A stretch of 64,000 bases of DNA from an uncultured Rikenellaceae bacterium (GTDB lineage: Bacteria > Bacteroidota > Bacteroidia > Bacteroidales > VadinHA17). Shown piece by piece: positions 1 through 64,000 of this stretch. The stretch covers positions 596,015 to 660,014 of the forward strand of contig CAZWHC010000001.1 in the NCBI GenBank assembly GCA_964633505.1, in the 5' to 3' direction. Within the stretch, counting starts at the first letter, position 1. Each line of letters starts with the position of its first letter. The position numbers were made by a program, and so were the translations under genes. The notes below the pieces were generated by a model, which did not search any database, was not told the DNA's origin, and saw nothing but the letters and a program-made list of their open reading frames with translations.

Positions 1-133
1 TTTTGTAATTAGGGGTAAATTTACGAAGTTTGAACCGTATTTGGATTTTTAGCAGATAATTATTATTAACAGAGAATCGATATCATTACGTTATCAGACC
101 GGTACCCTGATGATATATCAAACAGGCTTATGA

Positions 134-1723
134 ATGGGTTTCAGAAAGATTGATAAAATTTCATTACTGGCATTGCTTCTGGTTATCCAGGTGATGTTCA
201 GCGAATCCTACTCGCAGGTTACTGCCCGGAAGCCATCCCGTCAGGCTGCCCTTGATGCATTTGCCAAAGGTGATTATGAGAAGGCTTATCTTGAGTTTGA
301 TATCCTGTTGCAGAACTACTCAAGAGACCCCCTGTACAAATATTACAAGGGTGTCTGTCTGGTAAAGATGAACAGGGATCCTGAATATGCCCAGGAATAT
401 CTTCTCGATGCTCTGAACGGAGCTCTCGATATCAGGAGTGTTCCCGATGATGCATGGTATTATCTCGGACGTTCGCAACAGATGGCGGGCAGGTTCACTG
501 AAGCCGTAAAATCGTATAATACATATGAAAACAAGGTCGGAAGAAAGATAGCCAGAACGATGAATGTTTCAGGGTATATCCAGGAATCGAAGGAAGGGAG
601 GGGCAGGATAAATGAATCGGTTGCAGGCGCTGCAAACCAGGCTTCACCAATATCTCAGCAGGCGGTCCTGACTGATACTCTTGGTCTGAAAACAAAAACC
701 CGGGTTTCCGAAAACTTACCTGCGACTGAAAAACCTGTTCAGATCAGGGAGGAACTCCCGGAAGATTATGACAAGGTTCTGACGGAGGCTATGAATTATC
801 AGGTAAAGGCCGATTCAATTACAGCAAAAGCTTCGGAGGCTAAAAGCAAACTTGGCAGGATGCCTGCCGACCAGCAGCTTAATGAAAAGTCGAGGATCGC
901 CGAAATGGAGGCCCAATCGGCAGATTATCAAAAGCTGGCTGATAAGAAATTCAGCGATTCCTCCAAAGTGACTTCCGTGCAGCCGGCAATATCCGGATCC
1001 CCGGCACAGCAGGTAAAACCTGTTCCGAAAGAATCACTTTCTTCATTTAAAATAGAAACAAATCCTTCAGTTGCGGCAAAGCAAAAGATAGCTTTTGAAA
1101 GCCAGCTGCCGGAAGGCCTGGTTTACAGGATACAGATAGGGGTTTTCAGCAAACCTGTTGATGCTTCCTTTTTCAAGGGTATTTCGCCGGTGGCAGGATT
1201 CAGCATACCGGGCAGTGATGCAAAAAAATATTTCGCAGGTATGTTCAGGCGTATGTCCGATGCCGGAAGCGCCCTTCTTCTGGTCAGACAGATCGGGTTC
1301 AGGGATGCTTTTATCAATGCTGTCATGGACGGCAAAGCGGTTTCCGTTGAGAGGGCATCGATTCTTGAAAAGGAATGGGGACAAAAGCCATTGTTCAATG
1401 CTGCTCCGGCACGGAAGACTTCAGGGGAAGCTGTTTCCACGCTTGTATACAGGGTCGAGGTGAGCCGTAGTCCCAAACCTGTAAGTAACGATATATATGA
1501 GAATTACAGTACGATGGCAGGAAACAGGGGATTTGAGGTGATAAACTCAGACGACGGTGCATTTGTATATCTCATTGGAAAATTCATTACCTTTGAAAGC
1601 GCTTCCGAATATGTCGGTCTCCTTAACAGAAACGGCTACCGCGAAGCAAAAGTGGTGGCATATCTGGGTAGTAAGGAAATACCGCTTGAAACCGCCAGAC
1701 AATTATTTGAAAGCCAGAAATGA
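134..1723 (+). CDS. TPR-like + tandem SPOR-like domain protein, signal-anchored
   Basis: 529-aa ORF with an N-terminal hydrophobic segment and TPR-like helices, then two SPOR-like modules ('YRIQIGVFSKP...', 'YRVEVSRSPKP...'). Its stop overlaps the clpS start (ATGA). Confidence 0.55.
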   Translation: MGFRKIDKISLLALLLVIQVMFSESYSQVTARKPSRQAALDAFAKGDYEKAYLEFDILLQNYSRDPLYKYYKGVCLVKMNRDPEYAQEYLLDALNGALDIRSVPDDAWYYLGRSQQMAGRFTEAVKSYNTYENKVGRKIARTMNVSGYIQESKEGRGRINESVAGAANQASPISQQAVLTDTLGLKTKTRVSENLPATEKPVQIREELPEDYDKVLTEAMNYQVKADSITAKASEAKSKLGRMPADQQLNEKSRIAEMEAQSADYQKLADKKFSDSSKVTSVQPAISGSPAQQVKPVPKESLSSFKIETNPSVAAKQKIAFESQLPEGLVYRIQIGVFSKPVDASFFKGISPVAGFSIPGSDAKKYFAGMFRRMSDAGSALLLVRQIGFRDAFINAVMDGKAVSVERASILEKEWGQKPLFNAAPARKTSGEAVSTLVYRVEVSRSPKPVSNDIYENYSTMAGNRGFEVINSDDGAFVYLIGKFITFESASEYVGLLNRNGYREAKVVAYLGSKEIPLETARQLFESQK

Positions 1724-1995
1724 AAGAAAAGACAATACGGAAGAATGACAAGCTGAGCAGCGAGGGGGAAAAGCACTCGCTGGTCCTTTACAACGATGAG
1801 ATAAATACTTTTGATCATGTCATTAAATCGCTTGTTGAGGTTTGCGGACATGATGCCGTACAGGCTGAACAGTGTGCCCTGATAGTACACCTGAAGGGTA
1901 GCTGTGAGATAAAGCTGGGTATAAGGGAAGTGCTCATGGCTATGAGCAGGTCGTTAAATGCCTTAGGTCTAAATTCACGGGTAATAAGCTTCTGA
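1720..1995 (+). CDS. clpS: ATP-dependent Clp protease adaptor ClpS
   Basis: 91 aa. The core 'LVLYNDEINTFDHVIKSLVEVCGHDAVQAEQCALIVHLKG' is typical of ClpS. Confidence 0.85.
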   Translation: MKEKTIRKNDKLSSEGEKHSLVLYNDEINTFDHVIKSLVEVCGHDAVQAEQCALIVHLKGSCEIKLGIREVLMAMSRSLNALGLNSRVISF

Positions 1996-2017
1996 TATTA
2001 TACCCCGTTTCCCGCAC

Positions 2018-2470
2018 TTAATTACCGGGATTATCCTTTTTACGGAAGAAACTGTTAAGTGCGATATCGAAAAACATCAGGATAAGTACCCCCGGCACTA
2101 CATAACCAATCCAAAGAGGCACAGCTGAATTTTCAAACCAGGAATTATCAAACCGCGGAAGGGTTATTTCAATATCATTGAAGTATGACCATACTGCAGT
2201 CCCAAGGGAGCCGTTATTACCTGCAGGGATAAATATTGCACATAAAACCAGGGCTATTGTCACAACCGCTGATACAATTGGTACAATGTTACTCAGCAGG
2301 AAGCTTCGACGTGCCGGTTCCGATTGTTTTTCGATCATGATCCTTGCCATTGTTTTAGCAGAGAATCCTTCCGGAGCCTTTTCAGTCTTTCCCTGATTCA
2401 TGAATTTCCGGAGGAGATCGTCGTGGTTTGTATTTTCCTTATTCATTGTAAAATACGTTTTTCTTTTCAA
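2018..2470 (-). CDS. putative membrane anti-sigma factor
   Basis: Lies immediately downstream of, and overlapping, the ECF sigma gene. It has a cytoplasmic N-terminus followed by two TM segments. The true start may be the internal 'MNKENTN' at 2446. Confidence 0.45.
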   Translation of the reverse strand: MKRKTYFTMNKENTNHDDLLRKFMNQGKTEKAPEGFSAKTMARIMIEKQSEPARRSFLLSNIVPIVSAVVTIALVLCAIFIPAGNNGSLGTAVWSYFNDIEITLPRFDNSWFENSAVPLWIGYVVPGVLILMFFDIALNSFFRKKDNPGN

Positions 2471-3032
2471 CGGTTTTAATAATGTCAGCCATCTTCTGCC
2501 TCGCCCTGAATAACCTCACCTTGATGTTCTGCTTCCTTATACCTGTGATACGGGCAATCTCATCGGTCTCAAGATCATCATAGTAATAAAGGGTGATAAG
2601 ACCTCTCTCTTCTTCCTGCAGTTTTTGCAGTGCAAAATTAACAAGAGAATTCCTGTAATTATCAATTGCCTCATCTTCATTCTTGCTTTCCGAAAGAAAA
2701 TCGACTGCATCGGCAGGGAATTCCTCAAGCGAAAGTACACGTATTCCCCTTGCTCTTACAAGAGAGATAGATGTATTATATACTATCCTGTACAGCCACG
2801 TCGAAAAACTGCTTTTTTTCCTGAAATCCTTGAGCGACCTGAAGGCTTTCAGAAAGGCGTCCTGTGCTATTTCCTCAGCTTCTTCCCTGTTGCCGCAGAT
2901 CCTGAAAGCAAGGTTGAAGGCCTTATCCTTATGCCTGTCGATAAGATATGAAAAGGCATTAAGGTTGCCGGCAAGAACTTTATCAATATATAATATGTCT
3001 GAATTCTTTTCCATTCCTGCACTTTGACGCAT
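2439..3032 (-). CDS. RNA polymerase ECF-type sigma-70 factor
   Basis: 197 aa. Region 2 ('AQDAFLKAFRSLKDFRKKSSFSTWLYRIVYN') and region 4 ('EIARITGIRKQNIKVRLFRARQKM') are recognisable. Confidence 0.85.
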   Translation of the reverse strand: MRQSAGMEKNSDILYIDKVLAGNLNAFSYLIDRHKDKAFNLAFRICGNREEAEEIAQDAFLKAFRSLKDFRKKSSFSTWLYRIVYNTSISLVRARGIRVLSLEEFPADAVDFLSESKNEDEAIDNYRNSLVNFALQKLQEEERGLITLYYYDDLETDEIARITGIRKQNIKVRLFRARQKMADIIKTVEKKNVFYNE

Positions 3033-3109
3033 AAAATCAGGAAGCGGTTACCTTAAAATGAAATTTTCTTTGCTGTAATAGTAAGATTTCTGAACCATTT
3101 TTATTCATT

Positions 3110-3210
3110 CCCTTTGTGAATCCTTTGTGCTTACCTTTGTGCCCTTTGTGGTAAGAAAAAATTTTACCACGAAGTTACACAAAGGTTAACACTAAGTAAC
3201 ACAAAGTAAT
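3110..3210. repeat. palindromic word-repeat element: (CCTTTGTG)n - GTGGTAA..TTACCAC hairpin - (CACAAAG)n
   Basis: Four 'cctttgtg'-type words sit left of a central 7-bp hairpin (3148-3170). Inverted 'cacaaagg/cacaaagt' words sit to the right. Confidence 0.8.
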
Positions 3211-3322
3211 ACAGTATAACAATAATAAAAATAAAATATACAGATTAAAAATTTTAGGATTTATGAAACCGGAACGGTTGTATCCATGTCTAAAGGGTGA
3301 AATTAAACCAAAAAACACAGTC

Positions 3323-3667
3323 ATGGAAACATTAATTGCTTTTATTGCATTATTTGCAACAGTATTCGGGATCATGTACCTCCATTACACTACCCGCAAC
3401 AAGGAACGGATGGCCCTTATAGAAAAAGGAGCTGATGCAAGCCTTTTCAATACGGGTAAGGAAGGCAAACCATCATACAGCTGGGGCAAGGTCACTCTTA
3501 AAATCGGAATGCTCCTGATGGGCATAGGCCTCGGTATCATTGCAGGCGCCATTTGTGAATCGGCAGGTCTGTTCCCGGAGGAAGAGACAGGCTATTTCTC
3601 GATGATATTCCTTTTTGGCGGCCTCGCTCTTGTACTGTTTTATCTTTTAGACAGAAAGAACAAATAA
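3323..3667 (+). CDS. small integral membrane protein (unknown function)
   Basis: ORF 3263..3667. The likely start is 'METLIAF' at 3323. It has three hydrophobic helices and no recognisable motif. Confidence 0.4.
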   Translation: METLIAFIALFATVFGIMYLHYTTRNKERMALIEKGADASLFNTGKEGKPSYSWGKVTLKIGMLLMGIGLGIIAGAICESAGLFPEEETGYFSMIFLFGGLALVLFYLLDRKNK

Positions 3668-3830
3668 CAAAATTTTCTCCGTGTCAATCCCTGTCTCTGT
3701 TGTGAAAAGATATTTTTACCACGGAGACCACGGAGAAAACACAGAATTATTTTCGGAACATCTCCGTGCAACCCCGTGTTCTCCGTGGTGAAAAACTAAT
3801 CTTACCACGGAGATCATTTGTAAAATTCCT
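3668..3830. repeat. two palindromic word-repeat elements: CTCCGTG ... TTACCACGGAG
   Basis: 'ctccgtg' words pair with inverted 'cacggag' words around 'gtgaaaa..ttaccac' centres (3677-3736 and 3761-3822). Confidence 0.8.
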
Positions 3831-3831
3831 G

Positions 3832-5106
3832 TCACCTTGTATAGAACTCGATCATCTTTGTTACTGCATCGCGGCACACGGTGCAGTAGCCTTTAGGTCC
3901 GTTACTCTTCATCCTGCAATCCATCTCAGGCCTGAAAATCCCTTTGGCTGAATATCCTCCTCCTTCAAATAACCCGGTTACACCTGCATATTTTTCTTCT
4001 GCCGGTGTCGGAACAGGAGTCCCGGCCCTGATGAGCTTCTTCCATTTTGAGTCGAAACTTACCATTGTTGTGATATTTGGTTCCCATGGCTCAACGTTCA
4101 GAGGATAAAATTCCTCATATGCCACCTCCGATGAATAATATTCATCAGCCAGTCCTGCGAATCCATGGCCGAATTCATGAATAAAGACTTTTGCTGACAG
4201 AGGGTGCCCCGTGGTGGTCCCGCTGTAATAGTTGTAAACACCTCCTCCACCGTATAAGGTGCTGTTTATAAGCACTATTATGTTATCGTGTGGAGCATTT
4301 GCCGCAAAGTCGTTAACCGATTCAATATCCTGGGTCGTCAGATACCTGTCGGTACCGAAAGTGTAAAAGCTTGAATTCAGGACTGTATTACTAAATACAT
4401 TTTTTCCGGGAATGTCAGTTCCCGATTCGGCCGAAACGGCTTCCACCGCCCATATGTTTATTTTATCGCGGTAGCTGCTGAAAGGAGCCTCTGCAAAAAG
4501 TACATCTGCCATAAGCTTTACATCGTCCCTGAACTTTCCCATTTCCGCGGCAGTATATCCTTCCGCGATAAAAGCCAGGTCGACGCTGACTGCAGGATTT
4601 CCATTGCCATAAATTCTTGTAACGTTTGCAGTTGCAGGTTTTTCTTTCCTTATATAAATGTCGGCAGGGTCGATTACAGTTTCATGAAGCATGGTGAAGC
4701 TGCCGTCTTTCTGCCTCATACTCATTACAAATCTGACCTTTGCCTTTGGAAACGGCATAGTTGCCACCTCATAAAAACTGCGTTCAGTGGTTTTGGCTTC
4801 AGCGGTTGTCTGCCATTCCTGGAAAAGCGTGCAGAATCCCCTCGAATAAATCAGAGTGTTGGTTGCCTGATCGTAAAGTTCATATTTAAAATTACCGTAA
4901 TTGAAAGTATCAATGAGGTTTACTTTCGATCCGCCATAGAAAGGTTCTTCTTTCATACCTTCGGGATAGACGACTGTTTTCAGTGCCGATCCGGCAAACA
5001 TGAAATCGTAACGAAGGACCCTGTCAGTGAAATATTTGTCAAATGTGGTTTGTCCTGCGAGTGATAAAGTGCACAGAACCAGTATTAAGGATGATATTTT
5101 TTTCAT
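3832..5106 (-). CDS. M64-family (IgA-peptidase-like) zinc metallopeptidase, secreted
   Basis: HEXXH motif in 'VFIHEFGHGFAGLADEY'. A signal peptide follows the internal start 'MKKISSLILVLCTLSLAG'. The track ORF extends to 5154. Confidence 0.8.
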   Translation of the reverse strand: MKKISSLILVLCTLSLAGQTTFDKYFTDRVLRYDFMFAGSALKTVVYPEGMKEEPFYGGSKVNLIDTFNYGNFKYELYDQATNTLIYSRGFCTLFQEWQTTAEAKTTERSFYEVATMPFPKAKVRFVMSMRQKDGSFTMLHETVIDPADIYIRKEKPATANVTRIYGNGNPAVSVDLAFIAEGYTAAEMGKFRDDVKLMADVLFAEAPFSSYRDKINIWAVEAVSAESGTDIPGKNVFSNTVLNSSFYTFGTDRYLTTQDIESVNDFAANAPHDNIIVLINSTLYGGGGVYNYYSGTTTGHPLSAKVFIHEFGHGFAGLADEYYSSEVAYEEFYPLNVEPWEPNITTMVSFDSKWKKLIRAGTPVPTPAEEKYAGVTGLFEGGGYSAKGIFRPEMDCRMKSNGPKGYCTVCRDAVTKMIEFYTR

Positions 5107-5207
5107 TCGGTAGTGAATAATGGTTGTTGTCATAAAGCTATTAATTATCATCAATAAGGATAAAGATTTTAATTAATTTTGCTGCCAACAGGTAAATACT
5201 TTACATC

Positions 5208-6425
5208 ATGGCTGACCTTAACACGAGAATTAGCGATTTCATCTGGGCAAATCTGAATGAAAAGCATGTTTCCGGAAAGAGGGATCAATTCTGGGAAGCT
5301 CTGTCGAATACGGGGACCGAGTTATGGCTCGATACAGGCGACATTGAAGAAGCAGAAACTAACTGGTCCGCTGAAATGAGCGCTCTTACAACAAATAATA
5401 CCCTTCTTAACAATGAAATTCAGAAGGGTATCTACGATATTTTCATTTCTGAAGCCCGGCATCTGCTGAACGGACTGCCCGTTGAGGAAAAGGTTAAGGA
5501 GATTGCCTTTATGACAAACGCCCGCCATGGTCTCAGGCTTGCAACAAAGTTCGGAGGATATGTAAGCGTAGAGCTTCATACGGATACGGCACACGACATA
5601 AAAGCTATTGAATATTACGGGAAACGCTACCATGAGATCTGTCCCGACCAGTTCATAATAAAGGTGCCATTTACTGCCGAAGGGCTTATAGGGGCCAGGA
5701 AGCTTCGCGATGAAGGTGTAAGGATCAACTTTACTCTTGAGTTCAGCGCAAGGCAGAATGTACTTGTCACACTCGCAGCCAGACCTGATTATGTAAATGT
5801 TTTTCTTGGAAGGATCGGCGCTTTTCTCATGGATAACAAACTTGGCGACGGATCGGGAGCGGGAGAAATGGCCGTAATCTCATCACAGAACTGGGTAACA
5901 GGATTATCGGCGCGTAATCCATGGCAGACAAAAGTGATAGCGGCCAGCCTCAGACATCATAACCAGCTCGATCTGCTTGCCGGTGCAGATGTATTTACGA
6001 TGCCTCCGAAAGTGGCGGCAGCAGGAAAGAAAGAGCTTAGCGGCAATTTCAGCCTCCGGACACATGAGAATTATGATGTGAATCTATATCAGTCGGCAAA
6101 CGACGCCCATATTGAAAAATTCTGGGAAGTCGACGACAGGGTACTCCAACTTGGAGAGCGGCTCTCGGCTAAAATGCCATCTACGGGTCAGGAGCTTATC
6201 CGTATCGCCCATGGCGAGGGTTGTGAAGATATGTTCCCGATTCTCTCAAAAGAGGAAAAGGATATAATTGTTCACGACGGGAAGATACCAGTTTACTCAA
6301 AATGGCAGGAGAAGATAAGGGCCGGTAAGATTGCCCCTGACACGCTGCTTACGCTTGCCGGTCTGGCCTCATTTACAAAGCATCAGGAGATGCTCGACCA
6401 GCGTATCCTGGGAATAATTGGCTGA
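5208..6425 (+). CDS. transaldolase-family protein
   Basis: 405 aa. 'IIKVPFTAEGLIGARKLRDEGVRINFTLEFSARQ' matches the Schiff-base lysine region of transaldolases. Confidence 0.7.
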   Translation: MADLNTRISDFIWANLNEKHVSGKRDQFWEALSNTGTELWLDTGDIEEAETNWSAEMSALTTNNTLLNNEIQKGIYDIFISEARHLLNGLPVEEKVKEIAFMTNARHGLRLATKFGGYVSVELHTDTAHDIKAIEYYGKRYHEICPDQFIIKVPFTAEGLIGARKLRDEGVRINFTLEFSARQNVLVTLAARPDYVNVFLGRIGAFLMDNKLGDGSGAGEMAVISSQNWVTGLSARNPWQTKVIAASLRHHNQLDLLAGADVFTMPPKVAAAGKKELSGNFSLRTHENYDVNLYQSANDAHIEKFWEVDDRVLQLGERLSAKMPSTGQELIRIAHGEGCEDMFPILSKEEKDIIVHDGKIPVYSKWQEKIRAGKIAPDTLLTLAGLASFTKHQEMLDQRILGIIG

Positions 6426-7166
6426 TCAGACAGATCTTTGCCTGGCAGTTTCGTAGAGAAGTATTCCGGCTGCCACCGAAACATTCAGGGATGCAATATT
6501 CCCTGTCATCTGTATTTTAACGCTCTGGTCGGCCAGCGTAAGAAGTTCCCTGCTAATGCCTTTATCCTCGGCCCCCATTATTATCACAACAGGACCTTTC
6601 AGATCTGCCTTTGAAATTTCGAGCCCCGATTTTTCAGTTGCAGCAATCACCTTCAGTCCCGATTGTTTCAGGAATTCAACGGAGCGGACTATGCTTTTTT
6701 CGCGGCATACAGGAAATGAATGAAGCGCTCCTGCAGAAGTTTTTATCGCATCAGCGGTGATCCTCGCAGATCCTTTTTCAGGTATCACTATCCCGTGTGC
6801 TCCGAGACAATCAGCGCTTCTGACTATGGCGCCGAAATTCCTTACATCCGATACTCCGTCAAGAGCGATGATCAGTGGGTCTTCGCCTTTTTCAAAGATC
6901 ATCGGGAGAAGGTTCTCAACCTTTTGAAATTCAATGAGCGACAGCCATGCCAGCACTCCCTGATGGTTTTTTCGCGTCACAAGTTCGATCCTCTCAACAG
7001 GGACTATCTGAAAGGGAATATTGAATTTCCGGACTTCAACCATCAGTTCATGGTAAAGCGGACCCTGAAGGCCCTGACGAACAAGCAGCCGCTCAACAGG
7101 CTTTCCTGCCTTTATTGCTTCAATAACAGGCCTCAGGCCAAAAATGCAGTCAGATTCCTTTTGCAT
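6426..7166 (-). CDS. rlmB: 23S rRNA (guanosine-2'-O)-methyltransferase RlmB (SpoU/TrmH family)
   Basis: 246 aa. It has an N-terminal substrate-binding domain ('FGLRPVIEAIKAGKPVERLLV') and SpoU motifs ('LDGVSDVRNFGAIVRSA', 'MGAEDKGIS', 'SLNVSVAAGILLYE'). Confidence 0.8.
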   Translation of the reverse strand: MQKESDCIFGLRPVIEAIKAGKPVERLLVRQGLQGPLYHELMVEVRKFNIPFQIVPVERIELVTRKNHQGVLAWLSLIEFQKVENLLPMIFEKGEDPLIIALDGVSDVRNFGAIVRSADCLGAHGIVIPEKGSARITADAIKTSAGALHSFPVCREKSIVRSVEFLKQSGLKVIAATEKSGLEISKADLKGPVVIIMGAEDKGISRELLTLADQSVKIQMTGNIASLNVSVAAGILLYETARQRSV

Positions 7167-7168
7167 GG

Positions 7169-8506
7169 TTAAAGATCTTCGGGATTATCGAGACGGAAAA
7201 CAATGCCTTTCCTCCATGACGCAATTGCTTTGTCCCAGTATGTTACAAGGGTTTCACTCCTGCTGAGGTAAAAGTCGTTCTCCGAGTACTTGTTCTGCCT
7301 TGTCCTGAAATTGAACCATATATAGTCTTCCTTCAGATGTACCCTTCCTCCCCATGTTGATTTTATGACAGGCTTGCGGTAACCCCAGCTCTCACCGTCA
7401 TTGCTCTTGTAGACCTTGTCGGGAGGTCCGTAAATTGTATAGATCATCCCCCGTTCGGTTCTCCATCCTTCCTTGAAAGATGTGAAATAATAGTTCGAAT
7501 ATAATATTCTTGTATAGTAAATCCTTATAAGCTCTCTCGACCTGTCGACATTTCCGCCGCATTTTATCCAGAATTCATCGAGTGCGACCTTGGACCGCGT
7601 GGATGCCCGCATTGAATTCATCTCATCCTCTGAAGCAAGATATGCCAGCGGTTCAATCATTACCTCCGGAGAATTCATAGTGGGGTAAGCATCTCCGAAA
7701 TTAAAAAATGTGTATCCTTCCTCACTGTCCCTTTCTGTCGAGCAGAAATACACACCATCGCCGGGGAACATAAGAGGAATTGTATCCGAGTATCTTACAG
7801 CAACAACAGTATCAGGAGGATAATCAATAGTTTTCTCAGGCAGAAGCATTGAAGGAGGATAAGGGATATCCTTCAAAGGTTGATAGTATGCAATAAAAAG
7901 GGAGTCGGCCGTTCCCAAGGGGTAGACAAGGTTTACATATTCATTAGCCCTTACAACAGGATTGAAGAGCTCATTTTTCATAAAATGTCCTCTTGCAATG
8001 AAATTATATCTGTTTGTATAAGAGAGAGTATTGAAAGGGACAAACGCCTGGATAACTTCTGCCCGGAGCTTGTCGAGTATTTTTACTTCGGCATTGTAAA
8101 CCATCCCATGTTCAACTCTCAGTCGTATTTTATAAACATACTCCTGCCTCCCTTCAGTTTTGACAATATTGGCATCGACATATGCAGTATCGGCAAGTAT
8201 CCTGCCGCTGGTGGTGTTGAAAAGCTTCACTGTGACAAGGATCTGGGCCATAGGTATTCCCTGCGGATTTGCCTCGGAAAAGAACAGATCTGTTGCAAAG
8301 AATTTGACCGACAGGATTGAAGCCTGATCCGTTTCATTGTAAATGCTGAATCGCGGCTTTATTGAGCTTTTTGTGGGATTGTAAAGATATGAAAGATCCT
8401 TTGTATCGACGGCGACCCTCTGGGTGGAGCTGCAGGAAAAAAGTGCAAGGCCGGCAAAAGCTGCCAGCAGCATCCTTAAAACACCTGAAGAATAATTACG
8501 GATCAT
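7169..8506 (-). CDS. GWxTD domain-containing protein
   Basis: 445 aa with a signal peptide. The C-terminal 'EGWRTERGMIYTIYGPPD' matches the GWxTD motif. Confidence 0.7.
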   Translation of the reverse strand: MIRNYSSGVLRMLLAAFAGLALFSCSSTQRVAVDTKDLSYLYNPTKSSIKPRFSIYNETDQASILSVKFFATDLFFSEANPQGIPMAQILVTVKLFNTTSGRILADTAYVDANIVKTEGRQEYVYKIRLRVEHGMVYNAEVKILDKLRAEVIQAFVPFNTLSYTNRYNFIARGHFMKNELFNPVVRANEYVNLVYPLGTADSLFIAYYQPLKDIPYPPSMLLPEKTIDYPPDTVVAVRYSDTIPLMFPGDGVYFCSTERDSEEGYTFFNFGDAYPTMNSPEVMIEPLAYLASEDEMNSMRASTRSKVALDEFWIKCGGNVDRSRELIRIYYTRILYSNYYFTSFKEGWRTERGMIYTIYGPPDKVYKSNDGESWGYRKPVIKSTWGGRVHLKEDYIWFNFRTRQNKYSENDFYLSRSETLVTYWDKAIASWRKGIVFRLDNPEDL

Positions 8507-8532
8507 ATTAAGGTAATTTAAAATTTCACTTG

Positions 8533-9291
8533 TTAATTACATGCTTTCCACATTATCCTCAGCCTGCAGAGCTCTTTGTTATCATCAGGCCGTACTATGA
8601 GATGATCATACATTTTATCCTCACCACCGACGCCGGAAGTCCTTATTACTATATTGTCGCTGAACCGCGATTCGGCAAGATAGTTTATTTCAGCTGAAAC
8701 AGGTACATTATTCATTATAAAATCAAGGTCATAACTATCTGTCACCCATCTCAGGTATCTGGCATTGTTGGTGTGAAGATTGACATCGAGATCACTTATC
8801 TTTACAGTGAAAGGCGGCCCCGGTTCCGGCATTTCTGCGGCAGGTTCCAGTTTATCAGCGTTCCTTTCAAGAATTCCCCTTATGTCGGGCATGAAGTTGA
8901 GCCTCGAAAGATCTTCGTCGGGCCGCTTTACCCTTTTTGTCGAGTAATCCACTATCAGCCACGAAGAGGTACCTCTTGCAGCTATCCTTCCATCGCTGAA
9001 CCGGGCTTCAAAATCCCTTAAAGCAAAAAGCCTGTCGGTACCCCTTGGCCAGGTCCTGATAATTAACTTTTCACTCCACCCCGGCAATTCTTCAATTCTT
9101 GAATAAATCCTTGAAAGGACCCAGAAATGATTGTTCTTCATCAGTTCATCCCTTCCGTACCCAAGCTTGACTGCATGATCGGAAGCAATATCCTGAAAAT
9201 AATCAAAAAGAGCCGAAAGGCTTAGTTTCCCGTCGGGACCGGTTTCATATACATGAACCTCATAACCTTTTGTAAATTCCGGATATTCCAT
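8533..9291 (-). CDS. acyl-[acyl-carrier-protein] thioesterase
   Basis: 252 aa with double hotdog-like organisation. The N-terminus 'YEVHVYETGPDGKLSLSALFDYFQDIASDHA' is typical of FatA/B-type thioesterases. Confidence 0.7.
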   Translation of the reverse strand: MEYPEFTKGYEVHVYETGPDGKLSLSALFDYFQDIASDHAVKLGYGRDELMKNNHFWVLSRIYSRIEELPGWSEKLIIRTWPRGTDRLFALRDFEARFSDGRIAARGTSSWLIVDYSTKRVKRPDEDLSRLNFMPDIRGILERNADKLEPAAEMPEPGPPFTVKISDLDVNLHTNNARYLRWVTDSYDLDFIMNNVPVSAEINYLAESRFSDNIVIRTSGVGGEDKMYDHLIVRPDDNKELCRLRIMWKACN

Positions 9292-11232
9292 CTATTCATT
9301 GTTTTTCAGAAACTCATCCACATCATGTGAATATCTGGTCCAGTTATCCATTTCAATATCGAGCTTTTTTCTGAGTTCCTCATATTTAATGAAGATTCCG
9401 GCGCTTTCAGTGGAAGCAGCTTTCCTGGCAAGTTCAGTATCCAGATCAGCAAGTTCCTTTTCCATACTTTCTATCTCCTTTTCCGAATCTTCGAGCCTTC
9501 TTCTGAGCTTACGAAGATTTCTTTCATATTCCTTCTTCTCTATATATTTCTGCTTATTGGTTGATGTATCTTCGTCCCTTTCTTCCCTTGACGTTCTGTC
9601 TCTTTTCTCAATCTCCCTTAAGCTTACTATCTTTTTCTTTCTGAGGAAATCGTATATTCCTCCTATATTTTCCCTGATCCTGTTATGCCTGAATTCATAA
9701 ACTTTCGAAACAAGTCCGTCGAGAAAATCCCTGTCGTGAGAGACCACAATTAATGTGCCATCATATTTCAGGAGGGCCTGTTTCAGTACATCCTTTGAGC
9801 GCATGTCGAGATGATTTGTGGGCTCGTCCATCAGCAGAAGGTTACAGGGTTCAAGCAGAAGCCTGACAAGGGCAAGGCGCGATCTCTCGCCGCCTGAAAG
9901 GACCTTCACCTTTTTATCTACCTCCTCGCCCCTGAAAAGAAAGGCTCCGAGCATATCCCTGATCTTAGTCCTGATATCTCCCTTTGCAGCGTAGTCGATA
10001 GTTTCGAGGACAGTCATATTTTCATCAAGCAGTTCGTCCTGGTTCTGGGCAAAATATCCTATCCTCACATTATGCCCGACCTTAAACGATCCATCATATT
10101 CAAGCTCTCCGGTAATGATACGTGAGAATGTTGTTTTTCCTTCGCCGTTGCGGCCTACAAAAGCAACTTTTTCCCCTCTTGTAATTGTTATCGATACATT
10201 TTTAAGAACTATATGCGATCCATAGCTTTTTGAAAGACTTTCAGCCTCTACCACAACCGTGCCTGAACGCGGGGCAGGGGGGAACCTCAGGTTAATTGCT
10301 GAATTATCCTCCTCATCCACTTCAATTCTTTCGATCTTGTCGAGCTGCTTTATTTTTGACTGTACCTGGATTGCCTTGGTCGCCTTGTAACGGAATCTCT
10401 CGATGAATTTCTCGGTATCCTCAATCATTTTCTGCTGGTTCCTGAAAGAGGCTATCTGCTGCGTCCTTCTCTCTTCCCTTAAGACTACATATTCCGACCA
10501 CGATACCCTGTAATCGTATATTTTACCAAGGGATATTTCAATAGTCCTGTTTGTTACATTATCAAGGAAGGCGCGGTCGTGCGAGACGAGCATAACGGCT
10601 CCGGGATAACCGGCCAGAAATGTCTCAAGCCACTGGATCGATTCAATATCAAGGTGGTTGGTAGGTTCATCAAGAAGAAAGAGTGAGGGCTTCTGAAGGA
10701 TAAGCTTTGCCAGCTCAACCCTCATCCTCCATCCTCCGCTAAGCTCCCTGGTAGGTCTTTCAAATTCGCTCCTTTCAAATCCAAGGCCGGTAAGAGTCTG
10801 CTCCGTGTCGGCAAGATAATTATTACCGCCAAGCATCCTGAATCTCTCCTCTGTCTCGGCAAGCCTGTCGCAAAGATTAAGATAGTCAGATGAATGGTAG
10901 TCGGTCCTCAACGCAATTTCCCTGCTGTACGATTCAATTTTCCCCTCGAGGTTTATTAATCCCTCAAATGCAGTCAGAGCCTCATTGATTACTGTAGTTT
11001 TATCATCGAGGTTCATCTGCTGGGGAAGATAGCCTATTGTGACCTCCTTCGATTTATCAACCTTTCCTTTTGTCGGACTTTGGATACCTGCGATAAGTTT
11101 AAGAAGCGTCGATTTTCCTGCTCCGTTTTTTCCGGTCAGACCAATCCTGTCCTGTTCATTTATAAGAAATGAAATGTCGGTAAGAAGGTCAAAACTCCCG
11201 AAGGATAACGAAAGATCCTGTACAGAAACCAT
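9292..11232 (-). CDS. ABC-F family ATPase (two ABC cassettes, C-terminal coiled coil)
   Basis: Two Walker A sites ('GKNGAGKST', 'GRNGEGKTT'), two signature motifs ('LSGGWRMR', 'LSGGERSR') and no TM domain. Confidence 0.9.
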   Translation of the reverse strand: MVSVQDLSLSFGSFDLLTDISFLINEQDRIGLTGKNGAGKSTLLKLIAGIQSPTKGKVDKSKEVTIGYLPQQMNLDDKTTVINEALTAFEGLINLEGKIESYSREIALRTDYHSSDYLNLCDRLAETEERFRMLGGNNYLADTEQTLTGLGFERSEFERPTRELSGGWRMRVELAKLILQKPSLFLLDEPTNHLDIESIQWLETFLAGYPGAVMLVSHDRAFLDNVTNRTIEISLGKIYDYRVSWSEYVVLREERRTQQIASFRNQQKMIEDTEKFIERFRYKATKAIQVQSKIKQLDKIERIEVDEEDNSAINLRFPPAPRSGTVVVEAESLSKSYGSHIVLKNVSITITRGEKVAFVGRNGEGKTTFSRIITGELEYDGSFKVGHNVRIGYFAQNQDELLDENMTVLETIDYAAKGDIRTKIRDMLGAFLFRGEEVDKKVKVLSGGERSRLALVRLLLEPCNLLLMDEPTNHLDMRSKDVLKQALLKYDGTLIVVSHDRDFLDGLVSKVYEFRHNRIRENIGGIYDFLRKKKIVSLREIEKRDRTSREERDEDTSTNKQKYIEKKEYERNLRKLRRRLEDSEKEIESMEKELADLDTELARKAASTESAGIFIKYEELRKKLDIEMDNWTRYSHDVDEFLKNNE

Positions 11233-11329
11233 AGTTTTAAAAATTGAGCAAAGATAGAAAAAGTATGGGAGCCTTTAAAGAAGAGAGTTCCACAGGATGA
11301 ATTATCTTTGCCTCACTTAATACACAGCC

Positions 11330-12556
11330 ATGAATCTTAAAAGGTATATAAGCAGTCCGGTTTCTATCCTTATCCTTTTTGTATTCATTTTCAGTTCCTG
11401 CAGCAAGGACGAGGGACCCGAATATGATTATTTTGTAAGTAACACGCTTGCATCAAGTTATTCCGAATCATATATCGATGCCCTTCTTTCATATGCCGGA
11501 CAATCTTATCCTGAGCTGGCCGGACTTCAGCAGCATGTGTCGGGCGGTGTGAATGTTTACAAGATTGTATACAGGACCACTGTGGGCGGGGAGGAAATTG
11601 AAGCATCGGGACTGGTTTCAATACCCGATGTTCCCGGTGAATATCCTGTACTGAGCTTCCAGAATGGCACAAATACGCTTAATGCCGCCTGTCCCAGCGA
11701 AGATCCCGGAAGTTATATGTATCAGCTTGTTGAATATATCGCCTCGATGGGATTTGTTGTCTTTATACCAGATTATCCCGGATTCGGGAGTTCATCTGAT
11801 ATTCCACACCCTTATCTGCTGTCGGAGCCTACTGTTAATTCAATAACAGACATGTTCAGGGCTGTAAATGAGGCTGTTGATAAATTTCCCGGGGCAAAGT
11901 TGAAAAACAAATACTATCTCATAGGATACTCGCAGGGAGGCTGGGCCACAATGGCGCTCCATAAGCATCTCGAAACCGAAGCAGCTAAAGAATTCAACCT
12001 GGAAGGCACTGTTTGCGGAGCGGGACCGTACGACCTTTATCATGTCCTGACAGGCATGGTCAATTCCGAAACTTACAATTATCCTGCATATCTTGGTTAT
12101 ATAATTCATGCATATACTTCCTATGATTATATAACCAATCCGGTTTCTGACCTGCTGAATGAGCCCTATGCCTCACGCCTGAGCACTCTTTACGACGGTA
12201 ACCATTCGGCAGATCAGATAAATTCACAGTTGTCGACATCAATACCTGAGCTTGTAAAGGCGGATTTCAGAACAAACTATACGGATGCGAAGTATTCATC
12301 AGTAAGGAATTCACTGGTTGCAAACAGCATCGGATCTTATAAGACACAGGTCCCGTTGCTCCTTGTTCATGGCGATGCCGACACACAGGTGCCTGTATCA
12401 TCGACTCTGTTGTTTTATGATAATATGATACTTGCCGGTACAAGTACATCTGTCTGCACGAAAACTATCATACCAGGTCTTGACCATGGCGATGCGATAC
12501 TTCCATGCATGACTCAGGGGCTGGAGTTTCTGATAAACATAAGGGATAATAAATAA
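11330..12556 (+). CDS. lipase-like alpha/beta hydrolase lipoprotein
   Basis: Lipobox 'FSSC'. Nucleophile elbow 'GYSQGG'. C-terminal 'HGDADTQVP' and 'LDHG' are candidates for the acid and His of the triad. Confidence 0.6.
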   Translation: MNLKRYISSPVSILILFVFIFSSCSKDEGPEYDYFVSNTLASSYSESYIDALLSYAGQSYPELAGLQQHVSGGVNVYKIVYRTTVGGEEIEASGLVSIPDVPGEYPVLSFQNGTNTLNAACPSEDPGSYMYQLVEYIASMGFVVFIPDYPGFGSSSDIPHPYLLSEPTVNSITDMFRAVNEAVDKFPGAKLKNKYYLIGYSQGGWATMALHKHLETEAAKEFNLEGTVCGAGPYDLYHVLTGMVNSETYNYPAYLGYIIHAYTSYDYITNPVSDLLNEPYASRLSTLYDGNHSADQINSQLSTSIPELVKADFRTNYTDAKYSSVRNSLVANSIGSYKTQVPLLLVHGDADTQVPVSSTLLFYDNMILAGTSTSVCTKTIIPGLDHGDAILPCMTQGLEFLINIRDNK

Positions 12557-12631
12557 ATAGTTTGGTTGGGATAAAACTTATGAAATTTGAGTGTAAAAAA
12601 TTCATAAATAAAACGATAATCAGGTGAGACT

Positions 12632-12716
12632 CTTACCCCCTTCCCGACCTTCCCCCAAAGGGGAAGGAGGCGCTGCATGAAGCTTTTCCCCCCTGGGGGA
12701 AACGGGAAAGGGGGTG
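12632..12716. repeat. short hairpin-word cluster (CCTTCCCC-AAA-GGGGAAGG; TTTCCCCC-CT-GGGGGAAA)
   Basis: Two adjacent perfect 8-bp hairpins of low-complexity sequence lie between convergent and divergent genes. Confidence 0.7.
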
Positions 12717-12746
12717 TTTTGATTGAAATTACAATAATTTATAGAA

Positions 12747-14153
12747 GTGGGAAGAAAAAAAGACATGCCCCTGCTTGAAAGGGTGAGAATAACTGATATA
12801 GGAGCGGAAGGTAACGCAGTTGCAAGAGTTGAGAACCAGGTGGTGTTTGTTCCGATGCTTGTTCCCGGCGATGTAGTGGATATAAGGGTAAAGAAGAAGA
12901 GGAAGAAATATATGGAAGGATCTGTTATCCGTTTCCATGAATATTCTCCCGACAGGATAAAGCCGCGGTGTGTTCATTTCGGGGTATGCGGCGGCTGCAA
13001 ATGGCAGCACCTGCCTTATGATCTTCAGCTCGGATGGAAAGAAAAACAGGTCAGGGACAACCTTACGAGGATTGGCAGGCTGGAATTGCCGGAGATGAGT
13101 CCTATTGCCGGTTCATCTGACATATATGAATACAGGAACAAACTTGAATTTACTTTTTCGGACAAGCGCTGGCTTACCCGTGAAGAAATTACTTCCGAAA
13201 GCAGCTTTATAAAGGAAGACGCTCTTGGATTTCATATACCGGGATTGTTCGACAAGGTACTTGATATTAAGGAATGTCATCTGCAACCTGAGCCCTCCAA
13301 TGCCATCAGGGATGCAGTGAGACGGTTTGCCCACCGGAACGCATATTCATTTTTTAATCTCCGGGAACAGTCGGGATTCCTGAGAAACCTTATTATAAGG
13401 AATAACAGCAGGGGAGAGGTGATGGTTATTGTAGTCTTTTTTCTCGATGAAAAGGGCAGGATCGAAAAGCTGATGAATTATCTTGCCGGAGAGTTTCCAC
13501 AGATAAAATCGTTGTTTTACATAATAAACACAAAAAGGAACGACTCACTGGCTGATCAGGAGCCTGTTCTTTTCAGTGGTGATGACCATCTTGTTGAAGA
13601 GATGGGAGGACTGAAATTCAGGATAGGGCCAAAGTCGTTTTACCAGACAAATACCTTACAATCGGTCAGGCTCTATGAAATTGCGAAAGAATTTGCCGGA
13701 CTTACGGGAAATGAGGTGGTTTACGACCTTTATACAGGAACCGGAACGATAGCAAATTTCGTTGCGGATTCGGCAGAAAAAGTTGTGGGTATTGAATACA
13801 TTGATGAAGCTGTTAAAGATGCAGTCATAAACTCAGAAATCAACAATATTAAAAACACCAGGTTTTTCTCAGGAGATATTAGAGCGGTGCTGAATGACAG
13901 TTTTTTTGATGAAAATGGAAGACCTGATGTGATTATTACCGATCCACCCAGGGCGGGGATGCATGAGGATGTGGTGAAGTCGATTGTTTCGGCCTCCCCC
14001 CGAAGGATTGTATATATCAGCTGCAATCCTGCCACCCAGGCGCGTGATATTGCCCTTATGAGAGGAGATTACAGGGTTGTCAGGGTTCAGCCTGTGGATA
14101 TGTTTCCACATACCCACCATGTTGAAAATATAGTGCTCCTTGAGAAGATTTGA
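12747..14153 (+). CDS. rlmD: 23S rRNA (uracil-C5)-methyltransferase RlmD/RumA
   Basis: 468 aa with an N-terminal TRAM-like domain, the Fe-S Cys cluster 'CVHFGVCGGCKWQHL', SAM motifs ('DLYTGTGTI', 'DPPRAG') and the catalytic 'ISCNPAT'. Confidence 0.85.
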   Translation: MGRKKDMPLLERVRITDIGAEGNAVARVENQVVFVPMLVPGDVVDIRVKKKRKKYMEGSVIRFHEYSPDRIKPRCVHFGVCGGCKWQHLPYDLQLGWKEKQVRDNLTRIGRLELPEMSPIAGSSDIYEYRNKLEFTFSDKRWLTREEITSESSFIKEDALGFHIPGLFDKVLDIKECHLQPEPSNAIRDAVRRFAHRNAYSFFNLREQSGFLRNLIIRNNSRGEVMVIVVFFLDEKGRIEKLMNYLAGEFPQIKSLFYIINTKRNDSLADQEPVLFSGDDHLVEEMGGLKFRIGPKSFYQTNTLQSVRLYEIAKEFAGLTGNEVVYDLYTGTGTIANFVADSAEKVVGIEYIDEAVKDAVINSEINNIKNTRFFSGDIRAVLNDSFFDENGRPDVIITDPPRAGMHEDVVKSIVSASPRRIVYISCNPATQARDIALMRGDYRVVRVQPVDMFPHTHHVENIVLLEKI

Positions 14154-14219
14154 AATAACTAACTTCAAATTTTGAAGTTTATTCCTGTTTAACTATTTTT
14201 GTCGCGCCCGGTTCTTTCT

Positions 14220-14712
<493 letters not shown>

Positions 14713-14722
14713 ATACCCCACG

Positions 14723-16000
14723 CTACATCAATATCCCCGCCAGCGATGCAGAGATATATGATGCCATTGTCCCACAAATCATGGCTTTGAAACCAAGTCG
14801 TGCCAGATCGGCTTTTCGCTGTGGTACCATGGCTCCTATGCCGCCGAGCTGGATGGCGATAGAGCTGAAATTAGCGAATCCGCACAGGGCAAAACTTGCA
14901 ATAACTATCGATTTTGCACTGAGGACTCCCTGCTGAATGAGGGGAGAAAGATCGGAATACGCGACGAACTCGTTTATCACCATCTTAGTGCCCATGAGTG
15001 AGCCTACAGTAAACGATTCAGAAGCCGGTACGCCCATTACAATGGCGAACAATGAGAAAAAGGCGCCGAAAACATCTTTAAGCCTCAGGTGCTCAACATT
15101 AAGACCGATGAAATCGAGTGAAACGCCAGTCCAGTTGAGGAATAGTCCGAAATATCCGAGGAGGGCATCAACGAGAGCCACGAGAGCAATAACCCCGATA
15201 AGCATCGCTATAACATTTATTGATATTGTCATTCCGTCGGTTGCCCCGTGCGAGATGGCATCCATAATGTTAGTATGCTGTTTTTTTACCTCAAGCTTAA
15301 CGACTCCCTTTGTCTCCGACTCCTGAGTCTCGGGAAAGACGATCTTCGATATTACAAGAGCTCCGGGCGCTGCCATCAGACTTGCTGCAAGGAGGTAGGA
15401 TGCCGGAACTCCCATCGAAATATATACAGCCATCACTCCGCCTGCTATGCATGCCATACTTCCTGTCATCGAAGCAAGAAGCTCCGACATTGTCATTCCC
15501 GACAGATAGGGTCTTATCATAATCTGTGCTTCCACCTGTCCCACAAATGCGCTTGCCACATTCGAAAGCGCCTCGCTTCCGCTCACCCTCATTGCCCAAT
15601 GGACAAAACGTGCGAGAATGGCTACGATCCTCTGCATAAGCCCAACATGATAGGCCATTGATACAAGTACACAAACAAAAATTATCGTAGGGATAAGTAT
15701 AAAGAGGAAAACTCCTGCACTTACGATTGACGGTGGTAATATCTGTGATACTTTGGTCAGATCTCCGAATACGAATGCTCCTCCTTCCTGTGAAAAGTCG
15801 AGCAGCTTGTTTATGGCTTTGCCAAGAAATGCAAAGATATCCTGGCCTATCGGAACTTTGAGAATAAATATTGCCAGGGCTACCTGCAGAAGAAGTCCCG
15901 TTATAACAAGTCTTATGTTAATTGCTTTCCTGTTGTTCGACCAGAGGAAAGCCAGTCCCAGGATCACAATGATGCCAATAATTCCGGTAAAACGTGCCAT
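14723..16000 (-). CDS. NupC/NupG-family (CNT) nucleoside transporter
   Basis: 425 aa, polytopic. Length and sequence character are typical of concentrative nucleoside transporters ('GFANFSSIAIQLGGIGAMVPQRK'). Confidence 0.8.
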   Translation of the reverse strand: MARFTGIIGIIVILGLAFLWSNNRKAINIRLVITGLLLQVALAIFILKVPIGQDIFAFLGKAINKLLDFSQEGGAFVFGDLTKVSQILPPSIVSAGVFLFILIPTIIFVCVLVSMAYHVGLMQRIVAILARFVHWAMRVSGSEALSNVASAFVGQVEAQIMIRPYLSGMTMSELLASMTGSMACIAGGVMAVYISMGVPASYLLAASLMAAPGALVISKIVFPETQESETKGVVKLEVKKQHTNIMDAISHGATDGMTISINVIAMLIGVIALVALVDALLGYFGLFLNWTGVSLDFIGLNVEHLRLKDVFGAFFSLFAIVMGVPASESFTVGSLMGTKMVINEFVAYSDLSPLIQQGVLSAKSIVIASFALCGFANFSSIAIQLGGIGAMVPQRKADLARLGFKAMICGTMASYISASLAGILM

Positions 16001-16078
16001 TAAGGTTCGAATTAGTTTAGAGCTGATTCAAACCTACATTTTTTTTCGATTATTAAGCTTAGGATCGAAGAAAAGTTT

Positions 16079-16900
16079 TCAGATATATACCGCGATCTGG
16101 CCTTTCCTTGGTATAGCCCTGTACATTATCTTGGCATCGGCTTTGGGAACTCTTATTTTAATAAAAGGATGGTATTCAGGGACTTTGAATGAGGTGACGC
16201 TTTTCAACGACTGCCATGTGTTTTTAAGCCTGTCGTTAAGATCGAAAAAGAACAGATTGTTCCTGTCGGAGTTTGCCGAATCGGCAACTTCCTGGTAAAC
16301 ATATATCCGTAATCCGTTATCCATATCGAGAATATAGTTGACAGGTTCATAATCGGTTGTATCGGGTATGACGTCGGGTTTGAACTCGGAAGTATCCTTG
16401 GGGGCCATTTTTATCATCAGCGGCTCCTTCTTGATTGTAGCAATATAGCTTGCAATTGTCATAGGGGATGCAAGCATTGTTTGAATTGCATAATTATTAC
16501 CTGTCCGGAGTATCTTGCTGATCCTCATTTGGCTTATTTTGACCGAATGTACTGATACACCGCTGATCTCGAGATGCGCTGTACTGTCGGGAATATTAAG
16601 CGTCATATAGATCGAATCAGTGCCTGCCATCGCAATTTTTGACTGCAGGAATGATTTCTCCCTGAGAAGGCTTACATATGCCGAGTCGGTAAAAAGCCGC
16701 TCATCGGTTTTTTCCTCTGAATCATGCTTAACGCCATATCCGGTTTCAATTTCCTTAAGTTTCCTGGCCGGAGCCATCGATGCCATTATGCTGTAAAAAA
16801 CAAGGAATACAAGTAAGAAAGCCCCGGCAATTATAAGGATCAGGTTGCCTGACGAGAGTTTCTTCTTTTCGGTATTATCCAGGATTTCCGGTGTTTCCAT
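16079..16900 (-). CDS. hypothetical membrane-anchored protein
   Basis: 273 aa with a single N-terminal TM and no motif recognised. Its start lies 3 bp after the stop of the upstream L,D-transpeptidase gene. Confidence 0.4.
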   Translation of the reverse strand: METPEILDNTEKKKLSSGNLILIIAGAFLLVFLVFYSIMASMAPARKLKEIETGYGVKHDSEEKTDERLFTDSAYVSLLREKSFLQSKIAMAGTDSIYMTLNIPDSTAHLEISGVSVHSVKISQMRISKILRTGNNYAIQTMLASPMTIASYIATIKKEPLMIKMAPKDTSEFKPDVIPDTTDYEPVNYILDMDNGLRIYVYQEVADSANSDRNNLFFFDLNDRLKNTWQSLKSVTSFKVPEYHPFIKIRVPKADAKIMYRAIPRKGQIAVYI

Positions 16901-16903
16901 TGA

Positions 16904-17623
16904 TCAGAATATATAAACTTTTGAACCTATGCTGAGTGTATTGTAGATAGCTTCCAGATCTTCATCGTTGAGCCTTACGCATCCATGCGTGACCGGCATT
17001 CCAAGGAACCTTTTATACAGGGTGCCATGAATGAGATAGCCATCACCTATGCTCATTGCATAATCGCCAAGTACACCATATTCATATCTCGAAGGATGGT
17101 TTTCGGGAGGTATTGGAAGGCCTTCTTCAACAAATGCCCAGTCGGGCCTTCTCCATACAGGTGAAGTGATCTTTCCCTGTATCCAGTATTTCCCCTTGGG
17201 AGTTTTGAATATCCATTTTCGCTCTCCTTCGGTCTTAAGCATCGTATAACTTCCTGAGCTGCAGAATCCTTCACGGATAAGCTTTTTATTCTTGTATAGA
17301 AAAAACCTGTTGTCGGTAGTATTGATCACGATGTACGACTGGCCAGATGTGAATGAGGCATATTTTTTTGATAATCTCTGGACATCCCGTGTAAGCTGTG
17401 AAGTCTGCTTCTTATAGCTCTGTTCTTTTTTTAGTTCAGGATCGCTTAACATTTTGGTTAGGTGCGTACCCTTCATTTCCTGTATTCCCGGGACCATATA
17501 GATCACGAAGACAAACACGAAAAGAAGAGCCGCCAATGAAGCCAGTGTAAGAAGTATTATCCTGAGAACTTTGTTTTCTTTTAAGTTTATCATGATTTTG
17601 TTTTCAGTCAATAAGCTGATCAA
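16904..17623 (-). CDS. L,D-transpeptidase (YkuD domain)
   Basis: N-terminal TM. Catalytic 'YLIHGTLYKRFLGMPVTHGCVRL' (the HG...GC motif). Confidence 0.75.
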   Translation of the reverse strand: MISLLTENKIMINLKENKVLRIILLTLASLAALLFVFVFVIYMVPGIQEMKGTHLTKMLSDPELKKEQSYKKQTSQLTRDVQRLSKKYASFTSGQSYIVINTTDNRFFLYKNKKLIREGFCSSGSYTMLKTEGERKWIFKTPKGKYWIQGKITSPVWRRPDWAFVEEGLPIPPENHPSRYEYGVLGDYAMSIGDGYLIHGTLYKRFLGMPVTHGCVRLNDEDLEAIYNTLSIGSKVYIF

Positions 17624-18725
17624 GGTTTACCATTGAGCCGACTATTGTCACCGGAGTTCCTTCCCCGGCAATTCTGTAAACCACATCCATCTCTGAATTT
17701 GTCAGGGCGATGCAGCCTTCGGTCCAGTCAATTCCCCTGCCGCCGTCGCCATGGATCTCAATCAGGTTCCCCGGTTTTGAATTTTTTGGCAGGGAGCCGC
17801 GTGCTATTTCATTTCTCAGTTCCTGCAGGTCATTTGCATTCGGATAATCAATCAACAGCGCTTTGTGATATTTTGTTTTGTTGCTGCCGAATTTCCTTGT
17901 GATCCTGTACATCCCTTCCGGAGTTCTTTTGTCGCCCTTTACCTTTTTATCACCTACCCAGTTTTTGCCGAGTTCCACATGATATTCGTACTTTTTTACA
18001 CCGGCATGGTAAATAAGGCATTTCCGGGAGTACTTATCAATAATTATTGAATAGCTGTTATTCTGGCGTGATTCACTGATTGTTCTTTCGGCCCATTTTT
18101 TCCAGACCGGATATGAGTTGAAGTATTCTTTAAGATGGTTGGTTGCAAATTCGAACGATTCTGTCAGGAGAATCTCCGAGTCGGCAATTTTAGTTTTAGA
18201 AAGTGGATAATCTCCTTTATTGTATGCTACCTCCGCTTCTTTCAGTAGCATTTTCCCCCTGGAGATGTTTTTCCAGATCTCGGCCGAAAGGGGATAGGCC
18301 GAATATCTTTCATCTATCTGATTTACTATTGTATTCAGTTTATCGATTTTTTGCTTCAGGAAGATATTAAGGTCGGTGACGTTGTTTTTTGATACTTTAG
18401 CTGCCTGTCTTGCTTTTCTGGCACAAAGATCTGCAAAATTTTCGACCTTACCGTAATCCCTGAAGTAAAGAAAGCGCTTATTCTCAAGCTGCCAGTTTAC
18501 CATGGCGGAGTCGTACAGGGCTCTGGCTTCGCGGAACAGATTCCTTGAATATGTATCAGCTTTGTTGGCAGTTGCTTCCGACAGGGCAATCCTGGCAAGT
18601 TCAACTTTATGTTCCGGTGGTTTCGGGGCAAATCTGACAAGAAGGGTGACTGCCACAGCAGCGAATGCTGTGAACCCGATGAACCAGAATGTTCTTCTCC
18701 AGACCTTCTTGAGCCTCCTCATCAA
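17604..18725 (-). CDS. L,D-transpeptidase-family protein (YafK-like catalytic domain)
   Basis: 373 aa with an N-terminal TM. C-terminal 'IEIHGDGGRGIDWTEGCIALTNSEMD'. It overlaps the next gene by 20 bp. Confidence 0.65.
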   Translation of the reverse strand: MMRRLKKVWRRTFWFIGFTAFAAVAVTLLVRFAPKPPEHKVELARIALSEATANKADTYSRNLFREARALYDSAMVNWQLENKRFLYFRDYGKVENFADLCARKARQAAKVSKNNVTDLNIFLKQKIDKLNTIVNQIDERYSAYPLSAEIWKNISRGKMLLKEAEVAYNKGDYPLSKTKIADSEILLTESFEFATNHLKEYFNSYPVWKKWAERTISESRQNNSYSIIIDKYSRKCLIYHAGVKKYEYHVELGKNWVGDKKVKGDKRTPEGMYRITRKFGSNKTKYHKALLIDYPNANDLQELRNEIARGSLPKNSKPGNLIEIHGDGGRGIDWTEGCIALTNSEMDVVYRIAGEGTPVTIVGSMVNLDQLID

Positions 18726-18735
18726 TTGAAATGTT

Positions 18736-18769
18736 AAAAAAAACCCCGGGCAGACCCGGGGAATTTTTT
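18736..18769 (-). terminator. rho-independent terminator
   Basis: CCCCGGG-CAGA-CCCGGGG hairpin (18744-18761) flanked by A/T runs, downstream of 18790..19386. Confidence 0.6.
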
Positions 18770-18789
18770 AATAATGTTATAAAGCAAAA

Positions 18790-19386
18790 TTAAAATTTAA
18801 TTCTTGCTTTTGTAAGAACTTCCTTAACTTCTGCATTAAGACCGTCAGCTTTTTCTTTAGCAGCTTTGATCTTGTTGAGGGCATCCATATAGGAACCTTT
18901 GTCGAAAAGACCCTGTGCTTCAACAACAGCAGCGTCAACAGTAGCAACGTCAGCCTTGATCTGTTCGATAACAGCAGCGCCTTCTTTTCCTCTCGGAAGT
19001 TTCGGGATGAGTTTGCCGTTCTCTTCAATGACAGTTGTGATGCCAGTGAGAAGGGTTGTGGTTTCAGCTTTAACTTCTTCCTTCTTTGTAGCTGCGTTTG
19101 TAGCAACAGTGTTGGCAAGAGTTACAATGCTGGTAAGTTTAGCTTTGGCAGGACCAAATTTCTTGAATAATTTTGATTCCTGAGCTGTGATGTCAGCCAT
19201 AACGGCATTCAGTGAATCCTGAACAGCAGCAAATTCTGCAGCAACGTAAACAGGTGCTTCAGCAGTCTTAGCGGCTTCGATAGCTGCGTTTGCAGCATCA
19301 ATTTCAGCCTGAGGTTTCTTTCCGCAACTCGAAAGGATAGCAACCATTGCAACAGCTACTAATCCCATTAAAACTTTGTTCTTCAT
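18790..19386 (-). CDS. Ala/Lys-rich lipoprotein (unknown function)
   Basis: Lipobox 'ILSSC'. Predicted helical and low in complexity. Followed by a terminator. Confidence 0.45.
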   Translation of the reverse strand: MKNKVLMGLVAVAMVAILSSCGKKPQAEIDAANAAIEAAKTAEAPVYVAAEFAAVQDSLNAVMADITAQESKLFKKFGPAKAKLTSIVTLANTVATNAATKKEEVKAETTTLLTGITTVIEENGKLIPKLPRGKEGAAVIEQIKADVATVDAAVVEAQGLFDKGSYMDALNKIKAAKEKADGLNAEVKEVLTKARIKF

Positions 19387-19653
19387 TTCTTTTCTTTTTT
19401 AATACTTTGTTTTGAAAAATTACGATTATTTGGTAGTAATCGGTTCCTCTTAAAAAAATCGGGGCGAAGATAAATATTTTTAAAAATCCGGCAATGGGAA
19501 AATTGAATTTTGTTAATTATTTTTTTTCAACACTAATTAGTCGCCTGATATTAACCTTTCAGGTTTGAAATAATACCATAAAACATTTTCAGAAGCTTCT
19601 TATACAAATATATTACAAACTGATCAATCCGAAACGATCACCCGGTTTATAAA

Positions 19654-22029
19654 TCATATCTCTCCGTGTGAAGTTCTCTCAATTATCTCATTTTGAAGAT
19701 CATCGGCGAGTTCAGTGAAATATGCCGTATAACCGGCAACCCGTATTGTAAGTCCCCTGTAGGAATCCGGATCAGCCTTTGCCTTTAAAAGATCTTCAGC
19801 GTTCACAACGTTGAACTGGACATGATGTATTTTTAGATCAACAAAAGCCCTTAGCAGTGAACAGAAGTTTTCCCTGTCCTCTTCAGTTTTAAACAGTGAA
19901 GGAAGGAATTTCATGTTCAGCAGCGCTCCGTTTGCAGCAAGGTCGAAGGGAAGCTTTGATACTGAATTTAGTACGGCTGTGGGACCTTCCTTATCCCTCC
20001 CGTACATCGGAGAAACGCCTCCATCTGCAAGGGGAGTACCTGCAAGCCTTCCGTCGGGAGTCGCCGCAACATATTGTCCCATCGGAACATGTGCGGAAAC
20101 AGTATATAAACCGAGATTATACTTTCCACCCCTGTAATTTCTGAATCTGCCAAGCGATGTAGCAAAATACTTAAGCCAGAGGGTTCCTCTCCGATCTACT
20201 TCAGGGACATCGTTGCCATATTTGGGAACCTTGTTAAGGCATATCTGCCTCAGGATCCCGTATCCGCTGAAGTTGCCGCGAAGTGCTTCCAGCATCCTTT
20301 CCCTGTCAGTTACCTTCTTTTCATAGACCAGCTCATAAATTGACTGAAGGCTGTCGGCAACATTAGCCGCCTGTATGGCTTGTATGCCAGAGAAATTGTA
20401 AATGGCGCCGCCTGCTGTTACGTCAGTTCCCTTTTCAATGCAGTCATCGATAACTGAAGACAGAAAAGGGGAGGGGAGATGTGCCTGGTGCATCTTCTCG
20501 ACGATCTCGCACATTCTGACCATTCTTTGTACAAAATAATCTATCTGCCCGGAAAAGGCTTTTTCGAGATCTTCGAATTTCTCATAATCAGTAAGAAACC
20601 CTGTCTGAAGGCCCGTTGTCTCACCGGTCAGCATGTCGGTCCCGTTGTTGAGGGTTAGCTCAAGGACTTTCACAAGGTTGAACATTGCGGCGTCGCTCCA
20701 TCCAAGGAAATTTCCCTGGGTGCTCAGCTCGACACACCCCACGACCGCATAGTCGATGGCATGCTTGTGGCTTACACCCGATCTGACCAGAGCCGGAATA
20801 ATGCTTTCATCGTTTACAATCTGTGGCATGCCTGTACCCAGACTGATAATTCTTGTACACTCCTTCAGAAATCCGGCTGGTGATTTACGGTGAAGCCTTG
20901 CAGTCAGGTTGGGCTGGGGGAGCCTGATATGATCCTGGGCTTTTAAAAACAGGAAGGACAGTACATTTGTTGCATCATCACCTGCTTCGGTCTGGCCGCC
21001 AAGAGCAATATTGAATCCTGTTGGAAATCCGGCAAAATATCTGGCGCTGTGTGAATTGCGGAGATATACTATCTGGTTGAATTTGATGAACAATGCATCA
21101 ATAAGCTCAAGAGCCTGTTCATCATCAATCCTGCCTTCAGAAATATCGGATTCATAGTATCTGAGCAGATACTGGTCCATCCTTCCGGGAGAAAAAGATG
21201 AGGCATTCGATTCCATGTGAAGGATGACAAACAGGAACCATACCGATTGTACTGCTTCCCTGAACCCTGACGGCGGATTGGATGCTAAAGTCTCGCATAC
21301 AGCCGCAATTTCTTTAAGGTTTTGAACCGCATTCCTGTCTTTTGTTTTAAGTGACAATTCCATTGCAAGATCTGAATATCTGCGGATGAAATCACATGAG
21401 GCTTCAAGTGTAATTATTACACTTCTGTAGAAATCCTTCTTTTCCTCACTGGCTTCAATGAGTTTTTCTTGTGCGATCCTCAATAATCTTTCAGGTCCGT
21501 ATTCGAGCCAAAGGTCTACGTTTGGACAAATATGTCCCTGTGCATGATCCTTCTGGTTGATCTTTACAACTTTTTCGATTGCTTTCAGCTCATCGCCGGC
21601 TGCCGACCAGATTGCATCCTCGAGTGTAAGTCCTTTCCAGAAAGGCTCTATGTCTTTCCTGAAATGTACTATATCCTCCTCTCTTACAAAAAACGGATCC
21701 TGCGGACGGGAATCGAGAGTTTCGATCTCGTTTGTCAGCCATGAGATCCCTGCTTCGGGAAATACAACGCCTGCCCTTATACCGGGGGTCCTGTTACCAA
21801 CAATTATTTCCTCAGGATCAATTCTGACAGGCATCTCGCGAAGTGAAGCAGCAAGAGCCTTCGCCCTTTTAATGATCACAGGATCATCAGGGTTCTCCTT
21901 ATATACTCGCGTAATTATGAGCGCCTGTTCGACTGATAAAAATCTTTTCTCAGAGATAGTCTTCTCCCTCAGCGACTTTATCCTTGCAGTCATCTGGAGA
22001 TCCCTGATATCAGCATCGGTTTTCAGCAT
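19654..22029 (-). CDS. glycyl radical enzyme, PFL2/glycerol-dehydratase-like family
   Basis: 791 aa. C-terminal glycyl-radical motif 'TIRVAGYTAYF'. Catalytic Cys loop 'AVVGCVELS'. Confidence 0.9.
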   Translation of the reverse strand: MLKTDADIRDLQMTARIKSLREKTISEKRFLSVEQALIITRVYKENPDDPVIIKRAKALAASLREMPVRIDPEEIIVGNRTPGIRAGVVFPEAGISWLTNEIETLDSRPQDPFFVREEDIVHFRKDIEPFWKGLTLEDAIWSAAGDELKAIEKVVKINQKDHAQGHICPNVDLWLEYGPERLLRIAQEKLIEASEEKKDFYRSVIITLEASCDFIRRYSDLAMELSLKTKDRNAVQNLKEIAAVCETLASNPPSGFREAVQSVWFLFVILHMESNASSFSPGRMDQYLLRYYESDISEGRIDDEQALELIDALFIKFNQIVYLRNSHSARYFAGFPTGFNIALGGQTEAGDDATNVLSFLFLKAQDHIRLPQPNLTARLHRKSPAGFLKECTRIISLGTGMPQIVNDESIIPALVRSGVSHKHAIDYAVVGCVELSTQGNFLGWSDAAMFNLVKVLELTLNNGTDMLTGETTGLQTGFLTDYEKFEDLEKAFSGQIDYFVQRMVRMCEIVEKMHQAHLPSPFLSSVIDDCIEKGTDVTAGGAIYNFSGIQAIQAANVADSLQSIYELVYEKKVTDRERMLEALRGNFSGYGILRQICLNKVPKYGNDVPEVDRRGTLWLKYFATSLGRFRNYRGGKYNLGLYTVSAHVPMGQYVAATPDGRLAGTPLADGGVSPMYGRDKEGPTAVLNSVSKLPFDLAANGALLNMKFLPSLFKTEEDRENFCSLLRAFVDLKIHHVQFNVVNAEDLLKAKADPDSYRGLTIRVAGYTAYFTELADDLQNEIIERTSHGEI

Positions 22030-22119
22030 CCGGATAGTGTTATTTGGATTTTCCTGCGAATAAGTGTAGTCCGGTAAATAGAAATTCAGGATTTAAAAAT
22101 AGTAAAAATCCCGGGGAAA

Positions 22120-22650
22120 AATATGCGGTTACAGGTTGGAGGTTGCTGGTTGCTCCACCCTGCAGGCTGGCTCCTTCGCTAAAATGATCCACCGGATCAT
22201 TTCTTAACGCTTGGCCCGGTTGCTGGGTGTTGGTTATTTAGGTTCAAAGTTAAAAGTTCAAGGTTCAATGTTCAAAGTTCAAAGTTCACACTCCAACACC
22301 TGACACCCCTCACTCCTCATTCCTGACACCTGACTCCTGACTCCTGACTCCTCTTCTTCCTCACTACTCACTTCTCACTACTCATTCCTGTATGATAACC
22401 CACCCCCAACCCCTCCCGGGAGGGGATCTCCTGTACTAGTCACCACTCACTACTCACATCTTTTTTTCGCCACGGATGCACGAATTAAAGACGGATCTCC
22501 CCATCACCCCATCTCCACCTCACTACTCATTATCATTCCTGTATGATAACCCACCCCCAACCCCTCCCGGGAGGGGATCTCCTGTACTAGTCACCACTCA
22601 CTACTCACTACTCACTACTCAAATCTGCCCCAAGCCTGCGGCTTACGAAG
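22120..22650. repeat. mosaic word-repeat region
   Basis: Consecutive blocks of GGTTGCTGG, GTTCAAAG, CCTGACAC/CTGACTC and CTCACTACT words. A 74-bp direct repeat occurs at 22383-22456 and 22534-22607. The blocks recur at 33.0-33.4 kb and 50.1-50.7 kb. Confidence 0.85.
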
Positions 22651-22656
22651 CCTGCC

Positions 22657-23871
22657 TTATTTAAGCCTTACTACCATGAGCACCGGATTATCTGTCTCCT
22701 GAAGTCCCTCCGCCATCGTCTTAAACGATTGTTTTCTTTCCGGGGAATTTGCAGTTTTCTCATCAAACTCTTCATCTTTGATGATTTCCCTGAGTTCGAG
22801 CGGAGTGATCGGCATAAATATTTCATTGTCATTAACGGCTTTGACGGGCCAGAAATCCATGCCACCGTCCCAATCGTTAATAAACTTCGCCGGTTCGCCG
22901 GATTTATCTGTAAGAAAATTTCCGGTAAGAGTTGCTTTATCAAATAGTATATTCCTGTCGCCTTCACCTTTATAGTTCTGAGTTTTAATAAATATTGTCT
23001 TTCCAGCTTGCAGCACACTGGAAAAGAAATATTTGCCATTCTCACTCCGGAATCTCACAGCCGACTGGGGAGGTTCAGGCCTGAGTTCATCAGGCAGACG
23101 GAAAGCTCCAAGGTCAACAAAATAAACGGGTTTGATTTTATTGTCTGAAACAGTATAAACAGTATCATTATACATGCTCTTAAAGAAAGTCTGATTATTG
23201 TACTTATAAAAAGGGTGGAAGGCATGATAACCAATCATGCCGGTAATTCCCGTGGTATTAACCCATTTATAGTGATTTTTAACTGTGTTGACTGTATCTC
23301 CTTTTTCATTGGAGAGTAAATATAAATACTCCTCATTGCCTATTGCGCAGGCATAATAGGAAAGAAACTGGTCTTTATTCAAAACATGGATCCTGAAAAC
23401 GTCGGGAGGCCGCGGTACAGATTTAATGAATGTCCCGTCGAATGAAAAATACATAAGCTTACGGCTCCAGTTAGTCTGGATGATAATAAGCTTTTCATTT
23501 TCAAGGATTGAAATATAGGTGATCAGGTCTATTTCACCGGGACCTCTCCCCGGAGTCCCGATCTGGCGAACGAATTTCCCCGAATAATCAAATACAAGCA
23601 GCTGGTCGTAGTTCGCAACAAATATCAGGCTGTCGGAGAAATAATATTCGGGTCTTCCGGAAATCAGGTATTTGTCGCCGGTTTCCAACTGTATGTATTT
23701 TACCTCTGAAGCGATATCGCTCAGAAAGACTGTAGCTTTGTTTTTCAGCTCATTCTCATAATTGATCTCAAAGAATTTTTTCCCATCATTCTCCTCTTTT
23801 GATTTCGTTTTGTTATCACTGTTACAATGTGTTAACAGCAGTAATGAAACAAACAGTGCTATATTTCTCAT
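22657..23871 (-). CDS. lipoprotein, 6-bladed beta-propeller family (paralog 1 of 11)
   Basis: Lipobox 'LLTHC'. Family motifs 'VKYIQLET', 'GRGPGE' and the tail 'ETDNPVLMVVRLK'. It resembles the Bacteroidales '6-bladed beta-propeller / BF3164-type lipoprotein' group (from memory). Confidence 0.7.
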   Translation of the reverse strand: MRNIALFVSLLLLTHCNSDNKTKSKEENDGKKFFEINYENELKNKATVFLSDIASEVKYIQLETGDKYLISGRPEYYFSDSLIFVANYDQLLVFDYSGKFVRQIGTPGRGPGEIDLITYISILENEKLIIIQTNWSRKLMYFSFDGTFIKSVPRPPDVFRIHVLNKDQFLSYYACAIGNEEYLYLLSNEKGDTVNTVKNHYKWVNTTGITGMIGYHAFHPFYKYNNQTFFKSMYNDTVYTVSDNKIKPVYFVDLGAFRLPDELRPEPPQSAVRFRSENGKYFFSSVLQAGKTIFIKTQNYKGEGDRNILFDKATLTGNFLTDKSGEPAKFINDWDGGMDFWPVKAVNDNEIFMPITPLELREIIKDEEFDEKTANSPERKQSFKTMAEGLQETDNPVLMVVRLK

Positions 23872-23934
23872 TTACAGGTCAGGTTAATTATCAAATGGTG
23901 TCATTTTAATAGTTACAAGGACTTATTTCTTTTG

Positions 23935-24058
23935 TTGCAGGTTGCTGGTTGCTGGGTGCTGGGTGCTGAGAGAACTCATGTCTCACGTCCCACATCTTTT
24001 TTGCCAACTGCCAACTGCCAACTTTCCTCTTCTTCTTCCTCACTACTCACTACTCATT
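23935..24058. repeat. mosaic word repeats
   Basis: GGTTGCTGG, TGCCAACTGCCAAC and CTCACTACTCA words. The inverted counterpart lies at 33215-33240. Confidence 0.75.
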
Positions 24059-25234
24059 TCATTCTCTCAGAGTAACAGCAATCAGCAAATGATTATCATC
24101 TTCCTTTATCGTGGATCCGAGTGCTTCAAGCTCTTTCTTGCGGTCGGGGTTCAGCACCTCAGCTTTTCTGAAATCATCGCCTGAAACATGTGCTTTAAAC
24201 TTCATTGCATCGGTCCAGCCATAGATGATCCCGTTGCATACGAATTTTGGCTCAAAATTTATCCCTCCTGAAATATCATCCTTTAAAAGTTCCTTTCCGT
24301 CAAAATAGCTGATCTGGCCAGTTGTTTTATTAACTATTATCCATTTGGTAATATCCTGGTAATAATACCTTAACATAAGGTATTTTTCATTTTCAAGGAT
24401 TTCGGAAATCGACAGGAAATCGGCGGCAGGGCTTCTACCTGATCCCATAGCGGGAGCCGGTACATTCGCAAGGAAATCCGTTGTAATGCTTTTTCCGTGG
24501 GTATTCAATATCATGAATGGAATAAATTCAAACTCCCTGTTTATAGTATAGATAGTATCATTCAGAAATCCCTTGATCCTTATAGTTTCGTTATGTTTAT
24601 TGATTACATTGTCTACATTAAATCCCATTACCACTCTCGAAATCCTTTTAAATTTATAAAAATTTGGCCTTATAAAGAGAGTATCACCATCCGTATTTAT
24701 CCCGACGCACTGATATTTATTCTCACCTGTTGATGCTGTAAATGAAAGCAAAATATTATCCTGCCCCGGAAGGAAGTCGACATAACCTGGCTGCATTTTC
24801 AGATCAAGTTGCTTTTGCAGCTTAAAGCCGGTATCGGTTTCATTGTAGAAGAACAATTTGCCTCTTGTAAGCACGGCCACAAGGTTCTTTTCGGGCCTTA
24901 TGTCATAATCCGACAGGTATGTATATTCTCCAGGGCCTCTGCCCTGTTGTTCAAGCTTATAAAGAAATTTGCCTTTTTTATCGAAACAGAGGAGCTCGAG
25001 CACTGTGTTTATGTAATATTTATCATTGCCTTCTTTAAGATATCCTACAAATTTCATAAAGGCATCAGGATGCGATTCGAGAGGGATATACCGGATGTCG
25101 GTAGCAATTTCCGACAGGTTCTTAATTTCAATACCGCCGGGGGAGAGGACATCGATGGTCCTGACAGCCTGGTCGTCTTTACTTTTACAGCTGAACAAAA
25201 TCAGTGCAAGGATAAAAATAATAAGGTTTCTCAT
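24059..25234 (-). CDS. lipoprotein, 6-bladed beta-propeller family (paralog 2)
   Basis: Lipobox 'ILFSC'. Motifs 'IRYIPLES' and 'GRGPGEY'. Diverged tail 'EDDNHLLIAVTLRE'. Confidence 0.7.
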   Translation of the reverse strand: MRNLIIFILALILFSCKSKDDQAVRTIDVLSPGGIEIKNLSEIATDIRYIPLESHPDAFMKFVGYLKEGNDKYYINTVLELLCFDKKGKFLYKLEQQGRGPGEYTYLSDYDIRPEKNLVAVLTRGKLFFYNETDTGFKLQKQLDLKMQPGYVDFLPGQDNILLSFTASTGENKYQCVGINTDGDTLFIRPNFYKFKRISRVVMGFNVDNVINKHNETIRIKGFLNDTIYTINREFEFIPFMILNTHGKSITTDFLANVPAPAMGSGRSPAADFLSISEILENEKYLMLRYYYQDITKWIIVNKTTGQISYFDGKELLKDDISGGINFEPKFVCNGIIYGWTDAMKFKAHVSGDDFRKAEVLNPDRKKELEALGSTIKEDDNHLLIAVTLRE

Positions 25235-25354
25235 GGCTTTATTATTGTATAACAGGTTTATATTCCCACTAATTTACACCTAATATAATAGTCGCACAAC
25301 TAATTTTGTAATAATGTGAAAAAGAATTTTGCCATGAATGCCACGAATAAGGAA

Positions 25355-25560
25355 AATTGTCTTGCAAGTCATGCAAGTCGTTCAAGTCATGCAAGTCGTG
25401 CAAGTCAGGCAAGTCGTGCAAGTCTGGAACTGGTTTTATGGACCTTCAAGACCTGCATGACCTGCAAGACCTGCATGACCTGCAAGACTTTCTTCCCCTG
25501 CTCTCATCCCTTCGCTCTTCGCCCTTCGCCCTTCGCCCTGCGCCCTGCGCCCTGCGCCTT
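25355..25560. repeat. mosaic word repeats (CATGCAAGTCG x~8; GACCTGCA x5; CCCTTCGC x4; CCTGCGC x4)
   Basis: Read directly from the sequence. It overlaps the last ~41 codons of the RND ORF 25436..28582. Confidence 0.85.
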
Positions 25561-28500
25561 TATAAATATACCAGTACGCCAGCGGTATAAAGAACAGACT
25601 CACGATTGTACCCAGCGACATTCCTCCTATCAGCGCCAGCGCCATCGGACGCTGAAGCTCCGAACCCATGCCTTCGCTGAACAGTATCGGCGCCGTCGAG
25701 AACAATGAGGCCATCGCCACCATAATGATTGGCTTCAGCCTCCTGGAGCCCCCTGTATAGATAGCTTCCTTAAGCCCCAGGCCTTCGGCCCGGAGGTTGT
25801 TGATAGTATCGACCTTAAGTATTGAGTCGTTGATTATAACCCCCGACATTACTATCAGCCCGATCATGGTTATAATGTTGATGGTCCCGCCCCAGATCAG
25901 GACAAGCAGAAGCGCGCCGGCAATATCTATGGGGATCTCGAGCAATACTATAAGGGGCTGGGTAAGCGATTCAAACTGGGCAGCAAGGATGAAATAGAGC
26001 AGGAGCAGGGCTACTGCAAGTATTACAGCGAGTTCCCTGAACAGCTTCTGACCTGTAATAAGCGATCCGCTGAAGCTTACATTAAGATCCCGGTCAGGCG
26101 GAACCAACTTCCTTATCTCTCCGGTAAGCTCCGACGGCCTGTTTGTGTTGATATTGAGGTAAACTGGAACAAACTCGCCGTTCATACCTCCCCTGATAGT
26201 CTTGTAATCATGTATCCTCTGTACATTTATAAGCTCCTTTACAGGTATCATCCGGCCGTTTTTGCTTATTACAGTTTCTGTCGAAATAATATCGCCAACC
26301 TGTTTTTCCATATCCGAAAGGACTATCGGGAGGATCTCATACGACGCCCTGAGTTCGCCTATGTTATACCTGTTGAGTGATGCTTTGAGCGTATTGTAAA
26401 GAGTGGCCGGCTCTACATCATACAGCAACAGCCTGTCGGGATCGATCTTCAGAAGTATCTTGTCTTCAAGGGGAGGATTCGATATGCCGGCTCCGGGCCA
26501 CTGTTCCTTCATCCTGGAGACTATTCCGGTCATGACATCAACAGGAGGCACTTCTTTTTCCTTCATCAGGCTTACTTCAGCCACGAGAGGAGGTTCAGAA
26601 GCCGAGAAAATCTTTTCGAATATATTCTCCTGGGCGGCAATGTTTACAGTTGCTCCGGGCCATCTCCGGCCTGTCAGGTCAAGTAATTCCCTGCCAAGCT
26701 CTTCCTGTGCCCTGTAGTCCTTTGCTTTTATATATACCTTTGCCTGGGTGTACGACTGGTCATAGTCGCGGTTAAAGAGGAACTGCTGTTCCCCAATGAA
26801 TGAGTTGGTCTGTAATATCAATTTACCCATCGACGCGGTCATCATTTTTATCCTTTCCAGGTTTTCCTGAAGCTCTATATTCTCGTTCCAGTCGACTGAT
26901 ACCACGAGTTCATCCTGTTTTATTGCCGGAAACCTCTCCTTTTCAAGGGTGAAGAAAAGGAAGATCATCAGAAGGATTATCAGGCCAAATGTTATCATAA
27001 CAGCCTTCCTGTACCTGAAAAAGAAATTCATGCCTCCTTCGTATTTCTCTTCCAGGCGTTTCAGGCTGATCTTCCTTACAAAACGTGTCAGTATTCCCTC
27101 TTTCCCATTTTTATACAGAAGGTAATATATTGTGGGAAGCAGTGTTATTCCTACCAGCAGCGAGACTCCCTGGCCAATTACAATTGCAATAGCCTGGTCA
27201 TAAAACAACGCTCCCGAAATGCCGCTGAGAAAAATAAGAGGGATAAACACTGCACATGTGACAAGGACCGATGAGATCAGAGGAGTTATAATTTCGTTTG
27301 TGCCTTTAACACATGCCTCCGGAAGTGTCAGTCCCCTGTCGATCCATTGCGTTATGTTCTCAATTACAACAATTGAATTGTCGATCATCATCCCGATGCC
27401 AAGTATAAGACCGGCGAGGGAGATTATATTTATCGACAATCCGGTGAGATAAAAGAACAGCAGGCTTATGACAAGCGTTGCCGGTATGCTGAATCCGATA
27501 ATAAGCGGAGATTTCCCGTCCTTCAGGAAAAAGAACATAAGCAGGAAAGCCAGCAGTCCTCCTGCAAGCAGACTCTGCCACAGGTTCGATATCGAATAAT
27601 CGAGCAGTCTAGTCTGGTCCTGCGATATCTCAAATTCCATCTGGGGATAATCCTTCCTGAAAACATCGAGAAGCTCTGTCATCTTCGTCTCCAGCGAGGC
27701 CATCCTTGCCGTTGATTCCTTTATTATAGCAAGAGCTATGGCTCTTTTACCATTTGAATAATAAACACCCCGCGGCTGTTCCTGTCTGATCCCCACCTCG
27801 GCAATATCTTTCATCTGAATTATCCGGCTCCCTGTCCTGATATAAATATCCCTCACATCATTCAGGTCCTTCAGATATGAGCTGAACTCGAGATTATAAA
27901 GGTATTTGCCGTCTTTTACCAGGATGCTGCCGATATTTATATTGTTGATCTTTACTGCGCCGGTAATGTCATCATCGGTTAGACCGAGGCTGTTCATCTT
28001 TTGCCTGTCGGGACTTATAAATATCTCCCTTTTTATCTGTCCGGTTATGTCAGCCATCCCAACCTCGGGAAGCTGTTCTATCCTTTTCTTGATGACTGTC
28101 TCGGCAAATTCGCTCAGTTCGATGAATTTCTCATCGCCGGCCATGGTGTCGGCCAGCGTGATGTTAAGCATGAACACCGGTATATCCGTGGCACTTGCCT
28201 TTATTATCCTTGGTCTTTCAAGGTCGTTGGGGAGGTAGTTCATCGCTCCGTCGACTTTTTCGTTTACCTCCATGAATGCAAGGTTGATGTCGTTCCCGAA
28301 TTTGAACGAAAGTCTTATGAGTGCGCTTCCGTTGCGTGATTCCGATTCAATGCGGTCAATGCCCTGTACCTGCAGGAGGTTTCTGCGGAGTATCGATACC
28401 ACGCTGTTCTCAAGCTCCCTGGCGCTTACATCAGGCCGCGAAACAGCAACTGTTATCTCCGGAATATCTATGTCGGGCATCAGCGATACCGGCAACCGGT

Positions 28501-28582
28501 TCGAGGCCACTATTCCCAGCATCAGCAATGCCAGAAAGGTCATTATGACTGCTACGGGCCTTGTTATAAGAAATTTTACCAC
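25436..28582 (-). CDS. RND efflux transporter permease (AcrB/MdtC-like)
   Basis: 1048 aa with 12-TM RND topology. N-terminus 'FLITRPVAVIM'. The apparent GTG start lies inside a TTACCAC word. The C-terminal ~41 aa are encoded by word repeats. Confidence 0.85.
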   Translation of the reverse strand: MVKFLITRPVAVIMTFLALLMLGIVASNRLPVSLMPDIDIPEITVAVSRPDVSARELENSVVSILRRNLLQVQGIDRIESESRNGSALIRLSFKFGNDINLAFMEVNEKVDGAMNYLPNDLERPRIIKASATDIPVFMLNITLADTMAGDEKFIELSEFAETVIKKRIEQLPEVGMADITGQIKREIFISPDRQKMNSLGLTDDDITGAVKINNINIGSILVKDGKYLYNLEFSSYLKDLNDVRDIYIRTGSRIIQMKDIAEVGIRQEQPRGVYYSNGKRAIALAIIKESTARMASLETKMTELLDVFRKDYPQMEFEISQDQTRLLDYSISNLWQSLLAGGLLAFLLMFFFLKDGKSPLIIGFSIPATLVISLLFFYLTGLSINIISLAGLILGIGMMIDNSIVVIENITQWIDRGLTLPEACVKGTNEIITPLISSVLVTCAVFIPLIFLSGISGALFYDQAIAIVIGQGVSLLVGITLLPTIYYLLYKNGKEGILTRFVRKISLKRLEEKYEGGMNFFFRYRKAVMITFGLIILLMIFLFFTLEKERFPAIKQDELVVSVDWNENIELQENLERIKMMTASMGKLILQTNSFIGEQQFLFNRDYDQSYTQAKVYIKAKDYRAQEELGRELLDLTGRRWPGATVNIAAQENIFEKIFSASEPPLVAEVSLMKEKEVPPVDVMTGIVSRMKEQWPGAGISNPPLEDKILLKIDPDRLLLYDVEPATLYNTLKASLNRYNIGELRASYEILPIVLSDMEKQVGDIISTETVISKNGRMIPVKELINVQRIHDYKTIRGGMNGEFVPVYLNINTNRPSELTGEIRKLVPPDRDLNVSFSGSLITGQKLFRELAVILAVALLLLYFILAAQFESLTQPLIVLLEIPIDIAGALLLVLIWGGTINIITMIGLIVMSGVIINDSILKVDTINNLRAEGLGLKEAIYTGGSRRLKPIIMVAMASLFSTAPILFSEGMGSELQRPMALALIGGMSLGTIVSLFFIPLAYWYIYKGAGRRAQGEGRRAKSEGMRAGEESLAGHAGLAGHAGLEGP

Positions 28583-28602
28583 TTTCTATTTTTTTAATTT
28601 TT

Positions 28603-28687
28603 AACCACGGAGTCACACGGAGTAAGTACGGAGTTTCACGGAGTTAAAACAGTGGAACTCCGTTTTTACTCCGTGTAACTCCGTGGT
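28603..28687. repeat. 85-bp near-perfect palindrome of CACGGAG words
   Basis: 'aaccacggagtcacacggagtaagtacggagtttcacggag..ctccgtttttactccgtgtaactccgtggtt'. It spans the junction of the two RND permease genes. Confidence 0.85.
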
Positions 28688-31600
28688 TTATATTTTTCTT
28701 CATCATCATCGGTTGCAACACCACCAGCCCCACAAAACTGGCCACCAGCCCTGAGATGGTCCCTGCCGCCAGTGCAAACCAGAACCTTTCATCCTTGCCA
28801 GTCAGAAGAAAGGGGATAAGGCCCACGATTGTCGAGAGCTTTGTGAGGATTATAGGGATTATCTTGCCGTTGAAGGCCTTAAGGTAGGCTATCCTTTCGG
28901 GGAGAGCTGGACGCTTACGCCTGATGCTGTTGAAGTCGTTAAGTATATAAAGCGTTGCATTTACAACGATGCCGCACAGGAGTATAAGTGCAGCAAACAC
29001 CCCTTCGTCGGCCGGAATGTTGAAAATATGGAATGTGAGAAAAACTCCCGTGAATGAGAAGGGGATCAGGCTTATAACAACAAAAGGCTGTCTGAATGAC
29101 TCGAGCAGGATGGCACAGATGAAATATATTATCACAATAACAAGGAAAATAAGCAGATAATTGGTTTTCTGCTGTTCCCACGAGTACCTGTAAGTATCGC
29201 TTTGCGCAGAATAGCCAAGAGGCAGGAGGGAATTTGTCTCATCGATGTTCCTGTCGAGTATCAGTTGCCCCAGCTCATAATTGCCTATGAAATCGTATCC
29301 TACTGTGATGACATATTGCTGATCCTCGCGCCTGATGGTGTTGTCTGAAACTTCCCTCGTGATTTTGGAAAAGTCCTTGAGTTTAATGAACTGTCCCTGT
29401 GCAGTTTCAACAGGCTCATTTCTGATGCTCCAGTAATCATAAAGTTCCGACTGCTGCGATTTAATTACGACAGGCGCGGTGATCCCGTTAATATAGGCTG
29501 ACATTGAAGAAGCCGTGCTCCTCGAATATATTCCGGTCTCATTAAACGCCCGGGCAACGCCTGAGTTGCTGCCTGCAAGATAGAATTTATCCATCTCGAG
29601 CCTGTTCCTGTAAACCTTGCGGTTGTTCATTCCGGTAAAAAATCCCCCGTAATTTTCTCCAAGGAGATATACCTCCTTTATCCTTCCCTTGCCGCTTTCG
29701 ACAAGCCTGTCTCTCAAAGCTTCACAGCAGGAGTAAAGCTCATCATAATTATATCCCTTCATCAAAATTCTGTATGTTGTCCGGATATAATCACTGTAAA
29801 CCTCGTTGCTGAAATATTTCCCGACACCGTAAACGGAAGCATGGTAGCTTCCGATTCCGTTCATATAATCCTCAATCTTTATCTTCAGGATATACGGAAA
29901 GATTGTGAAGTCGTGTTCGGGTCTGAACGTTATGGAAACCGTTGCTTCGTTTTCACTGAAAATGCTTGTGGTGAACATGTCTATCTCAGGATATCCTGCA
30001 AGCATATTTTCGAGTCCAATGCAGGTATTGTTCATATCCTCAGTCGTAAGTCCCTCCTCGCTTAACCCTATGTTAACTGTAAGTCTTGTTCGTTGTACCT
30101 CATCGGAACTTCCATACCAGTAGAACCGGCTGCTCTTCACTTTTTCGTTGAAAAGCCTGAATGTTCCTCCCAGTACTTTATTAACTACAGGCTTTATGTC
30201 CTGAACATATTTTTTGTTTCCAAGCGTCTTGTTGTACAGTTTCTGGTATTTATCAGGTTCCTTTTTCGACTGCCGGTCCGTGGTATCTTTCGGGAGTGAA
30301 TCGGGAAGGTAGAAAACAGGAAGGCCGAAAAGCAATATTGCTGCAATTATCAGGATCGCTTTCCTCCTAATTATGAAATCAATAGCTTTCAGGTATTTTT
30401 GAGAGAAGAGTGCAACCCTTCTCTTCCTTTTTATCACCAGGGCATTGAATTTCGGGACCAGTTGAATCTTTTCGAGAAGGGATGGTATGAAAAAAAGGGC
30501 TACCGCAAGGGAGACAGAGAGGTTTATTATTACAACACCTGCAAAATCGGAGAGGGATATTCTTGATGCTTCATCGAGGAAGAAGATGACTGCAAGAGCG
30601 CCTATCGTTGTGAGCGTCGCCGCGAGGAGTGAAATGCCGACTTTCCTGTCCTTCCTGAACCTTATATGGTCGGTCATAACGATTGTATTGTTTATTATTA
30701 TGCCGAACGAGACCGTGATGCCCGCCAGAGAGTAAAGATGTATCTCTAGCCGGAACAGGTAATAAAAAATAAAGGCTATCAGGATATTGGCGACCAGGCT
30801 GATAGAAATTATAAGGAGATATCTGAATTCACGGCTTATGACAAGTACGAAAAGCAGAAGAAGGATCACTGAAAGCACAGCCCTGAAAATGTTCTTCGAG
30901 ATCTCTTCCCTCAGATATGTCGTGTTGTCGACAGATGTTCTTATGCTGTAACCCGGAGGGAGTTCCTTTTTAATGTTCTCGATAATCTCCTTTACCTTTC
31001 CGGCAACTCTTATGTTATTTACATTTTTCCCGGCATTGACATTAATGTTTATTGTATTGAGGCCGTTTATCCTGTAATAGCTCTGGGGGCGTCTGTCTTT
31101 CAGCCTGACAGATGCGATTTCGGCAAGATGGATAATGCGGCCGCCCGCTTTTGCAACAGGGATTTCCTCCCAACGGAATTCCTCCCTGTCGTTGCCGGAA
31201 AGGGTAAGATATGTTCTTTTGCCCGGGCCGGCGGTCTGAAGTTCCATTGCACCTCCAAGTTCCCTTTCGAGAAGGTAGTTGCCGATAGCAGCGCTTATAA
31301 GGGATGGATCTATGCCAAGCGACGAAAGCTTCTGCTGATCATAAACAAGTTCCCACTCGCGGGGTGTTGCGCCATATACATTTACACTGTAGACACCTTC
31401 GGCAACAGCTATGGCCGGCTTGATGACTTCGTCGGCAAGGGTGTAAATATACGACGGGCTTGCATTCCCGTTAAGCTGAAAGGTGAGTATGGGCGATCCC
31501 GAAGTGTTTGACGGCATGTTCATTGCGATTTCGGGATATGAAACCCTGCCGGGAAGTCTCCCGCGCGACTGCCGCAAAAGAGATGCAACTTCGAAACGTT

Positions 31601-31916
31601 TTGCCCGCAGGTCGGTATTCCTGTCGAATTCGACTGTAATGTTTCCTCCGTCGTCGTACGATGAGGAAGATATTTTCTGAACGCCGGCAACAGTTGTCAG
31701 CATGCCTTCGAGGACAGTGGTGACCTCCTGTTCGACGACGCGAACCGGTGCTTCGGGCCAGTTCCATGAGATTGTCAGCGAAGGAAGGTATCTTGTCGGG
31801 TTAAGCTGGAGCGAAAGCAAAGGGATCATTGCCGCACCGACAATGATCAGCATCACAAAAAGGATATTGACAGTGAATGTGGAAAGAAAAGAGCTGTGAT
31901 GAGGTTCGGTGTTCAT
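28644..31916 (-). CDS. RND efflux transporter permease (second, divergent paralog)
   Basis: 1090 aa with full 12-TM RND architecture. It overlaps the adaptor gene by 4 bp. Confidence 0.8.
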   Translation of the reverse strand: MNTEPHHSSFLSTFTVNILFVMLIIVGAAMIPLLSLQLNPTRYLPSLTISWNWPEAPVRVVEQEVTTVLEGMLTTVAGVQKISSSSYDDGGNITVEFDRNTDLRAKRFEVASLLRQSRGRLPGRVSYPEIAMNMPSNTSGSPILTFQLNGNASPSYIYTLADEVIKPAIAVAEGVYSVNVYGATPREWELVYDQQKLSSLGIDPSLISAAIGNYLLERELGGAMELQTAGPGKRTYLTLSGNDREEFRWEEIPVAKAGGRIIHLAEIASVRLKDRRPQSYYRINGLNTININVNAGKNVNNIRVAGKVKEIIENIKKELPPGYSIRTSVDNTTYLREEISKNIFRAVLSVILLLLFVLVISREFRYLLIISISLVANILIAFIFYYLFRLEIHLYSLAGITVSFGIIINNTIVMTDHIRFRKDRKVGISLLAATLTTIGALAVIFFLDEASRISLSDFAGVVIINLSVSLAVALFFIPSLLEKIQLVPKFNALVIKRKRRVALFSQKYLKAIDFIIRRKAILIIAAILLFGLPVFYLPDSLPKDTTDRQSKKEPDKYQKLYNKTLGNKKYVQDIKPVVNKVLGGTFRLFNEKVKSSRFYWYGSSDEVQRTRLTVNIGLSEEGLTTEDMNNTCIGLENMLAGYPEIDMFTTSIFSENEATVSITFRPEHDFTIFPYILKIKIEDYMNGIGSYHASVYGVGKYFSNEVYSDYIRTTYRILMKGYNYDELYSCCEALRDRLVESGKGRIKEVYLLGENYGGFFTGMNNRKVYRNRLEMDKFYLAGSNSGVARAFNETGIYSRSTASSMSAYINGITAPVVIKSQQSELYDYWSIRNEPVETAQGQFIKLKDFSKITREVSDNTIRREDQQYVITVGYDFIGNYELGQLILDRNIDETNSLLPLGYSAQSDTYRYSWEQQKTNYLLIFLVIVIIYFICAILLESFRQPFVVISLIPFSFTGVFLTFHIFNIPADEGVFAALILLCGIVVNATLYILNDFNSIRRKRPALPERIAYLKAFNGKIIPIILTKLSTIVGLIPFLLTGKDERFWFALAAGTISGLVASFVGLVVLQPMMMKKNINHGVTRSKNGVPLF

Positions 31917-32968
31917 TCTTCCTTCACTACTGTTTCATGGGCGAGGTTGACATTCCCGCTGACGATTACTAGATCCCCGGGTTCGAGGCCTTCTTTTATT
32001 GAAACGCTTGTACTGTTCTCAGCTTCGACAGTAACATATTTCCAAATTGCAAGAGTATCCTGCCTTACAAAGATCACGTCTTTCCCCTGGCGTATGACAA
32101 GAGCTTCTTTCGGGACGACCAGGCGGCCGCTGACGGGTTTTCTGATGACTACCTTTACATTCATTCCGTCGATGAGAAGGCCGTTGTTACGAAGTTCCGC
32201 CTTTATCTTTATCATTCCCGTTTCATCGACCTGGGGGTTTATCTGGGTTATCCTTCCGGAAATGAAAGTGCTGTCGTTTATGAAGGGTATAATGCCGACG
32301 GGCATTCCTTTGTTTAAGAAGCTGAATTCCGATTCAATAACCGGAAACTCTACTTCCATGTCCTGATCGTTTATAATTGTACAGAGGTTCTTATAATCCT
32401 GGCTGGGATTCCACTGAAGAGCTTCGAGGTTGGCCACCACGCCTCTTATAGGGGCATGTATGCGTGTATTGCTAAGTTTATATTCGGATAATTTAAGCGC
32501 AGTGATAGCATCGTCGAGGCCGCTACGGGTACGGGTTGTCTTTACTTTTTCATGTGAAAGTTCGGATGTGTCGTAAGTAACGTATTTGCTGTAAAGTTCA
32601 TCCTTAAAGTTTATCTCAGCCTTTGCAAATGTTTGTTTTGCAGTCTCGAGCTGCGACTGGTATTCGAAATCCTCAATGACAGCAAGGAGGTCTCCTGCTT
32701 CTACTTTCTGACCGTTTCGTATCAGGAGTTCTTTAATGATTCCGTTCACTTTAAACGGGACAACAGCTTTTTGTGAGGCATGTACTTTCCCGTTGCTTAT
32801 CAGTTCGTGGTAAAATACAGAAGGTTCAAGTTTTACTGTTTTTACCAGCACTGCCTCGGGCCGCGAAGAGCGGCGTGCTATTTCCTCGAGGTTATCTGTT
32901 GTTTTTGGCTTGCAGGAAAAGATCATTATGATAATCGGAACAAGAATCAGCCGGGACCGGATTTTCAT
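31913..32968 (-). CDS. RND efflux periplasmic adaptor (MFP)
   Basis: 351 aa. Lipobox-like 'IFSC'. The biotinyl-lipoyl/beta-barrel pattern ('GQKVEAGDLLAVIE', 'IHAPIRGVV') is typical of HlyD_D23-type adaptors. Confidence 0.8.
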   Translation of the reverse strand: MKIRSRLILVPIIIMIFSCKPKTTDNLEEIARRSSRPEAVLVKTVKLEPSVFYHELISNGKVHASQKAVVPFKVNGIIKELLIRNGQKVEAGDLLAVIEDFEYQSQLETAKQTFAKAEINFKDELYSKYVTYDTSELSHEKVKTTRTRSGLDDAITALKLSEYKLSNTRIHAPIRGVVANLEALQWNPSQDYKNLCTIINDQDMEVEFPVIESEFSFLNKGMPVGIIPFINDSTFISGRITQINPQVDETGMIKIKAELRNNGLLIDGMNVKVVIRKPVSGRLVVPKEALVIRQGKDVIFVRQDTLAIWKYVTVEAENSTSVSIKEGLEPGDLVIVSGNVNLAHETVVKEE

Positions 32969-33035
32969 GGCAAACTACTTTGGTTAGTCAGGACATTAAC
33001 GAAATTTAAATTTATGTAATAATAATGATAATGAA

Positions 33036-33425
33036 AAGGGGAGGGGACTATTTTTTCGGCAAAAAATCAGCTGGTAAAAAGGCAAAGGGCAGGGAGCGGA
33101 GGGCAGAGGGCAAGAGATGAGATATGAGATTTGAGTAGTGAGGTGGAGATGGGGAGATGGGGAGATGGGGTGATGGGGAGATCCGTCCTTAATTCGTGCA
33201 TCCGTGGCAAATGAAAGTTGGCAGTCGGCAGTTGGCAAAAAAAAGGAGTCAGGAATGAGGTGTGAGGGGTGGGGTCAGGTGTGTGAACTTTGAACCTTGA
33301 ACCTTGAACTTTTAACTTTGAACCTAAATAACCAGCACCCAGCACCGGGCCGAGCGTTAAAAAATGATCCGGTGGATCATTTTAGTGATGGAGCCGGGTT
33401 GTAGGGGAGCAGCACCCGGCACTTG
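33036..33425. repeat. mosaic word-repeat region (largely the reverse complement of 22.2-22.5 kb blocks)
   Basis: Contains the rc copy of 'gccacggatgcacgaattaaagacggatctcccc', plus GGGGAGATGG, TGAGTAGTGAGG, TTGAACCTTGAAC and CCAGCACCCAGC words. Confidence 0.85.
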
Positions 33426-34721
33426 TTATCTTAATATACTTCTCAACGGCTTTATCAGCCTGAATATAAGCCTGCTGTTGTCTGTTATTATATCTGCCGT
33501 TCCGGTCATCTCGTTTATAAAGCCAAGGTTAATTCCATATGTCGATCTCAAACCGTTCACAAGATCAATCTCCGCTATATAATTATCCCCAACGGGTACA
33601 AGCGATAAGGTGCTGATCTTCCCTTTTAGAACTCCATATTCCATGTAAGGAAATCCCGAGAGCTTAATATTAACTTCCTGACCGGTTTTTACTTTTCCGA
33701 GTCCTGATGCCTGAACGTTTGCCCTAACAATTATCCTGCTCGGATCATCAGGAATTACAGTTGCAAGTATTTCTCCTGCCTTTATTACCTGATTGATGTT
33801 CCAGTAACTTGTAAAGGTTATCCTTCCTTTTACCGGACTTTTGATCAGGTATTTCTCTTTCCACTGGTCAATCGCCAGTGAAAGCATCTTAAAGGAATCA
33901 TCGAGGTCGAGCTTATACTGATGCAGTTCCTTTTCAAGCTGTACAAGAAGATCAAGCCTTGTCTCCTTCATCTTCAAAGCCGTTGATTCATTGTTCTTAA
34001 TGGAAGCCCTTAGAGAGCTGTGCGCGGATTTTTTCTGTATCAATGCCTGCTTCGACCTTTCATATTCGCTTAGGGTAACCGAATGCAGTTTACTGTAATA
34101 CAACACCGAATCGCGCTCATAGCTTCGCAAGACTAGATTGAGATCTTCTGCCGACAGCTTCTCCTGGTTTAGAAGCTCTGCAGTGTATTCATTTTGTTTC
34201 CTGATTTGCTGGTCAAGTAGTTTTAGCTTTGAATGAATGTAAGACTGCCTGAGATATTCCCTGAACTGAAAGAAATATGTCAAAAACCGGGAATAGCTTG
34301 TCTGAATTTCACCTATTGACAGTTCTTCAGGCGGAGCATATTTTGTAACATCATTCTGCCAGTCCTGATTGGCTTCAAGAGTGTCAAGAAATGCAACCAG
34401 GGCAAGTATATCATTATATTCGGCAGTATTTTCAATTAATGCCACAGGCTGGTCAGTCACAATATCCGATCCGTTGCTTACGATAAGTTTTTCTATTTTA
34501 CCTCCCGATTTTGCAACCAGCGGGGCAGGGGAGTTATAGGTTGTAATAGTTACAGGAGCAGTAACTACATCCGGATAATTGATAAACCATGTCACCCCGA
34601 GTATAGCCACGATAATGGCAAAAAAGAGAAACAATCCCCATCTCAGGAAGCTTCCCGGGATCTCCGACATTACTTCCTGCAACTCCGGGCTTCGGATTTC
34701 GTGTTTGACGATTTCGGACAT
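33426..34721 (-). CDS. HlyD-family secretion adaptor (bacteriocin/type I exporter partner)
   Basis: 431 aa with an N-terminal TM and a long coiled coil between lipoyl-like halves. It lies directly downstream of the C39-ABC transporter. Confidence 0.8.
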   Translation of the reverse strand: MSEIVKHEIRSPELQEVMSEIPGSFLRWGLFLFFAIIVAILGVTWFINYPDVVTAPVTITTYNSPAPLVAKSGGKIEKLIVSNGSDIVTDQPVALIENTAEYNDILALVAFLDTLEANQDWQNDVTKYAPPEELSIGEIQTSYSRFLTYFFQFREYLRQSYIHSKLKLLDQQIRKQNEYTAELLNQEKLSAEDLNLVLRSYERDSVLYYSKLHSVTLSEYERSKQALIQKKSAHSSLRASIKNNESTALKMKETRLDLLVQLEKELHQYKLDLDDSFKMLSLAIDQWKEKYLIKSPVKGRITFTSYWNINQVIKAGEILATVIPDDPSRIIVRANVQASGLGKVKTGQEVNIKLSGFPYMEYGVLKGKISTLSLVPVGDNYIAEIDLVNGLRSTYGINLGFINEMTGTADIITDNSRLIFRLIKPLRSILR

Positions 34722-34734
34722 AGTCTTTGTCTTA

Positions 34735-34802
34735 TGCGCAGGGCACAGGGCTCAGGGATATTTAGGTTTTGCTCTGTGCTCTGCGCTCTGTGCTCTGTGC
34801 TT
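34735..34802. repeat. word repeats (GCAGGGC / CTCTGTGCTCTGCG)
   Basis: Same word family as the in-frame insert at 36711-36875. Confidence 0.8.
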
Positions 34803-37169
34803 TTAATTTCCCAATTCCAGCTGATCCCTCACCAAATTATAATACGCTCCTTTCTTTTCAACAAGTTCCTTATGTGTTCCGGTTTCGGCTATTTCTCCTT
34901 TTTCAAGAACAACTATCTGATCAGCATTCTTTACCGTACTTAACCGGTGAGCTACAATCACGACTGTTTTTCCTTTGAAGAATGTGCCAAGATTATCCAT
35001 TATTGTCCTTTCGTTTGTTGCATCCAGAGCATTTGTAGCTTCGTCGAAAAAGATAAAATCAGGTTCCTTGTAGACTGCCCTTGCAATCAGAAGTCTTTGC
35101 TTCTGGCCGGTGCTCAGTCCCTGGCCATCGTTCCCGATCCTGGTATTGTATCCCAGAGGAAGACTGTCGATATACTCCTTTATATTTGCAGTCTCTGCCG
35201 CCCTGTCTGTCTTTTCCTTATCGGGCATATCATCGGCAAGACCAATATTACCTGCTATCGAATCGGCGAAGATATAGCCTTCCTGCATCACAACGCCGCA
35301 TCTCTTTCTCCATTCTGCCTGGCTGAACCTTTTAAGGGAAGTACCGTTGAGTGATATCTCTCCTTTTACAGGCTCATAGAATCCCAACATCAGTTTTAAA
35401 AGCGTTGTCTTGCCGCTTCCGCTGATACCGACAATTGCAGTGATCTTTTTCGCAGGAATTGTAAGTGAAACGTTGTTTAGCACTTTTTCGGAATGAGGTC
35501 CTTCGTACTGGAAAACCAGGTTCCTTATTTCAACATCCTTATCAGCAGGAATCTCTCTTATCTTATCATCCTCAGGTTTCTCCTCATCCTCCTTATTATG
35601 GATCTCGCCTAATCGTTCGAGACTTATCCTTGCATCCTGTGCTGCCTGGGTAAAGCCTATGAATTGCTGAATCGGAGCATTAAGCTGTCCGATAATGTAT
35701 TGTATTGCCATCATCATACCGAGGGTCATCTGGCCTTCTATTACAGCTTTAGCTGAAAGGAAGGAGATAAAGATATCCTTGGTTTGGTTTATCAGAACGG
35801 CTCCAAGCTGCTGGTTCTGGTTAAGCATCATGCTTTTCAGGCTCACCTTGAAAAGCTTTATCTGTATCCTTTCCCATTCCCAACGTTTCTGCTTCTCGCA
35901 GCTGTTGAGTTTTATCTCCTGCATACCTGTTACAAGCTGGACTATATTGCTCTGGTTGGCCGCGCTCTGCTGGAAACGTTTGTAGTCGAGCTCTCTCCTT
36001 CGTTTAAGAAAAAGCACCACCCAGCCGATGTACATCGCACTTCCCAGCATGAAAATACCAAGGATCCCAAGATTATATGTTGCCATTATTATCGTGTACA
36101 TAACCAGGGTAATAACAGCAAAAATGATACTTATCAGGGAATCAGTAAGAAAAGTCCTGATCCTGTTATGATCTCCTATTCTTTGCATAATATCGCCGAC
36201 AAGCTTCACATCGAAGAATGAGATCGGGAGCTTCATCAGCTTAATTAGGAAATCAGAAATGAGAGAAATGCTTACCCTGCTTGTTACGTGAAGGCTTATC
36301 CAGTTGCGCAGGAGCCCGTTTGCGGTCTGACTGAGTGTAAGTATAAGCTGGGCAACAAGTACCATCACCACAAATGAAATATTACTGTTTCCAATACCTG
36401 TATCGACTAGCGACTGTGTTAGAAAAGGGAATATAAGACTGATTATGCTGGCAGTGAGCATGCCCAGCATAAGTTGCAGGATGTATTTTGAATAAGGACG
36501 TATATAACCAAGAAGGTAAAGGAAGCTTAGTTTTTGTTTTTCCTCATCTTCCTGTTTATAGAACTCGGGAGTTGGTTCGAGCAATAAAGCTGTTCCCTCA
36601 TCCACCCCGTCGCTTTTGGTGCTGAACCAGCACTTACAAAACTCACGTTCGGTGTATTTAAGAAGACCGGCGGCGGGATCTGCAACATAAACAACATATT
36701 TTGAGTCTTTTTGCCTTGTGCGATTTTGCTCAGGGCTCAGGGCGCAGGGCTCAGAGGAAGAAGGCTCAGGACGCAGTGCGCTGGGCTCAGAGGGCTTTGA
36801 AATCTGCTCAAGGCTTTGGGGTTTTGCTCTGCGCTCTGTGCTCTGAGCTCTTTGCTCTGTGCTCTGCGCTCTGCGCTTCTTGATTTTATACACCACCACG
36901 AAGTGTCTCTGATTCCAGTGCACAATGCACGGTAGTGGCACTTCATCGCAGAGCTGTTCCCATGTGAGTCGGTAGCCTCTTGTACGGAAGCCTATGCTTT
37001 CGGCGGCATCACTGATGCCAAGCATTGAGACTCCCGATTTTGTTATGAATGATTTTGAACGGAGACATTGTAATTGATATGATTTTCCATAATATTTTGC
37101 AACCATGCGAAGGCATGATGGACCGCAATCCATAGAGTCGAGCTGCCTAAAAAGTGGAAACTCAGGCAT
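34803..37169 (-). CDS. C39 peptidase domain-containing ABC transporter (double-glycine leader processing/export)
   Basis: 788 aa. C39 catalytic Cys in 'QLDSMDCGPSCL' and His in 'QRHFVVVY'. Six TM segments. Walker A 'GISGSGKTT', signature 'LSTGQKQR', Walker B 'FIFFDEAT'. Confidence 0.9.
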   Translation of the reverse strand: MPEFPLFRQLDSMDCGPSCLRMVAKYYGKSYQLQCLRSKSFITKSGVSMLGISDAAESIGFRTRGYRLTWEQLCDEVPLPCIVHWNQRHFVVVYKIKKRRAQSTEQRAQSTERRAKPQSLEQISKPSEPSALRPEPSSSEPCALSPEQNRTRQKDSKYVVYVADPAAGLLKYTEREFCKCWFSTKSDGVDEGTALLLEPTPEFYKQEDEEKQKLSFLYLLGYIRPYSKYILQLMLGMLTASIISLIFPFLTQSLVDTGIGNSNISFVVMVLVAQLILTLSQTANGLLRNWISLHVTSRVSISLISDFLIKLMKLPISFFDVKLVGDIMQRIGDHNRIRTFLTDSLISIIFAVITLVMYTIIMATYNLGILGIFMLGSAMYIGWVVLFLKRRRELDYKRFQQSAANQSNIVQLVTGMQEIKLNSCEKQKRWEWERIQIKLFKVSLKSMMLNQNQQLGAVLINQTKDIFISFLSAKAVIEGQMTLGMMMAIQYIIGQLNAPIQQFIGFTQAAQDARISLERLGEIHNKEDEEKPEDDKIREIPADKDVEIRNLVFQYEGPHSEKVLNNVSLTIPAKKITAIVGISGSGKTTLLKLMLGFYEPVKGEISLNGTSLKRFSQAEWRKRCGVVMQEGYIFADSIAGNIGLADDMPDKEKTDRAAETANIKEYIDSLPLGYNTRIGNDGQGLSTGQKQRLLIARAVYKEPDFIFFDEATNALDATNERTIMDNLGTFFKGKTVVIVAHRLSTVKNADQIVVLEKGEIAETGTHKELVEKKGAYYNLVRDQLELGN
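36711..36875. repeat. in-frame low-complexity word-repeat insertion inside the C39 domain
   Basis: About 55 codons ('RAQSTEQRAQSTERRAKPQSLEQ...EPCALSPEQNRTRQ') lie between 'HFVVVYKIKKR' and 'DSKYVVYVADP'. The DNA consists of GCAGAGC/CAGGGC words. Confidence 0.8.
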
Positions 37170-37177
37170 AACCGTTA

Positions 37178-38362
37178 CTATTTTAAACTTACCAGTACCA
37201 GAACAGGATTATCTGTGGCTTTCAAGCTATTTGCCAGCCTTTCAAGTTCTTTTTTCTTCTCGAGGTATTTTGGTGTTGAATTCTTAAATGCATCAGTTGC
37301 AACATAGGTTTTAAGTGAAAGCGCTTCAATCCATGTGACAAATGTGTTGTCATTTTTTATGGTTTTTGGCAAAATATTGGGTCCTCCATCCAAATCATTA
37401 ATTATTCCCTTTTCTGAAGAAAATAACATTCCTGATATATTCTTTTTGGAACTGATAAATGTTAAACCTTCTTCATCTTTCCCATTAATAGAATATATAA
37501 ATTCATAAAATACATATTCTTTGGTTTCAAATAAATTCATAGGTGTAATAAAGTGTTTGGCTAAAAAATTTGCCGTAGATGTATTCCTTGCGTTTGGTGT
37601 TAGTCGAAGGTTACCTACATCAATAATTAAATAAGGTTTAAAGGTCCTATTTGAGAAAAGAAATACGGTATCGCAATATATTTCTTTCTTTAATAGCTGG
37701 TTGTTGAAACGATAGAAAATATTCTCATACGGATAAGTTAATGAGGGTTTTGCAATTTTTTCCCATTTATATCTGTTTGGAAAAGACTTGATATTTTTTC
37801 CGGTTGTATCGATAAAATTGTAGCTATTTTCTACATTAGCCGCATTATTTTCATTATAGCATAGTATTCCATCATTTGTTATTTTGAACTGAACAGCCCC
37901 AATTAGTGGGCTCTTAAAGGTTCTCATAAGTTTACCACCTTTATTATATACCAGGAACTTTCTCAACCATCCATCAACTATATAAATCGATTCATTTTGT
38001 GGATTAATATCAATATCATGAGCCGTTGTAATTTCACCTGGCCCCCTGCCTTCACTTCCAATTTTGGATACAAATGAACCATCATATAAGAACATATTGA
38101 TTTCAGTAGAATTATTGTTTGTTAAGAAATAACTTCTGCTAAAAACTACCTTTCTAATCCGTGAAATAATACTTTGATCCGAAGTTTCCAATGGGATATA
38201 CCGAATATCGATTGCACCCAAATCAGATAATTTTACATCAACCTTTTTAGGTAATTTTCTTAAATCAATTTTTATAGGTTGACATTCTGTAGTTAAGGAC
38301 AAAATCAGCCAATTTATTAATAGCGTTACCAACAGAATTCTGATTCTTAATAAAGTAAGCAT
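37178..38362 (-). CDS. secreted 6-bladed beta-propeller family protein (paralog 3)
   Basis: Motifs 'IRYIPLET' and 'GRGPGE' with tail 'ATDNPVLVLVSLK'. Its stop is 8 bp before the ABC transporter start. Confidence 0.7.
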   Translation of the reverse strand: MLTLLRIRILLVTLLINWLILSLTTECQPIKIDLRKLPKKVDVKLSDLGAIDIRYIPLETSDQSIISRIRKVVFSRSYFLTNNNSTEINMFLYDGSFVSKIGSEGRGPGEITTAHDIDINPQNESIYIVDGWLRKFLVYNKGGKLMRTFKSPLIGAVQFKITNDGILCYNENNAANVENSYNFIDTTGKNIKSFPNRYKWEKIAKPSLTYPYENIFYRFNNQLLKKEIYCDTVFLFSNRTFKPYLIIDVGNLRLTPNARNTSTANFLAKHFITPMNLFETKEYVFYEFIYSINGKDEEGLTFISSKKNISGMLFSSEKGIINDLDGGPNILPKTIKNDNTFVTWIEALSLKTYVATDAFKNSTPKYLEKKKELERLANSLKATDNPVLVLVSLK

Positions 38363-38461
38363 AGGCTTTGTTTTATAATGTTGAGAATAAGTCTTGTTTT
38401 TAGGATTATTTTAATAAAATGATCTTTAGGTTTATCATATTTCATTCTCACTTTTTACTTA

Positions 38462-39922
38462 GTCGATCCTTAGAAAATCAGAATTTATAATATTCTAACT
38501 GGATCTGATATTTCCAGACCAGTTTTTCAATAATTTCATTTAAGACACAGATAACCGATTCACGGATTTTCTGTAGCATCTTCATCATATTGAATGCTGC
38601 TCCAGCCAGAAGCGTGTTAATCATGTCACCTTCAACACCTTTGAGATAATTTCTGAGCATCCGGTGATCTTGTTTGATATGTCCAATGATTGGTTCTATC
38701 GATGCTCTTCTTCGGAACCGTTCTCTATCCATGGCTTTTTGATAAGCGGTTCTGCCTTTCCCAGAGCCTGGTATTTTTATATTGACTCCAAGAATGCTCT
38801 TTCGTCCCTTGCAACCTCTATCTACCAATGCTGTTTCAGGTAATTTGCCAATGAGATCTTCAACCTGCATAAGCTGAGGTTCAATAGCATGTCCGTCATA
38901 AATATTATCTTCAAATGCCAGAGCTCCAACCACTATTCCACTCTTTTTGGTCAAAGCAAAACAGCTTTTGTTCCCGAACTCGTATTTCTTATGTTCTTTA
39001 CCTTTTGAGATGCATTTTACTTCAGGTGCATGGAAGCTGTACAATTTATTTTTATCGTTCCTTTTCTGCCCCAGTACAAGAAGGTATAGCCACAACTGTT
39101 CATCATAACATGTTAACCTGTCACGCTCATCAAGATTACGTTCAACATCTCTCACCAGACGACCGGCAATGGTTTTAAGCTTTCGGGCTGCAGCATTTGC
39201 TTTCTTCATCCTTTTCGGATGTTCCCGGAACCTCTGGTCGATCATTAACTGTTTTACTATCCGGGTATAACGTTGGCGCAGCTTTATGTTCTCTTTTTCA
39301 GCTATTTTCAGGCATCCTTCTATTATCTTTCTATGAAGCTTAGAGTCGGTCGGGAATGTTATGTTTTTCTCCTGGACAGTGGTGTCAATCAGGATTTCTT
39401 TCTCATGGACTTCTTTGGATTCGAAGAGGCTTATGCTGAGTTTTAATATTTTCTGTGCTCCTTCTTCACCGATACGTTTACGGAAGTGTACAAAATCACT
39501 CGGATCATACGGCTTATCATATTGAAAGTAAACTTCTCCACATAAGTATTGCCAATACGGATTTTCAATCCATCGTTCAACAAATGTTTCATCTCCAAGA
39601 TTATACATCTGCTTCAGCAACATACTGCCAACCATCTTTCTTATTGGAACCGCTGGTCTTCCAAGCTCTGGGTAATAAACTGAGAACTCTTTCTCCACTT
39701 TTTCCCAGTCAATTTTCTGAGCCAGAATGACAAGTTCATGCTCCATATTGATGATATTTACTAAGGGAATGCGAAAGACATTCAGTTGCGGATTTCTTGG
39801 AATTTTTCCTTTCATTTTGCAAGGTTTTTATCGAATTTACTGATTACCTTGCAGATAATCAAAATATTTTATGAACATTAATTGTTAATAATCAACACGT
39901 TAACCACTTTTTAAGGATCGAC
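38462..39922 (-). mobile_element. IS5-family insertion sequence (1461 bp)
   Basis: Imperfect terminal inverted repeats GTCGATCCTTA(G/A)AAA. The direct repeat TACTTA lies at 38456-38461 and 39923-39928. There is a single transposase ORF. Confidence 0.85.
38478..39815 (-). CDS. IS5-family DDE transposase
   Basis: 445 aa. The N-terminal InsH/DUF772-like region ('ELGRPAVPIRKMVGSMLLKQMYNLGDE') and the C-terminal 'RASIEPIIGHIK' are typical of IS5/IS4-superfamily transposases. Confidence 0.85.
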   Translation of the reverse strand: MKGKIPRNPQLNVFRIPLVNIINMEHELVILAQKIDWEKVEKEFSVYYPELGRPAVPIRKMVGSMLLKQMYNLGDETFVERWIENPYWQYLCGEVYFQYDKPYDPSDFVHFRKRIGEEGAQKILKLSISLFESKEVHEKEILIDTTVQEKNITFPTDSKLHRKIIEGCLKIAEKENIKLRQRYTRIVKQLMIDQRFREHPKRMKKANAAARKLKTIAGRLVRDVERNLDERDRLTCYDEQLWLYLLVLGQKRNDKNKLYSFHAPEVKCISKGKEHKKYEFGNKSCFALTKKSGIVVGALAFEDNIYDGHAIEPQLMQVEDLIGKLPETALVDRGCKGRKSILGVNIKIPGSGKGRTAYQKAMDRERFRRRASIEPIIGHIKQDHRMLRNYLKGVEGDMINTLLAGAAFNMMKMLQKIRESVICVLNEIIEKLVWKYQIQLEYYKF

Positions 39923-39994
39923 TACTTAGCCAAAGAGAAAATGGATCATGAATTTCTCATTCGATATTTGACTTAGAGTCATTTATTTAAATCT

Positions 39995-40025
39995 AAGAGG
40001 CTAAATATTATGGATTTAGCCTCTT
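39995..40025 (-). terminator. hairpin downstream of precursor 1 (attenuator/terminator)
   Basis: Perfect 12-bp stem AAGAGGCTAAAT/ATTTAGCCTCTT with a 7-nt loop. Confidence 0.55.
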
Positions 40026-40096
40026 TTTGTACATAGTTAAATCATTACAGAATCAATCCTGTTTGAGTGTATTATCTTAAATTCAAGATAATATTT

Positions 40097-40306
40097 TCAA
40101 ATAATGCATTGCCATACACCCCAACCACCCCATTTATTATAACAATCAGTATTACAATCGTATGGGGTTGATTGAATATACTCTGTTCCTCCTCCTACAA
40201 TATGGCATTCACAACATGTAGAATCATATCCTCCTTTTAAGGTAACTAATTCTTCATGGTTCATTAATTTTTCAGAATTGATCTGCAATTTATTAAGCTT
40301 TTTCAT
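40097..40306 (-). CDS. double-glycine-leader, Cys-rich precursor peptide 1
   Basis: 69 aa. The 26-aa leader is 'MKKLNKLQINSEKLMNHEELVTLKGG'. The 43-aa core has 6 Cys and starts 'YD'. Confidence 0.85.
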   Translation of the reverse strand: MKKLNKLQINSEKLMNHEELVTLKGGYDSTCCECHIVGGGTEYIQSTPYDCNTDCYNKWGGWGVWQCII

Positions 40307-40347
40307 GATATCACATTTTTAAATCTAAGAAACTGTTTACAATATTC

Positions 40348-40487
40348 CTGATTTATCATTTCACAGGCCGCAACCGGAATTACGGATAATTATTATCTTC
40401 GCATGGGTAAACCCCCTTTCTTTTTTGGAAAGGTCTGGGCAGGGACTTGTTAATCACAAATAAAGAACATAATGAAAGTCCCTGCCA
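40348..40487 (-). promoter_or_regulatory. conserved structured 5' leader element, copy 1
   Basis: Box TGATTTATCATTTCACAGG, then ACCCATGCGAAGATAATAAT, then hairpin 1 CCTTTC/GAAAGG, then hairpin 2 GGCAGGGACTT/AAGTCCCTGCC (40438-40448 with 40476-40486). Confidence 0.6.
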
Positions 40488-40580
40488 TTTCCTTAAATCT
40501 TAACATCATTAGTAATTTTACAATTTTCAAAGACTTGTTATCTGTTATTGTTGCAATGGTAGTTCACTTATTTACCTGTT

Positions 40581-41867
40581 TTAATTATGCTTGTTGCTTC
40601 TTTCAAATAATCCTTTTATTGCACTCTGTTTTAAGGTAATTTTCATTATTATTGGATTACTGAATTCTGTGATAGAACTTAAGACCGATTCCATGGAACG
40701 TAAATATTCAGAAGAGTTTTTATTTTTTTCAGTTGCTCTACTGTAAGCCTCTTTAAAATTTTTAGCTTCTATCACTGAATAGAGGCACTCATCGGAATAG
40801 AAAATATAACCTTCAGATTTATTGAATACAGGAAAATCAACAAGATGGTCAAGATCATTTTTCAGGTAAACCTGACTTCCATAAGAATTAAAATCAGGGA
40901 TGGTTGACAATTCAACTTTACGAGACCCTTTGTCGTATATTACAAATATTTTAGGTCTTTTATATGAACTAAGTATTAGAAATAAAAAGTCTTTTGATTC
41001 GGCAAGTGAATGAACCCAGAATCCTTCAGGAGGTCCTGCTCCAATGTTAAACATTCCTTTATCTCTCCATGTTTCCCATTCAAGTTTGTGAGCTATATTT
41101 AAAATAAACCTTGGCCTGACTTCCAACTTCCTGTTAAGAATAAATACAGTATCACAGAATCTCTCTTTGAACATTAAGGCTGTATCAAATACCTGGTAAC
41201 AGTAATCCCATGAAATAATAGATGGCTGTTTTGATTTTTGATCGTTTGTGTATTGATATTTATTCTTAAATATTGGAATTATTGAATCTGTTTTTAAATT
41301 GAATAATGAATATATATGTTCTACTCCTGGTCTTTGAGGTAATGCAACAAAAAGGTTATTTTCAAAATATTCAATTTTCCAGGGGGGAAGAGATTCAACG
41401 GGATTTATCAGTTCTTTTATTACAGATAAATAGTCGCCATTGGTTTTATAGATTTTAATTGTCTTGTCCCTGTCAAACACAAATACCCTTTTATTCTCTT
41501 CATCAATTGCAGAACAAACAGGAAGAGTTTCGCCTGGTCCACGGCCTGCACTATAGACTACATTGATAAACTTTCCGTTGGTGCTAAATCTGAGTAAGTC
41601 GAGCCCGTTTTCAATATAAATAAAATCGTTTGTTATTTTGAAATGATATATATAGTCAAGCAAAATACTGTCAGTTGTTTGTAAAGGGATATATTCAATC
41701 TTGATGGCAATCTTCGATAGCCGGATAGAGTCTGTCCCAGCTTTATCAGAATCAACGAAAATAGTCATCGGGAACACATCTTTTAAATTTGAATTTATTT
41801 CCTTACAGGAATTGAAACCAAGACACAGATAAATTGCCAAAGAATAAGTTATTATCTTAGTTTTCAT
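40581..41867 (-). CDS. lipoprotein, 6-bladed beta-propeller family (paralog 4)
   Basis: Lipobox 'GFNSC'. Motifs 'IEYIPLQT' and 'GRGPGE'. The tail is 'EFSNPIIMKITLK' plus an 18-aa extension. Confidence 0.7.
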   Translation of the reverse strand: MKTKIITYSLAIYLCLGFNSCKEINSNLKDVFPMTIFVDSDKAGTDSIRLSKIAIKIEYIPLQTTDSILLDYIYHFKITNDFIYIENGLDLLRFSTNGKFINVVYSAGRGPGETLPVCSAIDEENKRVFVFDRDKTIKIYKTNGDYLSVIKELINPVESLPPWKIEYFENNLFVALPQRPGVEHIYSLFNLKTDSIIPIFKNKYQYTNDQKSKQPSIISWDYCYQVFDTALMFKERFCDTVFILNRKLEVRPRFILNIAHKLEWETWRDKGMFNIGAGPPEGFWVHSLAESKDFLFLILSSYKRPKIFVIYDKGSRKVELSTIPDFNSYGSQVYLKNDLDHLVDFPVFNKSEGYIFYSDECLYSVIEAKNFKEAYSRATEKNKNSSEYLRSMESVLSSITEFSNPIIMKITLKQSAIKGLFERSNKHN

Positions 41868-41914
41868 GAAGACTTTTGTATTAAACTTACATATTTTAAA
41901 TGTACATTATGTAA

Positions 41915-41943
41915 AATGCTGCAGTTTCTTCAACTGCAGCATT
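41915..41943 (-). terminator. hairpin downstream of precursor 2 (attenuator/terminator)
   Basis: Perfect 12-bp stem AATGCTGCAGTT/AACTGCAGCATT with a 5-nt loop, between the peptide stop (41963) and the propeller start (41867). Confidence 0.55.
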
Positions 41944-41962
41944 ATTAATAGCTATAATTCTA

Positions 41963-42160
41963 TCACGGACTTGTACATATTTTACTTTCCGGAAAGCCGG
42001 GAACATCACTGCAACGTTGGCAAGGGAAATAACATTGAGACTCTAATGTGCAAAAATATCCACATGGTGGATCATAATCATACCCTCCTCTTAACTGTAT
42101 CAATTCTCTTTCGTTTAATGAAATTCCAGATATAAGTTTTATTTTATTAAGTTTCTTCAT
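41963..42160 (-). CDS. double-glycine-leader, Cys-rich precursor peptide 2
   Basis: 65 aa. The 26-aa leader is 'MKKLNKIKLISGISLNERELIQLRGG'. The 39-aa core has 6 Cys and starts 'YD'. Confidence 0.85.
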   Translation of the reverse strand: MKKLNKIKLISGISLNERELIQLRGGYDYDPPCGYFCTLESQCYFPCQRCSDVPGFPESKICTSP

Positions 42161-42197
42161 AATAAGTAAGATTTATTTCGATAACTAATAAGTTCAT

Positions 42198-42373
42198 CTG
42201 ATTTATCATTTCACAGGCTGAAACCGTAGTTTCAGAAAATTATTACCTTCGCATGGGTATACCTCCTTTCTGTTATAGAAAGGTCCGGGCAGGAAGTGGC
42301 ACAGAGCTCAGGGTTCCCACCTTCACTAGGGTTCCGGTGGGCGAGGCAGAGCAAAGGGAAAAACTTCCTGCCC
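42198..42373 (-). promoter_or_regulatory. conserved structured 5' leader element, copy 2
   Basis: Same boxes as copy 1. Hairpin 1 is CCTTTCT/AGAAAGG (42265-42283). Hairpin 2 is GGGCAGGAAGT/ACTTCCTGCCC (42287-42297 with 42363-42373). Confidence 0.6.
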
Positions 42374-42433
42374 TTCTCTTTCAAATTTATTAAAAATGAA
42401 TCTTATAATACTAAAGAACTTACTTATTGTTAA

Positions 42434-42757
42434 TTAATTAACAGCATTTACTTTAAAACTTACTTCCTCTTTCCCTTTAAAAATCTCTCTGAAATTCCTT
42501 AAATCGTCAATTTCATATTGGGCCGGGAGTTTGTAACCGTTAATGAAAAAAGTGGGAGTGCCGAGAACATTGCACTCTTTAAAAAGACGTCCGGTTTCGT
42601 CACTGATTCTGCCTGAGCTATCACTTTCCTCAGGAATACATAGGCCTTCTGTGATCTTTGTCCTGGAATAGGGATCCGCGTTAAACCATTGCTCCAGTAA
42701 TTCTGATGACTCCGCTTCTCTACCTTGTCTGTAACAGTTAAAAAGGATTGTGAGCAT
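42434..42757 (-). pseudogene. 3' fragment of a VKOR/thioredoxin-fusion paralog (thioredoxin C-terminal part only)
   Basis: The 107-aa ORF aligns along its whole length to the last ~107 aa of 44701..46326 ('LEQWFNADPYSRTKITEGLCIPE', 'GTPTFFINGYKLPAQYEIDDLR'). The CxxC motif and everything upstream are missing. Confidence 0.8.
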
Positions 42758-42789
42758 TTTGTTATATGATGAAAGTAGAACAAGATTTA

Positions 42790-42906
42790 TAAATATTTAA
42801 TCCATTTCATTGCATGGTTGATAGACCATAAAACATGGCAATCCTGAATAGGTAGTATAACGGACCACAGTCCATGTAATCGAGCTGTTTGATCAAATTC
42901 GTACAT
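42790..42906 (-). pseudogene. frameshifted remnant of a C39-ABC transporter 5' end
   Basis: The minus strand reads 'MYEF' and then, in the +1 frame, 'KQLDYMDCGPLYYLFRIAMFYG'. Compare 'MPEFPLFRQLDSMDCGPSCLRMVAKYYG' of 34803..37169. Confidence 0.65.
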
Positions 42907-42911
42907 GATTA

Positions 42912-44111
42912 CTATTTTTTCAAACTTACAAGCACCAAAATCGGATTATCCGTCTCTTTTATACTATCTGCCAGAACTTCAAGCTCTTTTTTCTTTTCTA
43001 TGTATTTAGGTTGGGAGTTCTTAAAATCTTCAGAAGCTACATATTCTTTTAGATTTTTTGCATCAATCCAACTGATAACAGTTTTGTTATCTTTAATTGT
43101 TTTAGGTAAAAAGGAAGGCCCACCATCCAAGTCATTAATTATACCCTGGTCCGCATCAATAAAAGCCTGAAATTCTGTTGTTTTAGATCCAATAAATCCA
43201 TATAGTATATTTTTGGTTCCAGGTTTAAAACTATAGGTGTATTCATAATAGACAAAATCACCAAATTCGAACAAGTGTGTTGGCCGGATGAAATTTTCCG
43301 CGAGGTAGGATAAATCAAACTGTGCACGCGCTTCGGGAGTTATCAATCTGTCCCCGGTCGCCAGGACAATGTGAGGTTTAAATAGCATTTTGTCAAAGCT
43401 ATAAATAGTATCAGAGTAGACTTCCTTTATAAAAAGTCTGTTATTAAATTTATAAAATAGATTCTCTCTACCGAACACTGTCGGAATCCCTTTATAGGGT
43501 TTAAAAGGATAGTTGTTTGGGAAAGCTTTTAGCACCAGCCCAAGAGTGTCAATTACAATAAAGCTATTTTCAGAGTTGCCCTGAAGATTCTCGATGTAAC
43601 ATATTATTTTTTCTTCTGATAATCTGAATTGAACAGGTCCCTTGAATGGAAACTTAAATGACCTGATGAATTTCCCGTCCTCTGAATAAAGATTAAATTT
43701 TTCCTGAAAGCCTGAAACCAAATACAGATAACCTGTTTTGTCAACATCTATATCATGAGCTACTTCATATTCCTCAGGTCCTCTCCCTACTGTTCCTATC
43801 CTCGAAACGAACGATCCATCAGTTTGAAATAGCAGAATATCATTAAACTGTTTAATTATAAAGAAGTTATTATCAGCAATAAACCGGTGTGTAACTGCTC
43901 TGATATCAAAATGTCCAATCGAATTTTCTTCGCATGTCTCCAAAGGAATATATTCAATATCAATAAAACCCAAATCAGAGAGCTTTAAAGAGGAAATGTC
44001 GGCCCTCTTTGTCAAATCAAATGTTTTAATTTGACTTTGGTCCAACCTAATAGAATTTTGGCAACTTTCTATAATTGCAAAAACTATAAGAAATCTTATG
44101 ATAAGTTTCAT
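42912..44111 (-). CDS. lipoprotein, 6-bladed beta-propeller family (paralog 5)
   Basis: Lipobox-like 'IIESC'. Motifs 'IEYIPLET' and 'GRGPEEY' with tail 'ETDNPILVLVSLKK'. Confidence 0.7.
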   Translation of the reverse strand: MKLIIRFLIVFAIIESCQNSIRLDQSQIKTFDLTKRADISSLKLSDLGFIDIEYIPLETCEENSIGHFDIRAVTHRFIADNNFFIIKQFNDILLFQTDGSFVSRIGTVGRGPEEYEVAHDIDVDKTGYLYLVSGFQEKFNLYSEDGKFIRSFKFPFKGPVQFRLSEEKIICYIENLQGNSENSFIVIDTLGLVLKAFPNNYPFKPYKGIPTVFGRENLFYKFNNRLFIKEVYSDTIYSFDKMLFKPHIVLATGDRLITPEARAQFDLSYLAENFIRPTHLFEFGDFVYYEYTYSFKPGTKNILYGFIGSKTTEFQAFIDADQGIINDLDGGPSFLPKTIKDNKTVISWIDAKNLKEYVASEDFKNSQPKYIEKKKELEVLADSIKETDNPILVLVSLKK

Positions 44112-44164
44112 TTAAATGATTTTTGGTCTGATAAAGCACAGTTTGTATTTCACTTAAGAATTAA

Positions 44165-44186
44165 GAAGGGAACCAAAGTTCCCTTC
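44165..44186 (-). terminator. hairpin downstream of precursor 3 (attenuator/terminator)
   Basis: Perfect 9-bp stem GAAGGGAAC/GTTCCCTTC with a 4-nt loop, between the peptide stop (44200) and the propeller start (44111). Confidence 0.5.
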
Positions 44187-44199
44187 GTTAGATCGTTTG

Positions 44200-44427
44200 T
44201 TAGCCGACACAGATCTCCTCATTATGATTTGGGCAGTAATAATCACAGAACTGCTGACAACTACCATACCCTGTGCCATAACAAGTATCTACCATGCTCG
44301 AAGTGCAGGTACTTCCGTCTATCTTACATGCACAATATCCTCCATCATATCCACCTCTAAGAGTCATCAGCTCTTCCGCTTTTAATAGCTTCTCATAATT
44401 GATCTGAAGTCTGTTTAATTTTTTCAT
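44200..44427 (-). CDS. double-glycine-leader, Cys-rich precursor peptide 3
   Basis: The start is taken at the internal 'MKKLNRLQINYEKLLKAEELMTLRGG' (26-aa leader). The track ORF extends to 44478. The 49-aa core has 8 Cys and starts 'YD'. Confidence 0.8.
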   Translation of the reverse strand: MKKLNRLQINYEKLLKAEELMTLRGGYDGGYCACKIDGSTCTSSMVDTCYGTGYGSCQQFCDYYCPNHNEEICVG

Positions 44428-44502
44428 AATAAAACATTTTAAGGTTTTTACAATCATAAATCCTTTGCAGCTCGCCAAGCTGAATAAATTATAAATATCA
44501 TT

Positions 44503-44640
44503 GGCGTTTACCTCCTTTCTGTTATAGAAAGGTCCAGGCCATTAGCGCAGGGCAAGGGGCGAAGGGCGTAGGACATGATCGTAATTTGGGTTGTTCCGCT
44601 CCCAGCCCCAAGCTCCCTGCTCCCTGCTTTTAAGCTGACC
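44503..44640 (-). promoter_or_regulatory. conserved structured 5' leader element, copy 3 (partly diverged)
   Basis: Hairpin 1 is identical to copy 2 (ACCTCCTTTCTGTTATAGAAAGGTCC). The second hairpin is replaced by GC-rich words (GCAGGGCAAGGGG...CCCCAAGCTCCCTGC). Confidence 0.5.
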
Positions 44641-44700
44641 TTCTCTTTCAAATTTATTAGAAATGAATTCATTAATACTAAAGAATTTATTTATTGTTAA

Positions 44701-46326
44701 TTAATTAACAACCTCTGCTTTTATACTTCTTTCCTCTTTTTCCTTAAAAATCTCCTTGAAATACCTTAGATCATCAATCTCATATTGAGCCGGGAGTTTG
44801 TAACCGTTAATGAAAAAAGTCGGTGTGCCCATTACATTACACTCCTTAAAAAGTCTTCCGTTTTCTTTATTAATTTCAGCTGAAATATCATCAACTTCAG
44901 GAATACAAAGGCCTTCTGTGATCTTTGTCCTGGAATAGGGATCCGCGTTAAACCATTGCTCCAGCAGTTTTATTGATTCCAATTCTCTACCTTGCCTGTT
45001 ATTGTTAAAAAGTGTAGCGAGCATTTTGTTGTCGGATGTTACAAGAAGAAGATTTACAAGTATATCTTCATTTTCATTGAGCATGCTAAGGATTTTCTCA
45101 AAAGCCCTTGCACAATGTGAACAGTGCAGACTGAGAAATGCTGTTATCCTGATCGAAGCATCCCTGTTACCGAAAATCAGACTGCTCTCCGATAATGGAA
45201 TTTCATAGTGAGGCTGATTCATCAGAAGCATCCTGAGAATGTCAGGATTCTTCTTAAACCCGAGATATTTATAATAATGCATTTCACCCGACATTTGCTC
45301 CCTCCGGAATAATATATACAGGGTATATATTATTGTTATTACAAGCAAAGTAAGTACAAGCCTTGTAACAGAATCAAAAGCAAAGGTCAGCTGTGATAAC
45401 TGAGGTAACAATAAAATGAATTCTATAATCAGGATAAGTTGAACACCAAGACACATTGGACACCACTTATTCAGAACAACTCCCTGGTAATAAATTGAGA
45501 AGAGGGGATAGGGTACTGAAAGGGAGGCAAGTATTGCCATCAAAGAAAGACCTTCTCTCCCAGGGGATTGTAAAATAAATAATAAACCTACTGTAAAATA
45601 TATAAATCCGACGTCGGCCCATCCGAACCACCCGAATACCTTTGATGCTTTATCATGAAGAACTGTATTGCAGTTTGTTGCCTTGTTCAGATGACAAAGC
45701 TTGTCAGTAATGGAAAGATGAACTTCAAATTCGTGCAGGATCAGCAGAACAGAAAGTACAATGCCGGCAATTTTTGTAAAAACCAGCGGCAGGATTACCT
45801 TATTGTAAATAATCCCGCCTACGGCAAAATTATTGTAATACAGAGAAATGATAAAAATCAAAACAGCAATTAAAGCCAGAGGCATTACTGATTTATTTAT
45901 CAGTTCATTCTTTATTTTGGTCTGATAATCCTTTTCTCCTGATCGCTGATCCGGGTTAAGCAGTATTACTGCGCCGGAACAGCTCTCAAGAAACTCTTTC
46001 CTGACGGTTTTTCTTTTTTCATTGTATGATGTAAAATATGTAAACTGCTCCTTCCCCGTCTCGGTTACAAATCCTATCATGCCGCCGCCTCTGCTGAAAT
46101 GGACGATATACGGCGCTTGAAGATCCTCCAGTTCTTTTAATTCATACCTGAGAGGATAGTTTTCAATTTTCCATTCATTGAGGGTATCGCAGATACTTTT
46201 AAAAGACGGGTAATCAGGATGTGATTTAAGCGCTTCCTTTACGGTACCTTTTACGACATGTAATCCATAATGTTTTACGGCACGTTGAATGATGCCGACA
46301 GTATTATCTTCCCTGGCCCGTTTCAT
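44701..46326 (-). CDS. C39-like domain / vitamin K epoxide reductase (VKOR) / thioredoxin-fold fusion protein
   Basis: 541 aa. The N-terminal ~130 aa are C39-like but lack the catalytic Cys. The TM core has loop Cys 'KLCHLNKATNC' and the membrane CxxC 'WCPMC'. The C-terminal Trx/DsbA-like domain has CxxC 'HCSHC'. Confidence 0.75.
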   Translation of the reverse strand: MKRAREDNTVGIIQRAVKHYGLHVVKGTVKEALKSHPDYPSFKSICDTLNEWKIENYPLRYELKELEDLQAPYIVHFSRGGGMIGFVTETGKEQFTYFTSYNEKRKTVRKEFLESCSGAVILLNPDQRSGEKDYQTKIKNELINKSVMPLALIAVLIFIISLYYNNFAVGGIIYNKVILPLVFTKIAGIVLSVLLILHEFEVHLSITDKLCHLNKATNCNTVLHDKASKVFGWFGWADVGFIYFTVGLLFILQSPGREGLSLMAILASLSVPYPLFSIYYQGVVLNKWCPMCLGVQLILIIEFILLLPQLSQLTFAFDSVTRLVLTLLVITIIYTLYILFRREQMSGEMHYYKYLGFKKNPDILRMLLMNQPHYEIPLSESSLIFGNRDASIRITAFLSLHCSHCARAFEKILSMLNENEDILVNLLLVTSDNKMLATLFNNNRQGRELESIKLLEQWFNADPYSRTKITEGLCIPEVDDISAEINKENGRLFKECNVMGTPTFFINGYKLPAQYEIDDLRYFKEIFKEKEERSIKAEVVN

Positions 46327-47605
46327 ATTCTTCTACTGGTTTTTTGTGTTTTATTAAAGAATAAAAAAGCTTATGCATTGCTTCTGCCATCCCTGCTGCA
46401 GTGAACCTTCTCTCATAAGATCTGTATGATTTCGCGGCAAGCCTGGTCCTTCTTTCCTTGTCCGAAGCCAAGGCAAGAATCGAATCTGTCATCTCTTCAA
46501 TACTGAAGGTAATATCTCCTTCACTGCTGATATGAGGATTAATGAAAATACACTCCTCGTCTGAAAGTAATTCATCCAGGCCGGTTATCCTTGTCATGAT
46601 AAGCGGTATCTTGTTAGCCATCATTTCAAGTACAGAATACGGACAATGGTCATAAATTGAAGGTGATATCCCGATGTCAGGTATCTTGTAGAATTCTGTT
46701 ACTGTTTCCCTGGGTAAAAATCCTGTATATGTTACCTTCCCAAAACAGGTTTGTATCTTTTTCTGGCAATCCTGAATGCTGCCCTGCCCAAGAATAACAA
46801 GTCTGAGGCTGTTATTTTTTCTGCTGGCTCGTTCGAAAGCTTCCATAAGGTAATTAATTCCTTTACATGGATCGATCCTGCCGGAAAAAAGCAGAACTAT
46901 CTCATCTTCCCCAAATCCAAACTTCCTTTTTATTTCCGCTTTTTCCTCTTCTGTAACCTGGTTATTATTTATATGATTAAGACCGTTTTTAATTACAGTT
47001 ATTTTTTCAGGGCTGATGCCATACTCATTGACCAGGAAATCTTTCATATACCGGGTTACGGATACTATATGGTCGGATTGCCTGTACATTTCCCTTTCCC
47101 TCGATAACGTAAACTCGATATTGTCAGCCGGTTTATCAAGGTTCAGGCCGGTAATTTTCATTATCTTTCCTTCGAAGATCTGTTGGAACTGGGCAAAATG
47201 GACAACACTCAGTACTGGAAAACCAATACACTCTTTAATTTTCAATATAATCGGAAGATCATCAATGTAATTGAATTGAAAAATGACCTGTTCATCCAGG
47301 GGAATTATTTTAAATAAAAGCTTACTGACAGCAGATGCATATTTATTTTCAAATGCGCTGTTTTGTTTAATAGGGATTAACGGCTGGGGTATTTTGATTT
47401 CCACACACCTGTCTGTTGTTTTAAGTATTGAAATCTCTTTGACATCTGAAGATTTATATGAAACAAGTACTATTTTTATATTTGGGTAACTTAACAGAGC
47501 CTCTGTCAGCTCATGCAAGTATGTTCCGATGCCATATTGCATTCCGCGAGCATTTGATCGGAAGATAAAGAGGGTAATGCTGTTTAAACATTCATCAGCC
47601 TTCAT
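46304..47605 (-). CDS. GT4-type (GT-B, Glycos_transf_1) glycosyltransferase
   Basis: 433 aa. 'VLLFSGRIDPCKGINYLMEAF' and 'GISPSIYDHCPYSVLEMMANKIPLI' match the GT1/GT4 C-terminal domain. It overlaps both neighbouring genes. Confidence 0.75.
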   Translation of the reverse strand: MKADECLNSITLFIFRSNARGMQYGIGTYLHELTEALLSYPNIKIVLVSYKSSDVKEISILKTTDRCVEIKIPQPLIPIKQNSAFENKYASAVSKLLFKIIPLDEQVIFQFNYIDDLPIILKIKECIGFPVLSVVHFAQFQQIFEGKIMKITGLNLDKPADNIEFTLSREREMYRQSDHIVSVTRYMKDFLVNEYGISPEKITVIKNGLNHINNNQVTEEEKAEIKRKFGFGEDEIVLLFSGRIDPCKGINYLMEAFERASRKNNSLRLVILGQGSIQDCQKKIQTCFGKVTYTGFLPRETVTEFYKIPDIGISPSIYDHCPYSVLEMMANKIPLIMTRITGLDELLSDEECIFINPHISSEGDITFSIEEMTDSILALASDKERRTRLAAKSYRSYERRFTAAGMAEAMHKLFYSLIKHKKPVEEYETGQGR

Positions 47606-48398
47606 TTCTGCAAGTTTTAATTAATTCTCTTCTGTTCCCGATTTCCGTTTCTTTGTCTGCATACCAGCTTGTCCTGCCCCTTGGATGCCATAAATGAAAT
47701 AATGGTCCTTTTGCAAAATGAACAGTTTGATGCAAAATCTCCATCCTCTTAACTCTCTCAAAGTCTTCAGGACCCCAGCCCAGAAAGTTCTCATTCTCAC
47801 CGCCGGCCTCAAGGTATTTATTCCGGTCAGCCAGAAAAGCCCCACCCGTGGAACAATATCCGTACATTAAGGGTAAACAGGGAGCAAGCTTTAACAGGAT
47901 CTCTGCGTTTGGAATACTCCTGAAAAGATCGCTCAGGGAATTATCGCAAACATAAACTCTCCCATCATATGGGATGCTCATAATTGCTTCTTCCTTTCGC
48001 AGGACCATGACGGATTCAAGTACCTGATCAGGATGAGCAATGACATCAGTATCCCATACAACAATAAATCTGGTAGATGCTGATTCAATAAGCCTGTTTA
48101 TATATTTTGTCTTATGAAAAAAAACATTATTGTCATCAATAAATTCATAAAGCAAATTCCCGGTTTGAAAATCAGGATTATATTTCTTTGATTCATCTCC
48201 TTCCATTACAATAAAAGTTGTATCGAAATGTCGTAAAATGAAGCTTATTGAGGTTTCTGCGTTTTCTCTTCTTTTTTCGGAATCAATACGCAGTGGCATG
48301 AGGAAGGTGAAGTCGGCCAAATCTGTCCTGCAGGTCATGCCAGTCGTGCAAGTCCAACCCTTTGCAGATTTATCATGTGTATAAAGGAGATCATCCAT
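47595..48398 (-). CDS. GT-A glycosyltransferase (GT2 / galactosyltransferase-C-terminal-like)
   Basis: 267 aa. DxD motif in 'VVWDTDVI'. 'GGAFLADRNKYLEAGGENENFLGWGPEDFERVKRM' is typical of GT2/GT7C-type enzymes. The N-terminal ~20 aa come from word repeats, so the start is uncertain. Confidence 0.65.
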   Translation of the reverse strand: MDDLLYTHDKSAKGWTCTTGMTCRTDLADFTFLMPLRIDSEKRRENAETSISFILRHFDTTFIVMEGDESKKYNPDFQTGNLLYEFIDDNNVFFHKTKYINRLIESASTRFIVVWDTDVIAHPDQVLESVMVLRKEEAIMSIPYDGRVYVCDNSLSDLFRSIPNAEILLKLAPCLPLMYGYCSTGGAFLADRNKYLEAGGENENFLGWGPEDFERVKRMEILHQTVHFAKGPLFHLWHPRGRTSWYADKETEIGNRRELIKTCRNEG

Positions 48399-48409
48399 TA
48401 AGGAACATT

Positions 48410-49510
48410 CTAATAACTCACTTTTGTATCATTGAATAATTCGCACTGAGTCCTTGCTTTGTCTCTGTGCCCTTGTGCCCTGAGTAAACCTAACGCCAGT
48501 CCTGCAAGGCCAGTAAGACCCAAACCTTGCTCGTTTATGTTTTCAAGTCGCTTATTCCAGTTATTTTCATTATCAATAAATGAAAATATTTCTTCGAATT
48601 GAAAAACCGCTCCTGCTCCATCTAATATATAAGGACCATAAACCAACTTCTGCCATGCGTTTTTGATGAAATCTGTAACATCTGTTTCATCCGGCAGCTC
48701 CTTATGAGCTTTTTCACTTTCAATTTTATCAACCTTACTTTTAAGAATATCCTTTACAGTATTATCTTTAACCGATTCTATTGACTTTTCAACAAGCCTG
48801 AGCAAAAGTGTGCGACCGGCAATGTCGTGTGAATCATGTATTTCCTTTTCTATATATACCGGAACTGACCTGAAGATTTTTTCAGTTTTTACCGGGAAAA
48901 TATTGAGTTTTTGGATCTCCAGAAGAAACCATAGAATTGAATTGAAGGAATTGATTGTCAATTCTTCAATATTGAATCTTGTATATGATTTTTGCTCCAG
49001 AAGTCTCTCACATTCATCAGTAAGAAAAATCAAATGATATTTCTTAATCAGTGTATTCAGGTCGTTATCATCAATTTCATGACCCAATATTCTGGCAATA
49101 TGATAAAAACCATAACCAAAAAGGTCATCACCTGTGTTAAGCAGGACAGGGCTATTGATTCTATGTTTATAAATTACATTATCTATTTCTTCAAGCGTTT
49201 CATCAGTGTCAGCCTGAACAAAACCATTCTTAACAAGGTATTCAATTCCCCAGCCTATACCGGTAAGGCCGTTTTCAAAGTTTACAGGTGTCGAAATATT
49301 TATTTCCTCATATATCTCATCAACGAGCTCGCCTGCATAATTTTCATATATCTTATTCTTTGAGAATCGTGAATAATTATAAAAGAAAATTGCAATGCCC
49401 ATTTTGCCGTTCAGAAGCCCCTGATTGTCAAGAAAGCTTGCATTCAGAAGAAGGACGTTTGCAATGCGTTGTAACCGGTCCCCGATCATTTTGTTCAAAG
49501 ATAAATCCAC
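48410..49510 (-). CDS. LanC-like repeat protein lacking Zn-ligand residues
   Basis: 366 aa. LanC-style Gly-rich helical-repeat turns are present ('GLLNGKMGIAIFF', 'GLTGIGWGIEYL', 'GLTGLAGLALGLL'). There are only 2 Cys and no WCxG/CHG motifs. Confidence 0.45.
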   Translation of the reverse strand: MDLSLNKMIGDRLQRIANVLLLNASFLDNQGLLNGKMGIAIFFYNYSRFSKNKIYENYAGELVDEIYEEINISTPVNFENGLTGIGWGIEYLVKNGFVQADTDETLEEIDNVIYKHRINSPVLLNTGDDLFGYGFYHIARILGHEIDDNDLNTLIKKYHLIFLTDECERLLEQKSYTRFNIEELTINSFNSILWFLLEIQKLNIFPVKTEKIFRSVPVYIEKEIHDSHDIAGRTLLLRLVEKSIESVKDNTVKDILKSKVDKIESEKAHKELPDETDVTDFIKNAWQKLVYGPYILDGAGAVFQFEEIFSFIDNENNWNKRLENINEQGLGLTGLAGLALGLLRAQGHRDKARTQCELFNDTKVSY

Positions 49511-49616
49511 GTCAGTCCCGTTAATTTAAAATTCTTTAAAAACCACAGATCAGACATTATTTCAAATAAAGTTCAACAATTGTATTGATATAATTGCAGG
49601 AAAAAGTCAGAAAAAA

Positions 49617-49676
49617 GTTGCCAGAAGTTGCCAGATATTGCCAGAAGCTGCCAGAAGTTGACAGAAGTAGACACCG
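49617..49676. promoter_or_regulatory. six tandem 10-bp units (GTTGCCAGAA-like) between the HTH gene and the biosynthetic operon
   Basis: gttgccagaa/gttgccagat/attgccagaa/gctgccagaa/gttgacagaa/gtagacaccg. The same array recurs at 59890-59949. Confidence 0.5.
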
Positions 49677-49692
49677 TCCTTTTTTTGAACGC

Positions 49693-49923
49693 TTATTTCA
49701 GGTGTTTCGGTATGTCAAATGCTCTATAAATAATTTTAAGATGATAGGGATCGATCAATCCGTTTGGAATATCAAGTCCGGCCTTTTTGATCCATCTGTT
49801 AAGGGTTCGTAAAGAAATTCCATATTCATCAGCTACTACATTTCTGTACTTGGGTTCCAGAATAAGATCATCAATTTTGGGATTATTGTTCATTGCCATA
49901 AAATTTAAAAGACCTTCACCCAA
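49693..49923 (-). CDS. small HTH DNA-binding protein (DUF4248-like?)
   Basis: 76 aa, with a probable start at 'MAMNNN'. The HTH candidate is 'VADEYGISLRTLNRWIKKAG'. It sits at the head of the cluster. Confidence 0.5.
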   Translation of the reverse strand: MGEGLLNFMAMNNNPKIDDLILEPKYRNVVADEYGISLRTLNRWIKKAGLDIPNGLIDPYHLKIIYRAFDIPKHLK

Positions 49924-50059
49924 CCGCTTTTCGGACTCTCACTAATTCCAAGTGTTAAAAATAGTAAAAAAAGTTTACCCCCCCCCAAAAAAAAATGAAA
50001 AATATTCCAAAAGCTGCCGGAACATCAGATAAAAACAAAAGATTAGAACTTAACAAAGG

Positions 50060-50735
50060 GATCACGAAAGGAATTATAAATGCAAAGAGCGGGGAGGGGA
50101 GAGCAGGGGGCAAGAATCCGCTCAGGGCGCAGGGCGCAGACTTTGCAAGACGTAGCTTTAGCGAAGGCTTGGCACAGGGGAAGAGGCGGAGAGAAGAGCA
50201 AAGAGACGTGAGACGTGAGGAGTGAGGTGTCAGGAGTCAGGAATGCTGTGTCAGTTTCGTTTCTCTGCGTGACTCTGCGAAGAAATCTGCGTAACTCTGC
50301 GAGAAATATTTTTTATTTCAGAGTTCCAGGGTTTCAGAGTTCCAGGGTTATGCTGATTTTTAGGACCAGCACCCAATTTTACTACCGTTGCTTTTCTTCG
50401 GAGTCCGAAGCTTTTGCGAAGGATTCGGCGTAGGCTTAGGGTAGGGGGCAAGATATGAGATTTGAGTAGTGAAGTGGAGATGGGGAGATGGGGTGATGGG
50501 AGATCCGTCTTTAATTCGTGCATCCGTGGCGAAAAAAAGATGTGAGTAGTGAGTAGTGAGTAGTGAGGAAAGAAGAATGAGGAGTCAGTTTTCAGGTGTC
50601 AGGAATGAGGTGTGAGGGGTCAGGTGTCATGGAGAAATGTGGGTTAATACAGTACATTGAACATTGAACATTTAACCTTGAACATTTAACCTTGAACCTA
50701 AATAACCAGCACCCAGCAACCAGCACCTGGCACCT
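50060..50735. repeat. mosaic word-repeat region
   Basis: Contains the rc copy of the 22441-22530 block at 50452-50575. The CTGCGTAACTCTGCG, CAGAGTTCCAGGG, GAATCCGAAGC..GAAGGATTC, GTGTCAGG, TGAACATT and CCAGCACC words recur elsewhere. Confidence 0.85.
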
Positions 50736-50739
50736 ATAT

Positions 50740-51564
50740 TTATACAAATGAAAGTGGAATTAAAAATCTGACTCTGACCGGTTTCCCTCGCTGAAGACCG
50801 GGAGACCATTTTGGCGATTCAGAAATTATCCTTACAGCTTCATTATCCAGCAATGGATCCACTCCTTTAACTATAGAAATATCATTTACCGAACCGTCCT
50901 CTTCGATTATGAAAGTAAGGATAACTTTTCCCTTAATTTTTTTATCTATCGCTTCCTGAGGAAAAGTAATCCTCTTTTGGACCCAGTCTCTGAATTTATT
51001 AAGGTCTCCTCCCTTAAAAGTTGGCATCACCTCTACAATAAAAAGTGGCTCCTCGTTTCCGGTCCCATTACCCCCGGGTAGCAGGTAGTTACCCGAACCT
51101 GACCGGAATTCATCAACTACATCGTTCTCTTGTGATGCCAGAGCTTCGTCTGTAGTGATTTGTGTTTGTTCAGCAGGGGTAATTGTATCCACAACCACTG
51201 GCGGAACATATTCAATAGATTCCGCTGTTTTCTCAATCTCAGGCGCCGGAGGGGCTGGAGGAACATAAATTTCCTCAGCAGGAGGCTCAAGATTTTCCAT
51301 TCTCACCTGTACAAACCTGTTTCCGACCGTTAAAATTCTTTCAGATTTAGGTCTTGTCAGGAAGGGGACAACTGTCAGTGAGGTTCCTAATAAAGATGAT
51401 AAAATCACCCCGGCAAGCAGGGCACTATAGTACTTCTTACGCAAATAATAAGCGCCGTAGTCACGATTACGGTGCTCGAATACGATATCATCGAAATCAG
51501 TGATTCTGTAAGAATAATTCCCTGCATTAAGTTTAGAATGTTTGTCTTTTCTTTTTGTTTTCAC
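50740..51564 (-). CDS. TonB-family energy transducer
   Basis: 274 aa with an N-terminal TM, the Pro-rich spacer 'VPPAPPAPE' and the TonB C-terminal domain 'VEVMPTFKGGDLNKFRDWV...GKPVRVRFLIPLSF'. Confidence 0.8.
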   Translation of the reverse strand: MKTKRKDKHSKLNAGNYSYRITDFDDIVFEHRNRDYGAYYLRKKYYSALLAGVILSSLLGTSLTVVPFLTRPKSERILTVGNRFVQVRMENLEPPAEEIYVPPAPPAPEIEKTAESIEYVPPVVVDTITPAEQTQITTDEALASQENDVVDEFRSGSGNYLLPGGNGTGNEEPLFIVEVMPTFKGGDLNKFRDWVQKRITFPQEAIDKKIKGKVILTFIIEEDGSVNDISIVKGVDPLLDNEAVRIISESPKWSPGLQRGKPVRVRFLIPLSFV

Positions 51565-51779
51565 ATTTCATTTTTTCATTTTTCAAAAGATTCAGATGTC
51601 CAACTGTATCAACTAAAGATAATCTGTCAGGGATGTTACATAAAAGAAAGAACAGGTAGCTTTTTATTTTATATTACAAGAAATGAAGCAAAAAACAAAT
51701 TTCAACAAGAAAAACATCAATTAAAACACTAAGTTAATAACTGTAAGGTAGACATGTATAAACTTCTGCAAAATTTAAA

Positions 51780-52240
51780 ATAATACCAAGGGAGGAAGTT
51801 TTGAACTCCCCCCTTTCTGTCAGGAAAAGGTCCGGACCACTGGCCCAGGGCGAGGGGCGGAGGTCAGGCTTCGTAAGCCGTAGCCTTCTTCGGAATCCGA
51901 AGCATTTGCGAAGGATTCGGCGAAGGCTTGGGGCGGGAAGCAGAGAGGAGTGCAAAGATACGGGAGATATGAGATATGAGATTTGAGTAGTGAGTAGTGA
52001 GGAAAGAAGAATGAGGAGTCAGGTGTCAGGTGTCAGGAATGTGGATTTTTGATTTCTCTGCGTAACTCTGCGATCCCGAAGCATCGGGACTGCGAAAGTC
52101 TGCGAGATAGGTTTTTGTGTTTCAACGGTACAATGTTTCAGGGTTTTACTGTTTTTAGGACAAGCACCCAGTTTTGCTACAGTATTTCTTCGGAAACTGA
52201 AGCTTTAATGATGGGATTCAGTGAGGATTAGCCCCGGCTT
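51780..52240. repeat. mosaic word-repeat region, including a degenerate leader-element copy and a ~190-bp diverged copy of 50255-50445
   Basis: 51808-51860 resembles hairpin 1 plus GGTCCGG of the leader element. 52045-52235 parallels 50255-50445 block by block. Confidence 0.75.
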
Positions 52241-52301
52241 TTGTTACCTCGATCTATGTTAAGGTCTAATTATCAAATATGGAGTAAATTACATTTACAA
52301 G

Positions 52302-53510
52302 TTATTGATTAACAATCATCAAGACAGGATTTGAAGTCTCAGTTATTGAATTCTTTAGTGCCGTCAGTTTTTCAACAGTGGTTTTGTCCAGATTGTTAAA
52401 GAATTCCGGATCTATACTTTTCAGGATTTCATACATCTTATATGCTTCTATATATCCGACCAGGACTCTGTCGTTAAAAACTGACCGTGGCCAGAACTCT
52501 GCAAGTCCAAAATAGTCATCAATAAATCCATTGCTTTTTAACCTCATTAATTCTCTTGAACGTTTGTTATAGATCCAAAGAATCTTTTTAGGTGAAATCC
52601 CTGAGATAGTGGTTAAATACAGATAACTTTGGTCTTCCAGAATGTTATAAATCCATAGCTTTTCTTCGTATTTGGAATAATCCTCCTTAGATTTTATCTG
52701 GATATCGATATCCATTTTTAAATTACCAAAGTTAAAAATGCAATAAGGTCTTTTTACTAGATTACTTAAATAATACATTGTGTCAATTCCATATTCCATA
52801 AAATGAAAATCACCTTTATAAACATACAGTGGGGTAACAGGATTTCCAAATCTGCCAAGTTTGTACTCCAGGTCAGGTGAATAGACTATCCTGAGGATAA
52901 TATTCCCTTCAAAATCAGACAAAAGCCAACTATAAGATTTAATGCCCTTTTGGTTCCCCAGATTTATTATATGGAACATAAAACGATTTAATGAATCAGA
53001 CTCGAACTGAACTGATTGAGCCTTAAATTTGAAGGATTTAATATAATTACCCCTGAAATTAAAAACCAGCATTTCATCTGAATTTGCTGAATAGATATAT
53101 ACAAATTCATTCCGGTCATTAATTGAGAAATCAGCTACGCTGATATATTCCTCGGGACCTCTTCCACTTTTTCCAATCTGTCTGATAAATTTACCTCGCC
53201 TGTCAAACTGCAGAAGCTTCCTGACATCACTAACAAAAATAAACGAATCTGAAAGTTCAACCTTAACCACCTCGTCGAGATAAGATTCATTAGTTGTTTC
53301 TAATGGAATATACTCAATCTTTTTAGTGATGGTGCTCACTGGAGGATTAACGACATTGTTTACAGATCTGGAAATATCGACCAAATATGGTGTAAAATCC
53401 GGATTTCTCCCATCCTCGGATTTTACTTTCTTTTTAAAGAATATAAGGAGACAAAAAAGAATTACAACTGTGATAAAAGAGATGAATATGAGTGATTTCC
53501 TTTTATCCAT
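52302..53510 (-). CDS. membrane-anchored 6-bladed beta-propeller family protein (paralog 6)
   Basis: N-terminal TM. Motifs 'IEYIPLET' and 'GRGPEEY' with tail 'ETSNPVLMIVNQ'. Confidence 0.7.
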   Translation of the reverse strand: MDKRKSLIFISFITVVILFCLLIFFKKKVKSEDGRNPDFTPYLVDISRSVNNVVNPPVSTITKKIEYIPLETTNESYLDEVVKVELSDSFIFVSDVRKLLQFDRRGKFIRQIGKSGRGPEEYISVADFSINDRNEFVYIYSANSDEMLVFNFRGNYIKSFKFKAQSVQFESDSLNRFMFHIINLGNQKGIKSYSWLLSDFEGNIILRIVYSPDLEYKLGRFGNPVTPLYVYKGDFHFMEYGIDTMYYLSNLVKRPYCIFNFGNLKMDIDIQIKSKEDYSKYEEKLWIYNILEDQSYLYLTTISGISPKKILWIYNKRSRELMRLKSNGFIDDYFGLAEFWPRSVFNDRVLVGYIEAYKMYEILKSIDPEFFNNLDKTTVEKLTALKNSITETSNPVLMIVNQ

Positions 53511-53566
53511 TATATTATAGCTTTGAATTTGTCAAGACATTCTATTTTTCCGAAGTATCAAACATC

Positions 53567-54868
53567 TTATTTATATTTTCCCTTACTTTTAAAGGTGACA
53601 AACATTAATACCGGGTTATCCAGAGGATTTATGCCGGAAGCAATATCTTCAAGCTTTTTTCTGCCGGCCGGGTTCCTGGCCCTGGCTTTCCTGAAATCAT
53701 CGCCGGCCACATGATCTTTTAAATCCATGGCTTCAACAGCCATCACCATAACGGAATCATTTACCATTTTCTGAGGGAAAAATCTTGGTCCGCAATCAAT
53801 ATCATTAAATATGCCAGTAGTATTTAACTTATTATCAGTGCTTTCTGGTTTAAAGTAACTAAATTCCCCTGAATCCTTTTGGAATAACCCAAGCATATAT
53901 GTTGTTGTATACCACGACTCTCCACCAGGAGTTTCTTTTGGAGTGAGTTGTCTGGCCGGAAAACGGTTCCCAAAAAAGCATTTAATTAACAGGATATCAT
54001 CCGTTTCAAAGATATCTTCAACAGAGATATAATTCCAGAGTCCTGAACCTCCCAATCTCTCTGCTCTTACGGAAAGAGGCATTTTATATTCACCCAAATT
54101 AAAGGCATATTTTGGAATTAAGCTATCCTCCTCACTAATTGTGAATAAAGTATCATTAAAGTATTGCTTGAAGTGCATTTTCCCATTATAACTATACATG
54201 TAGGATTTGCGTTCAAAAATCGAACCCGGACCATTTCTATTAAAAATGTCATAATTTTTCCAGGCAAACAGAATATGCCCCATTTTATTGATGACAATTG
54301 CCTTGTTTGGTTCCTTCCCGCTGGAGTTTGGGACCGGTACAATAAAAAGAGAATCAAATACATTTGCCCAATTTCTATACCCGTCATCATTATTTCCTGA
54401 AATCCTGAAAATGTCAGAATACTTCCTGATGAAATTACCCTTAAAATCGTACTCCGACAAATCACGTAAAGCACCCTGAACGTAAATTGATTGATGATCT
54501 GAAAAACCTGCTTTTATGCAAAAAAGATACTCCCCCGGACCATTGCCTTTTCGTCCGATAATACTTATAAGTTTCCCATTATTGTTATATAGCAGGCAGG
54601 TATTCAGATTATATATCAGAATCAGGCTGTCCCGAAAATCAAAGTTACTGTATGAGCTGAAAGAAATATAATCCTTTGATTGTAAAGGGACGTACGATAT
54701 ATCATCTGCAAACTGACTTAACTTATATTCTGCCAGATTATCAATATTTGCCCCGATGTCAATAAGAATGCTCTTTTCCTCACCGGATTGTCTATGATTG
54801 CACCCACAAAAGAGCAATGATAATATTATTTCGGGTTTTATGAATCTGTAAGTCATCCGGTAAATCAA
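53567..54868 (-). CDS. lipoprotein, 6-bladed beta-propeller family (paralog 7)
   Basis: Lipobox 'LFCGC'. Motifs 'ISYVPLQS' and 'GNGPGEY' with tail 'LDNPVLMFVTFK'. Confidence 0.7.
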   Translation of the reverse strand: MIYRMTYRFIKPEIILSLLFCGCNHRQSGEEKSILIDIGANIDNLAEYKLSQFADDISYVPLQSKDYISFSSYSNFDFRDSLILIYNLNTCLLYNNNGKLISIIGRKGNGPGEYLFCIKAGFSDHQSIYVQGALRDLSEYDFKGNFIRKYSDIFRISGNNDDGYRNWANVFDSLFIVPVPNSSGKEPNKAIVINKMGHILFAWKNYDIFNRNGPGSIFERKSYMYSYNGKMHFKQYFNDTLFTISEEDSLIPKYAFNLGEYKMPLSVRAERLGGSGLWNYISVEDIFETDDILLIKCFFGNRFPARQLTPKETPGGESWYTTTYMLGLFQKDSGEFSYFKPESTDNKLNTTGIFNDIDCGPRFFPQKMVNDSVMVMAVEAMDLKDHVAGDDFRKARARNPAGRKKLEDIASGINPLDNPVLMFVTFKSKGKYK

Positions 54869-54897
54869 TTTTCGATTGATTCAAACTTAAGAACTTA

Positions 54898-54966
54898 TTA
54901 ATTCAGCATTTCAGGCCAGTCTTTCGCCTTGATCTGCAATTTATTAAGTTTTTTTATAACAACCAT
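54898..54966 (-). pseudogene. decayed GG-leader precursor remnant
   Basis: The minus strand reads 'MVVIKKLNKLQIKAKDWPEMLN*'. 'KKLNKLQI' is identical to the start of the precursor 1 leader, with ATA at the position of the original ATG. There is no GG motif and no core. Confidence 0.55.
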
Positions 54967-55185
54967 TTTTTTAGTCAGCAAATCATTCATGATTCCCCTT
55001 ATTTATTGCATACAGGAGCTCCAAAAGGGTCGAGTCACATCCAGCTCAGTACATTCAAATAGATGACGTCATCCCGGATACGGTTCCTGCCAATTCGGGA
55101 TCTTTTCCCGAACCACCGCATATTCGAAAAGCAGATTCTGCCAGATGCAGACCTTCAAGCCTTTACGCCCTAACGCTCATCATTA

Positions 55186-56373
55186 TTATTCCTTGAACCT
55201 TACCAGCACCAAAACCGGATTATCCGTTTCTTCAAGACTGTCAGCCAGCCTGACAAGCTCCGCCTTACCGCCGGGATCACGGGGATTACTGTTCCTGAAA
55301 GCCTCCGAGTTGACCCAGTTCTTAAGGTTTATGGTCTCAACCCACGAAACAAGTGTATTGTCATCCCAGGTACCCTTTGGCCAGATACAGGGGCCGCCGT
55401 CAAGATCATTCAGAAGCTCCTTCTCCGGATCGAAAAATGCCCTGAAATCACCATCCTTCGACCCAATGAAGGCAAGGCCTTCCATCTTGCCGTTACGCGG
55501 ACTGATAAACTCATAATAGACCTTATCCCCAAATTCAAACAGGTTAGCCGGATGGAGAAAGCTCTTCATGATTATATCGACAGTACCGGTAGTTCTCGCT
55601 TCAGGTGTAAGGCGAAGGTTTCCGACATCGATAACCATGTAAGGCTCAAAATCCCCGTTCTTCCAGGAGTATACGGTATCGCAATAGATCTCTTTCTTCC
55701 TTAGCTGATTATCAAAACTGTAAAAAAGATTTTCCCCTGTATAAAAGACACCGGGATCAGTCCTGGTCCAGGGATATTTATTTGGGAAATTCCTTATTAT
55801 GGTACCCATTGTATCCACAAGGATGTAACTGTTCTCAATAGCACCCATATGGTTCGGATAGTAACACAGTATCCCTTCACTTGTGAGTCTGAAATTCATG
55901 GCAGACGACAGAGGAGTTCTGAAAGTCCTTACAAGATTGCCTTCCGGCGAGAAAACAAAGAACTTCTGCTGAAATCCGTCGGCCAGGTAAATTGATCCGT
56001 CATTCTTGTCGATGTCAACATCATGGGCGACCGTAAATTCGTCAGGACCCCTTCCGGCTTTTCCTATTTTGGTAACGAAAGTACCATCGTGACGGAACAT
56101 AAAGATATTGGCAAAATACACGGTCAGGAAATAGTCTTTCCCAACCAGGATTTTGTTTATTCTGGATATAACACTCTGCTCTGTGGTCCCAAGAGGAATG
56201 TATTCAATATCAACTGCGCCCAGATCCGACAGGTTCAGGGTTCCCTGCGAGGGCAACTCCTTCAGGTCAAAGGCAATAAGCCTGTCTTCCCTGACCGGAC
56301 CGGAACTTTTGCAGCTTAGAAGGATCGCCGGTAATAAAAAGATCCAGATATGAATTTTAAGGAATGTTTTCAT
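55186..56373 (-). CDS. lipoprotein, 6-bladed beta-propeller family (paralog 8)
   Basis: Lipobox 'LLSC'. Motifs 'IEYIPLGT' and 'GRGPDEF' with tail 'ETDNPVLVLVRFKE'. Confidence 0.7.
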   Translation of the reverse strand: MKTFLKIHIWIFLLPAILLSCKSSGPVREDRLIAFDLKELPSQGTLNLSDLGAVDIEYIPLGTTEQSVISRINKILVGKDYFLTVYFANIFMFRHDGTFVTKIGKAGRGPDEFTVAHDVDIDKNDGSIYLADGFQQKFFVFSPEGNLVRTFRTPLSSAMNFRLTSEGILCYYPNHMGAIENSYILVDTMGTIIRNFPNKYPWTRTDPGVFYTGENLFYSFDNQLRKKEIYCDTVYSWKNGDFEPYMVIDVGNLRLTPEARTTGTVDIIMKSFLHPANLFEFGDKVYYEFISPRNGKMEGLAFIGSKDGDFRAFFDPEKELLNDLDGGPCIWPKGTWDDNTLVSWVETINLKNWVNSEAFRNSNPRDPGGKAELVRLADSLEETDNPVLVLVRFKE

Positions 56374-56586
56374 TGTTCATAATTATTTATCCCCAGGTTG
56401 TTAGTTGATTGTCTACTAAGATAGGCATTTAATATAAACTGGCAGTGAGTTTACACTGTAATTTTAAAAAAATCTTCAGAACAATAGGTTAATACTTCTT
56501 CAAACCAATTCCTGCTCCTATCAAGAGGCATCCTAAGGTTTGACCTGCGCGACACTTCTCCACCTTTACCTTCTCTGAATCCTTCA

Positions 56587-56943
56587 CTAAAGCCTCAGTT
56601 TCCGAAGAAAGCTGCGAAGTGCAAAGCTTGCACGACCTCTTTCTCTCCGTTTCTTAATCCTGTACACCACAACGAAGTGTCTCTGGTTCCGTTCCGCCAC
56701 GCACGGCAGTGGCACCTTGTCGCAAAGTTGTTCCCAGACAAGGCGGTAGCCGCGGGTACGGAAACCAATGCTTTCGGCGGCATCGGTGATACCAAGCATT
56801 GAGACGCCTGATTTTGTTATGAATGATCTGGAACGGAGTGATTGTAATGTGTAAGATTTCCCATAATACCTGGCTATCATACGAAGACTGGATGGGCCGC
56901 AATCCATAGAATCCAGCTGCTTAAAATATGGGAATGCAGGCAT
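56587..56943 (-). pseudogene. truncated C39-ABC transporter paralog (C39 N-terminal ~100 aa only)
   Basis: The first 100 aa are roughly 85% identical by eye to 34803..37169. After 'VVVYRIKKRR' the ORF runs into word-repeat sequence and stops. Confidence 0.8.
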
Positions 56944-56947
56944 ATTA

Positions 56948-58129
56948 TTACTTTTTCAGACTTACCAGGACAAGAACCGGATTATCCGTTTCTTTCAGGC
57001 TGTTTGCAAGTCTTTCAAGCTCCTGCTTCTTTTCGGGGTAAAGAGGTTTTGATTTCCTGAAAACCTCAGATGCAACATGGTTTTTAAGCTGTAGGGCATC
57101 AATCCAGGCAACAAGAGTATTATTATCTTTTATTGTTTTTGGCCAGATATTGGGACCTCCATTCAAATCATTAATAATTCCCTTTTTCGGATTAATTACA
57201 AAAATCAGATTTTGAATTCTTGACCCAATCATTCCAAACAGATTGCCATTCATAAGAAACTCATAATAAATGTAATCACCAAATTCAAATAAGTTCAATT
57301 GTTGAAAGTAGTTTTCCGCTATTTTGTCTGGACTTAAATTAGAACGTACCTCCGGAGTAATCAGTCTTTTTCCCTGATAAATTACAGCATGTGGATTAAA
57401 TGATTGTTTTTCAAAACTATATATGGTGTCAGAGGAAATTTCCTTTTTGTACAACCGATTATTATACTTATAAAATATATTTTCATTAATAAATACTAAA
57501 TAACGTCCTTTGGGTGCTTTAAACGGATACTTATTTGAGTAATTTTTAAGAATGTGACCTGCAGTGTCTAACAAATTATAGCTAGAGGTAATATTTGCAA
57601 ATGAGTTTATGCTGTAGCACAAAATTCCATCACCTGTAATTCTAAAGTTCGTTGTATTTAACGGGCATGGGAAAGTTCTAATAAACTTACCATTTTCATT
57701 AAAGACAAAGAATTTACGCTGCCAGCCTGAGACCAGGTAAATTCTTCCGTTCTTATCATCAATATCAAAATCATGAAGTACCGTAAACTCATGCGGACCT
57801 CTGCCTGGTTTCCCTATTTGTGTCTTGAAATGTCCATTATTGTCGAATTTTAGAAGTGTTGTATAATCCTGAATAAGAATATAGTTGTTACCAAATCTGA
57901 TACCAGTAATTCTTTGAAGTGGATTTTTATCACTTGTTTCTAACGGAAGAATTTCAATATCCCTGAATCCTAATTCAGAAAGTTTTATATCAACAACTTT
58001 TAGTTGCTCTTTCATGTCGAAAGCCGTCAAATTCTTAGTATTCTGACAATCTGTTCTTTGACTCACAATCAGATATAATACTATTAACAATATGATTTCT
58101 ATTTTACTCATTTGTATTCTTGATTTCAT
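56948..58129 (-). CDS. secreted 6-bladed beta-propeller family protein (paralog 9)
   Basis: Motifs 'IEILPLET' and 'GRGPHEF' with tail 'ETDNPVLVLVSLKK'. Its stop is 4 bp before the C39 fragment start. Confidence 0.7.
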   Translation of the reverse strand: MKSRIQMSKIEIILLIVLYLIVSQRTDCQNTKNLTAFDMKEQLKVVDIKLSELGFRDIEILPLETSDKNPLQRITGIRFGNNYILIQDYTTLLKFDNNGHFKTQIGKPGRGPHEFTVLHDFDIDDKNGRIYLVSGWQRKFFVFNENGKFIRTFPCPLNTTNFRITGDGILCYSINSFANITSSYNLLDTAGHILKNYSNKYPFKAPKGRYLVFINENIFYKYNNRLYKKEISSDTIYSFEKQSFNPHAVIYQGKRLITPEVRSNLSPDKIAENYFQQLNLFEFGDYIYYEFLMNGNLFGMIGSRIQNLIFVINPKKGIINDLNGGPNIWPKTIKDNNTLVAWIDALQLKNHVASEVFRKSKPLYPEKKQELERLANSLKETDNPVLVLVSLKK

Positions 58130-58206
58130 TATTGTTACAGGTTAGGATAATATTAGTATTTTGAGTTAAGAAGTTGTTGAAATTCAACTTATAGATTTTA
58201 TTACTA

Positions 58207-59367
58207 TTATTTCAGATTTACAAGAACCAAAACCGGATTATCAGTTTCTTTGAGACTATTTGCCAACTTTTCAAGCTTTTTCTTCTTTTCGGGGTATTTG
58301 GGTTCGGATTTTTTGAAATTTACGCCGGAAACACACGCTTTCAGCTTATATGGGTCAATTAAATCAATTAAGTATTCTCTGCCATGATCTGCTATAAAGG
58401 TTTTTGGAAAGAATTTCAATCCAGCATCAAGGTCATTCCAGATACATCCTGTATCATCAGAACTCCAGTATGATAAAAATGTATTTTGAAGATTTTTATC
58501 TATAATAACTAAACCATTTTTCTCTTTATAAAATAAATATTGAATCATCAGATATTTTTTTGATTCAAAAATCTGATTGATCATAAAGTATTTATGCAAT
58601 TGTTTAATTGGATTATCAATATATGTTTTTGGCAATCTGAATTCTCCTTGTTTAAACAGGAAGTTGGGTCTTAAGGTAAAATCAGGGTAAAAAGTATATA
58701 CAGTATCAATAAAAGGATTCCAGAAGTTTAATTTGTCGTCAAATAAATAGGTTCCGCCACCATTCAGAAAATTGCTCTTGAATGCAGGCAACGTTCTTTC
58801 TTTCTTTTTGATCAGGTTGCCAAGTGTATCAAGGATCATCCATTCAAATTTATTATCATCATCATACTGAAGTTGATAGGATAGGAAAAGTCTGGAGTTA
58901 AATACTTCAATTTTATCCAGTGAACCACCATACGCTTTTAGGGAAAATTCATTTCGGAAAGTGCCTGTAATATTAAAAACCTTTATGCCATTGGGTTCAT
59001 TTGAAACATATATTGTTCCTGTCCTTTTATCTATTGCAAACGACCTGCCATTAAAATATTCTCCCGGACCTCTGCCTTTTTTCCCAATCTTCATTAAGAA
59101 TTGCCCGTTTATATCAAATTCAAGGATCCCTTCATGCACATCATAAATAAATATTTTATTATTACAGATTTTAGGATTATAATTACTATTAATTTGTGAA
59201 AGAGGAAAACTGCATTTGAGGGGAATATATACTATGTCATCAGCAATGTCAGATAACATTATCTCATTTTCTAAAAGAGAAGAAGGATCTAATTCAAAAA
59301 GTATTTTGTCACTATGCCGGCAGGATATCAAATAAAATAATAGAAAAACGAGCAAATTCTTCTTCAT
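58207..59367 (-). CDS. lipoprotein, 6-bladed beta-propeller family (paralog 10)
   Basis: Lipobox 'LISC'. Motifs 'IVYIPLKC' and 'GRGPGEY' with tail 'ETDNPVLVLVNLK'. Confidence 0.7.
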   Translation of the reverse strand: MKKNLLVFLLFYLISCRHSDKILFELDPSSLLENEIMLSDIADDIVYIPLKCSFPLSQINSNYNPKICNNKIFIYDVHEGILEFDINGQFLMKIGKKGRGPGEYFNGRSFAIDKRTGTIYVSNEPNGIKVFNITGTFRNEFSLKAYGGSLDKIEVFNSRLFLSYQLQYDDDNKFEWMILDTLGNLIKKKERTLPAFKSNFLNGGGTYLFDDKLNFWNPFIDTVYTFYPDFTLRPNFLFKQGEFRLPKTYIDNPIKQLHKYFMINQIFESKKYLMIQYLFYKEKNGLVIIDKNLQNTFLSYWSSDDTGCIWNDLDAGLKFFPKTFIADHGREYLIDLIDPYKLKACVSGVNFKKSEPKYPEKKKKLEKLANSLKETDNPVLVLVNLK

Positions 59368-59635
59368 GGCTTTTATCAGTACATCAAAAGTATTTTAGAG
59401 ACTGAATCAAAAGTGGCCATTGTGATCCGCGTATCCTTTTAATCATTTGTGAATCCGATTGTTATCTTTGTGGATCACAAGATTTAACATCAATTACAAA
59501 AGTAAACAAAAGATGGTGCCAAGATACTCCAAGGGCTTATTATACAGTCTCATTTTAAAATAATCAACAACTCCAAAGGCCAGCCCCACCTCCACCAGGT
59601 AATTCGCACGAACTAATGCAATCTTCTTTAGATGT

Positions 59636-59700
59636 CGCTACACCTCCTTTCTTTTACGAAAGGTCCGGGCAGAGGGCATGTAAGGAACACAGACAAAGCT
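59636..59700 (-). promoter_or_regulatory. conserved leader element, orphan copy
   Basis: ACCTCCTTTC-TTTTAC-GAAAGGTCCGGGCAGA...TCTGCCC, with both hairpins retained. No intact precursor lies downstream. Confidence 0.5.
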
Positions 59701-59800
59701 TTCTGCCCTTTCTTTGTTTTTACTATTTTTCATTTATCATCTGCATGTCTAAAGTTTATAACCGTGAACATTATTATGCTTTCATAGTATAAGTTGAAAA

Positions 59801-60110
59801 TTTTTCACAGATCAAAATTGTCCTGATATTAAAGTTCAACAATTATATTGATATGATTGCAGGAAAAATCCGGGAATAAGTTGACAGAAGTTGCCAGATA
59901 TTGTCAGAAGCTGCCAGAAGTTGACAGAAGTGGACACCGTCCTCTTTTTGAGCGATGATTTCAGGCGCTTTGGGATTTTAAGATCCGCTCAGACTTTGCA
60001 AGCCGTGGCCTTCTTTGGAATCCGAAGCTTTTGTGAAGGATTCGGCATAGGCTTAGGGCAGAGGGGAGGAGAGAAAGATCTGGCCCATGACGGATGAGCT
60101 TTCAGCCCCC
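59801..60110. repeat. duplicate of the 49541-49700 region plus mosaic word repeats
   Basis: About 165 bp are roughly 85% identical to the region upstream of the LanC-like operon, including the 10-bp array and a remnant of the HTH gene 3' end. GAATCCGAAGC/GAAGGATTC words follow. Confidence 0.8.
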
Positions 60111-60250
60111 TTATTGGAAAAACCAAAAATGTCGGGGATTGACCTCTGGTTAAGTCTTTTAATTTTCGAACATGAGAATAATGGAGTAATTCAATAAAAA
60201 TAAGAAAATATCGCAAAATTACGATTAATATCCTAAAAAAAACGTTATTT

Positions 60251-61402
60251 TTGCGATTACGTTCCTTTATTCCAGGTATAATGATCAGAAGAGTACTTGA
60301 GAAAGATGTTGTGTCCAGAATAGCCACAGGTAAGGCTATCATAATTACCGGCGCTCGTCAGACCGGTAAAACAACCCTTTTATCAGGGCTCCTGAAAGAA
60401 AGGGAAGGAACATTATGGCTCGATGCTGATGAACCAGATGTACGGGCCTTGTTCGAGAATCCAACTTCCGACAGACTAAAAGCGGTTTTTGCCGGGAAGA
60501 AGATTCTGATCATAGATGAAGCCCAGCGGATAGAAAATATCGGGATGCGTCTTAAACTGATTACAGATCATCTGAAAGATATTCAGTTGGTTGCAACAGG
60601 GTCATCTTCCTTCGAACTGTCAAACAAGATCAATGAGCCTCTTACGGGCCGGAAATGGGAATTTCAATTGTTCCCGATTTCATTTGAGGAAATGGTAAAT
60701 CATACGAGCCTGCTTGAAGAAATCAGGTTAATGCCGCACCGTTTAATTTTTGGATATTATCCTGAAATTGTCACTAACGCGGGATCAGAGAAAGATATTC
60801 TTAAACAGCTCACAGACAGTTACCTGTACAAAGACATACTAATGTGGGAAAGAATAAACAAACCTGACAAGCTGGTCAGGTTGTTACAGTCACTTGCTTT
60901 ACAGATAGGTAACGAAGTATCATACAATGAACTGGCAAATAACCTTGGGATTGATAACCAGACTGTTGAAAAGTACATACAGTTACTTGAACAGACTTTT
61001 GTGATTTTCAGACTGGGCGCATTTAGCAGAAATCTCCGCAAAGAACTGAAACGCTCAAGAAAAATATATTTTTATGATAATGGAATCCGTAATTCACTCA
61101 TTGCTAACTTTAGTCCTCCGGAACTTCGCGGTGATACCGGAGCATTGTGGGAGAATTTTTTCATCTCGGAACGAATAAAATTTCTGAAGAATAATAATAT
61201 CTGGGCGAATACTTACTTCTGGAGAACTCAGGACCAACAGGAAATTGACTTTATCGAAGAACGGGACGGAATGCTCCACGCATTGGAGATCAAATGGAAC
61301 CCAAAATCAAAGGCGAGGCTTTCCAGGACATTTTCCTCGGAATACAAAACATCATTTGATGTTATTACTCCCGATAATTTTGACAGGTTTCTAACATTAT
61401 GA
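60251..61402 (+). CDS. AAA-type ATPase with DUF4143-like C-terminal domain
   Basis: Walker A 'GARQTGKTT'. Walker B 'ILIIDEAQR'. The likely start is the internal 'MIRRVLEKD' at 60281. Confidence 0.7.
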   Translation: MRLRSFIPGIMIRRVLEKDVVSRIATGKAIIITGARQTGKTTLLSGLLKEREGTLWLDADEPDVRALFENPTSDRLKAVFAGKKILIIDEAQRIENIGMRLKLITDHLKDIQLVATGSSSFELSNKINEPLTGRKWEFQLFPISFEEMVNHTSLLEEIRLMPHRLIFGYYPEIVTNAGSEKDILKQLTDSYLYKDILMWERINKPDKLVRLLQSLALQIGNEVSYNELANNLGIDNQTVEKYIQLLEQTFVIFRLGAFSRNLRKELKRSRKIYFYDNGIRNSLIANFSPPELRGDTGALWENFFISERIKFLKNNNIWANTYFWRTQDQQEIDFIEERDGMLHALEIKWNPKSKARLSRTFSSEYKTSFDVITPDNFDRFLTL

Positions 61403-61491
61403 CTGAAAACAGGGTGTTGTGTTCATAGCCGTGTTTTGAAGTATAATGTGTTTTACAAAAGTTGCACAAACCAAAAGTACCTTCGGCTCTG

Positions 61492-62589
61492 TTATTTCAT
61501 CAGAACAATAACCGGATTGTCCTCCTCCTTCAGTTCGGAAACTAAATTCTTAAGTTTATTATCTGCAATTTCATCTTTATATTTCTTCAGGCTGCCGGCC
61601 TGTAAAAATGTTACCATAGTGCCATTTTCATCACTCCACCTGGGCCAGATCAGATATTGATCTTTATTTATTGCATAACTCTTTCCGGTCTTTTTATTTA
61701 TTACATATCTTTCACTTTCTCCCTTATAGAATATTGTAACAAAAACATAACTGCCATTTTCACAGACATCTTCAAGATACCCGTAACCTGAAGACTTGTC
61801 CTGGTACTTGCCAATATTCTCAAGCAAGTCAAGAGGGAACTTTGCACTGCCAAAGTCAAAATAATAACTGACTGAAAGGGTTTTATCACGGGGATCAAAC
61901 CTGTAGATCGTATCATTGAACTGCTGGTGAAAAATCAATCCATTATCGAGCTTCTGAAAATTTTTGATGTCATAAACCTGGAAAAAATCCTGACTGTTAT
62001 ATGAAACATTGTTTTTAAGACATGTGGAGGAGTCATTTTCATCTATAATTTTCAGCATGCATGGCTCCTTACCGGAATAGTTCAGAGGATAAACAACATA
62101 CATGTTATTGATTACTTCAAGACGTTTGCTGAAACCGTCAATATCTTTAGTACCAATATACCTGCCCGAGAAATCATAAATGTTGATTTTTTTAAGATCA
62201 CAGATATAAACCTGTCCCGGAGCCTCATCAACGGCAACATCAACAATAATACCGTATTCTGCCGGGCCCCTGCCTTTGGAGCCTATCTTCCTGATGTATT
62301 TCCCGTTTGTTTCAAACTGGTAAAACGAATCCCCTGATAAAACAAAAATGAAATCCGATGTCAGAATGACTTTATGAACACCGGCGATAAGACAACCGGG
62401 ATTGGTCTCCAACGGAATATATGTAAACTGTTCCTTAAACGAGAAAAGCTCTTTTGAACTTCTTAATGTAGTAATGTCATAACAGATCTGTTCAGATTTC
62501 AAATGTGAGGTACATGAAAGAAATTCTGATGCCAGCAGCAACAAAATGCAATTTGCAATCAGAAGATGTTTGAAAGAACAGAAATCCAT
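61492..62589 (-). CDS. lipoprotein, 6-bladed beta-propeller family (paralog 11)
   Basis: The start is taken at 'MDFCSFKHLLIANCILLLLASEFLSC' (lipobox). The track ORF extends to 62679. Motifs 'FTYIPLET' and 'GRGPAEY' with tail 'EEDNPVIVLMK'. Confidence 0.65.
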   Translation of the reverse strand: MDFCSFKHLLIANCILLLLASEFLSCTSHLKSEQICYDITTLRSSKELFSFKEQFTYIPLETNPGCLIAGVHKVILTSDFIFVLSGDSFYQFETNGKYIRKIGSKGRGPAEYGIIVDVAVDEAPGQVYICDLKKINIYDFSGRYIGTKDIDGFSKRLEVINNMYVVYPLNYSGKEPCMLKIIDENDSSTCLKNNVSYNSQDFFQVYDIKNFQKLDNGLIFHQQFNDTIYRFDPRDKTLSVSYYFDFGSAKFPLDLLENIGKYQDKSSGYGYLEDVCENGSYVFVTIFYKGESERYVINKKTGKSYAINKDQYLIWPRWSDENGTMVTFLQAGSLKKYKDEIADNKLKNLVSELKEEDNPVIVLMK

Positions 62590-62814
62590 GATCAGAATTT
62601 TCTCTTTGGCTGCCTTTTCCGGAATGAATAAATATCCCGGATTTGAATGCCTGCGAATTTTTCCGTTAAGCGGGTTCATTATTTTTTGTTTTCGAACTAT
62701 TAAAAGTAGTCTTTTTGGTACAAATTCAAAACCGGCACGGGTACAGGCGATCCCGAGTTGCTTCGCTTTCGGGACTACTTATCCTCCTTTCGTCGGATAC
62801 GTAGCTTGCACGTG

Positions 62815-63966
62815 CTATAAGTCAGGAAATTCCTCATTCAGAAATGCTTTCCTGAACCATATCTCAAATGCAGGATCGAGGAAAAAATATGTTCTGCCCG
62901 ATTCTCCGATGACATCGTTGTTTATGAGCGTCATTTTATTCTTGCTTACATTCCGGGGGGTGCCGAGACGGAATTCATTCATCACCCGTGAGGAAGTAAG
63001 CTGGCTTTCTCCTGCCGCGACTGCTTTCAGAAGATTGATCTGTGTCGGGCTCATGTTTTCAGCCTGGTTCTTGTAAAATGGCATATTGGCATTCAGAAGT
63101 TCCTTCAATGAAGTAATGATATCAGTTTTTGTAACGCTTCTGCCTGTCAGGTTCCATGTATAATGAGCAAGCTGCTGGATATACCAGGGATGACACTGCA
63201 TCAGATCGGCAATCAACGCTGATTCCTCCCTTGTTATGCTTTTGCCTGTATTTTTAAAGCCTTCACAGATAAAGGCAATCCAGCTGTCCCTTTCAATTTT
63301 CGGAAGCATAATTATCTCACCAAACCTGTAAAACGGTAAGGAAGGGGTGTTGAATATATCTGTCATCATATGGCACTGACTGCCATAAATGCAGTATGTT
63401 ACAAGTTTCTGCCTCTGCCATATGGATCTCATCCTTTTTTCAAGCTCAATGTAGCCTCCGAATCCTGCTATAACCTGGAATTCGTCAAGACATACAATCA
63501 TTTTTATCTTTTTCTCCTGTGCTATCTTCTCCGGCAGGCTGAGGATCTCGTCGCTGTTCTTTTTCAGTTCCTCCCAGTCGAAACTTATGCTGAAACTGCT
63601 TACAGGATCCATGCTTACCTGAATCCTGGGGATGATGTTCCTGAATATTTTTCTGGATAACTCTATCCATTCCTGCCATTTTGACGAAGAGGCTTTTAAA
63701 ATTTCACCGGCAAATTTTTCCAGGAATTCTTCTGCGCTGTTAACAGTAAACAGGTCGATCATCGCAATCCTGATGTTTTTATGTTCCGTGCGGAGAGAGC
63801 CGGTGACAAATTCCACAAGAGATGATTTACCCCACCGCCTCGGAGATATTATAATTGTGTTTGTCCCTCCAAGCATGTTCGACTTTAGCTGTTTTACCTC
63901 CTTTTTCCGGTTTATGAATGAGCGGGAGCTTACCGTGCTCCCATAAATAAACGGTGATGTTTTCAT
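62815..63966 (-). CDS. ATP-binding protein (archaeal-type ATPase/DUF234-like)
   Basis: 383 aa. 'FINRKKEVKQLKSNM...IIISPRRWGKSSL' gives the Walker A site. 'MIVCLDEFQ' gives Walker B. Confidence 0.65.
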   Translation of the reverse strand: MKTSPFIYGSTVSSRSFINRKKEVKQLKSNMLGGTNTIIISPRRWGKSSLVEFVTGSLRTEHKNIRIAMIDLFTVNSAEEFLEKFAGEILKASSSKWQEWIELSRKIFRNIIPRIQVSMDPVSSFSISFDWEELKKNSDEILSLPEKIAQEKKIKMIVCLDEFQVIAGFGGYIELEKRMRSIWQRQKLVTYCIYGSQCHMMTDIFNTPSLPFYRFGEIIMLPKIERDSWIAFICEGFKNTGKSITREESALIADLMQCHPWYIQQLAHYTWNLTGRSVTKTDIITSLKELLNANMPFYKNQAENMSPTQINLLKAVAAGESQLTSSRVMNEFRLGTPRNVSKNKMTLINNDVIGESGRTYFFLDPAFEIWFRKAFLNEEFPDL

Positions 63967-64000
63967 ATTCCTCAGATTTATACCATCAGGTATTATACCA

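Follow-up and report, generated by a model that had tools for sequence, protein, structure and literature searches.

A probable copy of a dispersed hairpin-forming repeat lying in frame within the C39 protease domain of a Bacteroidales exporter gene

The closest described systems to the repeat discussed here are the Rickettsia palindromic elements, or RPEs (Ogata 2000 Science 290:347 and Ogata 2002 Genome Res 12:808, as reported in PMC10969869). As summarised in that source, RPEs are multicopy palindromic repeats of about 100-150 bp that lie in frame inside conserved genes and add tens of residues to the proteins. The host proteins stay functional and the added peptide is thought to be placed without disturbance of the fold. 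REP/REPIN sequences (Bertels and Rainey 2011, PMC3116915) resemble the element described here in that they are hairpin repeats, extragenic near gene ends, dispersed and targeted by some insertion sequences (IS). However, REPINs are fixed-sequence doublets that are mobilised by RAYT and excluded from ORFs, whereas the arms of the present element are variable-number tandem arrays. A third comparison is with the TAACTGA heptamer direct repeats of Beggiatoaceae, cyanobacteria and some Bacteroidetes (MacGregor 2015, PMC4679880). These are also abundant, lineage-specific intergenic heptanucleotide tandem repeats, Bacteroidetes included. In the part of that account drawn on here they differ in consisting of one word that is repeated mostly directly, immediately ahead of start codons, with a proposed regulatory role; they are not hairpin pairs of complementary words and none is described there inside ORFs. 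On the protein side, PCAT1 (4RY2/6V9Z), ComA (3K8U/8HF4) and LahT (6MPZ) have the same domain order, the same Cys/His/Asp and Gln and, likewise, an adjacent HlyD-type partner as does the exporter in the window (the whole stretch of 64,000 nucleotides that was analysed). Solved PCATs run from ...IKNR directly into IITVADP, but the window protein has 59 extra residues there.

The exporter gene, its partner and the catalytic codons that flank the extra residues are as follows.

34803..37169, minus strand: PCAT-type exporter gene, 788 aa, intact, with a C39 peptidase, a 6-helix ABC membrane domain and an ATPase
33426..34721, minus strand: HlyD-family membrane fusion gene, the exporter's operon partner (Pfam HlyD_3, 1.2e-12)
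36903..36905, minus strand: codon of the catalytic His89, at the base of the hairpin's first strand, invariant in 66 homologues and aligned to the His strand of PCAT1
36678..36680, minus strand: codon of the catalytic Asp164, at the end of the hairpin's second strand, invariant and aligned to the VADP motif of PCAT1

The exporter is homologous to the PCAT1, ComA and LahT structures (E-value 6e-102 against 4RY2). It matches Peptidase_C39 (PF03412) at aa 4-100 (profile 2-99 of 133, 5.9e-30) as well as ABC_membrane (PF00664) and ABC_tran (PF00005). Q9, C15, H89 and D164 are invariant in the 66 homologues and align to PCAT1 and LahT, and the ATPase motifs are intact (Walker A GISGSGKT, signature LSTGQ). 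With a C39 domain that has the catalytic Cys/His/Asp and the oxyanion Gln, a type-1 membrane domain, an ATPase and an adjacent HlyD gene, the protein is, to judge from its sequence, a PCAT. Comparison with orthologues outside the loop gives dN 0.02-0.05, dS 0.65-2.5 and dN/dS 0.02-0.04, and at dN/dS ~0.03 the codons of this part indicate strong purifying selection. An identical exporter protein is present on 4 independently assembled contigs, so the insert-bearing exporter is not an assembly artefact. A candidate double-glycine leader substrate of what would be a bacteriocin exporter is the ORF at 40097..40306 (minus strand), which encodes a 69-aa Cys-rich peptide with ...LVTLKGG; its weak Bacteriocin_IIc match (E 0.009) is below the cut-off.

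The extra residues are encoded by one block.

36696..36872, minus strand: in-frame insert, aa 100-158, 59 codons, 177 bp, without counterpart in 4RY2, 6MPZ and 7N87

In context the protein reads HFVVVYKIKKR-RAQSTEQRAQSTERRAKPQSLEQISKPSEPSALRPEPSSSEPCALSPEQNRTRQKDSKY-VVYVADP. Residues 112|113 of PCAT1 (4RY2) align opposite residues 99|159 of the query, and the unmatched insert is therefore aa 100-158. Neither the solved PCAT structures nor the distant orthologues have an equivalent of the insert, which occupies the tip of the beta-hairpin whose two strands carry the catalytic His89 and Asp164. An earlier note on this DNA had described an in-frame word insertion of about 55 codons at 36711-36875, where C39 domains would normally have a short turn, with the reading frame and the downstream motifs intact. 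This description holds and structure alignment refines the insert to 59 codons. Solved PCATs and distant orthologues (19-residue span) agree on the short turn, and C15, H89, D164, Q9, Walker A and the signature are all present. In an AlphaFold model the insert is a disordered loop with pLDDT ~28 and no secondary structure between flanking strands (E89-98 and E158-164) at pLDDT 80-85; the full-length model is poor (mean pLDDT 49, pTM 0.30) and is used for the local C39 picture only. If it is translated as predicted, the insert is probably a disordered, hydrophilic loop, with P/E/S/Q/K/R/A/G making up 81% of its residues. One of its three sense frames is open, and that is the frame in use; the predicted translation includes the peptides AQSTEQR and PSEPSALRPEPSSSEPCALSPEQNR. 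The earlier note also held that the insert is tolerated as a surface loop. Tolerance is consistent with dN/dS ~0.03 outside the loop and with the low pLDDT between modelled strands, while "surface" is a prediction only.

At the level of DNA the insert is a long imperfect palindrome, in which (CAGAGCN)7 and (GCCCTGN)n arms surround an AAAACC spacer. Its parts, and a second copy of the same arrangement between the exporter and HlyD genes, are listed here.

36826..36877, minus strand: arm 1, about 7 tandem heptamers CAGAGCN, read as RAQSTEQRAQSTERRA, found by tandem repeat and pattern searches
36820..36831, minus strand: junction CAGAGCAAAACC, the end of arm 1 plus the AAAACC spacer, common to the post-stop copy
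36728..36790, minus strand: arm 2, GCCCTGN / CCTGAGC heptamers plus the module CCTTCTTCCTCTGAGCC
34735..34802, minus strand: post-stop copy, (CAGAGCR)4-AAAACC-TAAATAT-(CCCTGNG)3, from the exporter's TAA stop to 13 nt before the HlyD start

In the insert, Tandem Repeats Finder picks out heptamer arrays at 36826-36877 (7.4 copies) and 36728-36754. The heptamers are imperfect; the seventh base varies, the first does so once, and at most 2 neighbours are identical. Arm 2 is complementary to arm 1, and A.C mismatches on the sense strand become G.U pairs in the antisense. The insert and the post-stop copy match in order, strand and junction CAGAGCAAAACC. It had been claimed that the words of the insert are those of the intergenic repeat at 34735-34802, and CAGAGCNCAGAGC, GCCCTGNGCCCTG and CAGAGCAAAACC do occur in both. 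CAGAGCNCAGAGC, with at most one mismatch allowed, is found 9 times in the window against 0.19 expected, every time in the insert or at 34771-34797. GCCCTGNGCCCTG is found 8 times against 0.09 expected, with the insert and the post-stop copy among the sites. Compared with shuffled sequences, both copies form much more stable folds (z -3.5 to -7.3). Folding of the insert gives -62 kcal/mol (z -3.5) for the sense and -93.5 kcal/mol (z -5.3) for the antisense strand, and the hairpin of the post-stop copy has z -6.6 and -7.3. An Rfam scan of 33000-37300 gave no significant match, and a terminator scan gave no canonical terminator at the insert or the post-stop copy.

The arrangement is not limited to this operon. 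On metagenome contigs the same composite element lies 9-24 nt past the stop codons of unrelated genes, and in the window, L091, L097 and L112 the distance from stop codon to copy is 0-24 nt. Loops share 8.6% of their 9-mers with their own post-stop array and 1.9% with the arrays of other genomes (p 5e-5 in a permutation test that counts related genomes as independent), and the sharing is confined to the same strand. Sharing of 11-mers with whole flanks had also been tried and was non-discriminating, with frequent chance matches in long flanks and words common between genomes; it was replaced by the test against the own post-stop array. Individual modules are found on both sides as well. The L087 loop contains the window's post-stop spacer AAAACCTAAATATC (CAGAGCAAAACCTAAATATC), and the L088 post-stop copy contains the module CCTTCTTCCTCTGAGCC of the window's loop (GAGCCTTCTTCCTCTGAGCC). 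The same IS3-type IS, with the same ACC duplication, is present in the spacer of a loop copy (L124/L105) and of a post-stop copy (L088), and its insertion point in these other genomes is the position of junction CAGAGCAAAACC. In L001 the loop and the post-stop array are built from different words; the loop is read as a recent import, and L001 is also a counter-example to local homogenisation.

We consider it likely, at about two chances in three, that the insert represents one copy, in frame, of a dispersed repeat element that forms hairpins and that its site is hypervariable, converted and prone to breakage. The element would belong to an uncultured Bacteroidales lineage from anaerobic digesters. 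Its plan would be complementary tandem-heptamer arms, (CAGAGCR)n and (GCCCTGN)n, around an AAAACC-containing spacer, and its usual home would be a few bases past stop codons in sense orientation. The two copies here would then be one past the exporter's own stop and one 2.0 kb upstream inside the gene.

Comparison of alleles bears on how the insert may have been exchanged. The window and L001 genes are 87.7% identical with a dS of 0.95 and have only 2 mismatches in nt 247-523 (for the insert alone, P 5e-9). Between the window and L088 (dS 0.52) the insert has 4 mismatches in 177 nt (P 1e-4), and mismatches in the flanks resume at nt 288 and 475. L087 is the closest gene (dS 0.40), yet it has a different loop. 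The window's insert is 98-99% identical in alleles with a flanking-codon dS of 0.5-0.95. A stronger version of the repeat-copy reading, which we regard as doubtful, is that the element is a recombination-driven selfish palindrome that spreads without a transposase and homes into the loop codon. Breaks induced by the hairpin would be repaired from the post-stop copy or from another allele or paralog, and such repair, sweeping diverged exporter alleles, would result in the near-identical inserts inside genes with dS up to 0.95. More speculatively, C39 stubs that end in an array could be silent donor cassettes with the array as a 3' homology anchor, and such cassettes would let cells shuffle the N-terminal, leader-binding half of the protease.

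The loop varies widely among relatives. Across about 200 relatives, all of them metagenome assemblies in which repeats are where assemblers fail or form chimeras, the span from the catalytic His to ADPA ranges from 19 residues (a tight turn) to 87 residues of heptamer and nonamer words. It is 19 residues in Parabacteroides and Tannerellaceae, 23-35 in Mariniphaga and 33-87 in the close clade, where it consists of heptamer and nonamer words. On a neighbour-joining tree several expansions are independent and sister genes differ (85 versus 34 residues); what the loop contains does not follow the gene tree. Loop length correlates with the flank density of period-7-to-11 tandem repeats (rho 0.50, p 1e-4, again counting related genomes as independent). 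In the window and 36 further loci, 25 of 97 arrays are inside long ORFs, and 23 of these 25 are at the exporter loop; one further intragenic array is the C-terminal tail of an AcrB-like ORF.

Could the insert simply be a private expansion of low-complexity sequence? Local slippage on the purine-rich KKRR codons would have produced it, and its likeness to the intergenic repeat would reflect a shared mutational bias. In many bacteria no repeat unit is commoner than the heptamer (Mrazek 2007, as cited in PMC4679880), and L004 and L005 are one internal block of ~75 nt apart, as slippage or unequal exchange would yield. The orthologous loops L004, L005 and L026 are pure tandem arrays at z ~0, and short loops hold small perfect stems that are individually non-significant. 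Hairpin potential as a property of all loops was for this reason rejected, and the term hairpin element fits the window's allele and not the whole phenomenon. A private expansion is nevertheless unlikely, because the non-repetitive modules AAAACCTAAATATC and CCTTCTTCCTCTGAGCC are common to loop and post-stop copies, both kinds of copy have one IS target position, loop words co-vary with the gene's own post-stop words, and inserts are near-identical despite the divergence of their alleles.

A selected functional loop is quite improbable. The insert would be an adaptive linker, serving protease access, partner binding or exporter regulation, that protein-level selection has diversified. Every close-clade member retains some extension at the loop, the reading frame is always kept, and loops of intermediate length have a loose common motif, PF..WGRAGDE. 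However, neither sequence nor length is conserved even between sister genes, and composition follows the local DNA word, with the same words in untranslated DNA. The motif of the short loops is itself a product of a DNA hairpin that is C/T-rich and then G/A-rich, for example CCCTTCCCC-N-GGGGAAGGG. Characterised PCATs have their C39 domain in the cytoplasm, where no pressure to diversify is obvious, and a tight turn suffices in the orthologues and in solved PCATs.

A classical miniature inverted-repeat element (MITE) placed by a single transposase-driven insertion is also quite improbable. The size of ~150 bp, the inverted arms and the dispersed copies fit, and in-frame MITE/RPE insertions are known (PMC10969869). 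Against this, no target-site duplication was found around the insert, the post-stop copy or the four extragenic copies in L091, L097, L102 and L112. The number of arm units varies between copies, the copies are at a fixed position past stop codons and not at random, and the content of the site is replaced piecemeal.

The window contains, in addition to the full gene, part of a second exporter gene.

56644..56943, minus strand: C39 stub, codons 1-100 of a second exporter gene, homologous with the full gene as far as the 5' edge of the loop
56587..56643, minus strand: stub tail ERGRASFALRSFLRKLRL, ending at the stop codon, an intergenic-type word block with one GTCGTGCAA nonamer
52184..52224, plus strand: intergenic copy of the stub-tail word block, the best match to the tail in the window, 36 of 40 columns identical with one gap included

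The ORF at 56587..56943 (minus strand, 118 aa) aligns to the full gene as far as AAGAARCGSAGAG (codons 99-100) and then diverges, carrying ~60 nt of its own word tract before the stop codon. Blocks similar to this tail are also found at 50390-50440. In the stub (56644..56943) the otherwise invariant W85, H84, E76 and C19 are replaced, and by its sequence the 118-aa paralog is a decayed stub. No further PCAT piece was found within the window beyond the exporter and the stub; a remnant of the exporter 3' end after the stub, seen by eye, gave a best local match of 11 nt on alignment. The earlier note had the paralog colinear up to AAGAARCGSAGAG and then running into a different word block, which the alignment confirms. 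It concluded that one codon position is both an insertion site and a deletion breakpoint. The homology of the stub does end there, but to call it the breakpoint over-reads the data, since in a hypervariable loop any two copies lose colinearity at the 5' edge wherever the true breakpoint lay.

Its more general claims, that the repeats are actively inserted or expanded and that they mediate rearrangement, are borne out by the relatives. The former agrees with the spans of 33-87 against 19 residues, the difference between sister genes and the discordance with the tree, and the latter with the L085 stub and the IS in the L105/L124 loop element. The L085 stub, a recent and independent truncation, is 99% identical to a full-length gene up to the loop array. 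A different array follows directly, and the rest of the gene is not found downstream. In L105/L124 the loop array runs into sequence that in L088 comes after the post-stop array, and from this a deletion between loop and post-stop arrays had been read. This reading was rejected, as tblastn shows the gene resuming 1.4 kb on, which makes the event an IS3-type insertion in the element's spacer. Many short "stubs" in protein databases are contig ends, and the stubs counted here were checked on long contigs. Protein searches with the 118-aa stub and the insert peptide returned only short proteins; such searches seem to favour candidates close to the query in length, and the many stubs among the hits therefore carry no meaning. 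On the L084 contig a frameshift within the loop splits the gene, and a phase-variation switch, in which slippage of a unit of 7 (not divisible by 3) toggles the exporter between full-length and truncated forms, is very improbable given that a second frameshift in the ATPase domain makes L084 a sequencing error or a dead gene, that no more than two neighbouring units are identical in this imperfect tract while contingency tracts known elsewhere are long and perfect, and that relatives differ by large blocks and word replacements and not by +/-1 unit.

On the reading of the insert as an in-frame copy of a dispersed element, its history may be pictured as follows. The tip of the hairpin would be ~10 residues along each strand from the active-site residues, and this distance, together with the single stop-free sense frame, would allow the copy to be translated as a disordered loop of 59 residues with little harm. 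The comparisons suggest that the loop site is a long-lived permissive landing pad. Its arrays would expand and contract by slippage or block duplication and would be overwritten through gene conversion or template switching from the post-stop array and other alleles, with selection retaining only variants that are stop-free and a multiple of three in length. The cost would be that recombination with other arrays, and the spacer-targeting IS, cut the gene at the loop and leave C39 stubs such as 56587..56943. As for the choice of site, one speculation is that AAG AAG CGC AGA G, the codons of the turn, look like the element's usual 5' flank and first word (AAAAGCACAGAGC), and this resemblance may supply microhomology that seeds copying.

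If this reading is correct, coding palindromes, which are best known from Rickettsia, would also occur in free-living Bacteroidales as a second lineage. They would do so in a new flavour, in which a post-stop element armed with tandem arrays has colonised one permissive hairpin tip and the copy there now evolves in concert with the extragenic copies. Gene conversion driven by repeats, mosaic alleles, IS targeting and truncation of the gene would all occur at one defined site and could be studied there. The beta-hairpin that joins the catalytic strands appears to accept from 0 to ~70 extra residues, which may be useful for PCAT engineering. For metagenomics, assemblies and gene calls that break at the loop would give rise to many spurious "C39-only" proteins in databases.

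As in the summary of RPEs in PMC10969869, the window's element is a multicopy palindromic repeat of this size, lies in frame inside a conserved gene to which it adds tens of residues, and leaves its host apparently functional, with the fold probably undisturbed. It forms a long hairpin palindrome, and the gene in which it is inserted is under purifying selection. There are also differences. The arms are tandem heptamer arrays and not a fixed sequence, and the element is usually found just past stop codons. RPEs are found in dozens of unrelated genes, whereas here there is essentially one coding site, with 23 of the 25 intragenic arrays in the window and 36 loci. Alleles exchange the content of that site, which is hypervariable; the host is a member of the Bacteroidales, and the likeness is one of description. 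The element works like a Rickettsia palindromic element, but one that is site-specific and hypervariable.

The exporter gene encodes a protein of 788 residues with Peptidase_C39, ABC_membrane and ABC_tran domains (Pfam) and is preceded by a gene for a DUF5128 six-bladed propeller protein, one among many. The features of the window discussed here are as follows.

34803..37169, minus strand: C39-peptidase ABC exporter (PCAT)
36696-36872: insert, residues 100-158 of the exporter (the loop, also in relatives)
34735-34802, same strand as the insert: post-stop copy, directly 3' of the exporter TAA
33426..34721, minus strand: HlyD-family gene (Pfam), 81 nt downstream of the exporter ORF
40097-40306, minus strand: gene for a Cys-rich 69-aa peptide, leader end ...LKGG, candidate double-glycine peptide
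44701..46326: VKOR-thioredoxin fusion
48410..49510: LanC-like protein
56587..56943, minus strand: stub, a truncated exporter paralog of 118 aa

The surroundings (37178-63966) resemble a large bacteriocin-type locus, to which the candidate peptide gene and the VKOR-thioredoxin and LanC-like genes belong together with a glycosyltransferase, a TonB-C protein and DUF5128 propeller paralogs (at least seven ORFs, confirmed or likely). A DUF772-family transposase gene (38478-39815, minus strand) separates the exporter operon from the candidate peptide gene.

The peptides described in the earlier note, HFVVVYKIKKR, RAQSTEQRAQSTERRAKPQSLEQISKPSEPSALRPEPSSSEPCALSPEQNRTRQKDSKY and VVYVADP, are present exactly and in that order. 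In phmmer searches against solved structures, ...HFVVIYSIKNR of PCAT1 (4RY2), which ends at residue 112, matches the exporter up to residue 99, and IITVADPGKG, which starts at residue 113, matches it from residue 159. LahT (6MPZ) gives the same picture. Since PCAT1 residues 112 and 113 align with exporter residues 99 and 159, residues 100-158 are an insertion at a hairpin turn. Catalytic His89 begins the first strand of this hairpin and Asp164 ends the second. The whole-protein AlphaFold model is poor (pTM 0.30); its C39 core has pLDDT 70-85 with strands at 89-98 and 158-164, and the insert has pLDDT about 28 and no secondary structure. P, E, S, Q, K, R, A and G make up 81% of the insert versus 45% of the remaining protein, and the insert is open in one of the three sense frames only.

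The DNA of the insert is a hairpin element. Its coding strand consists of seven CAGAGCN heptamers, then AAAACC and a spacer of ~40 nt, then GCCCTGN/CCTGAGC heptamers broken by CCTTCTTCCTCTGAGCC. A pattern search of the window gave 9 matches versus 0.19 expected for one of these word patterns and 8 versus 0.09 for the other. Within the 64 kb, CAGAGCN repeats are confined to the insert and 34771-34797, and the latter is part of the post-stop copy, (CAGAGCR)4-AAAACC-TAAATAT-(CCCTGNG)3. The insert therefore does share its words with the intergenic repeat, as had been proposed, in the same composite and on the same strand. The insert folds with -62 kcal/mol on the sense strand (z versus shuffles -3.5) and -93.5 kcal/mol on the antisense strand (z -5.3); the values for the post-stop copy are -24.6 (z -6.6) and -40.5 kcal/mol (z -7.3). 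The asymmetry arises because A.C mismatches in the sense strand turn into G.U pairs in the antisense strand. No Rfam family was found for the element, and in a terminator scan it was not a canonical terminator.

All relatives compared are metagenome assemblies. The 120 database proteins closest to the exporter (75-100% identical, from Bacteroidales MAGs) all carry some segment at the site, never the same one, and their His lies 21 to 87 residues from the start of VADP. The loop words include RAQGTEQ, WGKGQGAG, KDKRQKDKDK, DLHDLQDLHD and EPCALSPEQ; DLQDLH is the translated nonamer GACCTGCAA/GACCTGCAT, which is arrayed in the window at 25441-25488. Over 80 genome loci the His-to-ADPA span is graded: 19 residues in Parabacteroides and some Bacteroidales, Tannerellaceae and Salinivirgaceae MAGs (52-56% identity to the exporter), 23-35 in Mariniphaga and relatives (about 60%) and 33-85 in the close digester clade (70% or more). 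A neighbour-joining tree of masked proteins indicates several independent loop expansions, with sister genes at 85 versus 34 residues. Loop length correlates with the flanking density of period-7-to-11 tandem repeats (rho 0.50, p 1e-4), which is indicative only because the genomes are phylogenetically non-independent. The DNA of the older loops of 30-45 residues (PF..WGRAGDE, LPPWGKGRGRG, SPSGGGWEG, SFGKRGE) has small near-perfect stems such as CCCTGCCCCCCTGGGGGAAGGG and TCTTCTTCTTTTGGGAAGAGAGGAGA. Most are individually non-significant; the pattern recurs, so different kinds of palindrome seem to arise readily at the site. One MAG, Loclat_bin-20678, has at least three exporter paralogs (L015, L018 and L072) with loop spans of 42, 70 and 76 residues, and two of them have a common loop architecture, AWG - KDKRQK - DLHDLQ.

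Outside the loop, Q9, C15, H89 and D164 are invariant across 66 homologues, and the gene is under strong purifying selection (dN/dS 0.02-0.04 against relatives). The earlier note had named a conserved ancestral linker and a dead gene as readings that would overturn it. Neither holds, since the content and length of the loop differ between relatives and the gene is under such selection.

Side-by-side comparison showed that in many lineages the loop has the same word type as the DNA after the gene's own stop codon. The words are CAGAGCR/CCCTGNG in the window and, among the comparison loci, CAGGGCN with a GAAGAAGCACAGGGC junction in L004/L005, CAGGGAG in L006 and nonamers GTCGTGCAA ... GACCTGCAA in L013; L003 and L008 also agree. 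Of the 9-mers in the loops, 8.6% recur in the 200 nt after the gene's own stop codon, compared with 1.9% in the equivalent stretch at other loci (permutation p 5e-5, genomes treated without phylogenetic structure), and the excess is on the same strand only. The L087 loop holds CAGAGCAAAACCTAAATATC, a non-repetitive spacer from the window's post-stop copy, and the L088 post-stop copy holds GAGCCTTCTTCCTCTGAGCC, a module from the window's loop. An IS3-type IS (1.4 kb; 131-aa orfA and rve integrase; ends TGTCTTATCCTGAAA...) occupies the same AAAACC spacer position in the two element copies, the loop copy (L124:5696-7110, L105:5696-7110) and the post-stop copy (L088:3650-5064), each time with the same ends and an ACC duplication. 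This suggests that the IS has target specificity for the hairpin loop of the element. The shared spacer, module and IS position exceed word similarity. Arrays lie inside long ORFs in 25 of 97 cases in the window and 36 loci, where ORFs make up 76% of the DNA, and 23 of the 25 are at the exporter loop; intragenic arrays are rare elsewhere. In a metagenome scan the same composite was found 9-24 nt 3' of the stop codons of unrelated genes, CAGRGC arm first, and no target-site duplication was seen for these extragenic copies.

The exporter genes of the window and L001 align colinearly and without indels over 2,367 nt, at 87.7% identity and with a dS of 0.95. Only two mismatches fall in nt 247-523; when only the insert (nt 298-474) is counted, P at the average rate of the gene is 5e-9. 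Against L088 (dS 0.52), 4 of the 177 nt of the insert are mismatched (P 1e-4), and flank mismatches restart at nt 288 and 475, directly at its edges. L087 is the gene closest to the window (dS 0.40), yet its loop is different and shorter. A freely evolving tract would differ by 37-54% at such distances. The simplest reading is that homologous recombination or gene conversion recently carried the insert allele into diverged backgrounds of the gene. A recent arrival would explain why the L001 loop words are unlike its own post-stop array, (CAGGGAG)6.

The match between the stub and the full gene begins at the start codon and stops at AAGAARCGSAGAG (codons 99-100), and no other piece of a second exporter was found within the window. 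It carries W85R, H84E, E76K and C19S at residues invariant or near-invariant in the 66 homologues and is a decaying pseudogene. The word block that forms its tail has its best match in the intergenic block 52184-52224. It had been suggested that the same codon is both insertion site and deletion breakpoint. Homology does end at the loop edge, but this need not be a breakpoint, because loop content differs between any two copies. Other stubs or breaks are independent cases. The DNA of the L085/L086 stub shares 99% identity with the N-terminus of full-length L004 (dS 0.047) and continues through ~110 nt of its heptamer array into a nonamer array, with no exporter remainder within the next 4 kb. 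L081-L083 have a stub in a propeller-stub-propeller context, as in the window, and the L105/L124 exporter genes are interrupted by the IS at the loop. L084 has a frameshift within the loop, where error and decay look alike because a second frameshift lies elsewhere. Among the database matches P0121-P0240, many "C39-only" proteins of 90-200 aa come from short contigs and end within the loop. This repeat evidently interrupts assemblies, and stand-alone C39 proteins look more numerous as a result.

Other arrays occur in the window. An AcrB-like pump ORF (25436..28582, minus strand) continues ~40 codons beyond its Pfam domain through word arrays (25436-25565) of CCCTTCG/CCCTGCG heptamers and GACCTGCAA nonamers, giving the tail GAGRRAQGEGRRAKSEGMRAGEESLAGHAGLAGHAGLEGP*. 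After the exporter insert, this is the second place in the window where arrays are predicted to be translated, and they extend the C-terminus of the protein. A large modular intergenic element has three copies (22200-22660, 33050-33430 and 50380-50760, one inverted) with a common unique core ATCCGTCYTTAATTCGTGCATCCGTGGC (3 matches versus 0 expected), flanked by arrays in the same order: GGAGATGG, GTGAGTA, AGGTGTC, TGAACCT and CCAGCAC heptamers/octamers. Hairpins at 28606-28685 (CACGGAGTNA ... NACTCCGTG) and 3111-3213 (CCTTTGTG ... CACAAAGG) have tandem-repeat arms of different words, which makes palindromes with such arms look like a general design of the genome. At 49597-49673 and 59878-59936 the decamer AAGTTGCCAG is arrayed 5-6 times; ACACCGTCC and a T run come next at both places, and no inverted partner was found for either array.

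The element may be copied by gene conversion or template switching, and the predicted translated loop would be neutral to the exporter. Microhomology between the KKRR codons and the usual 5' flank of the element may be the reason for the insertion codon. A limited literature search, in sources seen in part, gave no description of this feature in Bacteroidales PCAT exporters. The insert resembles Rickettsia palindromic elements (PMC10969869) in function. It is probably not one of them, since in the DNA sampled it occupies one site and not many genes, has tandem arrays for arms and has its home after stop codons. The extragenic copies are placed like REP/REPIN elements. Unlike a MITE, the element has no target duplication, and unlike a contingency locus, it has no perfect tract.

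Follow-up and report, generated by a model that had tools for sequence, protein, structure and literature searches.

A conserved structured element upstream of cysteine-rich GG-leader precursor genes in Bacteroidales, probably an mRNA leader

Results

Precursor genes and upstream gaps

The window, a 64,000-nt stretch of a contig from an uncultured Rikenellaceae bacterium, carries three small precursor genes on the minus strand. Precursor 1 (69 aa) lies at 40097-40306, precursor 2 (65 aa, MKKLNKIKLISGISLNERELIQLRGG/YDYDPPCGYFC...) at 41963-42160, and precursor 3 (75 aa, ATG at 44427) at 44200-44427. They were identified as ORFs and by a TIGR04149 search, in which precursor 2 scored 29.9 bits (cut-off 25). 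The predicted products are small cysteine-rich peptides of the bacteriocin/RiPP type with a GG-leader, and are TIGR04149-like or bacteroidetocin-like. A terminator-like hairpin lies 3′ of precursor 3 and was counted as support for a monocistronic unit.

The gaps 5′ of the three precursors measured 274 nt (40307-40580), 273 nt (42161-42433) and 273 nt (44428-44700), in agreement with the original prediction. All three gaps contain the same 5′ module, in which a long GC-rich hairpin (H1) is followed by a second hairpin (H2) that runs into an SD-like GAAAGGRGGT sequence. The upstream genes had been said to differ, but the region 42434-42757 is a duplicate of the 3′ end of the gene at 44701-46326. 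Since the pair sits in this segmental duplication, leader copies 2 and 3 cannot be counted as independent.

The constant 5′ module

Leader copy 1 (40345-40494, minus strand) is of class A, as judged by sequence and fold, and matched the covariance model with 121 bits (E = 4e-27). Its H1 is GGCAGGGACTT/AAGTCCCTGCC (40438-40486). In copy 2, the sequence and the MFE fold gave an 11-bp H1 stem, GGGCAGGAAGT/ACTTCCTGCCC (42287-42373, minus strand), which covaries across homologues; its interior is 65 nt long, GC-rich and contains a nested mini-hairpin. The distal stem thus varies between copies 1 and 2 with its pairing kept, as predicted. Among homologues, the H1 interior ranges from 43 to 150 nt, and the distal 5 bp were 74% paired versus 58% in shuffled controls (7.5 sd; 51 distinct arm pairs). 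Since A.C mismatches in H1 were as many as G.U (34 versus 26), the strand is not fixed by H1 alone.

The pattern GACCTTTC-N7-GAAAGGRGGT occurs at 40411-40435, 42261-42285 and 44510-44534, and four matches at up to 3 mismatches were obtained versus 0.16 expected. This search recovered the H2 hairpin (CCTTTC/GAAAGG) that had been described for the three leaders, at 40415-40433 in copy 1 and, as CCTTTC-tataaca-GAAAGG, at 42265-42283 in copy 2, where the fold agreed (minus strand). In 35 homologues the H2 helix was 99.5% paired but invariant, and no covariation was detected in either H2 or the SD-like box. Complementarity, a loop of N6, N7 or N8 and tolerance of a 55-nt loop insertion (loci L089, L128 and L183) suggest the H2 pairing.

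The SD-like decamer is GAAAGGAGGT in copy 2 (42261-42270, minus strand) and GAAAGGGGGT in copy 1 (40411-40420). Its first six nucleotides (5′) form the 3′ arm of H2. The decamer is regarded as the complement of the 16S 3′ tail because the same pattern matched spirochaete 16S 3′ ends. The perfect 11-mer AGAAAGGAGGT, which had been assigned to the shared set of elements, was read in copies 2 and 3 as well as an orphan copy; copy 1 reads AGAAAGGGGGT. SD-like tetramers of any kind were found at only 2 of the 41 ORF starts in the window, and the three perfect GAAAGGAGGT 10-mers in the 64 kb are all within leader copies, so that the box is as conspicuous as had been stated. Among 47 unbiased copies, GAAAGGAGGT was found in 20 and its G.U variant GAAAGGGGGT in 11; the SD core was degraded (GGATG, GGGTT, GTAGG) in about 25-30%.

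Just 5′ of H1 in copy 2 lies TAAATTTG (42382-42389, minus strand), a match to TAnnTTTG, which we take to be the Bacteroidota-type -7 promoter box. The exact TAnnTTTG occurred at one fixed site 5′ of H1 in 20 of 82 homologues, and 30 of 82 matched at least 5 of its 6 positions. In the 60 nt preceding the ATG it was found in none of the 82 copies, and inside the leader in one. Since the box is upstream of H1, H1 would be inside the transcript. The start is predicted a few nucleotides before H1, from a consensus that is exactly matched in about one quarter of the copies.

The mini-ORF box and the 3′ modules

The sequence ATG-CGA-AG(A/G)-TAA, predicted to be an MRR-stop mini-ORF, is present at 40393-40404 and 42243-42254 (minus strand) and absent in copy 3. 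In the comparison with homologues, the box (ATGCGAAGGTAA in copy 2) kept its sequence (RYRCRAAGATAA) and not its ORF. Homologues read M*, MQR*, MRS* or MRK*, so the mini-ORF did not hold up as a functional unit; GTG, ATA or TTG replaces the ATG in some of them, and TGG stands there throughout class B. Because the class B 3′ module lacks the ATG, the box is a conserved sequence rather than a conserved peptide. Leader-peptide attenuation was rejected, as the uORF is not conserved among homologues.

In class A, two hairpins follow. H3 in copy 2 is CTGAAAC-TACG-GTTTCAG (42218-42235), a covarying 7-bp stem with a UNCG-type tetraloop; both-sided changes were found in 5 of 7 pairs, and RNAalifold predicted the helix independently. 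H4, CCTG-[TGAAATGATAAAT]-CAG(A) (42197-42217, minus strand like H3), has a covarying 4-bp stem (both-sided changes in 3 of 4 pairs) and a conserved 13-nt loop. In copy 1, H3 and H4 are at 40368-40385 and 40347-40367. The predicted linear box CCTGTGAAATGATAAATCAG does exist at 40348-40367 and 42198-42217, but it is the hairpin H4 and is absent from copy 3. In class C copies, the H4 loop is placed on another stem, GCCAT/ATGGC.

Copy 3 (44437-44656, minus strand; model match E = 4e-5, with sequence and fold) contains a -7 box (44649-44656), a long imperfect H1 (about 44547-44627), H2 (44514-44532) and the SD-like box (44510-44519). It has neither the mini-ORF nor H4. Its 3′ module is a different hairpin, CGCCAA (44501-44506)/TTGGCG (44473-44478), of which CGCC...GGCG is kept in the homologue L163_1531.

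In many copies (about a third), designated class B, a long hairpin and a likely pseudoknot stand in place of H3/H4. The class B alignment (26 sequences) was 91% paired, with 11 pairs changed on both sides (0/500 shuffles). A ATGAAATCC/ATGAATCC indel in class B shifts the frame and, together with the variable H2 loop and H1 interior, was counted as non-coding evidence.

The start region begins 35-45 nt past the 3′ module, and is unstructured and A/U-rich. No intrinsic terminator (a hairpin, then a T-run) was found within the leader. In the folds of the three window copies, neither start-codon sequestration nor pairing of the SD box with the start region was found. These results speak against the suggested attenuator role; a riboregulator or a processing site is still conceivable.

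Orphan and degenerate copies

An orphan 5′ module (H1, H2 and GAAAGGAGGT) had been noticed at 59636-59700. The covariance model matched 59627-59715 (minus strand) significantly (E = 6e-8). It is fused directly to a remnant of a core-peptide C-terminus, and the downstream frame, ..GGVATSKEDCISSCELPGGGGAGLWSC*, aligns with core C-termini of the family; on this sequence evidence it is a decayed cassette. For the proposed degenerate copy at 51808-51860, H2 and its flank (GACCTTTTCCTGACAGAAAGGGGGG; 51799-51890, minus strand) were recovered by the pattern at 2 mismatches, with a weak model match (E = 0.13).

Recurrence and covariation among homologues

When species genomes were scanned with a DNA pattern, Bacteroidales-type MAGs yielded about 45 true copies, and in nearly every case a GG-leader Cys-rich ORF followed at a distance of 98-109 nt. 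Judging from these sequences, the leader recurs in dozens of Bacteroidales metagenome contigs upstream of TIGR04149-like precursors. In addition, 80 metagenome loci were picked by peptide only and then scanned with covariance model R1 (E ≤ 0.01). All 106 matches were on the precursor strand; a match lay within 260 nt upstream in 77 of 91 precursors, and a precursor followed 86 of 96 matches. About 15% of the precursors lacked the leader. Thus, the claim that it precedes every precursor was valid for the 5′ module in the window and, outside it, for about 85% of homologous precursors, and the mini-ORF and the fifth box are limited to copies 1 and 2.

Among the 35 aligned class A sequences, pairing was seen in 93.0% of cells versus 87.3% in shuffles (slid registers, 37-57%), and 14 pairs were changed on both sides (0/500 shuffles). 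Such shuffle controls overstate significance in these alignments, whose members are related and partly paralogous. H1 and H3 were independently predicted by RNAalifold. Covariation was found for H1, H3 and H4 (0/500 shuffles) and not for the invariant H2. On the sense strand, G.U pairs are clustered in H3 and in the class B helices Pb and Pd (for example, columns 95-104, GU:18; columns 54-97, UG:16). No match in Rfam 15 was obtained for the leaders of the window (E ≤ 10) or for 7 homologous loci (E ≤ 1), and we found no published description of the family.

Discussion

The comparative results support a conserved, strand-specific, structured, RNA-like element that is tied to the precursor genes. 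We consider it probable, though far from certain, that this element, about 190-270 nt long, is transcribed as the 5′ untranslated leader of each precursor mRNA and represents a modular, uncatalogued cis-acting RNA family dedicated to Bacteroidales GG-leader Cys-rich precursors. Transcription would begin a few nucleotides past the -7 box adjoining H1. The constant 5′ module would then consist of the 5′-proximal 11-bp H1 with its dispensable interior, and of H2 leading into the 16S-complementary GAAAGGRGGU. Most likely it would shield the 5′ end and set the mRNA half-life, the hairpin acting as a cap-like block. The SD-like box might be a STAB-SD-like dock or a decoy. Reports that Bacteroidia ribosomes ignore SD sequences (PMC7797042, PMC9976891, PMC13000453) weaken the case for a STAB-SD-like step of 30S docking. 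Next would come RCRAAGAUAA, a conserved box left single-stranded, and then a 3′ module of one of several interchangeable kinds: in class A the UNCG-loop H3 and H4 with the loop UGAAAUGAUAAAU, and in class B the long hairpin Pd-Pb-Pc, whose loop would be pseudoknotted to an upstream CUGGC. Their unpaired conserved nucleotides may be read by a shared trans-factor (protein or sRNA), which would allow joint control of paralogous precursors. The precursor start, 35-45 nt downstream of these modules, is itself SD-less.

An SD-dependent device was weighed against this. Here, the SD box and the class A ATG 7 nt on would recruit ribosomes with an exposed anti-SD, and a parked ribosome or 30S would open H2, affecting stability or initiation as a sensor of ribosome state. 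The frequent 10-nt perfect complementarity to the 16S tail, an ATG kept at 7-8 nt spacing in most aligned class A copies and the avoidance of SD sequences elsewhere in the genome are consistent with such a device. So is the half-burial of the box by H2, which an alternative register (ACCUUU/GGAGGU) could make complete, and Flavobacterium rpsU, translated via its SD by bS21-free ribosomes, is a precedent (PMC9976891, PMC13000453). We regard it as unlikely because class B has TGG for the ATG, some class A copies carry ATA, TTG or GTG in its place or stop immediately, and the core is degraded in about one quarter of copies. Moreover, the box lies at least about 100 nt from a precursor start with which it was not found to pair, and ordinary ribosomes of Bacteroidia lack SD recognition (PMC7797042). 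Rather unlikely, too, is a DNA-level explanation, in which promoter or operator DNA and the terminator or 3′-end hairpin of the upstream gene are kept alike through duplication and gene conversion, serving as a constant region for recombination of variable core cassettes and having no role as RNA. The segmental duplication around copies 2 and 3 fits it, as do the lack of a sense-strand G.U excess in H1, dyad-rich, possibly operator-like CTGAGC repeats in H1 interiors and an orphan that seems to have arisen by deletion or recombination at the GAAAGGAGGT box. The upstream genes also have no terminator except H1, about 70-95 nt past their stop codons; yet no T-run follows H1, and the -7 box precedes it. 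An RNA role is favoured by conservation across many species and environments, with four to six helices showing compensatory change, by the UNCG tetraloops, the likely pseudoknot and the conserved hairpin loop, and by the G.U pairs of H3, Pb and Pd, which the opposite strand would read as A.C mismatches.

An independent trans-acting small RNA gene merely located upstream of each precursor would explain the promoter-like box, the compact helices and orphan copies without a precursor. We judge it very improbable, since no terminator separates the 3′ module from the ATG, the ATG spacing is fixed (98-109 nt) and the orphan appears to be a decayed cassette. The precursor would also be left without its own promoter, as the final 60 nt before the ATG contain no exact promoter box. 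A metabolite or ion riboswitch, or a leader-peptide attenuator, acting through premature termination can hardly be expected. Its length, conservation, structure and invariant unpaired nucleotides would fit, but the leader has no terminator-like hairpin with a T-run, no sequestered start codon, no conserved mini-ORF and no Rfam match. In addition, at least three unrelated 3′ modules swap behind one 5′ module, which is hard to fit to a single ligand pocket.

The leader interpretation would add a so far uncatalogued, precursor-linked structured family with an SD-like box in a group whose ribosomes are normally SD-blind. Among its closest known counterparts is STAB-SD (Agaisse & Lereclus 1996; reviewed in PMC4113751), which stabilises the mRNA of cry3A from Bacillus thuringiensis at its 5′ end; cry3A codes for a secreted toxin and is expressed very highly. 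In both cases, the long 5′ UTR carries an SD-like sequence with complementarity to the 16S 3′ end, which lies more than 100 nt before the true start codon and does not serve initiation of the downstream gene. STAB-SD belongs to Firmicutes, where 30S binding blocks RNase J1, whereas the host class of the Bacteroidales leader is SD-blind (PMC7797042). Furthermore, an invariant hairpin pairs half of the Bacteroidales box, the structured leader around the box is far larger and has covarying helices, and the core of the box is degraded in about one quarter of copies. In Flavobacteriales, rpsU (bS21) has an extended SD and is autoregulated via bS21-free ribosomes (PMC9976891, PMC13000453). The leader shares the extended SD, rare in Bacteroidia, and in class A an ATG at optimal spacing. 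In contrast, the rpsU SD serves the regulated ORF, whereas the leader SD is followed by no more than a 3-codon ORF, which class B lacks; the gene regulated by the leader begins about 100 nt further, without an SD, and the order is Bacteroidales (uncultured).

The leaders of E. coli ompA and B. subtilis aprE are 5′-terminal stem-loop stabilisers. They resemble the present case in a strong hairpin a few nucleotides from the 5′ end (a predicted position here), a long leader and an abundant mRNA; H1 differs in its conserved base GGGCAGG/CCTGCCC and its variable insertions. Finally, comparative genomics has yielded orphan structured cis-regulatory RNA motifs (Weinberg et al. 2010, PMC2864571; later Rfam sets). 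The leader is similar to them in covariation, fixed orientation and fixed gene association, in being mostly metagenomic and in a mechanism that is at most deduced. It differs in matching no Rfam model, in being tied to a RiPP/bacteriocin precursor family and in having interchangeable 3′ domains.

Leader Copies in the Precursor Locus

The three precursor genes are small ORFs for GG-leader Cys-rich peptides, located on the minus strand at 40097-40306, 41963-42160 and 44200-44427 (ATG at 44427). All three products share the leader motif MKKLNKLQIN..EEL..L(K/R)GG, and a typical precursor begins with MKKLNKLQINSEKLMNHEELVTLKGG followed by YDSTCC.... With the TIGR04149 (GG_sam_targ_CFB) HMM, precursors 2, 1 and 3 scored 29.9, 18.4 and 16.8 bits, respectively, so that only precursor 2 reached the curated NCBIfam cut-off of 25 bits and precursors 1 and 3 fell under it. 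The neighbours encode a C39-ABC exporter (34803-37169), an HlyD protein, a LanC-like protein, many six-bladed propellers (DUF5128/DUF4934), a TIGR04157-like glycosyltransferase (289 bits versus a cut-off of 400) and a VKOR/C39-like/thioredoxin-like fusion protein of 541 aa (44701-46326, minus strand). No regulator gene was recognised among them. The locus is of the bacteriocin/RiPP kind, with multiple precursors, and belongs to an organism of Bacteroidales type.

A complete IS5-family transposase gene (464 bits; 38478-39815, minus strand) is inserted directly 3′ of precursor 1, before the next propeller gene. A lone C39 peptidase domain of 118 aa (56587-56943, minus strand), which may be a truncated exporter, lies amid propeller genes, away from the C39-ABC exporter. 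Furthermore, an ORF of 107 aa (42434-42757, minus strand) duplicates the C-terminal end of the 541-aa fusion gene. The unit "VKOR 3′ end, leader, precursor and propeller" is segmentally duplicated, and therefore copies 2 and 3 of the leader have a common upstream flank.

The gaps 5′ of the precursors measure 274, 273 and 273 nt. The pattern GACCTTTC-N7-GAAAGGRGGT was detected in all three, each time with a long GC-rich hairpin before it; at up to three mismatches it gave 4 matches against 0.16 expected. Across the 64 kb, a covariance model of the leader detected four significant copies and no more, each on the minus strand: leader 1 (40345-40494, E = 4e-27), leader 2 (42193-42328, E = 1e-23), leader 3 (44437-44548, E = 4e-5) and an orphan without an intact precursor (59627-59715, E = 6e-8). 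A marginal copy was scored at 51799-51890 (E = 0.13), and no plus-strand match in the window fell under E = 0.1. The anatomy originally predicted was largely correct for copies 1 and 2. Copy 3 lacks the mini-ORF ATG-CGA-AG(A/G)-TAA and the box CCTGTGAAATGATAAATCAG, both restricted to copies 1 and 2, and carries a different 3′ half (CGCCAA...TTGGCG), a fourth type of 3′ module. Thus, every precursor in the window is preceded by the 5′ module (hairpins H1 and H2 and an SD-like box), not by the whole leader.

Orphan and degenerate copies: At 59560-59715 (minus strand), the frame right after the SD-like decamer GAAAGGAGGT of the orphan reads KKGGVATSKEDCISSCELPGGGGAGLWSC and then a stop codon. This frame has no start codon and aligns with the C-terminal half of the family core peptides (..DCxSxC....GxWxC). 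The orphan is a decayed cassette. It looks like the product of a deletion that fused the SD-like box to mid-core, possibly via microhomology to the K-G-G codons AAAGGAGGT. Two minus-strand copies of a palindromic, GC-rich element (..GCCGAATCCTTCGCAAATGCTTCGGATTCCGAAGAAGGCTACGGC..) were present at 51860-51990 and 59985-60075 and are about 88% identical across about 85 nt. Each lies just 5′ of a degenerate or orphan leader copy, and the low-complexity runs tgacacctgacacc, cactactcactactc and atctcatatctcatatctc precede the first.

Linkage of the Leader to Precursor Genes

Homologous loci were collected by scanning for the exact pattern with each species represented by a single genome, which returned 119 loci. 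About 45 of these were true copies, found in MAGs named Bacteroidales, Rikenellaceae, Bacteroidia or 'Bacteroidetes'; a GG-leader Cys-rich ORF begins 98-109 nt past H2 in nearly all of them. The remaining matches were noise, derived from Collinsella coding sequences and from spirochaete 16S 3′ ends in reverse complement. Because the pattern matched the latter, GAAAGGAGGT is confirmed as complementary to the 16S tail. Leader-plus-precursor cassettes of Bacteroidales type were also observed in L056, L088 (an archaeal Methanomethylovorans MAG) and L034 (an Ignavibacteriaceae MAG); these contigs are most likely binning errors, not lateral transfer.

Since the pattern scan fixed H2 by construction, a second sample of 80 metagenome loci was picked by the peptide alone, with 10 closer peptide sequences as query. 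Most precursors in these loci also have the leader. The source environments comprise anaerobic digesters and sediments, and the Ga0116170 series contains a 100%-identical contig, L120. Model R1, a covariance model of the leader, gave 106 matches at E ≤ 0.01, and all 106 were on the precursor strand. An R1 match ended within 260 nt 5′ of 77 of the 91 precursors with enough upstream sequence, and conversely 86 of 96 matches had a precursor within 260 nt downstream. A mobile repeat (MITE, REP or integron attC) is ruled out by this strict orientation and precursor association.

About 15% of the precursors are leaderless (for example, L075_6358, L076_6487, L186_2211, L191_3000 and L194_2937), and some of these adjoin DNA that looks unrelated or inserted. 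The leaderless precursors would be natural controls for expression studies.

Putative Promoter and Hairpin H1

The profile 5′ of H1 reads T-A-A-A-T-T-T-G-AAAGAGAAG-GGCAGG. It contains TAnnTTTG, the Bacteroidota -7 consensus. Among 82 copies, the exact consensus was present at this one site in 20, inside the leader once, and in the 60 nt before the ATG never. We infer that transcription would start a few nt 5′ of H1. A sigma-70 promoter scan gave 20 hits versus 20.2 in shuffles; the sigma-70 consensus is not applicable to Bacteroidota. An upstream GAAAG could pair with CUUUC and extend H1 in competition with H2. This pairing hinges on the transcription start, and the -7 box reading places the upstream GAAAG mostly outside the transcript.

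H1 is an 11-bp stem (GGGCAGG plus 4 nt / 4 nt plus CCTGCCC) whose distal four or five pairs co-vary: AAGT/ACTT, GGGT/GCCC, AAGC/GCTT, GGAT/ATCC and GGGCGGG/CCCGCCC. Six pairs were changed on both sides, a result reached in 0/500 shuffle controls. No strand asymmetry of H1 was detected from the counts of G.U and A.C (26 versus 34). The interior is about 20-130 nt long and unconserved, and is AT-rich in copy 1.

Three or four heptad-like YCTGNGC repeats (CCTGTGCT CTGAGCC CTGAGCT CTGTGCC) fill many H1 interiors (e.g., L048, L076, L151 and L169), but not that of window copy 1; they might serve as a platform for protein binding or be DNA prone to slippage. A GC-rich mini-hairpin, CCCACCGGAACCCTAGTGAAGGTGGG, occurs in the H1 interior of copy 2 (42316-42345, minus strand) and of homologues L079 and L197. 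A 55-nt hairpin, GGCCGGCTCCTCCCTAAAATTGCCCACCGGGCAATTTCTAAACGGTCGGCC, was found in the H2 loop of L089, L128 and L183 and in the H1 region of L103. These nested GC-rich hairpins behave like miniature insertion elements.

Hairpin H2 and the SD-like Box

H2 (CCUUUC/GAAAGG) is paired in 98-99.5% of cases and invariant, and therefore uninformative for covariation. The helix is supported by a loop length that varies from N6 to N8, by the tolerance of the 55-nt hairpin in the loop of three independent homologues, and by variants such as ACCUUUCU/AGAGAGGU that retain pairing. In the peptide-picked sample, the SD-like decamer was GAAAGGAGGT in 20 of 47 copies and GAAAGGGGGT in 11; in the other 16 it was degraded (GGATGT, GGGTTT, GTAGGT and others). 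The distance from GAAAGGAGGT to the precursor ATG is 101-105 nt in copies 1 and 2 and 83 nt in copy 3. Among the 41 ORF starts of the window, an SD-like tetramer was present at two.

3′ Modules

Class A: The 7-bp stem of H3 is usually capped by a UNCG tetraloop, and the 4-bp stem of H4 by a conserved 13-nt loop, UGAAAUGAUAAAU. Five pairs of H3 and three of H4 were changed on both sides. A putative closing helix, Px (UUUU/GAAA), around H3 and H4 was 84% paired with almost no covariation; its pairing may reflect composition.

Class B and class C: Class B forms a long hairpin composed of Pd (GUUUUAAC/GUUGAAAC), Pb (CGGAU/AUCCG) and Pc, and its loop, GCCAG, can form pseudoknot Pa together with a CUGGC that lies upstream. 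The structure was 91% paired. Eleven pairs were changed on both sides (6 in Pd and Pb, 2 in Pc and 3 in Pa), and 0/500 shuffles reached the observed value. In class C, the H4 loop is retained on another stem, GCCAU/AUGGC.

Shuffle controls were 0/500 for all covarying helices tested, and H3, Pb and Pd showed an enrichment of G.U pairs on the sense strand. The leader possesses compensatory helices on one strand, as expected of a structured non-coding RNA. Past the 3′ module, 35-45 nt of A/U-rich unpaired sequence lead to an SD-less ATG. In many copies, AUGAUA of the H4 loop could pair with UAUYAUG around the start codon. We did not adopt this pairing, because it is absent in some copies (..ACAAAAATG), AU-only and untestable by covariation.

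Coding Capacity of the Leader

The mini-ORF did not hold up among the homologues. The conserved box RYRCRAAGATAA reads ATG-CGA-AGA-TAA in class A. Homologues encode M, MQR, MRS or MRK before the stop, or read through; the ATG is swapped for GTG, ATA or TTG, and the aligned triplet is TGG throughout class B. The box is conserved at the nucleotide level, not as a peptide. The proposed attenuator fared no better. No hairpin with a T-run was found between H2 and the precursor ATG, and since both a conserved uORF and a terminator are absent from the leader, a leader-peptide attenuator was rejected.

The SD-like box was also considered as a coding remnant, because AAA-GGA-GGT encodes K-G-G, the double-glycine motif. 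The orphan at 59627-59715, being fused to a core C-terminus, is accounted for by this idea. For intact leaders it was rejected, since a stop codon lies two codons upstream, the N6/7/8 loop of H2 breaks the frame, and H1 interiors range from 43 to 150 nt. The same indels in H1 and H2 exclude the ORFs that run through the leader (42232-42384, 44508-44672 and 42253-42393), none of which is conserved on either strand. With such frame-breaking indels throughout, the leader is non-coding.

Nature and Possible Role of the Leader

At the gathering threshold, Rfam 15 matched only a tRNA in the whole window. No Rfam match lay inside any leader in region 40000-44800 at E ≤ 10, and nothing relevant was obtained at E ≤ 1 for seven homologous loci with many leader copies. 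We found no description of the leader in the literature on these precursors or on Bacteroidales RNA motifs. The element is real, conserved and uncatalogued, and is a new family among structured mRNA leaders. A classical riboswitch is unlikely. One 5′ module is combined with at least three unrelated, interchangeable 3′ modules, and an expression platform is missing, since the folds leave the start region unpaired and no terminator was found in the leader.

We consider it quite probable that the element is a transcribed, functional cis-leader RNA. It would act in cis, as the 5′ UTR that the paralogous precursor genes of a regulon share. H1, placed near the 5′ end, would protect the transcript together with H2; the SD-like box would act in the manner of STAB-SD of cry3A; and a shared trans-factor might recognise the unpaired conserved box together with the loop of H4 or, in class B, the pseudoknot. 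That stabilisation is the main role of the leader is a tentative proposal, which we consider somewhat doubtful.

Should the leader prove to be a functional RNA, it would provide a sequence-and-structure signature about 100 nt 5′ of hypervariable peptide genes. Such a signature would be useful for discovery because the core peptides are too diverse for homology search. It would aid the finding and co-regulation of a large unexplored Bacteroidales family of peptide toxins or RiPPs, and it is a way into the regulation of multi-precursor loci. The leader is one more orphan RNA motif, yet an unusual one, with an SD-like core in an SD-blind lineage and a useful link to hypervariable peptide toxins.

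Comparison with Known SD Elements

Like the cry3A stabiliser STAB-SD (PMC4113751), the SD-like box is a 16S-complementary sequence that lies in the leader, far from the start codon. The analogy has a weak spot in that Bacteroidia 30S subunits sequester their anti-SD (PMC7797042). For ordinary ribosomes, the literature therefore argues against a putative docking of 30S subunits that would block 5′-3′ exonucleolytic decay. In Flavobacterium johnsoniae, rpsU has the only strong SD that has been described, and bS21-free ribosomes read it (PMC9976891, PMC13000453). It is this sequestration, together with the reading of the rpsU SD, that makes the box of interest. H2, in which an anti-SD-like CCUUUC faces the extended SD GAAAGGAGGU, might be a dock or sensor for ribosomes with an exposed 16S tail, and bS21-free 30S subunits are an example of what it could engage. 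We regard this as improbable. The SD core is degraded in about a quarter of the copies, and class B has no ATG. As compared with rpsU, class A does contain GGAGG-N7-ATG, but that ORF has three codons and is unconserved, and no SD is present at the precursor ATG. If a dock or sensor were nevertheless at work, it would couple the output of secreted peptide toxins to the composition of the ribosomes or to growth state. Next to rpsU, the leader would then be the second natural SD-ASD-dependent circuit of the Bacteroidia, and one that acts on an entire family of paralogous genes. A near-perfect 10-nt SD complement in an organism with SD-less genes bears on why Bacteroidia retain the anti-SD. By comparing wild-type with bS21-free ribosomes, this question becomes directly testable on a natural mRNA besides rpsU.

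Follow-up and report, generated by a model that had tools for sequence, protein, structure and literature searches.

Why should five lipoprotein genes remain intact at a locus where the neighboring peptide and export genes are reduced to stubs? In the window, by which we mean the whole 64,000-nucleotide stretch of a Bacteroidales genome analyzed here, this locus (locus 2) adjoins a complete secreted-peptide cluster (locus 1). Along the minus strand, a copy of the locus-1 promoter region is followed by a leader element, a peptide-gene relic, propeller genes, an exporter fragment and a leader stub, and all five propeller genes are co-oriented behind the promoter copy. The arrangement recurs in independent contigs from other samples, at 100% identity in L001 and 99.3% in L128 and L129. 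The preliminary description of this DNA had regarded locus 2 as a decayed copy of the entire locus 1. Each element that it listed is present, some at slightly moved coordinates, and blastn, tblastn and Pfam recovered a second paralogous set consisting of promoter/operator, two peptide-gene relics, exporter relic and propellers. On balance, however, we favor reading locus 2 as a second transcription unit of the locus-1 regulon, its array remodeled by cassette exchange, and not as a rotting copy of the whole locus.

A second presumed operator and promoter

The reference segment in locus 1 (49567..49713, minus strand) contains operator/promoter copy 1 and the end of an intact HTH gene (49693-49923, encoding 76 amino acids), and it heads an operon of LanC-like, two glycosyltransferase (GT), VKOR and peptide genes. 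As had been proposed, this segment with its six 10-bp units and the last HTH codons recurs in locus 2: by blastn, 59830-59976 matches 49567-49713 with 87.8% identity over 147 bp (E 3.7e-48), and weaker homology extends to about 59805. The six direct repeats (59878..59936, minus strand; gene-strand unit about CTTCTGGCAA) are presumed to be a second copy of the HTH operator. Tandem Repeats Finder reported 5.9 copies there and 5.4 copies at 49615-49668, and a three-unit 10-bp pattern matched the window only at 59878-59936 and 49618-49664, with 0 matches expected from shuffles. The window therefore holds two such arrays, the same presumed binding-site array preceding both transcription units. The adjacent part of the 147-bp block (59830..59877, minus strand; TTTTTCCTGCAATCATATCAATATAATTGTTGAACTTTA) runs from the repeats to the likely transcription start and includes stretches that are invariant in six copies. 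Bacteroidetes promoters carry a -7 motif, TAnnTTTG, and from this motif and its position the segment is probably a promoter.

Of the HTH gene itself, locus 2 retains the last seven codons, KIPKRLK (59959..59979, minus strand), as read from the sequence and its alignment with locus 1 and relatives; the locus-1 counterpart is DIPKHLK*, and the stop codon is missing in locus 2. A repeat-block element (60011..60065, no strand assigned), an 89% copy of 50394-50448, takes the place of the gene body. Between the promoter and the leader element lies a spacer resembling a transcribed leader (59701..59829, minus strand), to which nothing downstream of promoter copy 1 aligned and which is 97% identical (125/129) to L059, a locus from a different species. 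L059 aligns with promoter copy 2 through the leader-element junction (89% over 349 bp), its homology stopping within the leader element, and it shares both the junction with the repeat-block element and the HTH truncation (ORF end ...ADFKIPKRLK). There, promoter copy 2 heads an intact 67-amino-acid GG-leader peptide gene and a lipoprotein gene. The two species share 93% identity over 290 bp of the promoter copy, as compared with 83% for the synonymous sites in the TonB gene beside it. The 10-bp repeats, 91.5% identical to those of L059, are nearly invariant in six copies from four genomes, and the number of units is conserved too. Because the junction and the HTH truncation are common to L059, where the peptide gene is intact, promoter copy 2 is old and conserved and not decaying.

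The locus-1 protein matches an HTH fold weakly (for Pfam HTH_23, E 0.002 and a score below cut-off; for RacA, E 0.016). The HTH gene always adjoins a 10-bp array, and the sequence of the unit varies along with that of the HTH protein; in L122 and L124, the HTH gene is likewise followed by five to seven ten-bp repeats, with other unit sequences, a co-occurrence that fits a protein and its binding site. From these sequence relationships we infer that promoter copy 2 may be in use and that locus 2 may be co-regulated with locus 1.

Relics of peptide and exporter genes

Downstream of the promoter copy, the orphan leader element (CTGCCCGGACCTTTC-loop-GAAAGGAGG; 59643..59700, minus strand) was confirmed by sequence comparison, with only its 5' box left. 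Its portion at 59643-59665, GACCTTTC..GAAAGGAGG, belongs to a set of four in the window, the remaining three of which each precede an intact peptide gene, and the element is a conserved feature upstream of every GG-leader peptide gene. Next comes the 3' relic of a peptide gene (59564..59638, minus strand), the last ~22 codons ending in ..ATSKEDCISSCELPGGGGAGLWSC*, which lacks both start codon and leader and has an in-frame TAA directly upstream. In a tblastn search, the L126 peptide (ALNKADCEDSCKDLGGGLWSC*) matched this relic with an E value of 1.9e-4, 54% over 24 residues, the two ending together at the stop; in L126 this peptide adjoins the closest homologue of propeller 58207. The leaderless remnant noted earlier is thus what remains of a peptide gene at its 3' end, but its suggested likeness to peptide 1 of locus 1 has no match at the DNA level (59567-59638). 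A second relic, a decayed leader stub of 10 codons ending in ..KKLNKLQIKAKDWPEMLN* (54898..54990, minus strand), was recognized from 54929-54970, which matches 40278-40320 (86%, E 7e-7, blastn). Its original ATG is now ATA, the frame stops after KKLNKLQIKAKDWPEMLN, and the GG motif and core are absent. Loss of peptides with retention of propellers is seen elsewhere as well, in a leader relic in L131 and in the peptide-less arrays of L133 and the P0014 context.

The truncated C39 fragment likewise proved real (56587..56943, minus strand; Pfam Peptidase_C39 E 3.3e-24), in which the opening 100 codons of a second C39-ABC exporter gene run into 18 codons that are unrelated. Its 56644-56943 portion is 83% identical at the protein level to residues 1-100 of the intact locus-1 transporter, encoded at 34803-37169 (E 1.4e-49). 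Since dN/dS between the two is 0.09 at a dS of 1.16, the second transporter was functional for most of its history and truncated late; against L128, the fragment differs by 0 synonymous and 3 non-synonymous changes. Similar C39 stubs follow propellers in L122 and L124.

How much of a peptide cluster was ever present at locus 2? According to the first alternative, which is that of the preliminary description, a complete locus was duplicated and everything except the propellers, the promoter copy included, is decaying by mutation. The relics of peptide and exporter genes and the paralogous promoter do keep the order of locus 1, the exporter was formerly functional, and the closest homologues of propeller 58207 (60-65% identity) stand directly after VKOR and peptide genes in complete loci. 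Yet the decay described for peptide, enzyme and export genes holds for the peptide and exporter stubs alone: tblastn with the locus-1 genes found no LanC-like, GT, GT, VKOR or HlyD relics in 51565-64000 (all E > 0.07). Locus 1 has an intact precursor with a double-glycine leader; locus 2 has neither such a precursor nor maturation enzymes beside one, nor a full-length C39 peptidase/ABC exporter. The boundaries of homology are abrupt and fall at repeat blocks, which argues for rearrangement and against decay by point mutation. Moreover, the junction of promoter copy 2 with the leader element predates the species split, is better conserved than synonymous sites and drives a peptide gene in L059, and the locus-2 propellers are only 19-51% identical in amino-acid sequence to those of locus 1, making them old paralogues and not copies. 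Duplication of an entire locus is therefore unlikely. Even locus 1 has a VKOR pseudogene.

Intact propeller genes under selection

The five propeller genes, all on the minus strand, are intact as had been described, and their products match the Pfam lipoprotein family DUF5128, scoring 60-113 bits where the cut-off is 22.9. In order of transcription they are propeller gene 1 (58207..59367, 386 aa, E 5.8e-20), gene 2 (56948..58129, 393 aa, E 1.7e-32), gene 3 (55186..56373, 395 aa, E 9.2e-32), gene 4 (53567..54856, 429 aa from the ATG of its orthologues) and gene 5, the last gene of the array (52302..53510, 402 aa, E 3.6e-29).

The proposed dN/dS check points to purifying selection. Pooled and compared with L128, a 99.3% identical strain, the five genes show 9 synonymous and 9 non-synonymous changes (omega 0.26, binomial P 0.005), a small count of 18 substitutions; the intergenic DNA has diverged to roughly the level of dS (7/674). 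Propeller 2 differs from L128 by 5 synonymous and 2 non-synonymous changes and has a dN/dS of 0.14 against its L122 orthologue, upstream of which the peptide gene is intact. Propeller 3 is intact in L128 and L129. Propeller 4 has an orthologue series at 99/85/78% and a dN/dS of 0.20-0.25 against L130 and L131, and propeller 5 is identical or nearly so in L128 and L130. Relaxed selection or disabling mutations would have told against retention; no stop codons were seen in the covered propeller codons of L128, L130 and L131. Within these small counts, the propellers appear to have been retained by purifying selection after the loss of their partners. Such selection implies that the propellers are useful, without telling for what, and suggests that the lipoproteins of the array are of value without peptides of their own.

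The array also varies between strains. Up to 58320, L128 is 99.3% identical to the window; beyond that point its propeller is a different one. L129 agrees with L128 in its gene calls and in its 99.3% match to the window, and L130 is identical to the window except for 150 mismatches, all of which fall in 53783-54673, the central ~890 bp of gene 53567. Strains thus swap both whole propeller genes and central propeller parts, with breakpoints in the conserved gene ends. Judged by these alignments, the array is a mosaic, apparently produced by cassette exchange.

What the propellers may do

An AlphaFold model of propeller 58207-59367 (pLDDT 90.9) was superposed by Foldseek on its best PDB match, 4RAA/BF0058 (E 3e-18, TM 0.70/0.75), as a six-bladed propeller. 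The structural matches comprise this uncharacterized exported protein of B. fragilis, NHL binding domains and BamB, with no enzymes among the top 50. Among 50 homologues only Gly, Pro, Asp-Thr and Asn residues are invariant, and the lipoprotein Cys is nearly so. We infer from the model that the propellers probably bind rather than catalyze.

The genomic context links propellers to peptides. In locus 1, L071/L029, L122, L124 and L126, a leader element, a peptide gene and a propeller gene stand together as one unit, and at least seven independent loci of different genomes have a peptide gene directly before a propeller gene. In L124, L126, L071 and L122, intact peptide genes precede the homologues of 58207 and 56948, whereas here the propellers follow relics or nothing, as in an orphan array whose members are paired elsewhere and have no intact partner at hand. 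Propellers of the 58207 clade accompany peptides ending in ..C..SC...G.W.C*, and the relic upstream of 58207 is of the same type, although this pairing of propeller type with peptide type is based on few loci. Peptide 1 of locus 1 (..GVWQC type) is followed by an IS and then by a propeller of another clade.

A second alternative, which we judge quite improbable, is that the propellers help in trans to mature, chaperone or export the three locus-1 peptides, possibly as enzymes, so that the array extends the biosynthetic cluster. The same operator would then co-regulate them, NHL-type six-bladed propellers do include enzymes, and the window has nine propellers to three peptides. However, the propellers are extremely diverse in sequence, with almost no invariant polar residues, their structural neighbors are binding modules, and propeller arrays exist without peptide or enzyme genes. 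Replacement of the central region between strains also suits specificity determinants better than enzymes.

It is very unlikely that the propellers are general surface lipoproteins unrelated to peptides, placed here by a repeat-rich, recombination-prone region. Heptamer repeat blocks do stand at every breakpoint, an IS element and a candidate defense ATPase lie nearby, DUF5128 arrays are found next to RND pump genes where peptide genes are absent, and a peptide-less array such as L133 would also fit a non-peptide function; against this stand the recurrent placement of peptide genes directly upstream of propellers in the seven or more independent loci, the recurrence of leader relics before propellers and the correlation of propeller clade with peptide C-terminal type. 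Finally, the notion that 59.8 kb and 49.6 kb are alike only through low-complexity word repeats or misassembly, as the tandem 10-bp units and repeat-rich surroundings might suggest, is refuted by non-repetitive flanks conserved on both sides (~40 bp on the HTH side, ~50 bp on the promoter side; E 4e-48), by orthologous copies in four other assemblies and by the independent contigs.

If locus 2 is a second unit of the locus-1 regulon, the single HTH protein of locus 1 would bind the 10-bp arrays at both sites, and the orphan propellers would be co-expressed with peptide production under this common control. Peptide, enzyme and exporter functions could be supplied in trans or be dispensable, leaving their duplicates to decay, whereas each propeller would retain its value by recognizing one peptide type. 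As a lipoprotein of the periplasm or the outer membrane, it would most likely bind and neutralize its cognate Cys-rich GG-leader peptide, or be protective in another way; it might, for instance, sequester the peptide or shield the outer-membrane site that the peptide targets. The cognate peptide might come from the cell itself or from neighbors, the array then being an orphan-immunity array whose protection cassettes could be exchanged between strains by recombination at the conserved gene ends. Immunity is a plausible role for the propellers. In its full form we advance the proposal tentatively, as a possibility: DUF5128 propellers may be peptide-specific protectors against GG-leader Cys-rich peptides, and their arrays HTH-controlled, strain-exchanged cassette libraries for resisting peptides that the cell has ceased to make. 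Our literature search found no experiment or paper tying DUF5128 to peptides or immunity.

Relation to known systems

Bacteroidetocin loci (Coyne et al. 2019, PMC6671954), for which BamA has been reported as target (PMC8546649), share with the window a Bacteroidota host, Cys-rich GG-leader peptides and genes for a thiol oxidoreductase and for C39-ABC export. They encode a 5-TM protein and, unlike the window, have no propeller, LanC-like or glycosyltransferase genes; their producers were reported to be self-sensitive, with immunity proteins absent (PMC6671954). An immunity component of Bacteroidales peptide-antagonism loci has not been found in published work (PMC6671954, PMC10352776), and the present proposal, if true, would identify it. 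It would also give a testable function to DUF5128, a large Bacteroidota lipoprotein family with thousands of homologues, and define a regulatory module of simple design, in which a 76-aa HTH protein and six 10-bp repeats link producer and orphan operons. If wrong, the region is still a clear case of module turnover in a peptide cluster, of local interest.

Locus 1 resembles the TIGR04149/TIGR04157 'GG-Bacteroidales' system of NCBIfam in that the TIGR04149 leader model recognizes its peptides (peptide 2 with 29.9 bits against a cut-off of 25) and its GT4 enzyme matches TIGR04157 (E 7e-86, yet below cut-off). That system is, however, defined by radical-SAM maturases, of which the locus-1 cluster has none, and locus 2 has 0 intact members of either family. 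The likeness of the propellers to Pfam DUF5128 and to 4RAA (BF0058, a putative exported protein of Bacteroides fragilis) names a fold alone.

Orphan toxin/immunity arrays of the CDI/Rhs type consist of divergent cassettes with conserved junctions that permit exchange by homologous recombination, much like the propeller array. They retain pairs of toxin tip and immunity gene, whereas here the peptide partner is gone and the putative protective gene kept. Orphan immunity genes are also known from the multi-operon class II bacteriocin regulons of Gram-positive bacteria, such as blp of Streptococcus pneumoniae and pln of Lactobacillus plantarum. As in the window, these systems have GG-leader peptides, C39-ABC export, a partner gene for each peptide gene and one direct-repeat promoter element before several operons, and their partner genes outlast the loss of peptide and exporter and vary between strains in the manner of cassettes. 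The partner in blp and pln is a small membrane protein and the regulator a LytTR response regulator with two repeats, whereas here the partner is a ~390-aa lipoprotein beta-propeller, the putative regulator an HTH protein of 76 aa with an array of six 10-bp repeats, the host a Gram-negative member of the Bacteroidales and the immunity putative.

Organization of the two loci

A Bacteroidales gene cluster, encoded on the minus strand, makes up the right half of the window, and the nearest assemblies are bioreactor MAGs labelled Bacteroidales or Rikenellaceae. Locus 1, the complete peptide-producing cluster, starts with a gene for a 76-aa HTH protein (49693-49923, minus strand), followed by a promoter with six 10-bp direct repeats. 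Genes for a LanC-like protein, two glycosyltransferases and a C39-like/VKOR/thioredoxin protein come next, and after them three modules, in each of which a conserved upstream element is followed by the gene of a GG-leader Cys-rich peptide and that of a DUF5128 propeller. The locus ends with a C39-ABC exporter and an HlyD-type adaptor. Peptide 2 scores above the TIGR04149 cut-off. Locus 1 is not free of damage either: it carries an IS element and a VKOR pseudogene. The IS element (DDE transposase, DUF772 domain; 38478-39815) separates peptide gene 1 from propeller 37178. The VKOR/thioredoxin pseudogene (42368-42812) matches 44635-45079 at 81% and is interrupted by an internal in-frame stop; it is the remnant of a tandemly duplicated VKOR-peptide-propeller module.

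Locus 2 (52302-60110) had been described, in a preliminary reading, as a decayed copy of the whole of locus 1 in which the propellers were selectively retained. Our analysis confirmed the observation and sustained the interpretation in part: the history of the exporter and the selection on the propellers agree with it, but the idea of a decaying whole-locus copy is not supported, since a tblastn search with the LanC-like, GT2, GT4, VKOR and HlyD proteins of locus 1 found no relic in 51565-64000. Locus 2 is more likely a second operon of the same regulon, in which a conserved, HTH-less operator/promoter copy heads an array of orphan propeller cassettes accompanied by relics of two peptide genes and a second exporter.

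A second promoter copy is shared with another species

Comparison of 51.9-64 kb with 33-50.8 kb by blastn aligned 59830-59976 (promoter copy 2) with 49567-49713 at 87.8% identity over 147 bp (E 4e-48). The block spans the last HTH codons, all six 10-bp units and roughly 50 bp of promoter sequence; because the codons and the promoter flank are conserved together with the units, the similarity is not an artefact of shared word repeats. Within the window, the 10-bp unit pattern is confined to these two sites. An HTH gene followed by five to seven ten-bp repeats recurs elsewhere with other unit sequences. A sigma-70 promoter/terminator scan (39 found, 29 expected) is uninformative for Bacteroidota.

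A degenerate three-unit operator scan, whose matches fell mostly in unrelated genomes, and BLAST against the window identified at least four related loci (L071, L029, L105 and L059) in other genomes. Two of these, L071 and L029, are orthologues of locus 1 in which one more peptide-propeller module separates the LanC-like gene from the first glycosyltransferase gene. In the relative AnMBR.bin519, L105 represents a recent duplication of the HTH gene, in intact form, and of its operator beside an IS66 element, with no ORF of at least 50 aa on the operon strand in the 0.9 kb downstream; L105 (4108-7080) and L071 (3815-4208) lie 32 kb apart on one 3.08-Mb contig.

The fourth locus, L059, is found in another species and is orthologous to promoter copy 2. 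Its sequence is 89% identical over 349 bp to window 59643-59990, its HTH tail is truncated in the same way and joined to the same repeat-block element, and it carries the copy-2-specific substitutions. In L059 this promoter drives two genes, an intact one for a 67-aa GG-leader peptide and one for a thioredoxin-like lipoprotein. The latter product, a 408-aa TlpA-like thioredoxin lipoprotein (L059 496-1948), occupies the post-peptide slot in place of a propeller. From the HTH tail to the end of the spacer (290 bp), the window and L059 are 93% identical, compared with 83% at synonymous sites of the adjacent TonB gene. Promoter copy 2 therefore predates the species split, and it looks constrained. 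The direct junction of promoter copy 2 with a peptide leader element, free of intervening enzyme genes, is ancestral. An old, apparently constrained promoter with an ancestral leader junction argues against simple decay of a whole-locus copy.

Promoter copy 2 is adjoined by an AAA/DUF4143 ATPase gene (60251-61402) that matches the PADLOC candidate defence family PDC-S01 (E 1e-164), followed by a sixth propeller on the locus 2 side (61492-62679) and a second ATPase_2 gene (62815-63966). Paralogous DUF4143 ATPase genes also flank the cluster in L059, L071, L105 and L131.

Relics of peptide and exporter genes

The orphan leader element noted earlier in locus 2 is present at 59643-59665 (GACCTTTC..GAAAGGAGG) as the fourth copy of its motif in the window; the other three (40412-40435, 42262-42285 and 44511-44534) each lie upstream of an intact peptide gene. 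Every GG-leader peptide gene, also in L059, L071, L122, L124 and L126, is preceded by a conserved stretch of some 110 nt (CTGCCCGGACCTTTC-loop-GAAAGGRGG, then ATGCGAAGATAAT and CCTGTGAAATGATAAA boxes). The leader element has no Rfam family, and RNAalifold returned only a short hairpin with almost no covariation, so we do not claim an RNA structure; the ~110-nt element may be either a site on the DNA or a leader in the RNA.

Downstream, the frame ending at 59564 reads ATSKEDCISSCELPGGGGAGLWSC* and is preceded immediately by an in-frame TAA. This C-terminal peptide relic resembles peptide 1, to which it had been likened, only weakly (E 0.1); its nearer relative is the peptide of L126, encoded beside the closest homologue of propeller 58207, whose C-terminus ALNKADCEDSCKDLGGGLWSC* is co-terminal with it at the stop (E 1.9e-4). 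This match came from protein comparison with the right peptide family, DNA-level comparison with peptide genes having given none. The 'KGG' before the relic is part of the nucleotide element and does not come from a leader. The second relic, a leader stub at 54929-54970, reproduces the start of peptide 1 at 86% identity; its ATG has become ATA, and a stop follows ten leader codons.

The exporter fragment (56644-56943) corresponds to residues 1-100 of a C39-ABC exporter and is 83% identical to the locus 1 protein, with dS 1.16, dN 0.10 and omega 0.09. Against an independently truncated fragment beside the 56948 orthologue in L122, omega is 0.07. These low ratios show that the fragment comes from a second exporter, which was functional for nearly all of this divergence and was cut only recently. 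The cut lies where the intact gene has an in-frame heptamer-repeat block. In other genomes, truncated C39 starts directly follow propeller genes in L124 (11165-11272, 12839-12985) and L122 (1955-2263, 3709-3891), and the L122 exporter gene is split by a toxin-antitoxin-like insertion.

The orphan propellers are maintained by selection

Amid these relics, all five propeller ORFs of locus 2 are intact DUF5128 members. They are 19-51% identical to the locus 1 propellers and to one another, and are therefore old paralogues and not recent copies; among the paralogues of the window, dN/dS is too saturated to be informative. The arrangement is reproduced in independent contigs, two of which, from other samples (L128 and L129), are 99.3% identical to window 52759-58320. 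In the four propeller genes covered, nine synonymous and nine non-synonymous changes give an omega of 0.26 (binomial P 0.005 versus neutrality), and the C39 fragment has none and three, respectively. Intergenic divergence (7 changes in 674 bp) is about equal to dS. Omega is 0.14 for propeller 56948 against L122 and 0.20-0.25 for propeller 53567 against L128, L130 and L131, and no covered propeller codon is a stop. Selection on the orphan propellers is thus purifying, with no sign of the relaxed constraint or disabling mutations that would have spoken against the preliminary description.

Similar arrangements occur in other genomes. In L071/L029, L122, L124 and L126, as in locus 1, a propeller gene is immediately preceded by a peptide gene; decayed leaders or C39 stubs adjoin intact propellers in L131, L124 and L122; and propeller arrays lacking peptide or enzyme genes lie beside RND pump genes in L133 and in the context of P0014, as in the window.

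Turnover by recombination and repeats

Identity between L128 and the window ends at 58320, within the final 110 nt of gene 58207, which are conserved. Beyond this point, on the upstream side, L128 has another propeller, 68% identical to 37178, together with a 40581-like fragment. The L130 contig, from another sample, is identical to the window over 2.7 kb save for 150 mismatches, all within 53783-54673. This central 890 bp of gene 53567 is a replaced allele (dS 0.36, omega 0.22), flanked by at least 900 bp of 100% identity on each side.

Over their C-terminal 36 residues, propellers of different clades are 60-90% identical, against about 25% in the rest of the protein. Gene conversion at these 3' ends was rejected because synonymous sites are saturated as elsewhere (pS 0.5-0.8), with the exception of the recombination junction between 58207 and L128 (pS 0.25); the conservation is thus a protein-level constraint, and the constrained ends also offer recombination targets.

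The other homology breaks observed all coincide with blocks of tandem heptamers. Such blocks (33081-33346, 34739-34801, 36728-36877, 50123-50727 and 51964-52037) fill intergenic DNA with concatenated units (GGCAGAG, GCTCTGC, GTGAGTA, AGGTGTC, ACATTGA, CCAGCAC and others, 3-7 copies each), and one lies in frame within the ABC exporter gene that appears intact, in its C39 domain (residues ~100-150). The TonB-family gene between the loci (50740-51564) is flanked by direct repeat-block copies (50216-50610 and 51900-52206); in L059 it sits on the opposite side of promoter copy 2, which indicates repeat-mediated rearrangement.

Possible function of the propellers

The AlphaFold model of propeller 58207 is confident (pLDDT 90.9). 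Its best structural matches are BF0058 (4RAA, uncharacterised), NHL binding domains and BamB, and no enzyme occurs among the top 50. The residues that never vary across 50 homologues are Gly, Pro, Asp-Thr and Asn; the lipoprotein Cys varies very little. PADLOC gave no match for the propellers, NCBIfam gave weak NHL-type matches only, and a literature search found nothing relevant on DUF5128, NVEALA or '6-bladed beta-propeller' with bacteriocin. In surveys of Bacteroidales peptide clusters, some LanC-like genes lack catalytic residues and no immunity gene was recognised (PMC10352776, PMC6671954).

Four observations appear to fit a peptide-specific binding or protective role best: there is one propeller per peptide, propeller clade is linked to peptide type, propellers survive peptide loss, and strains replace the propellers' variable core. 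It is also possible that the propellers are trans-acting maturation factors, or surface proteins with an unrelated function. The main value of locus 2 is as a lead toward the function of DUF5128. Orphan partner genes are a known theme in bacteriocin-type loci, and locus 2 is a variant of that theme.
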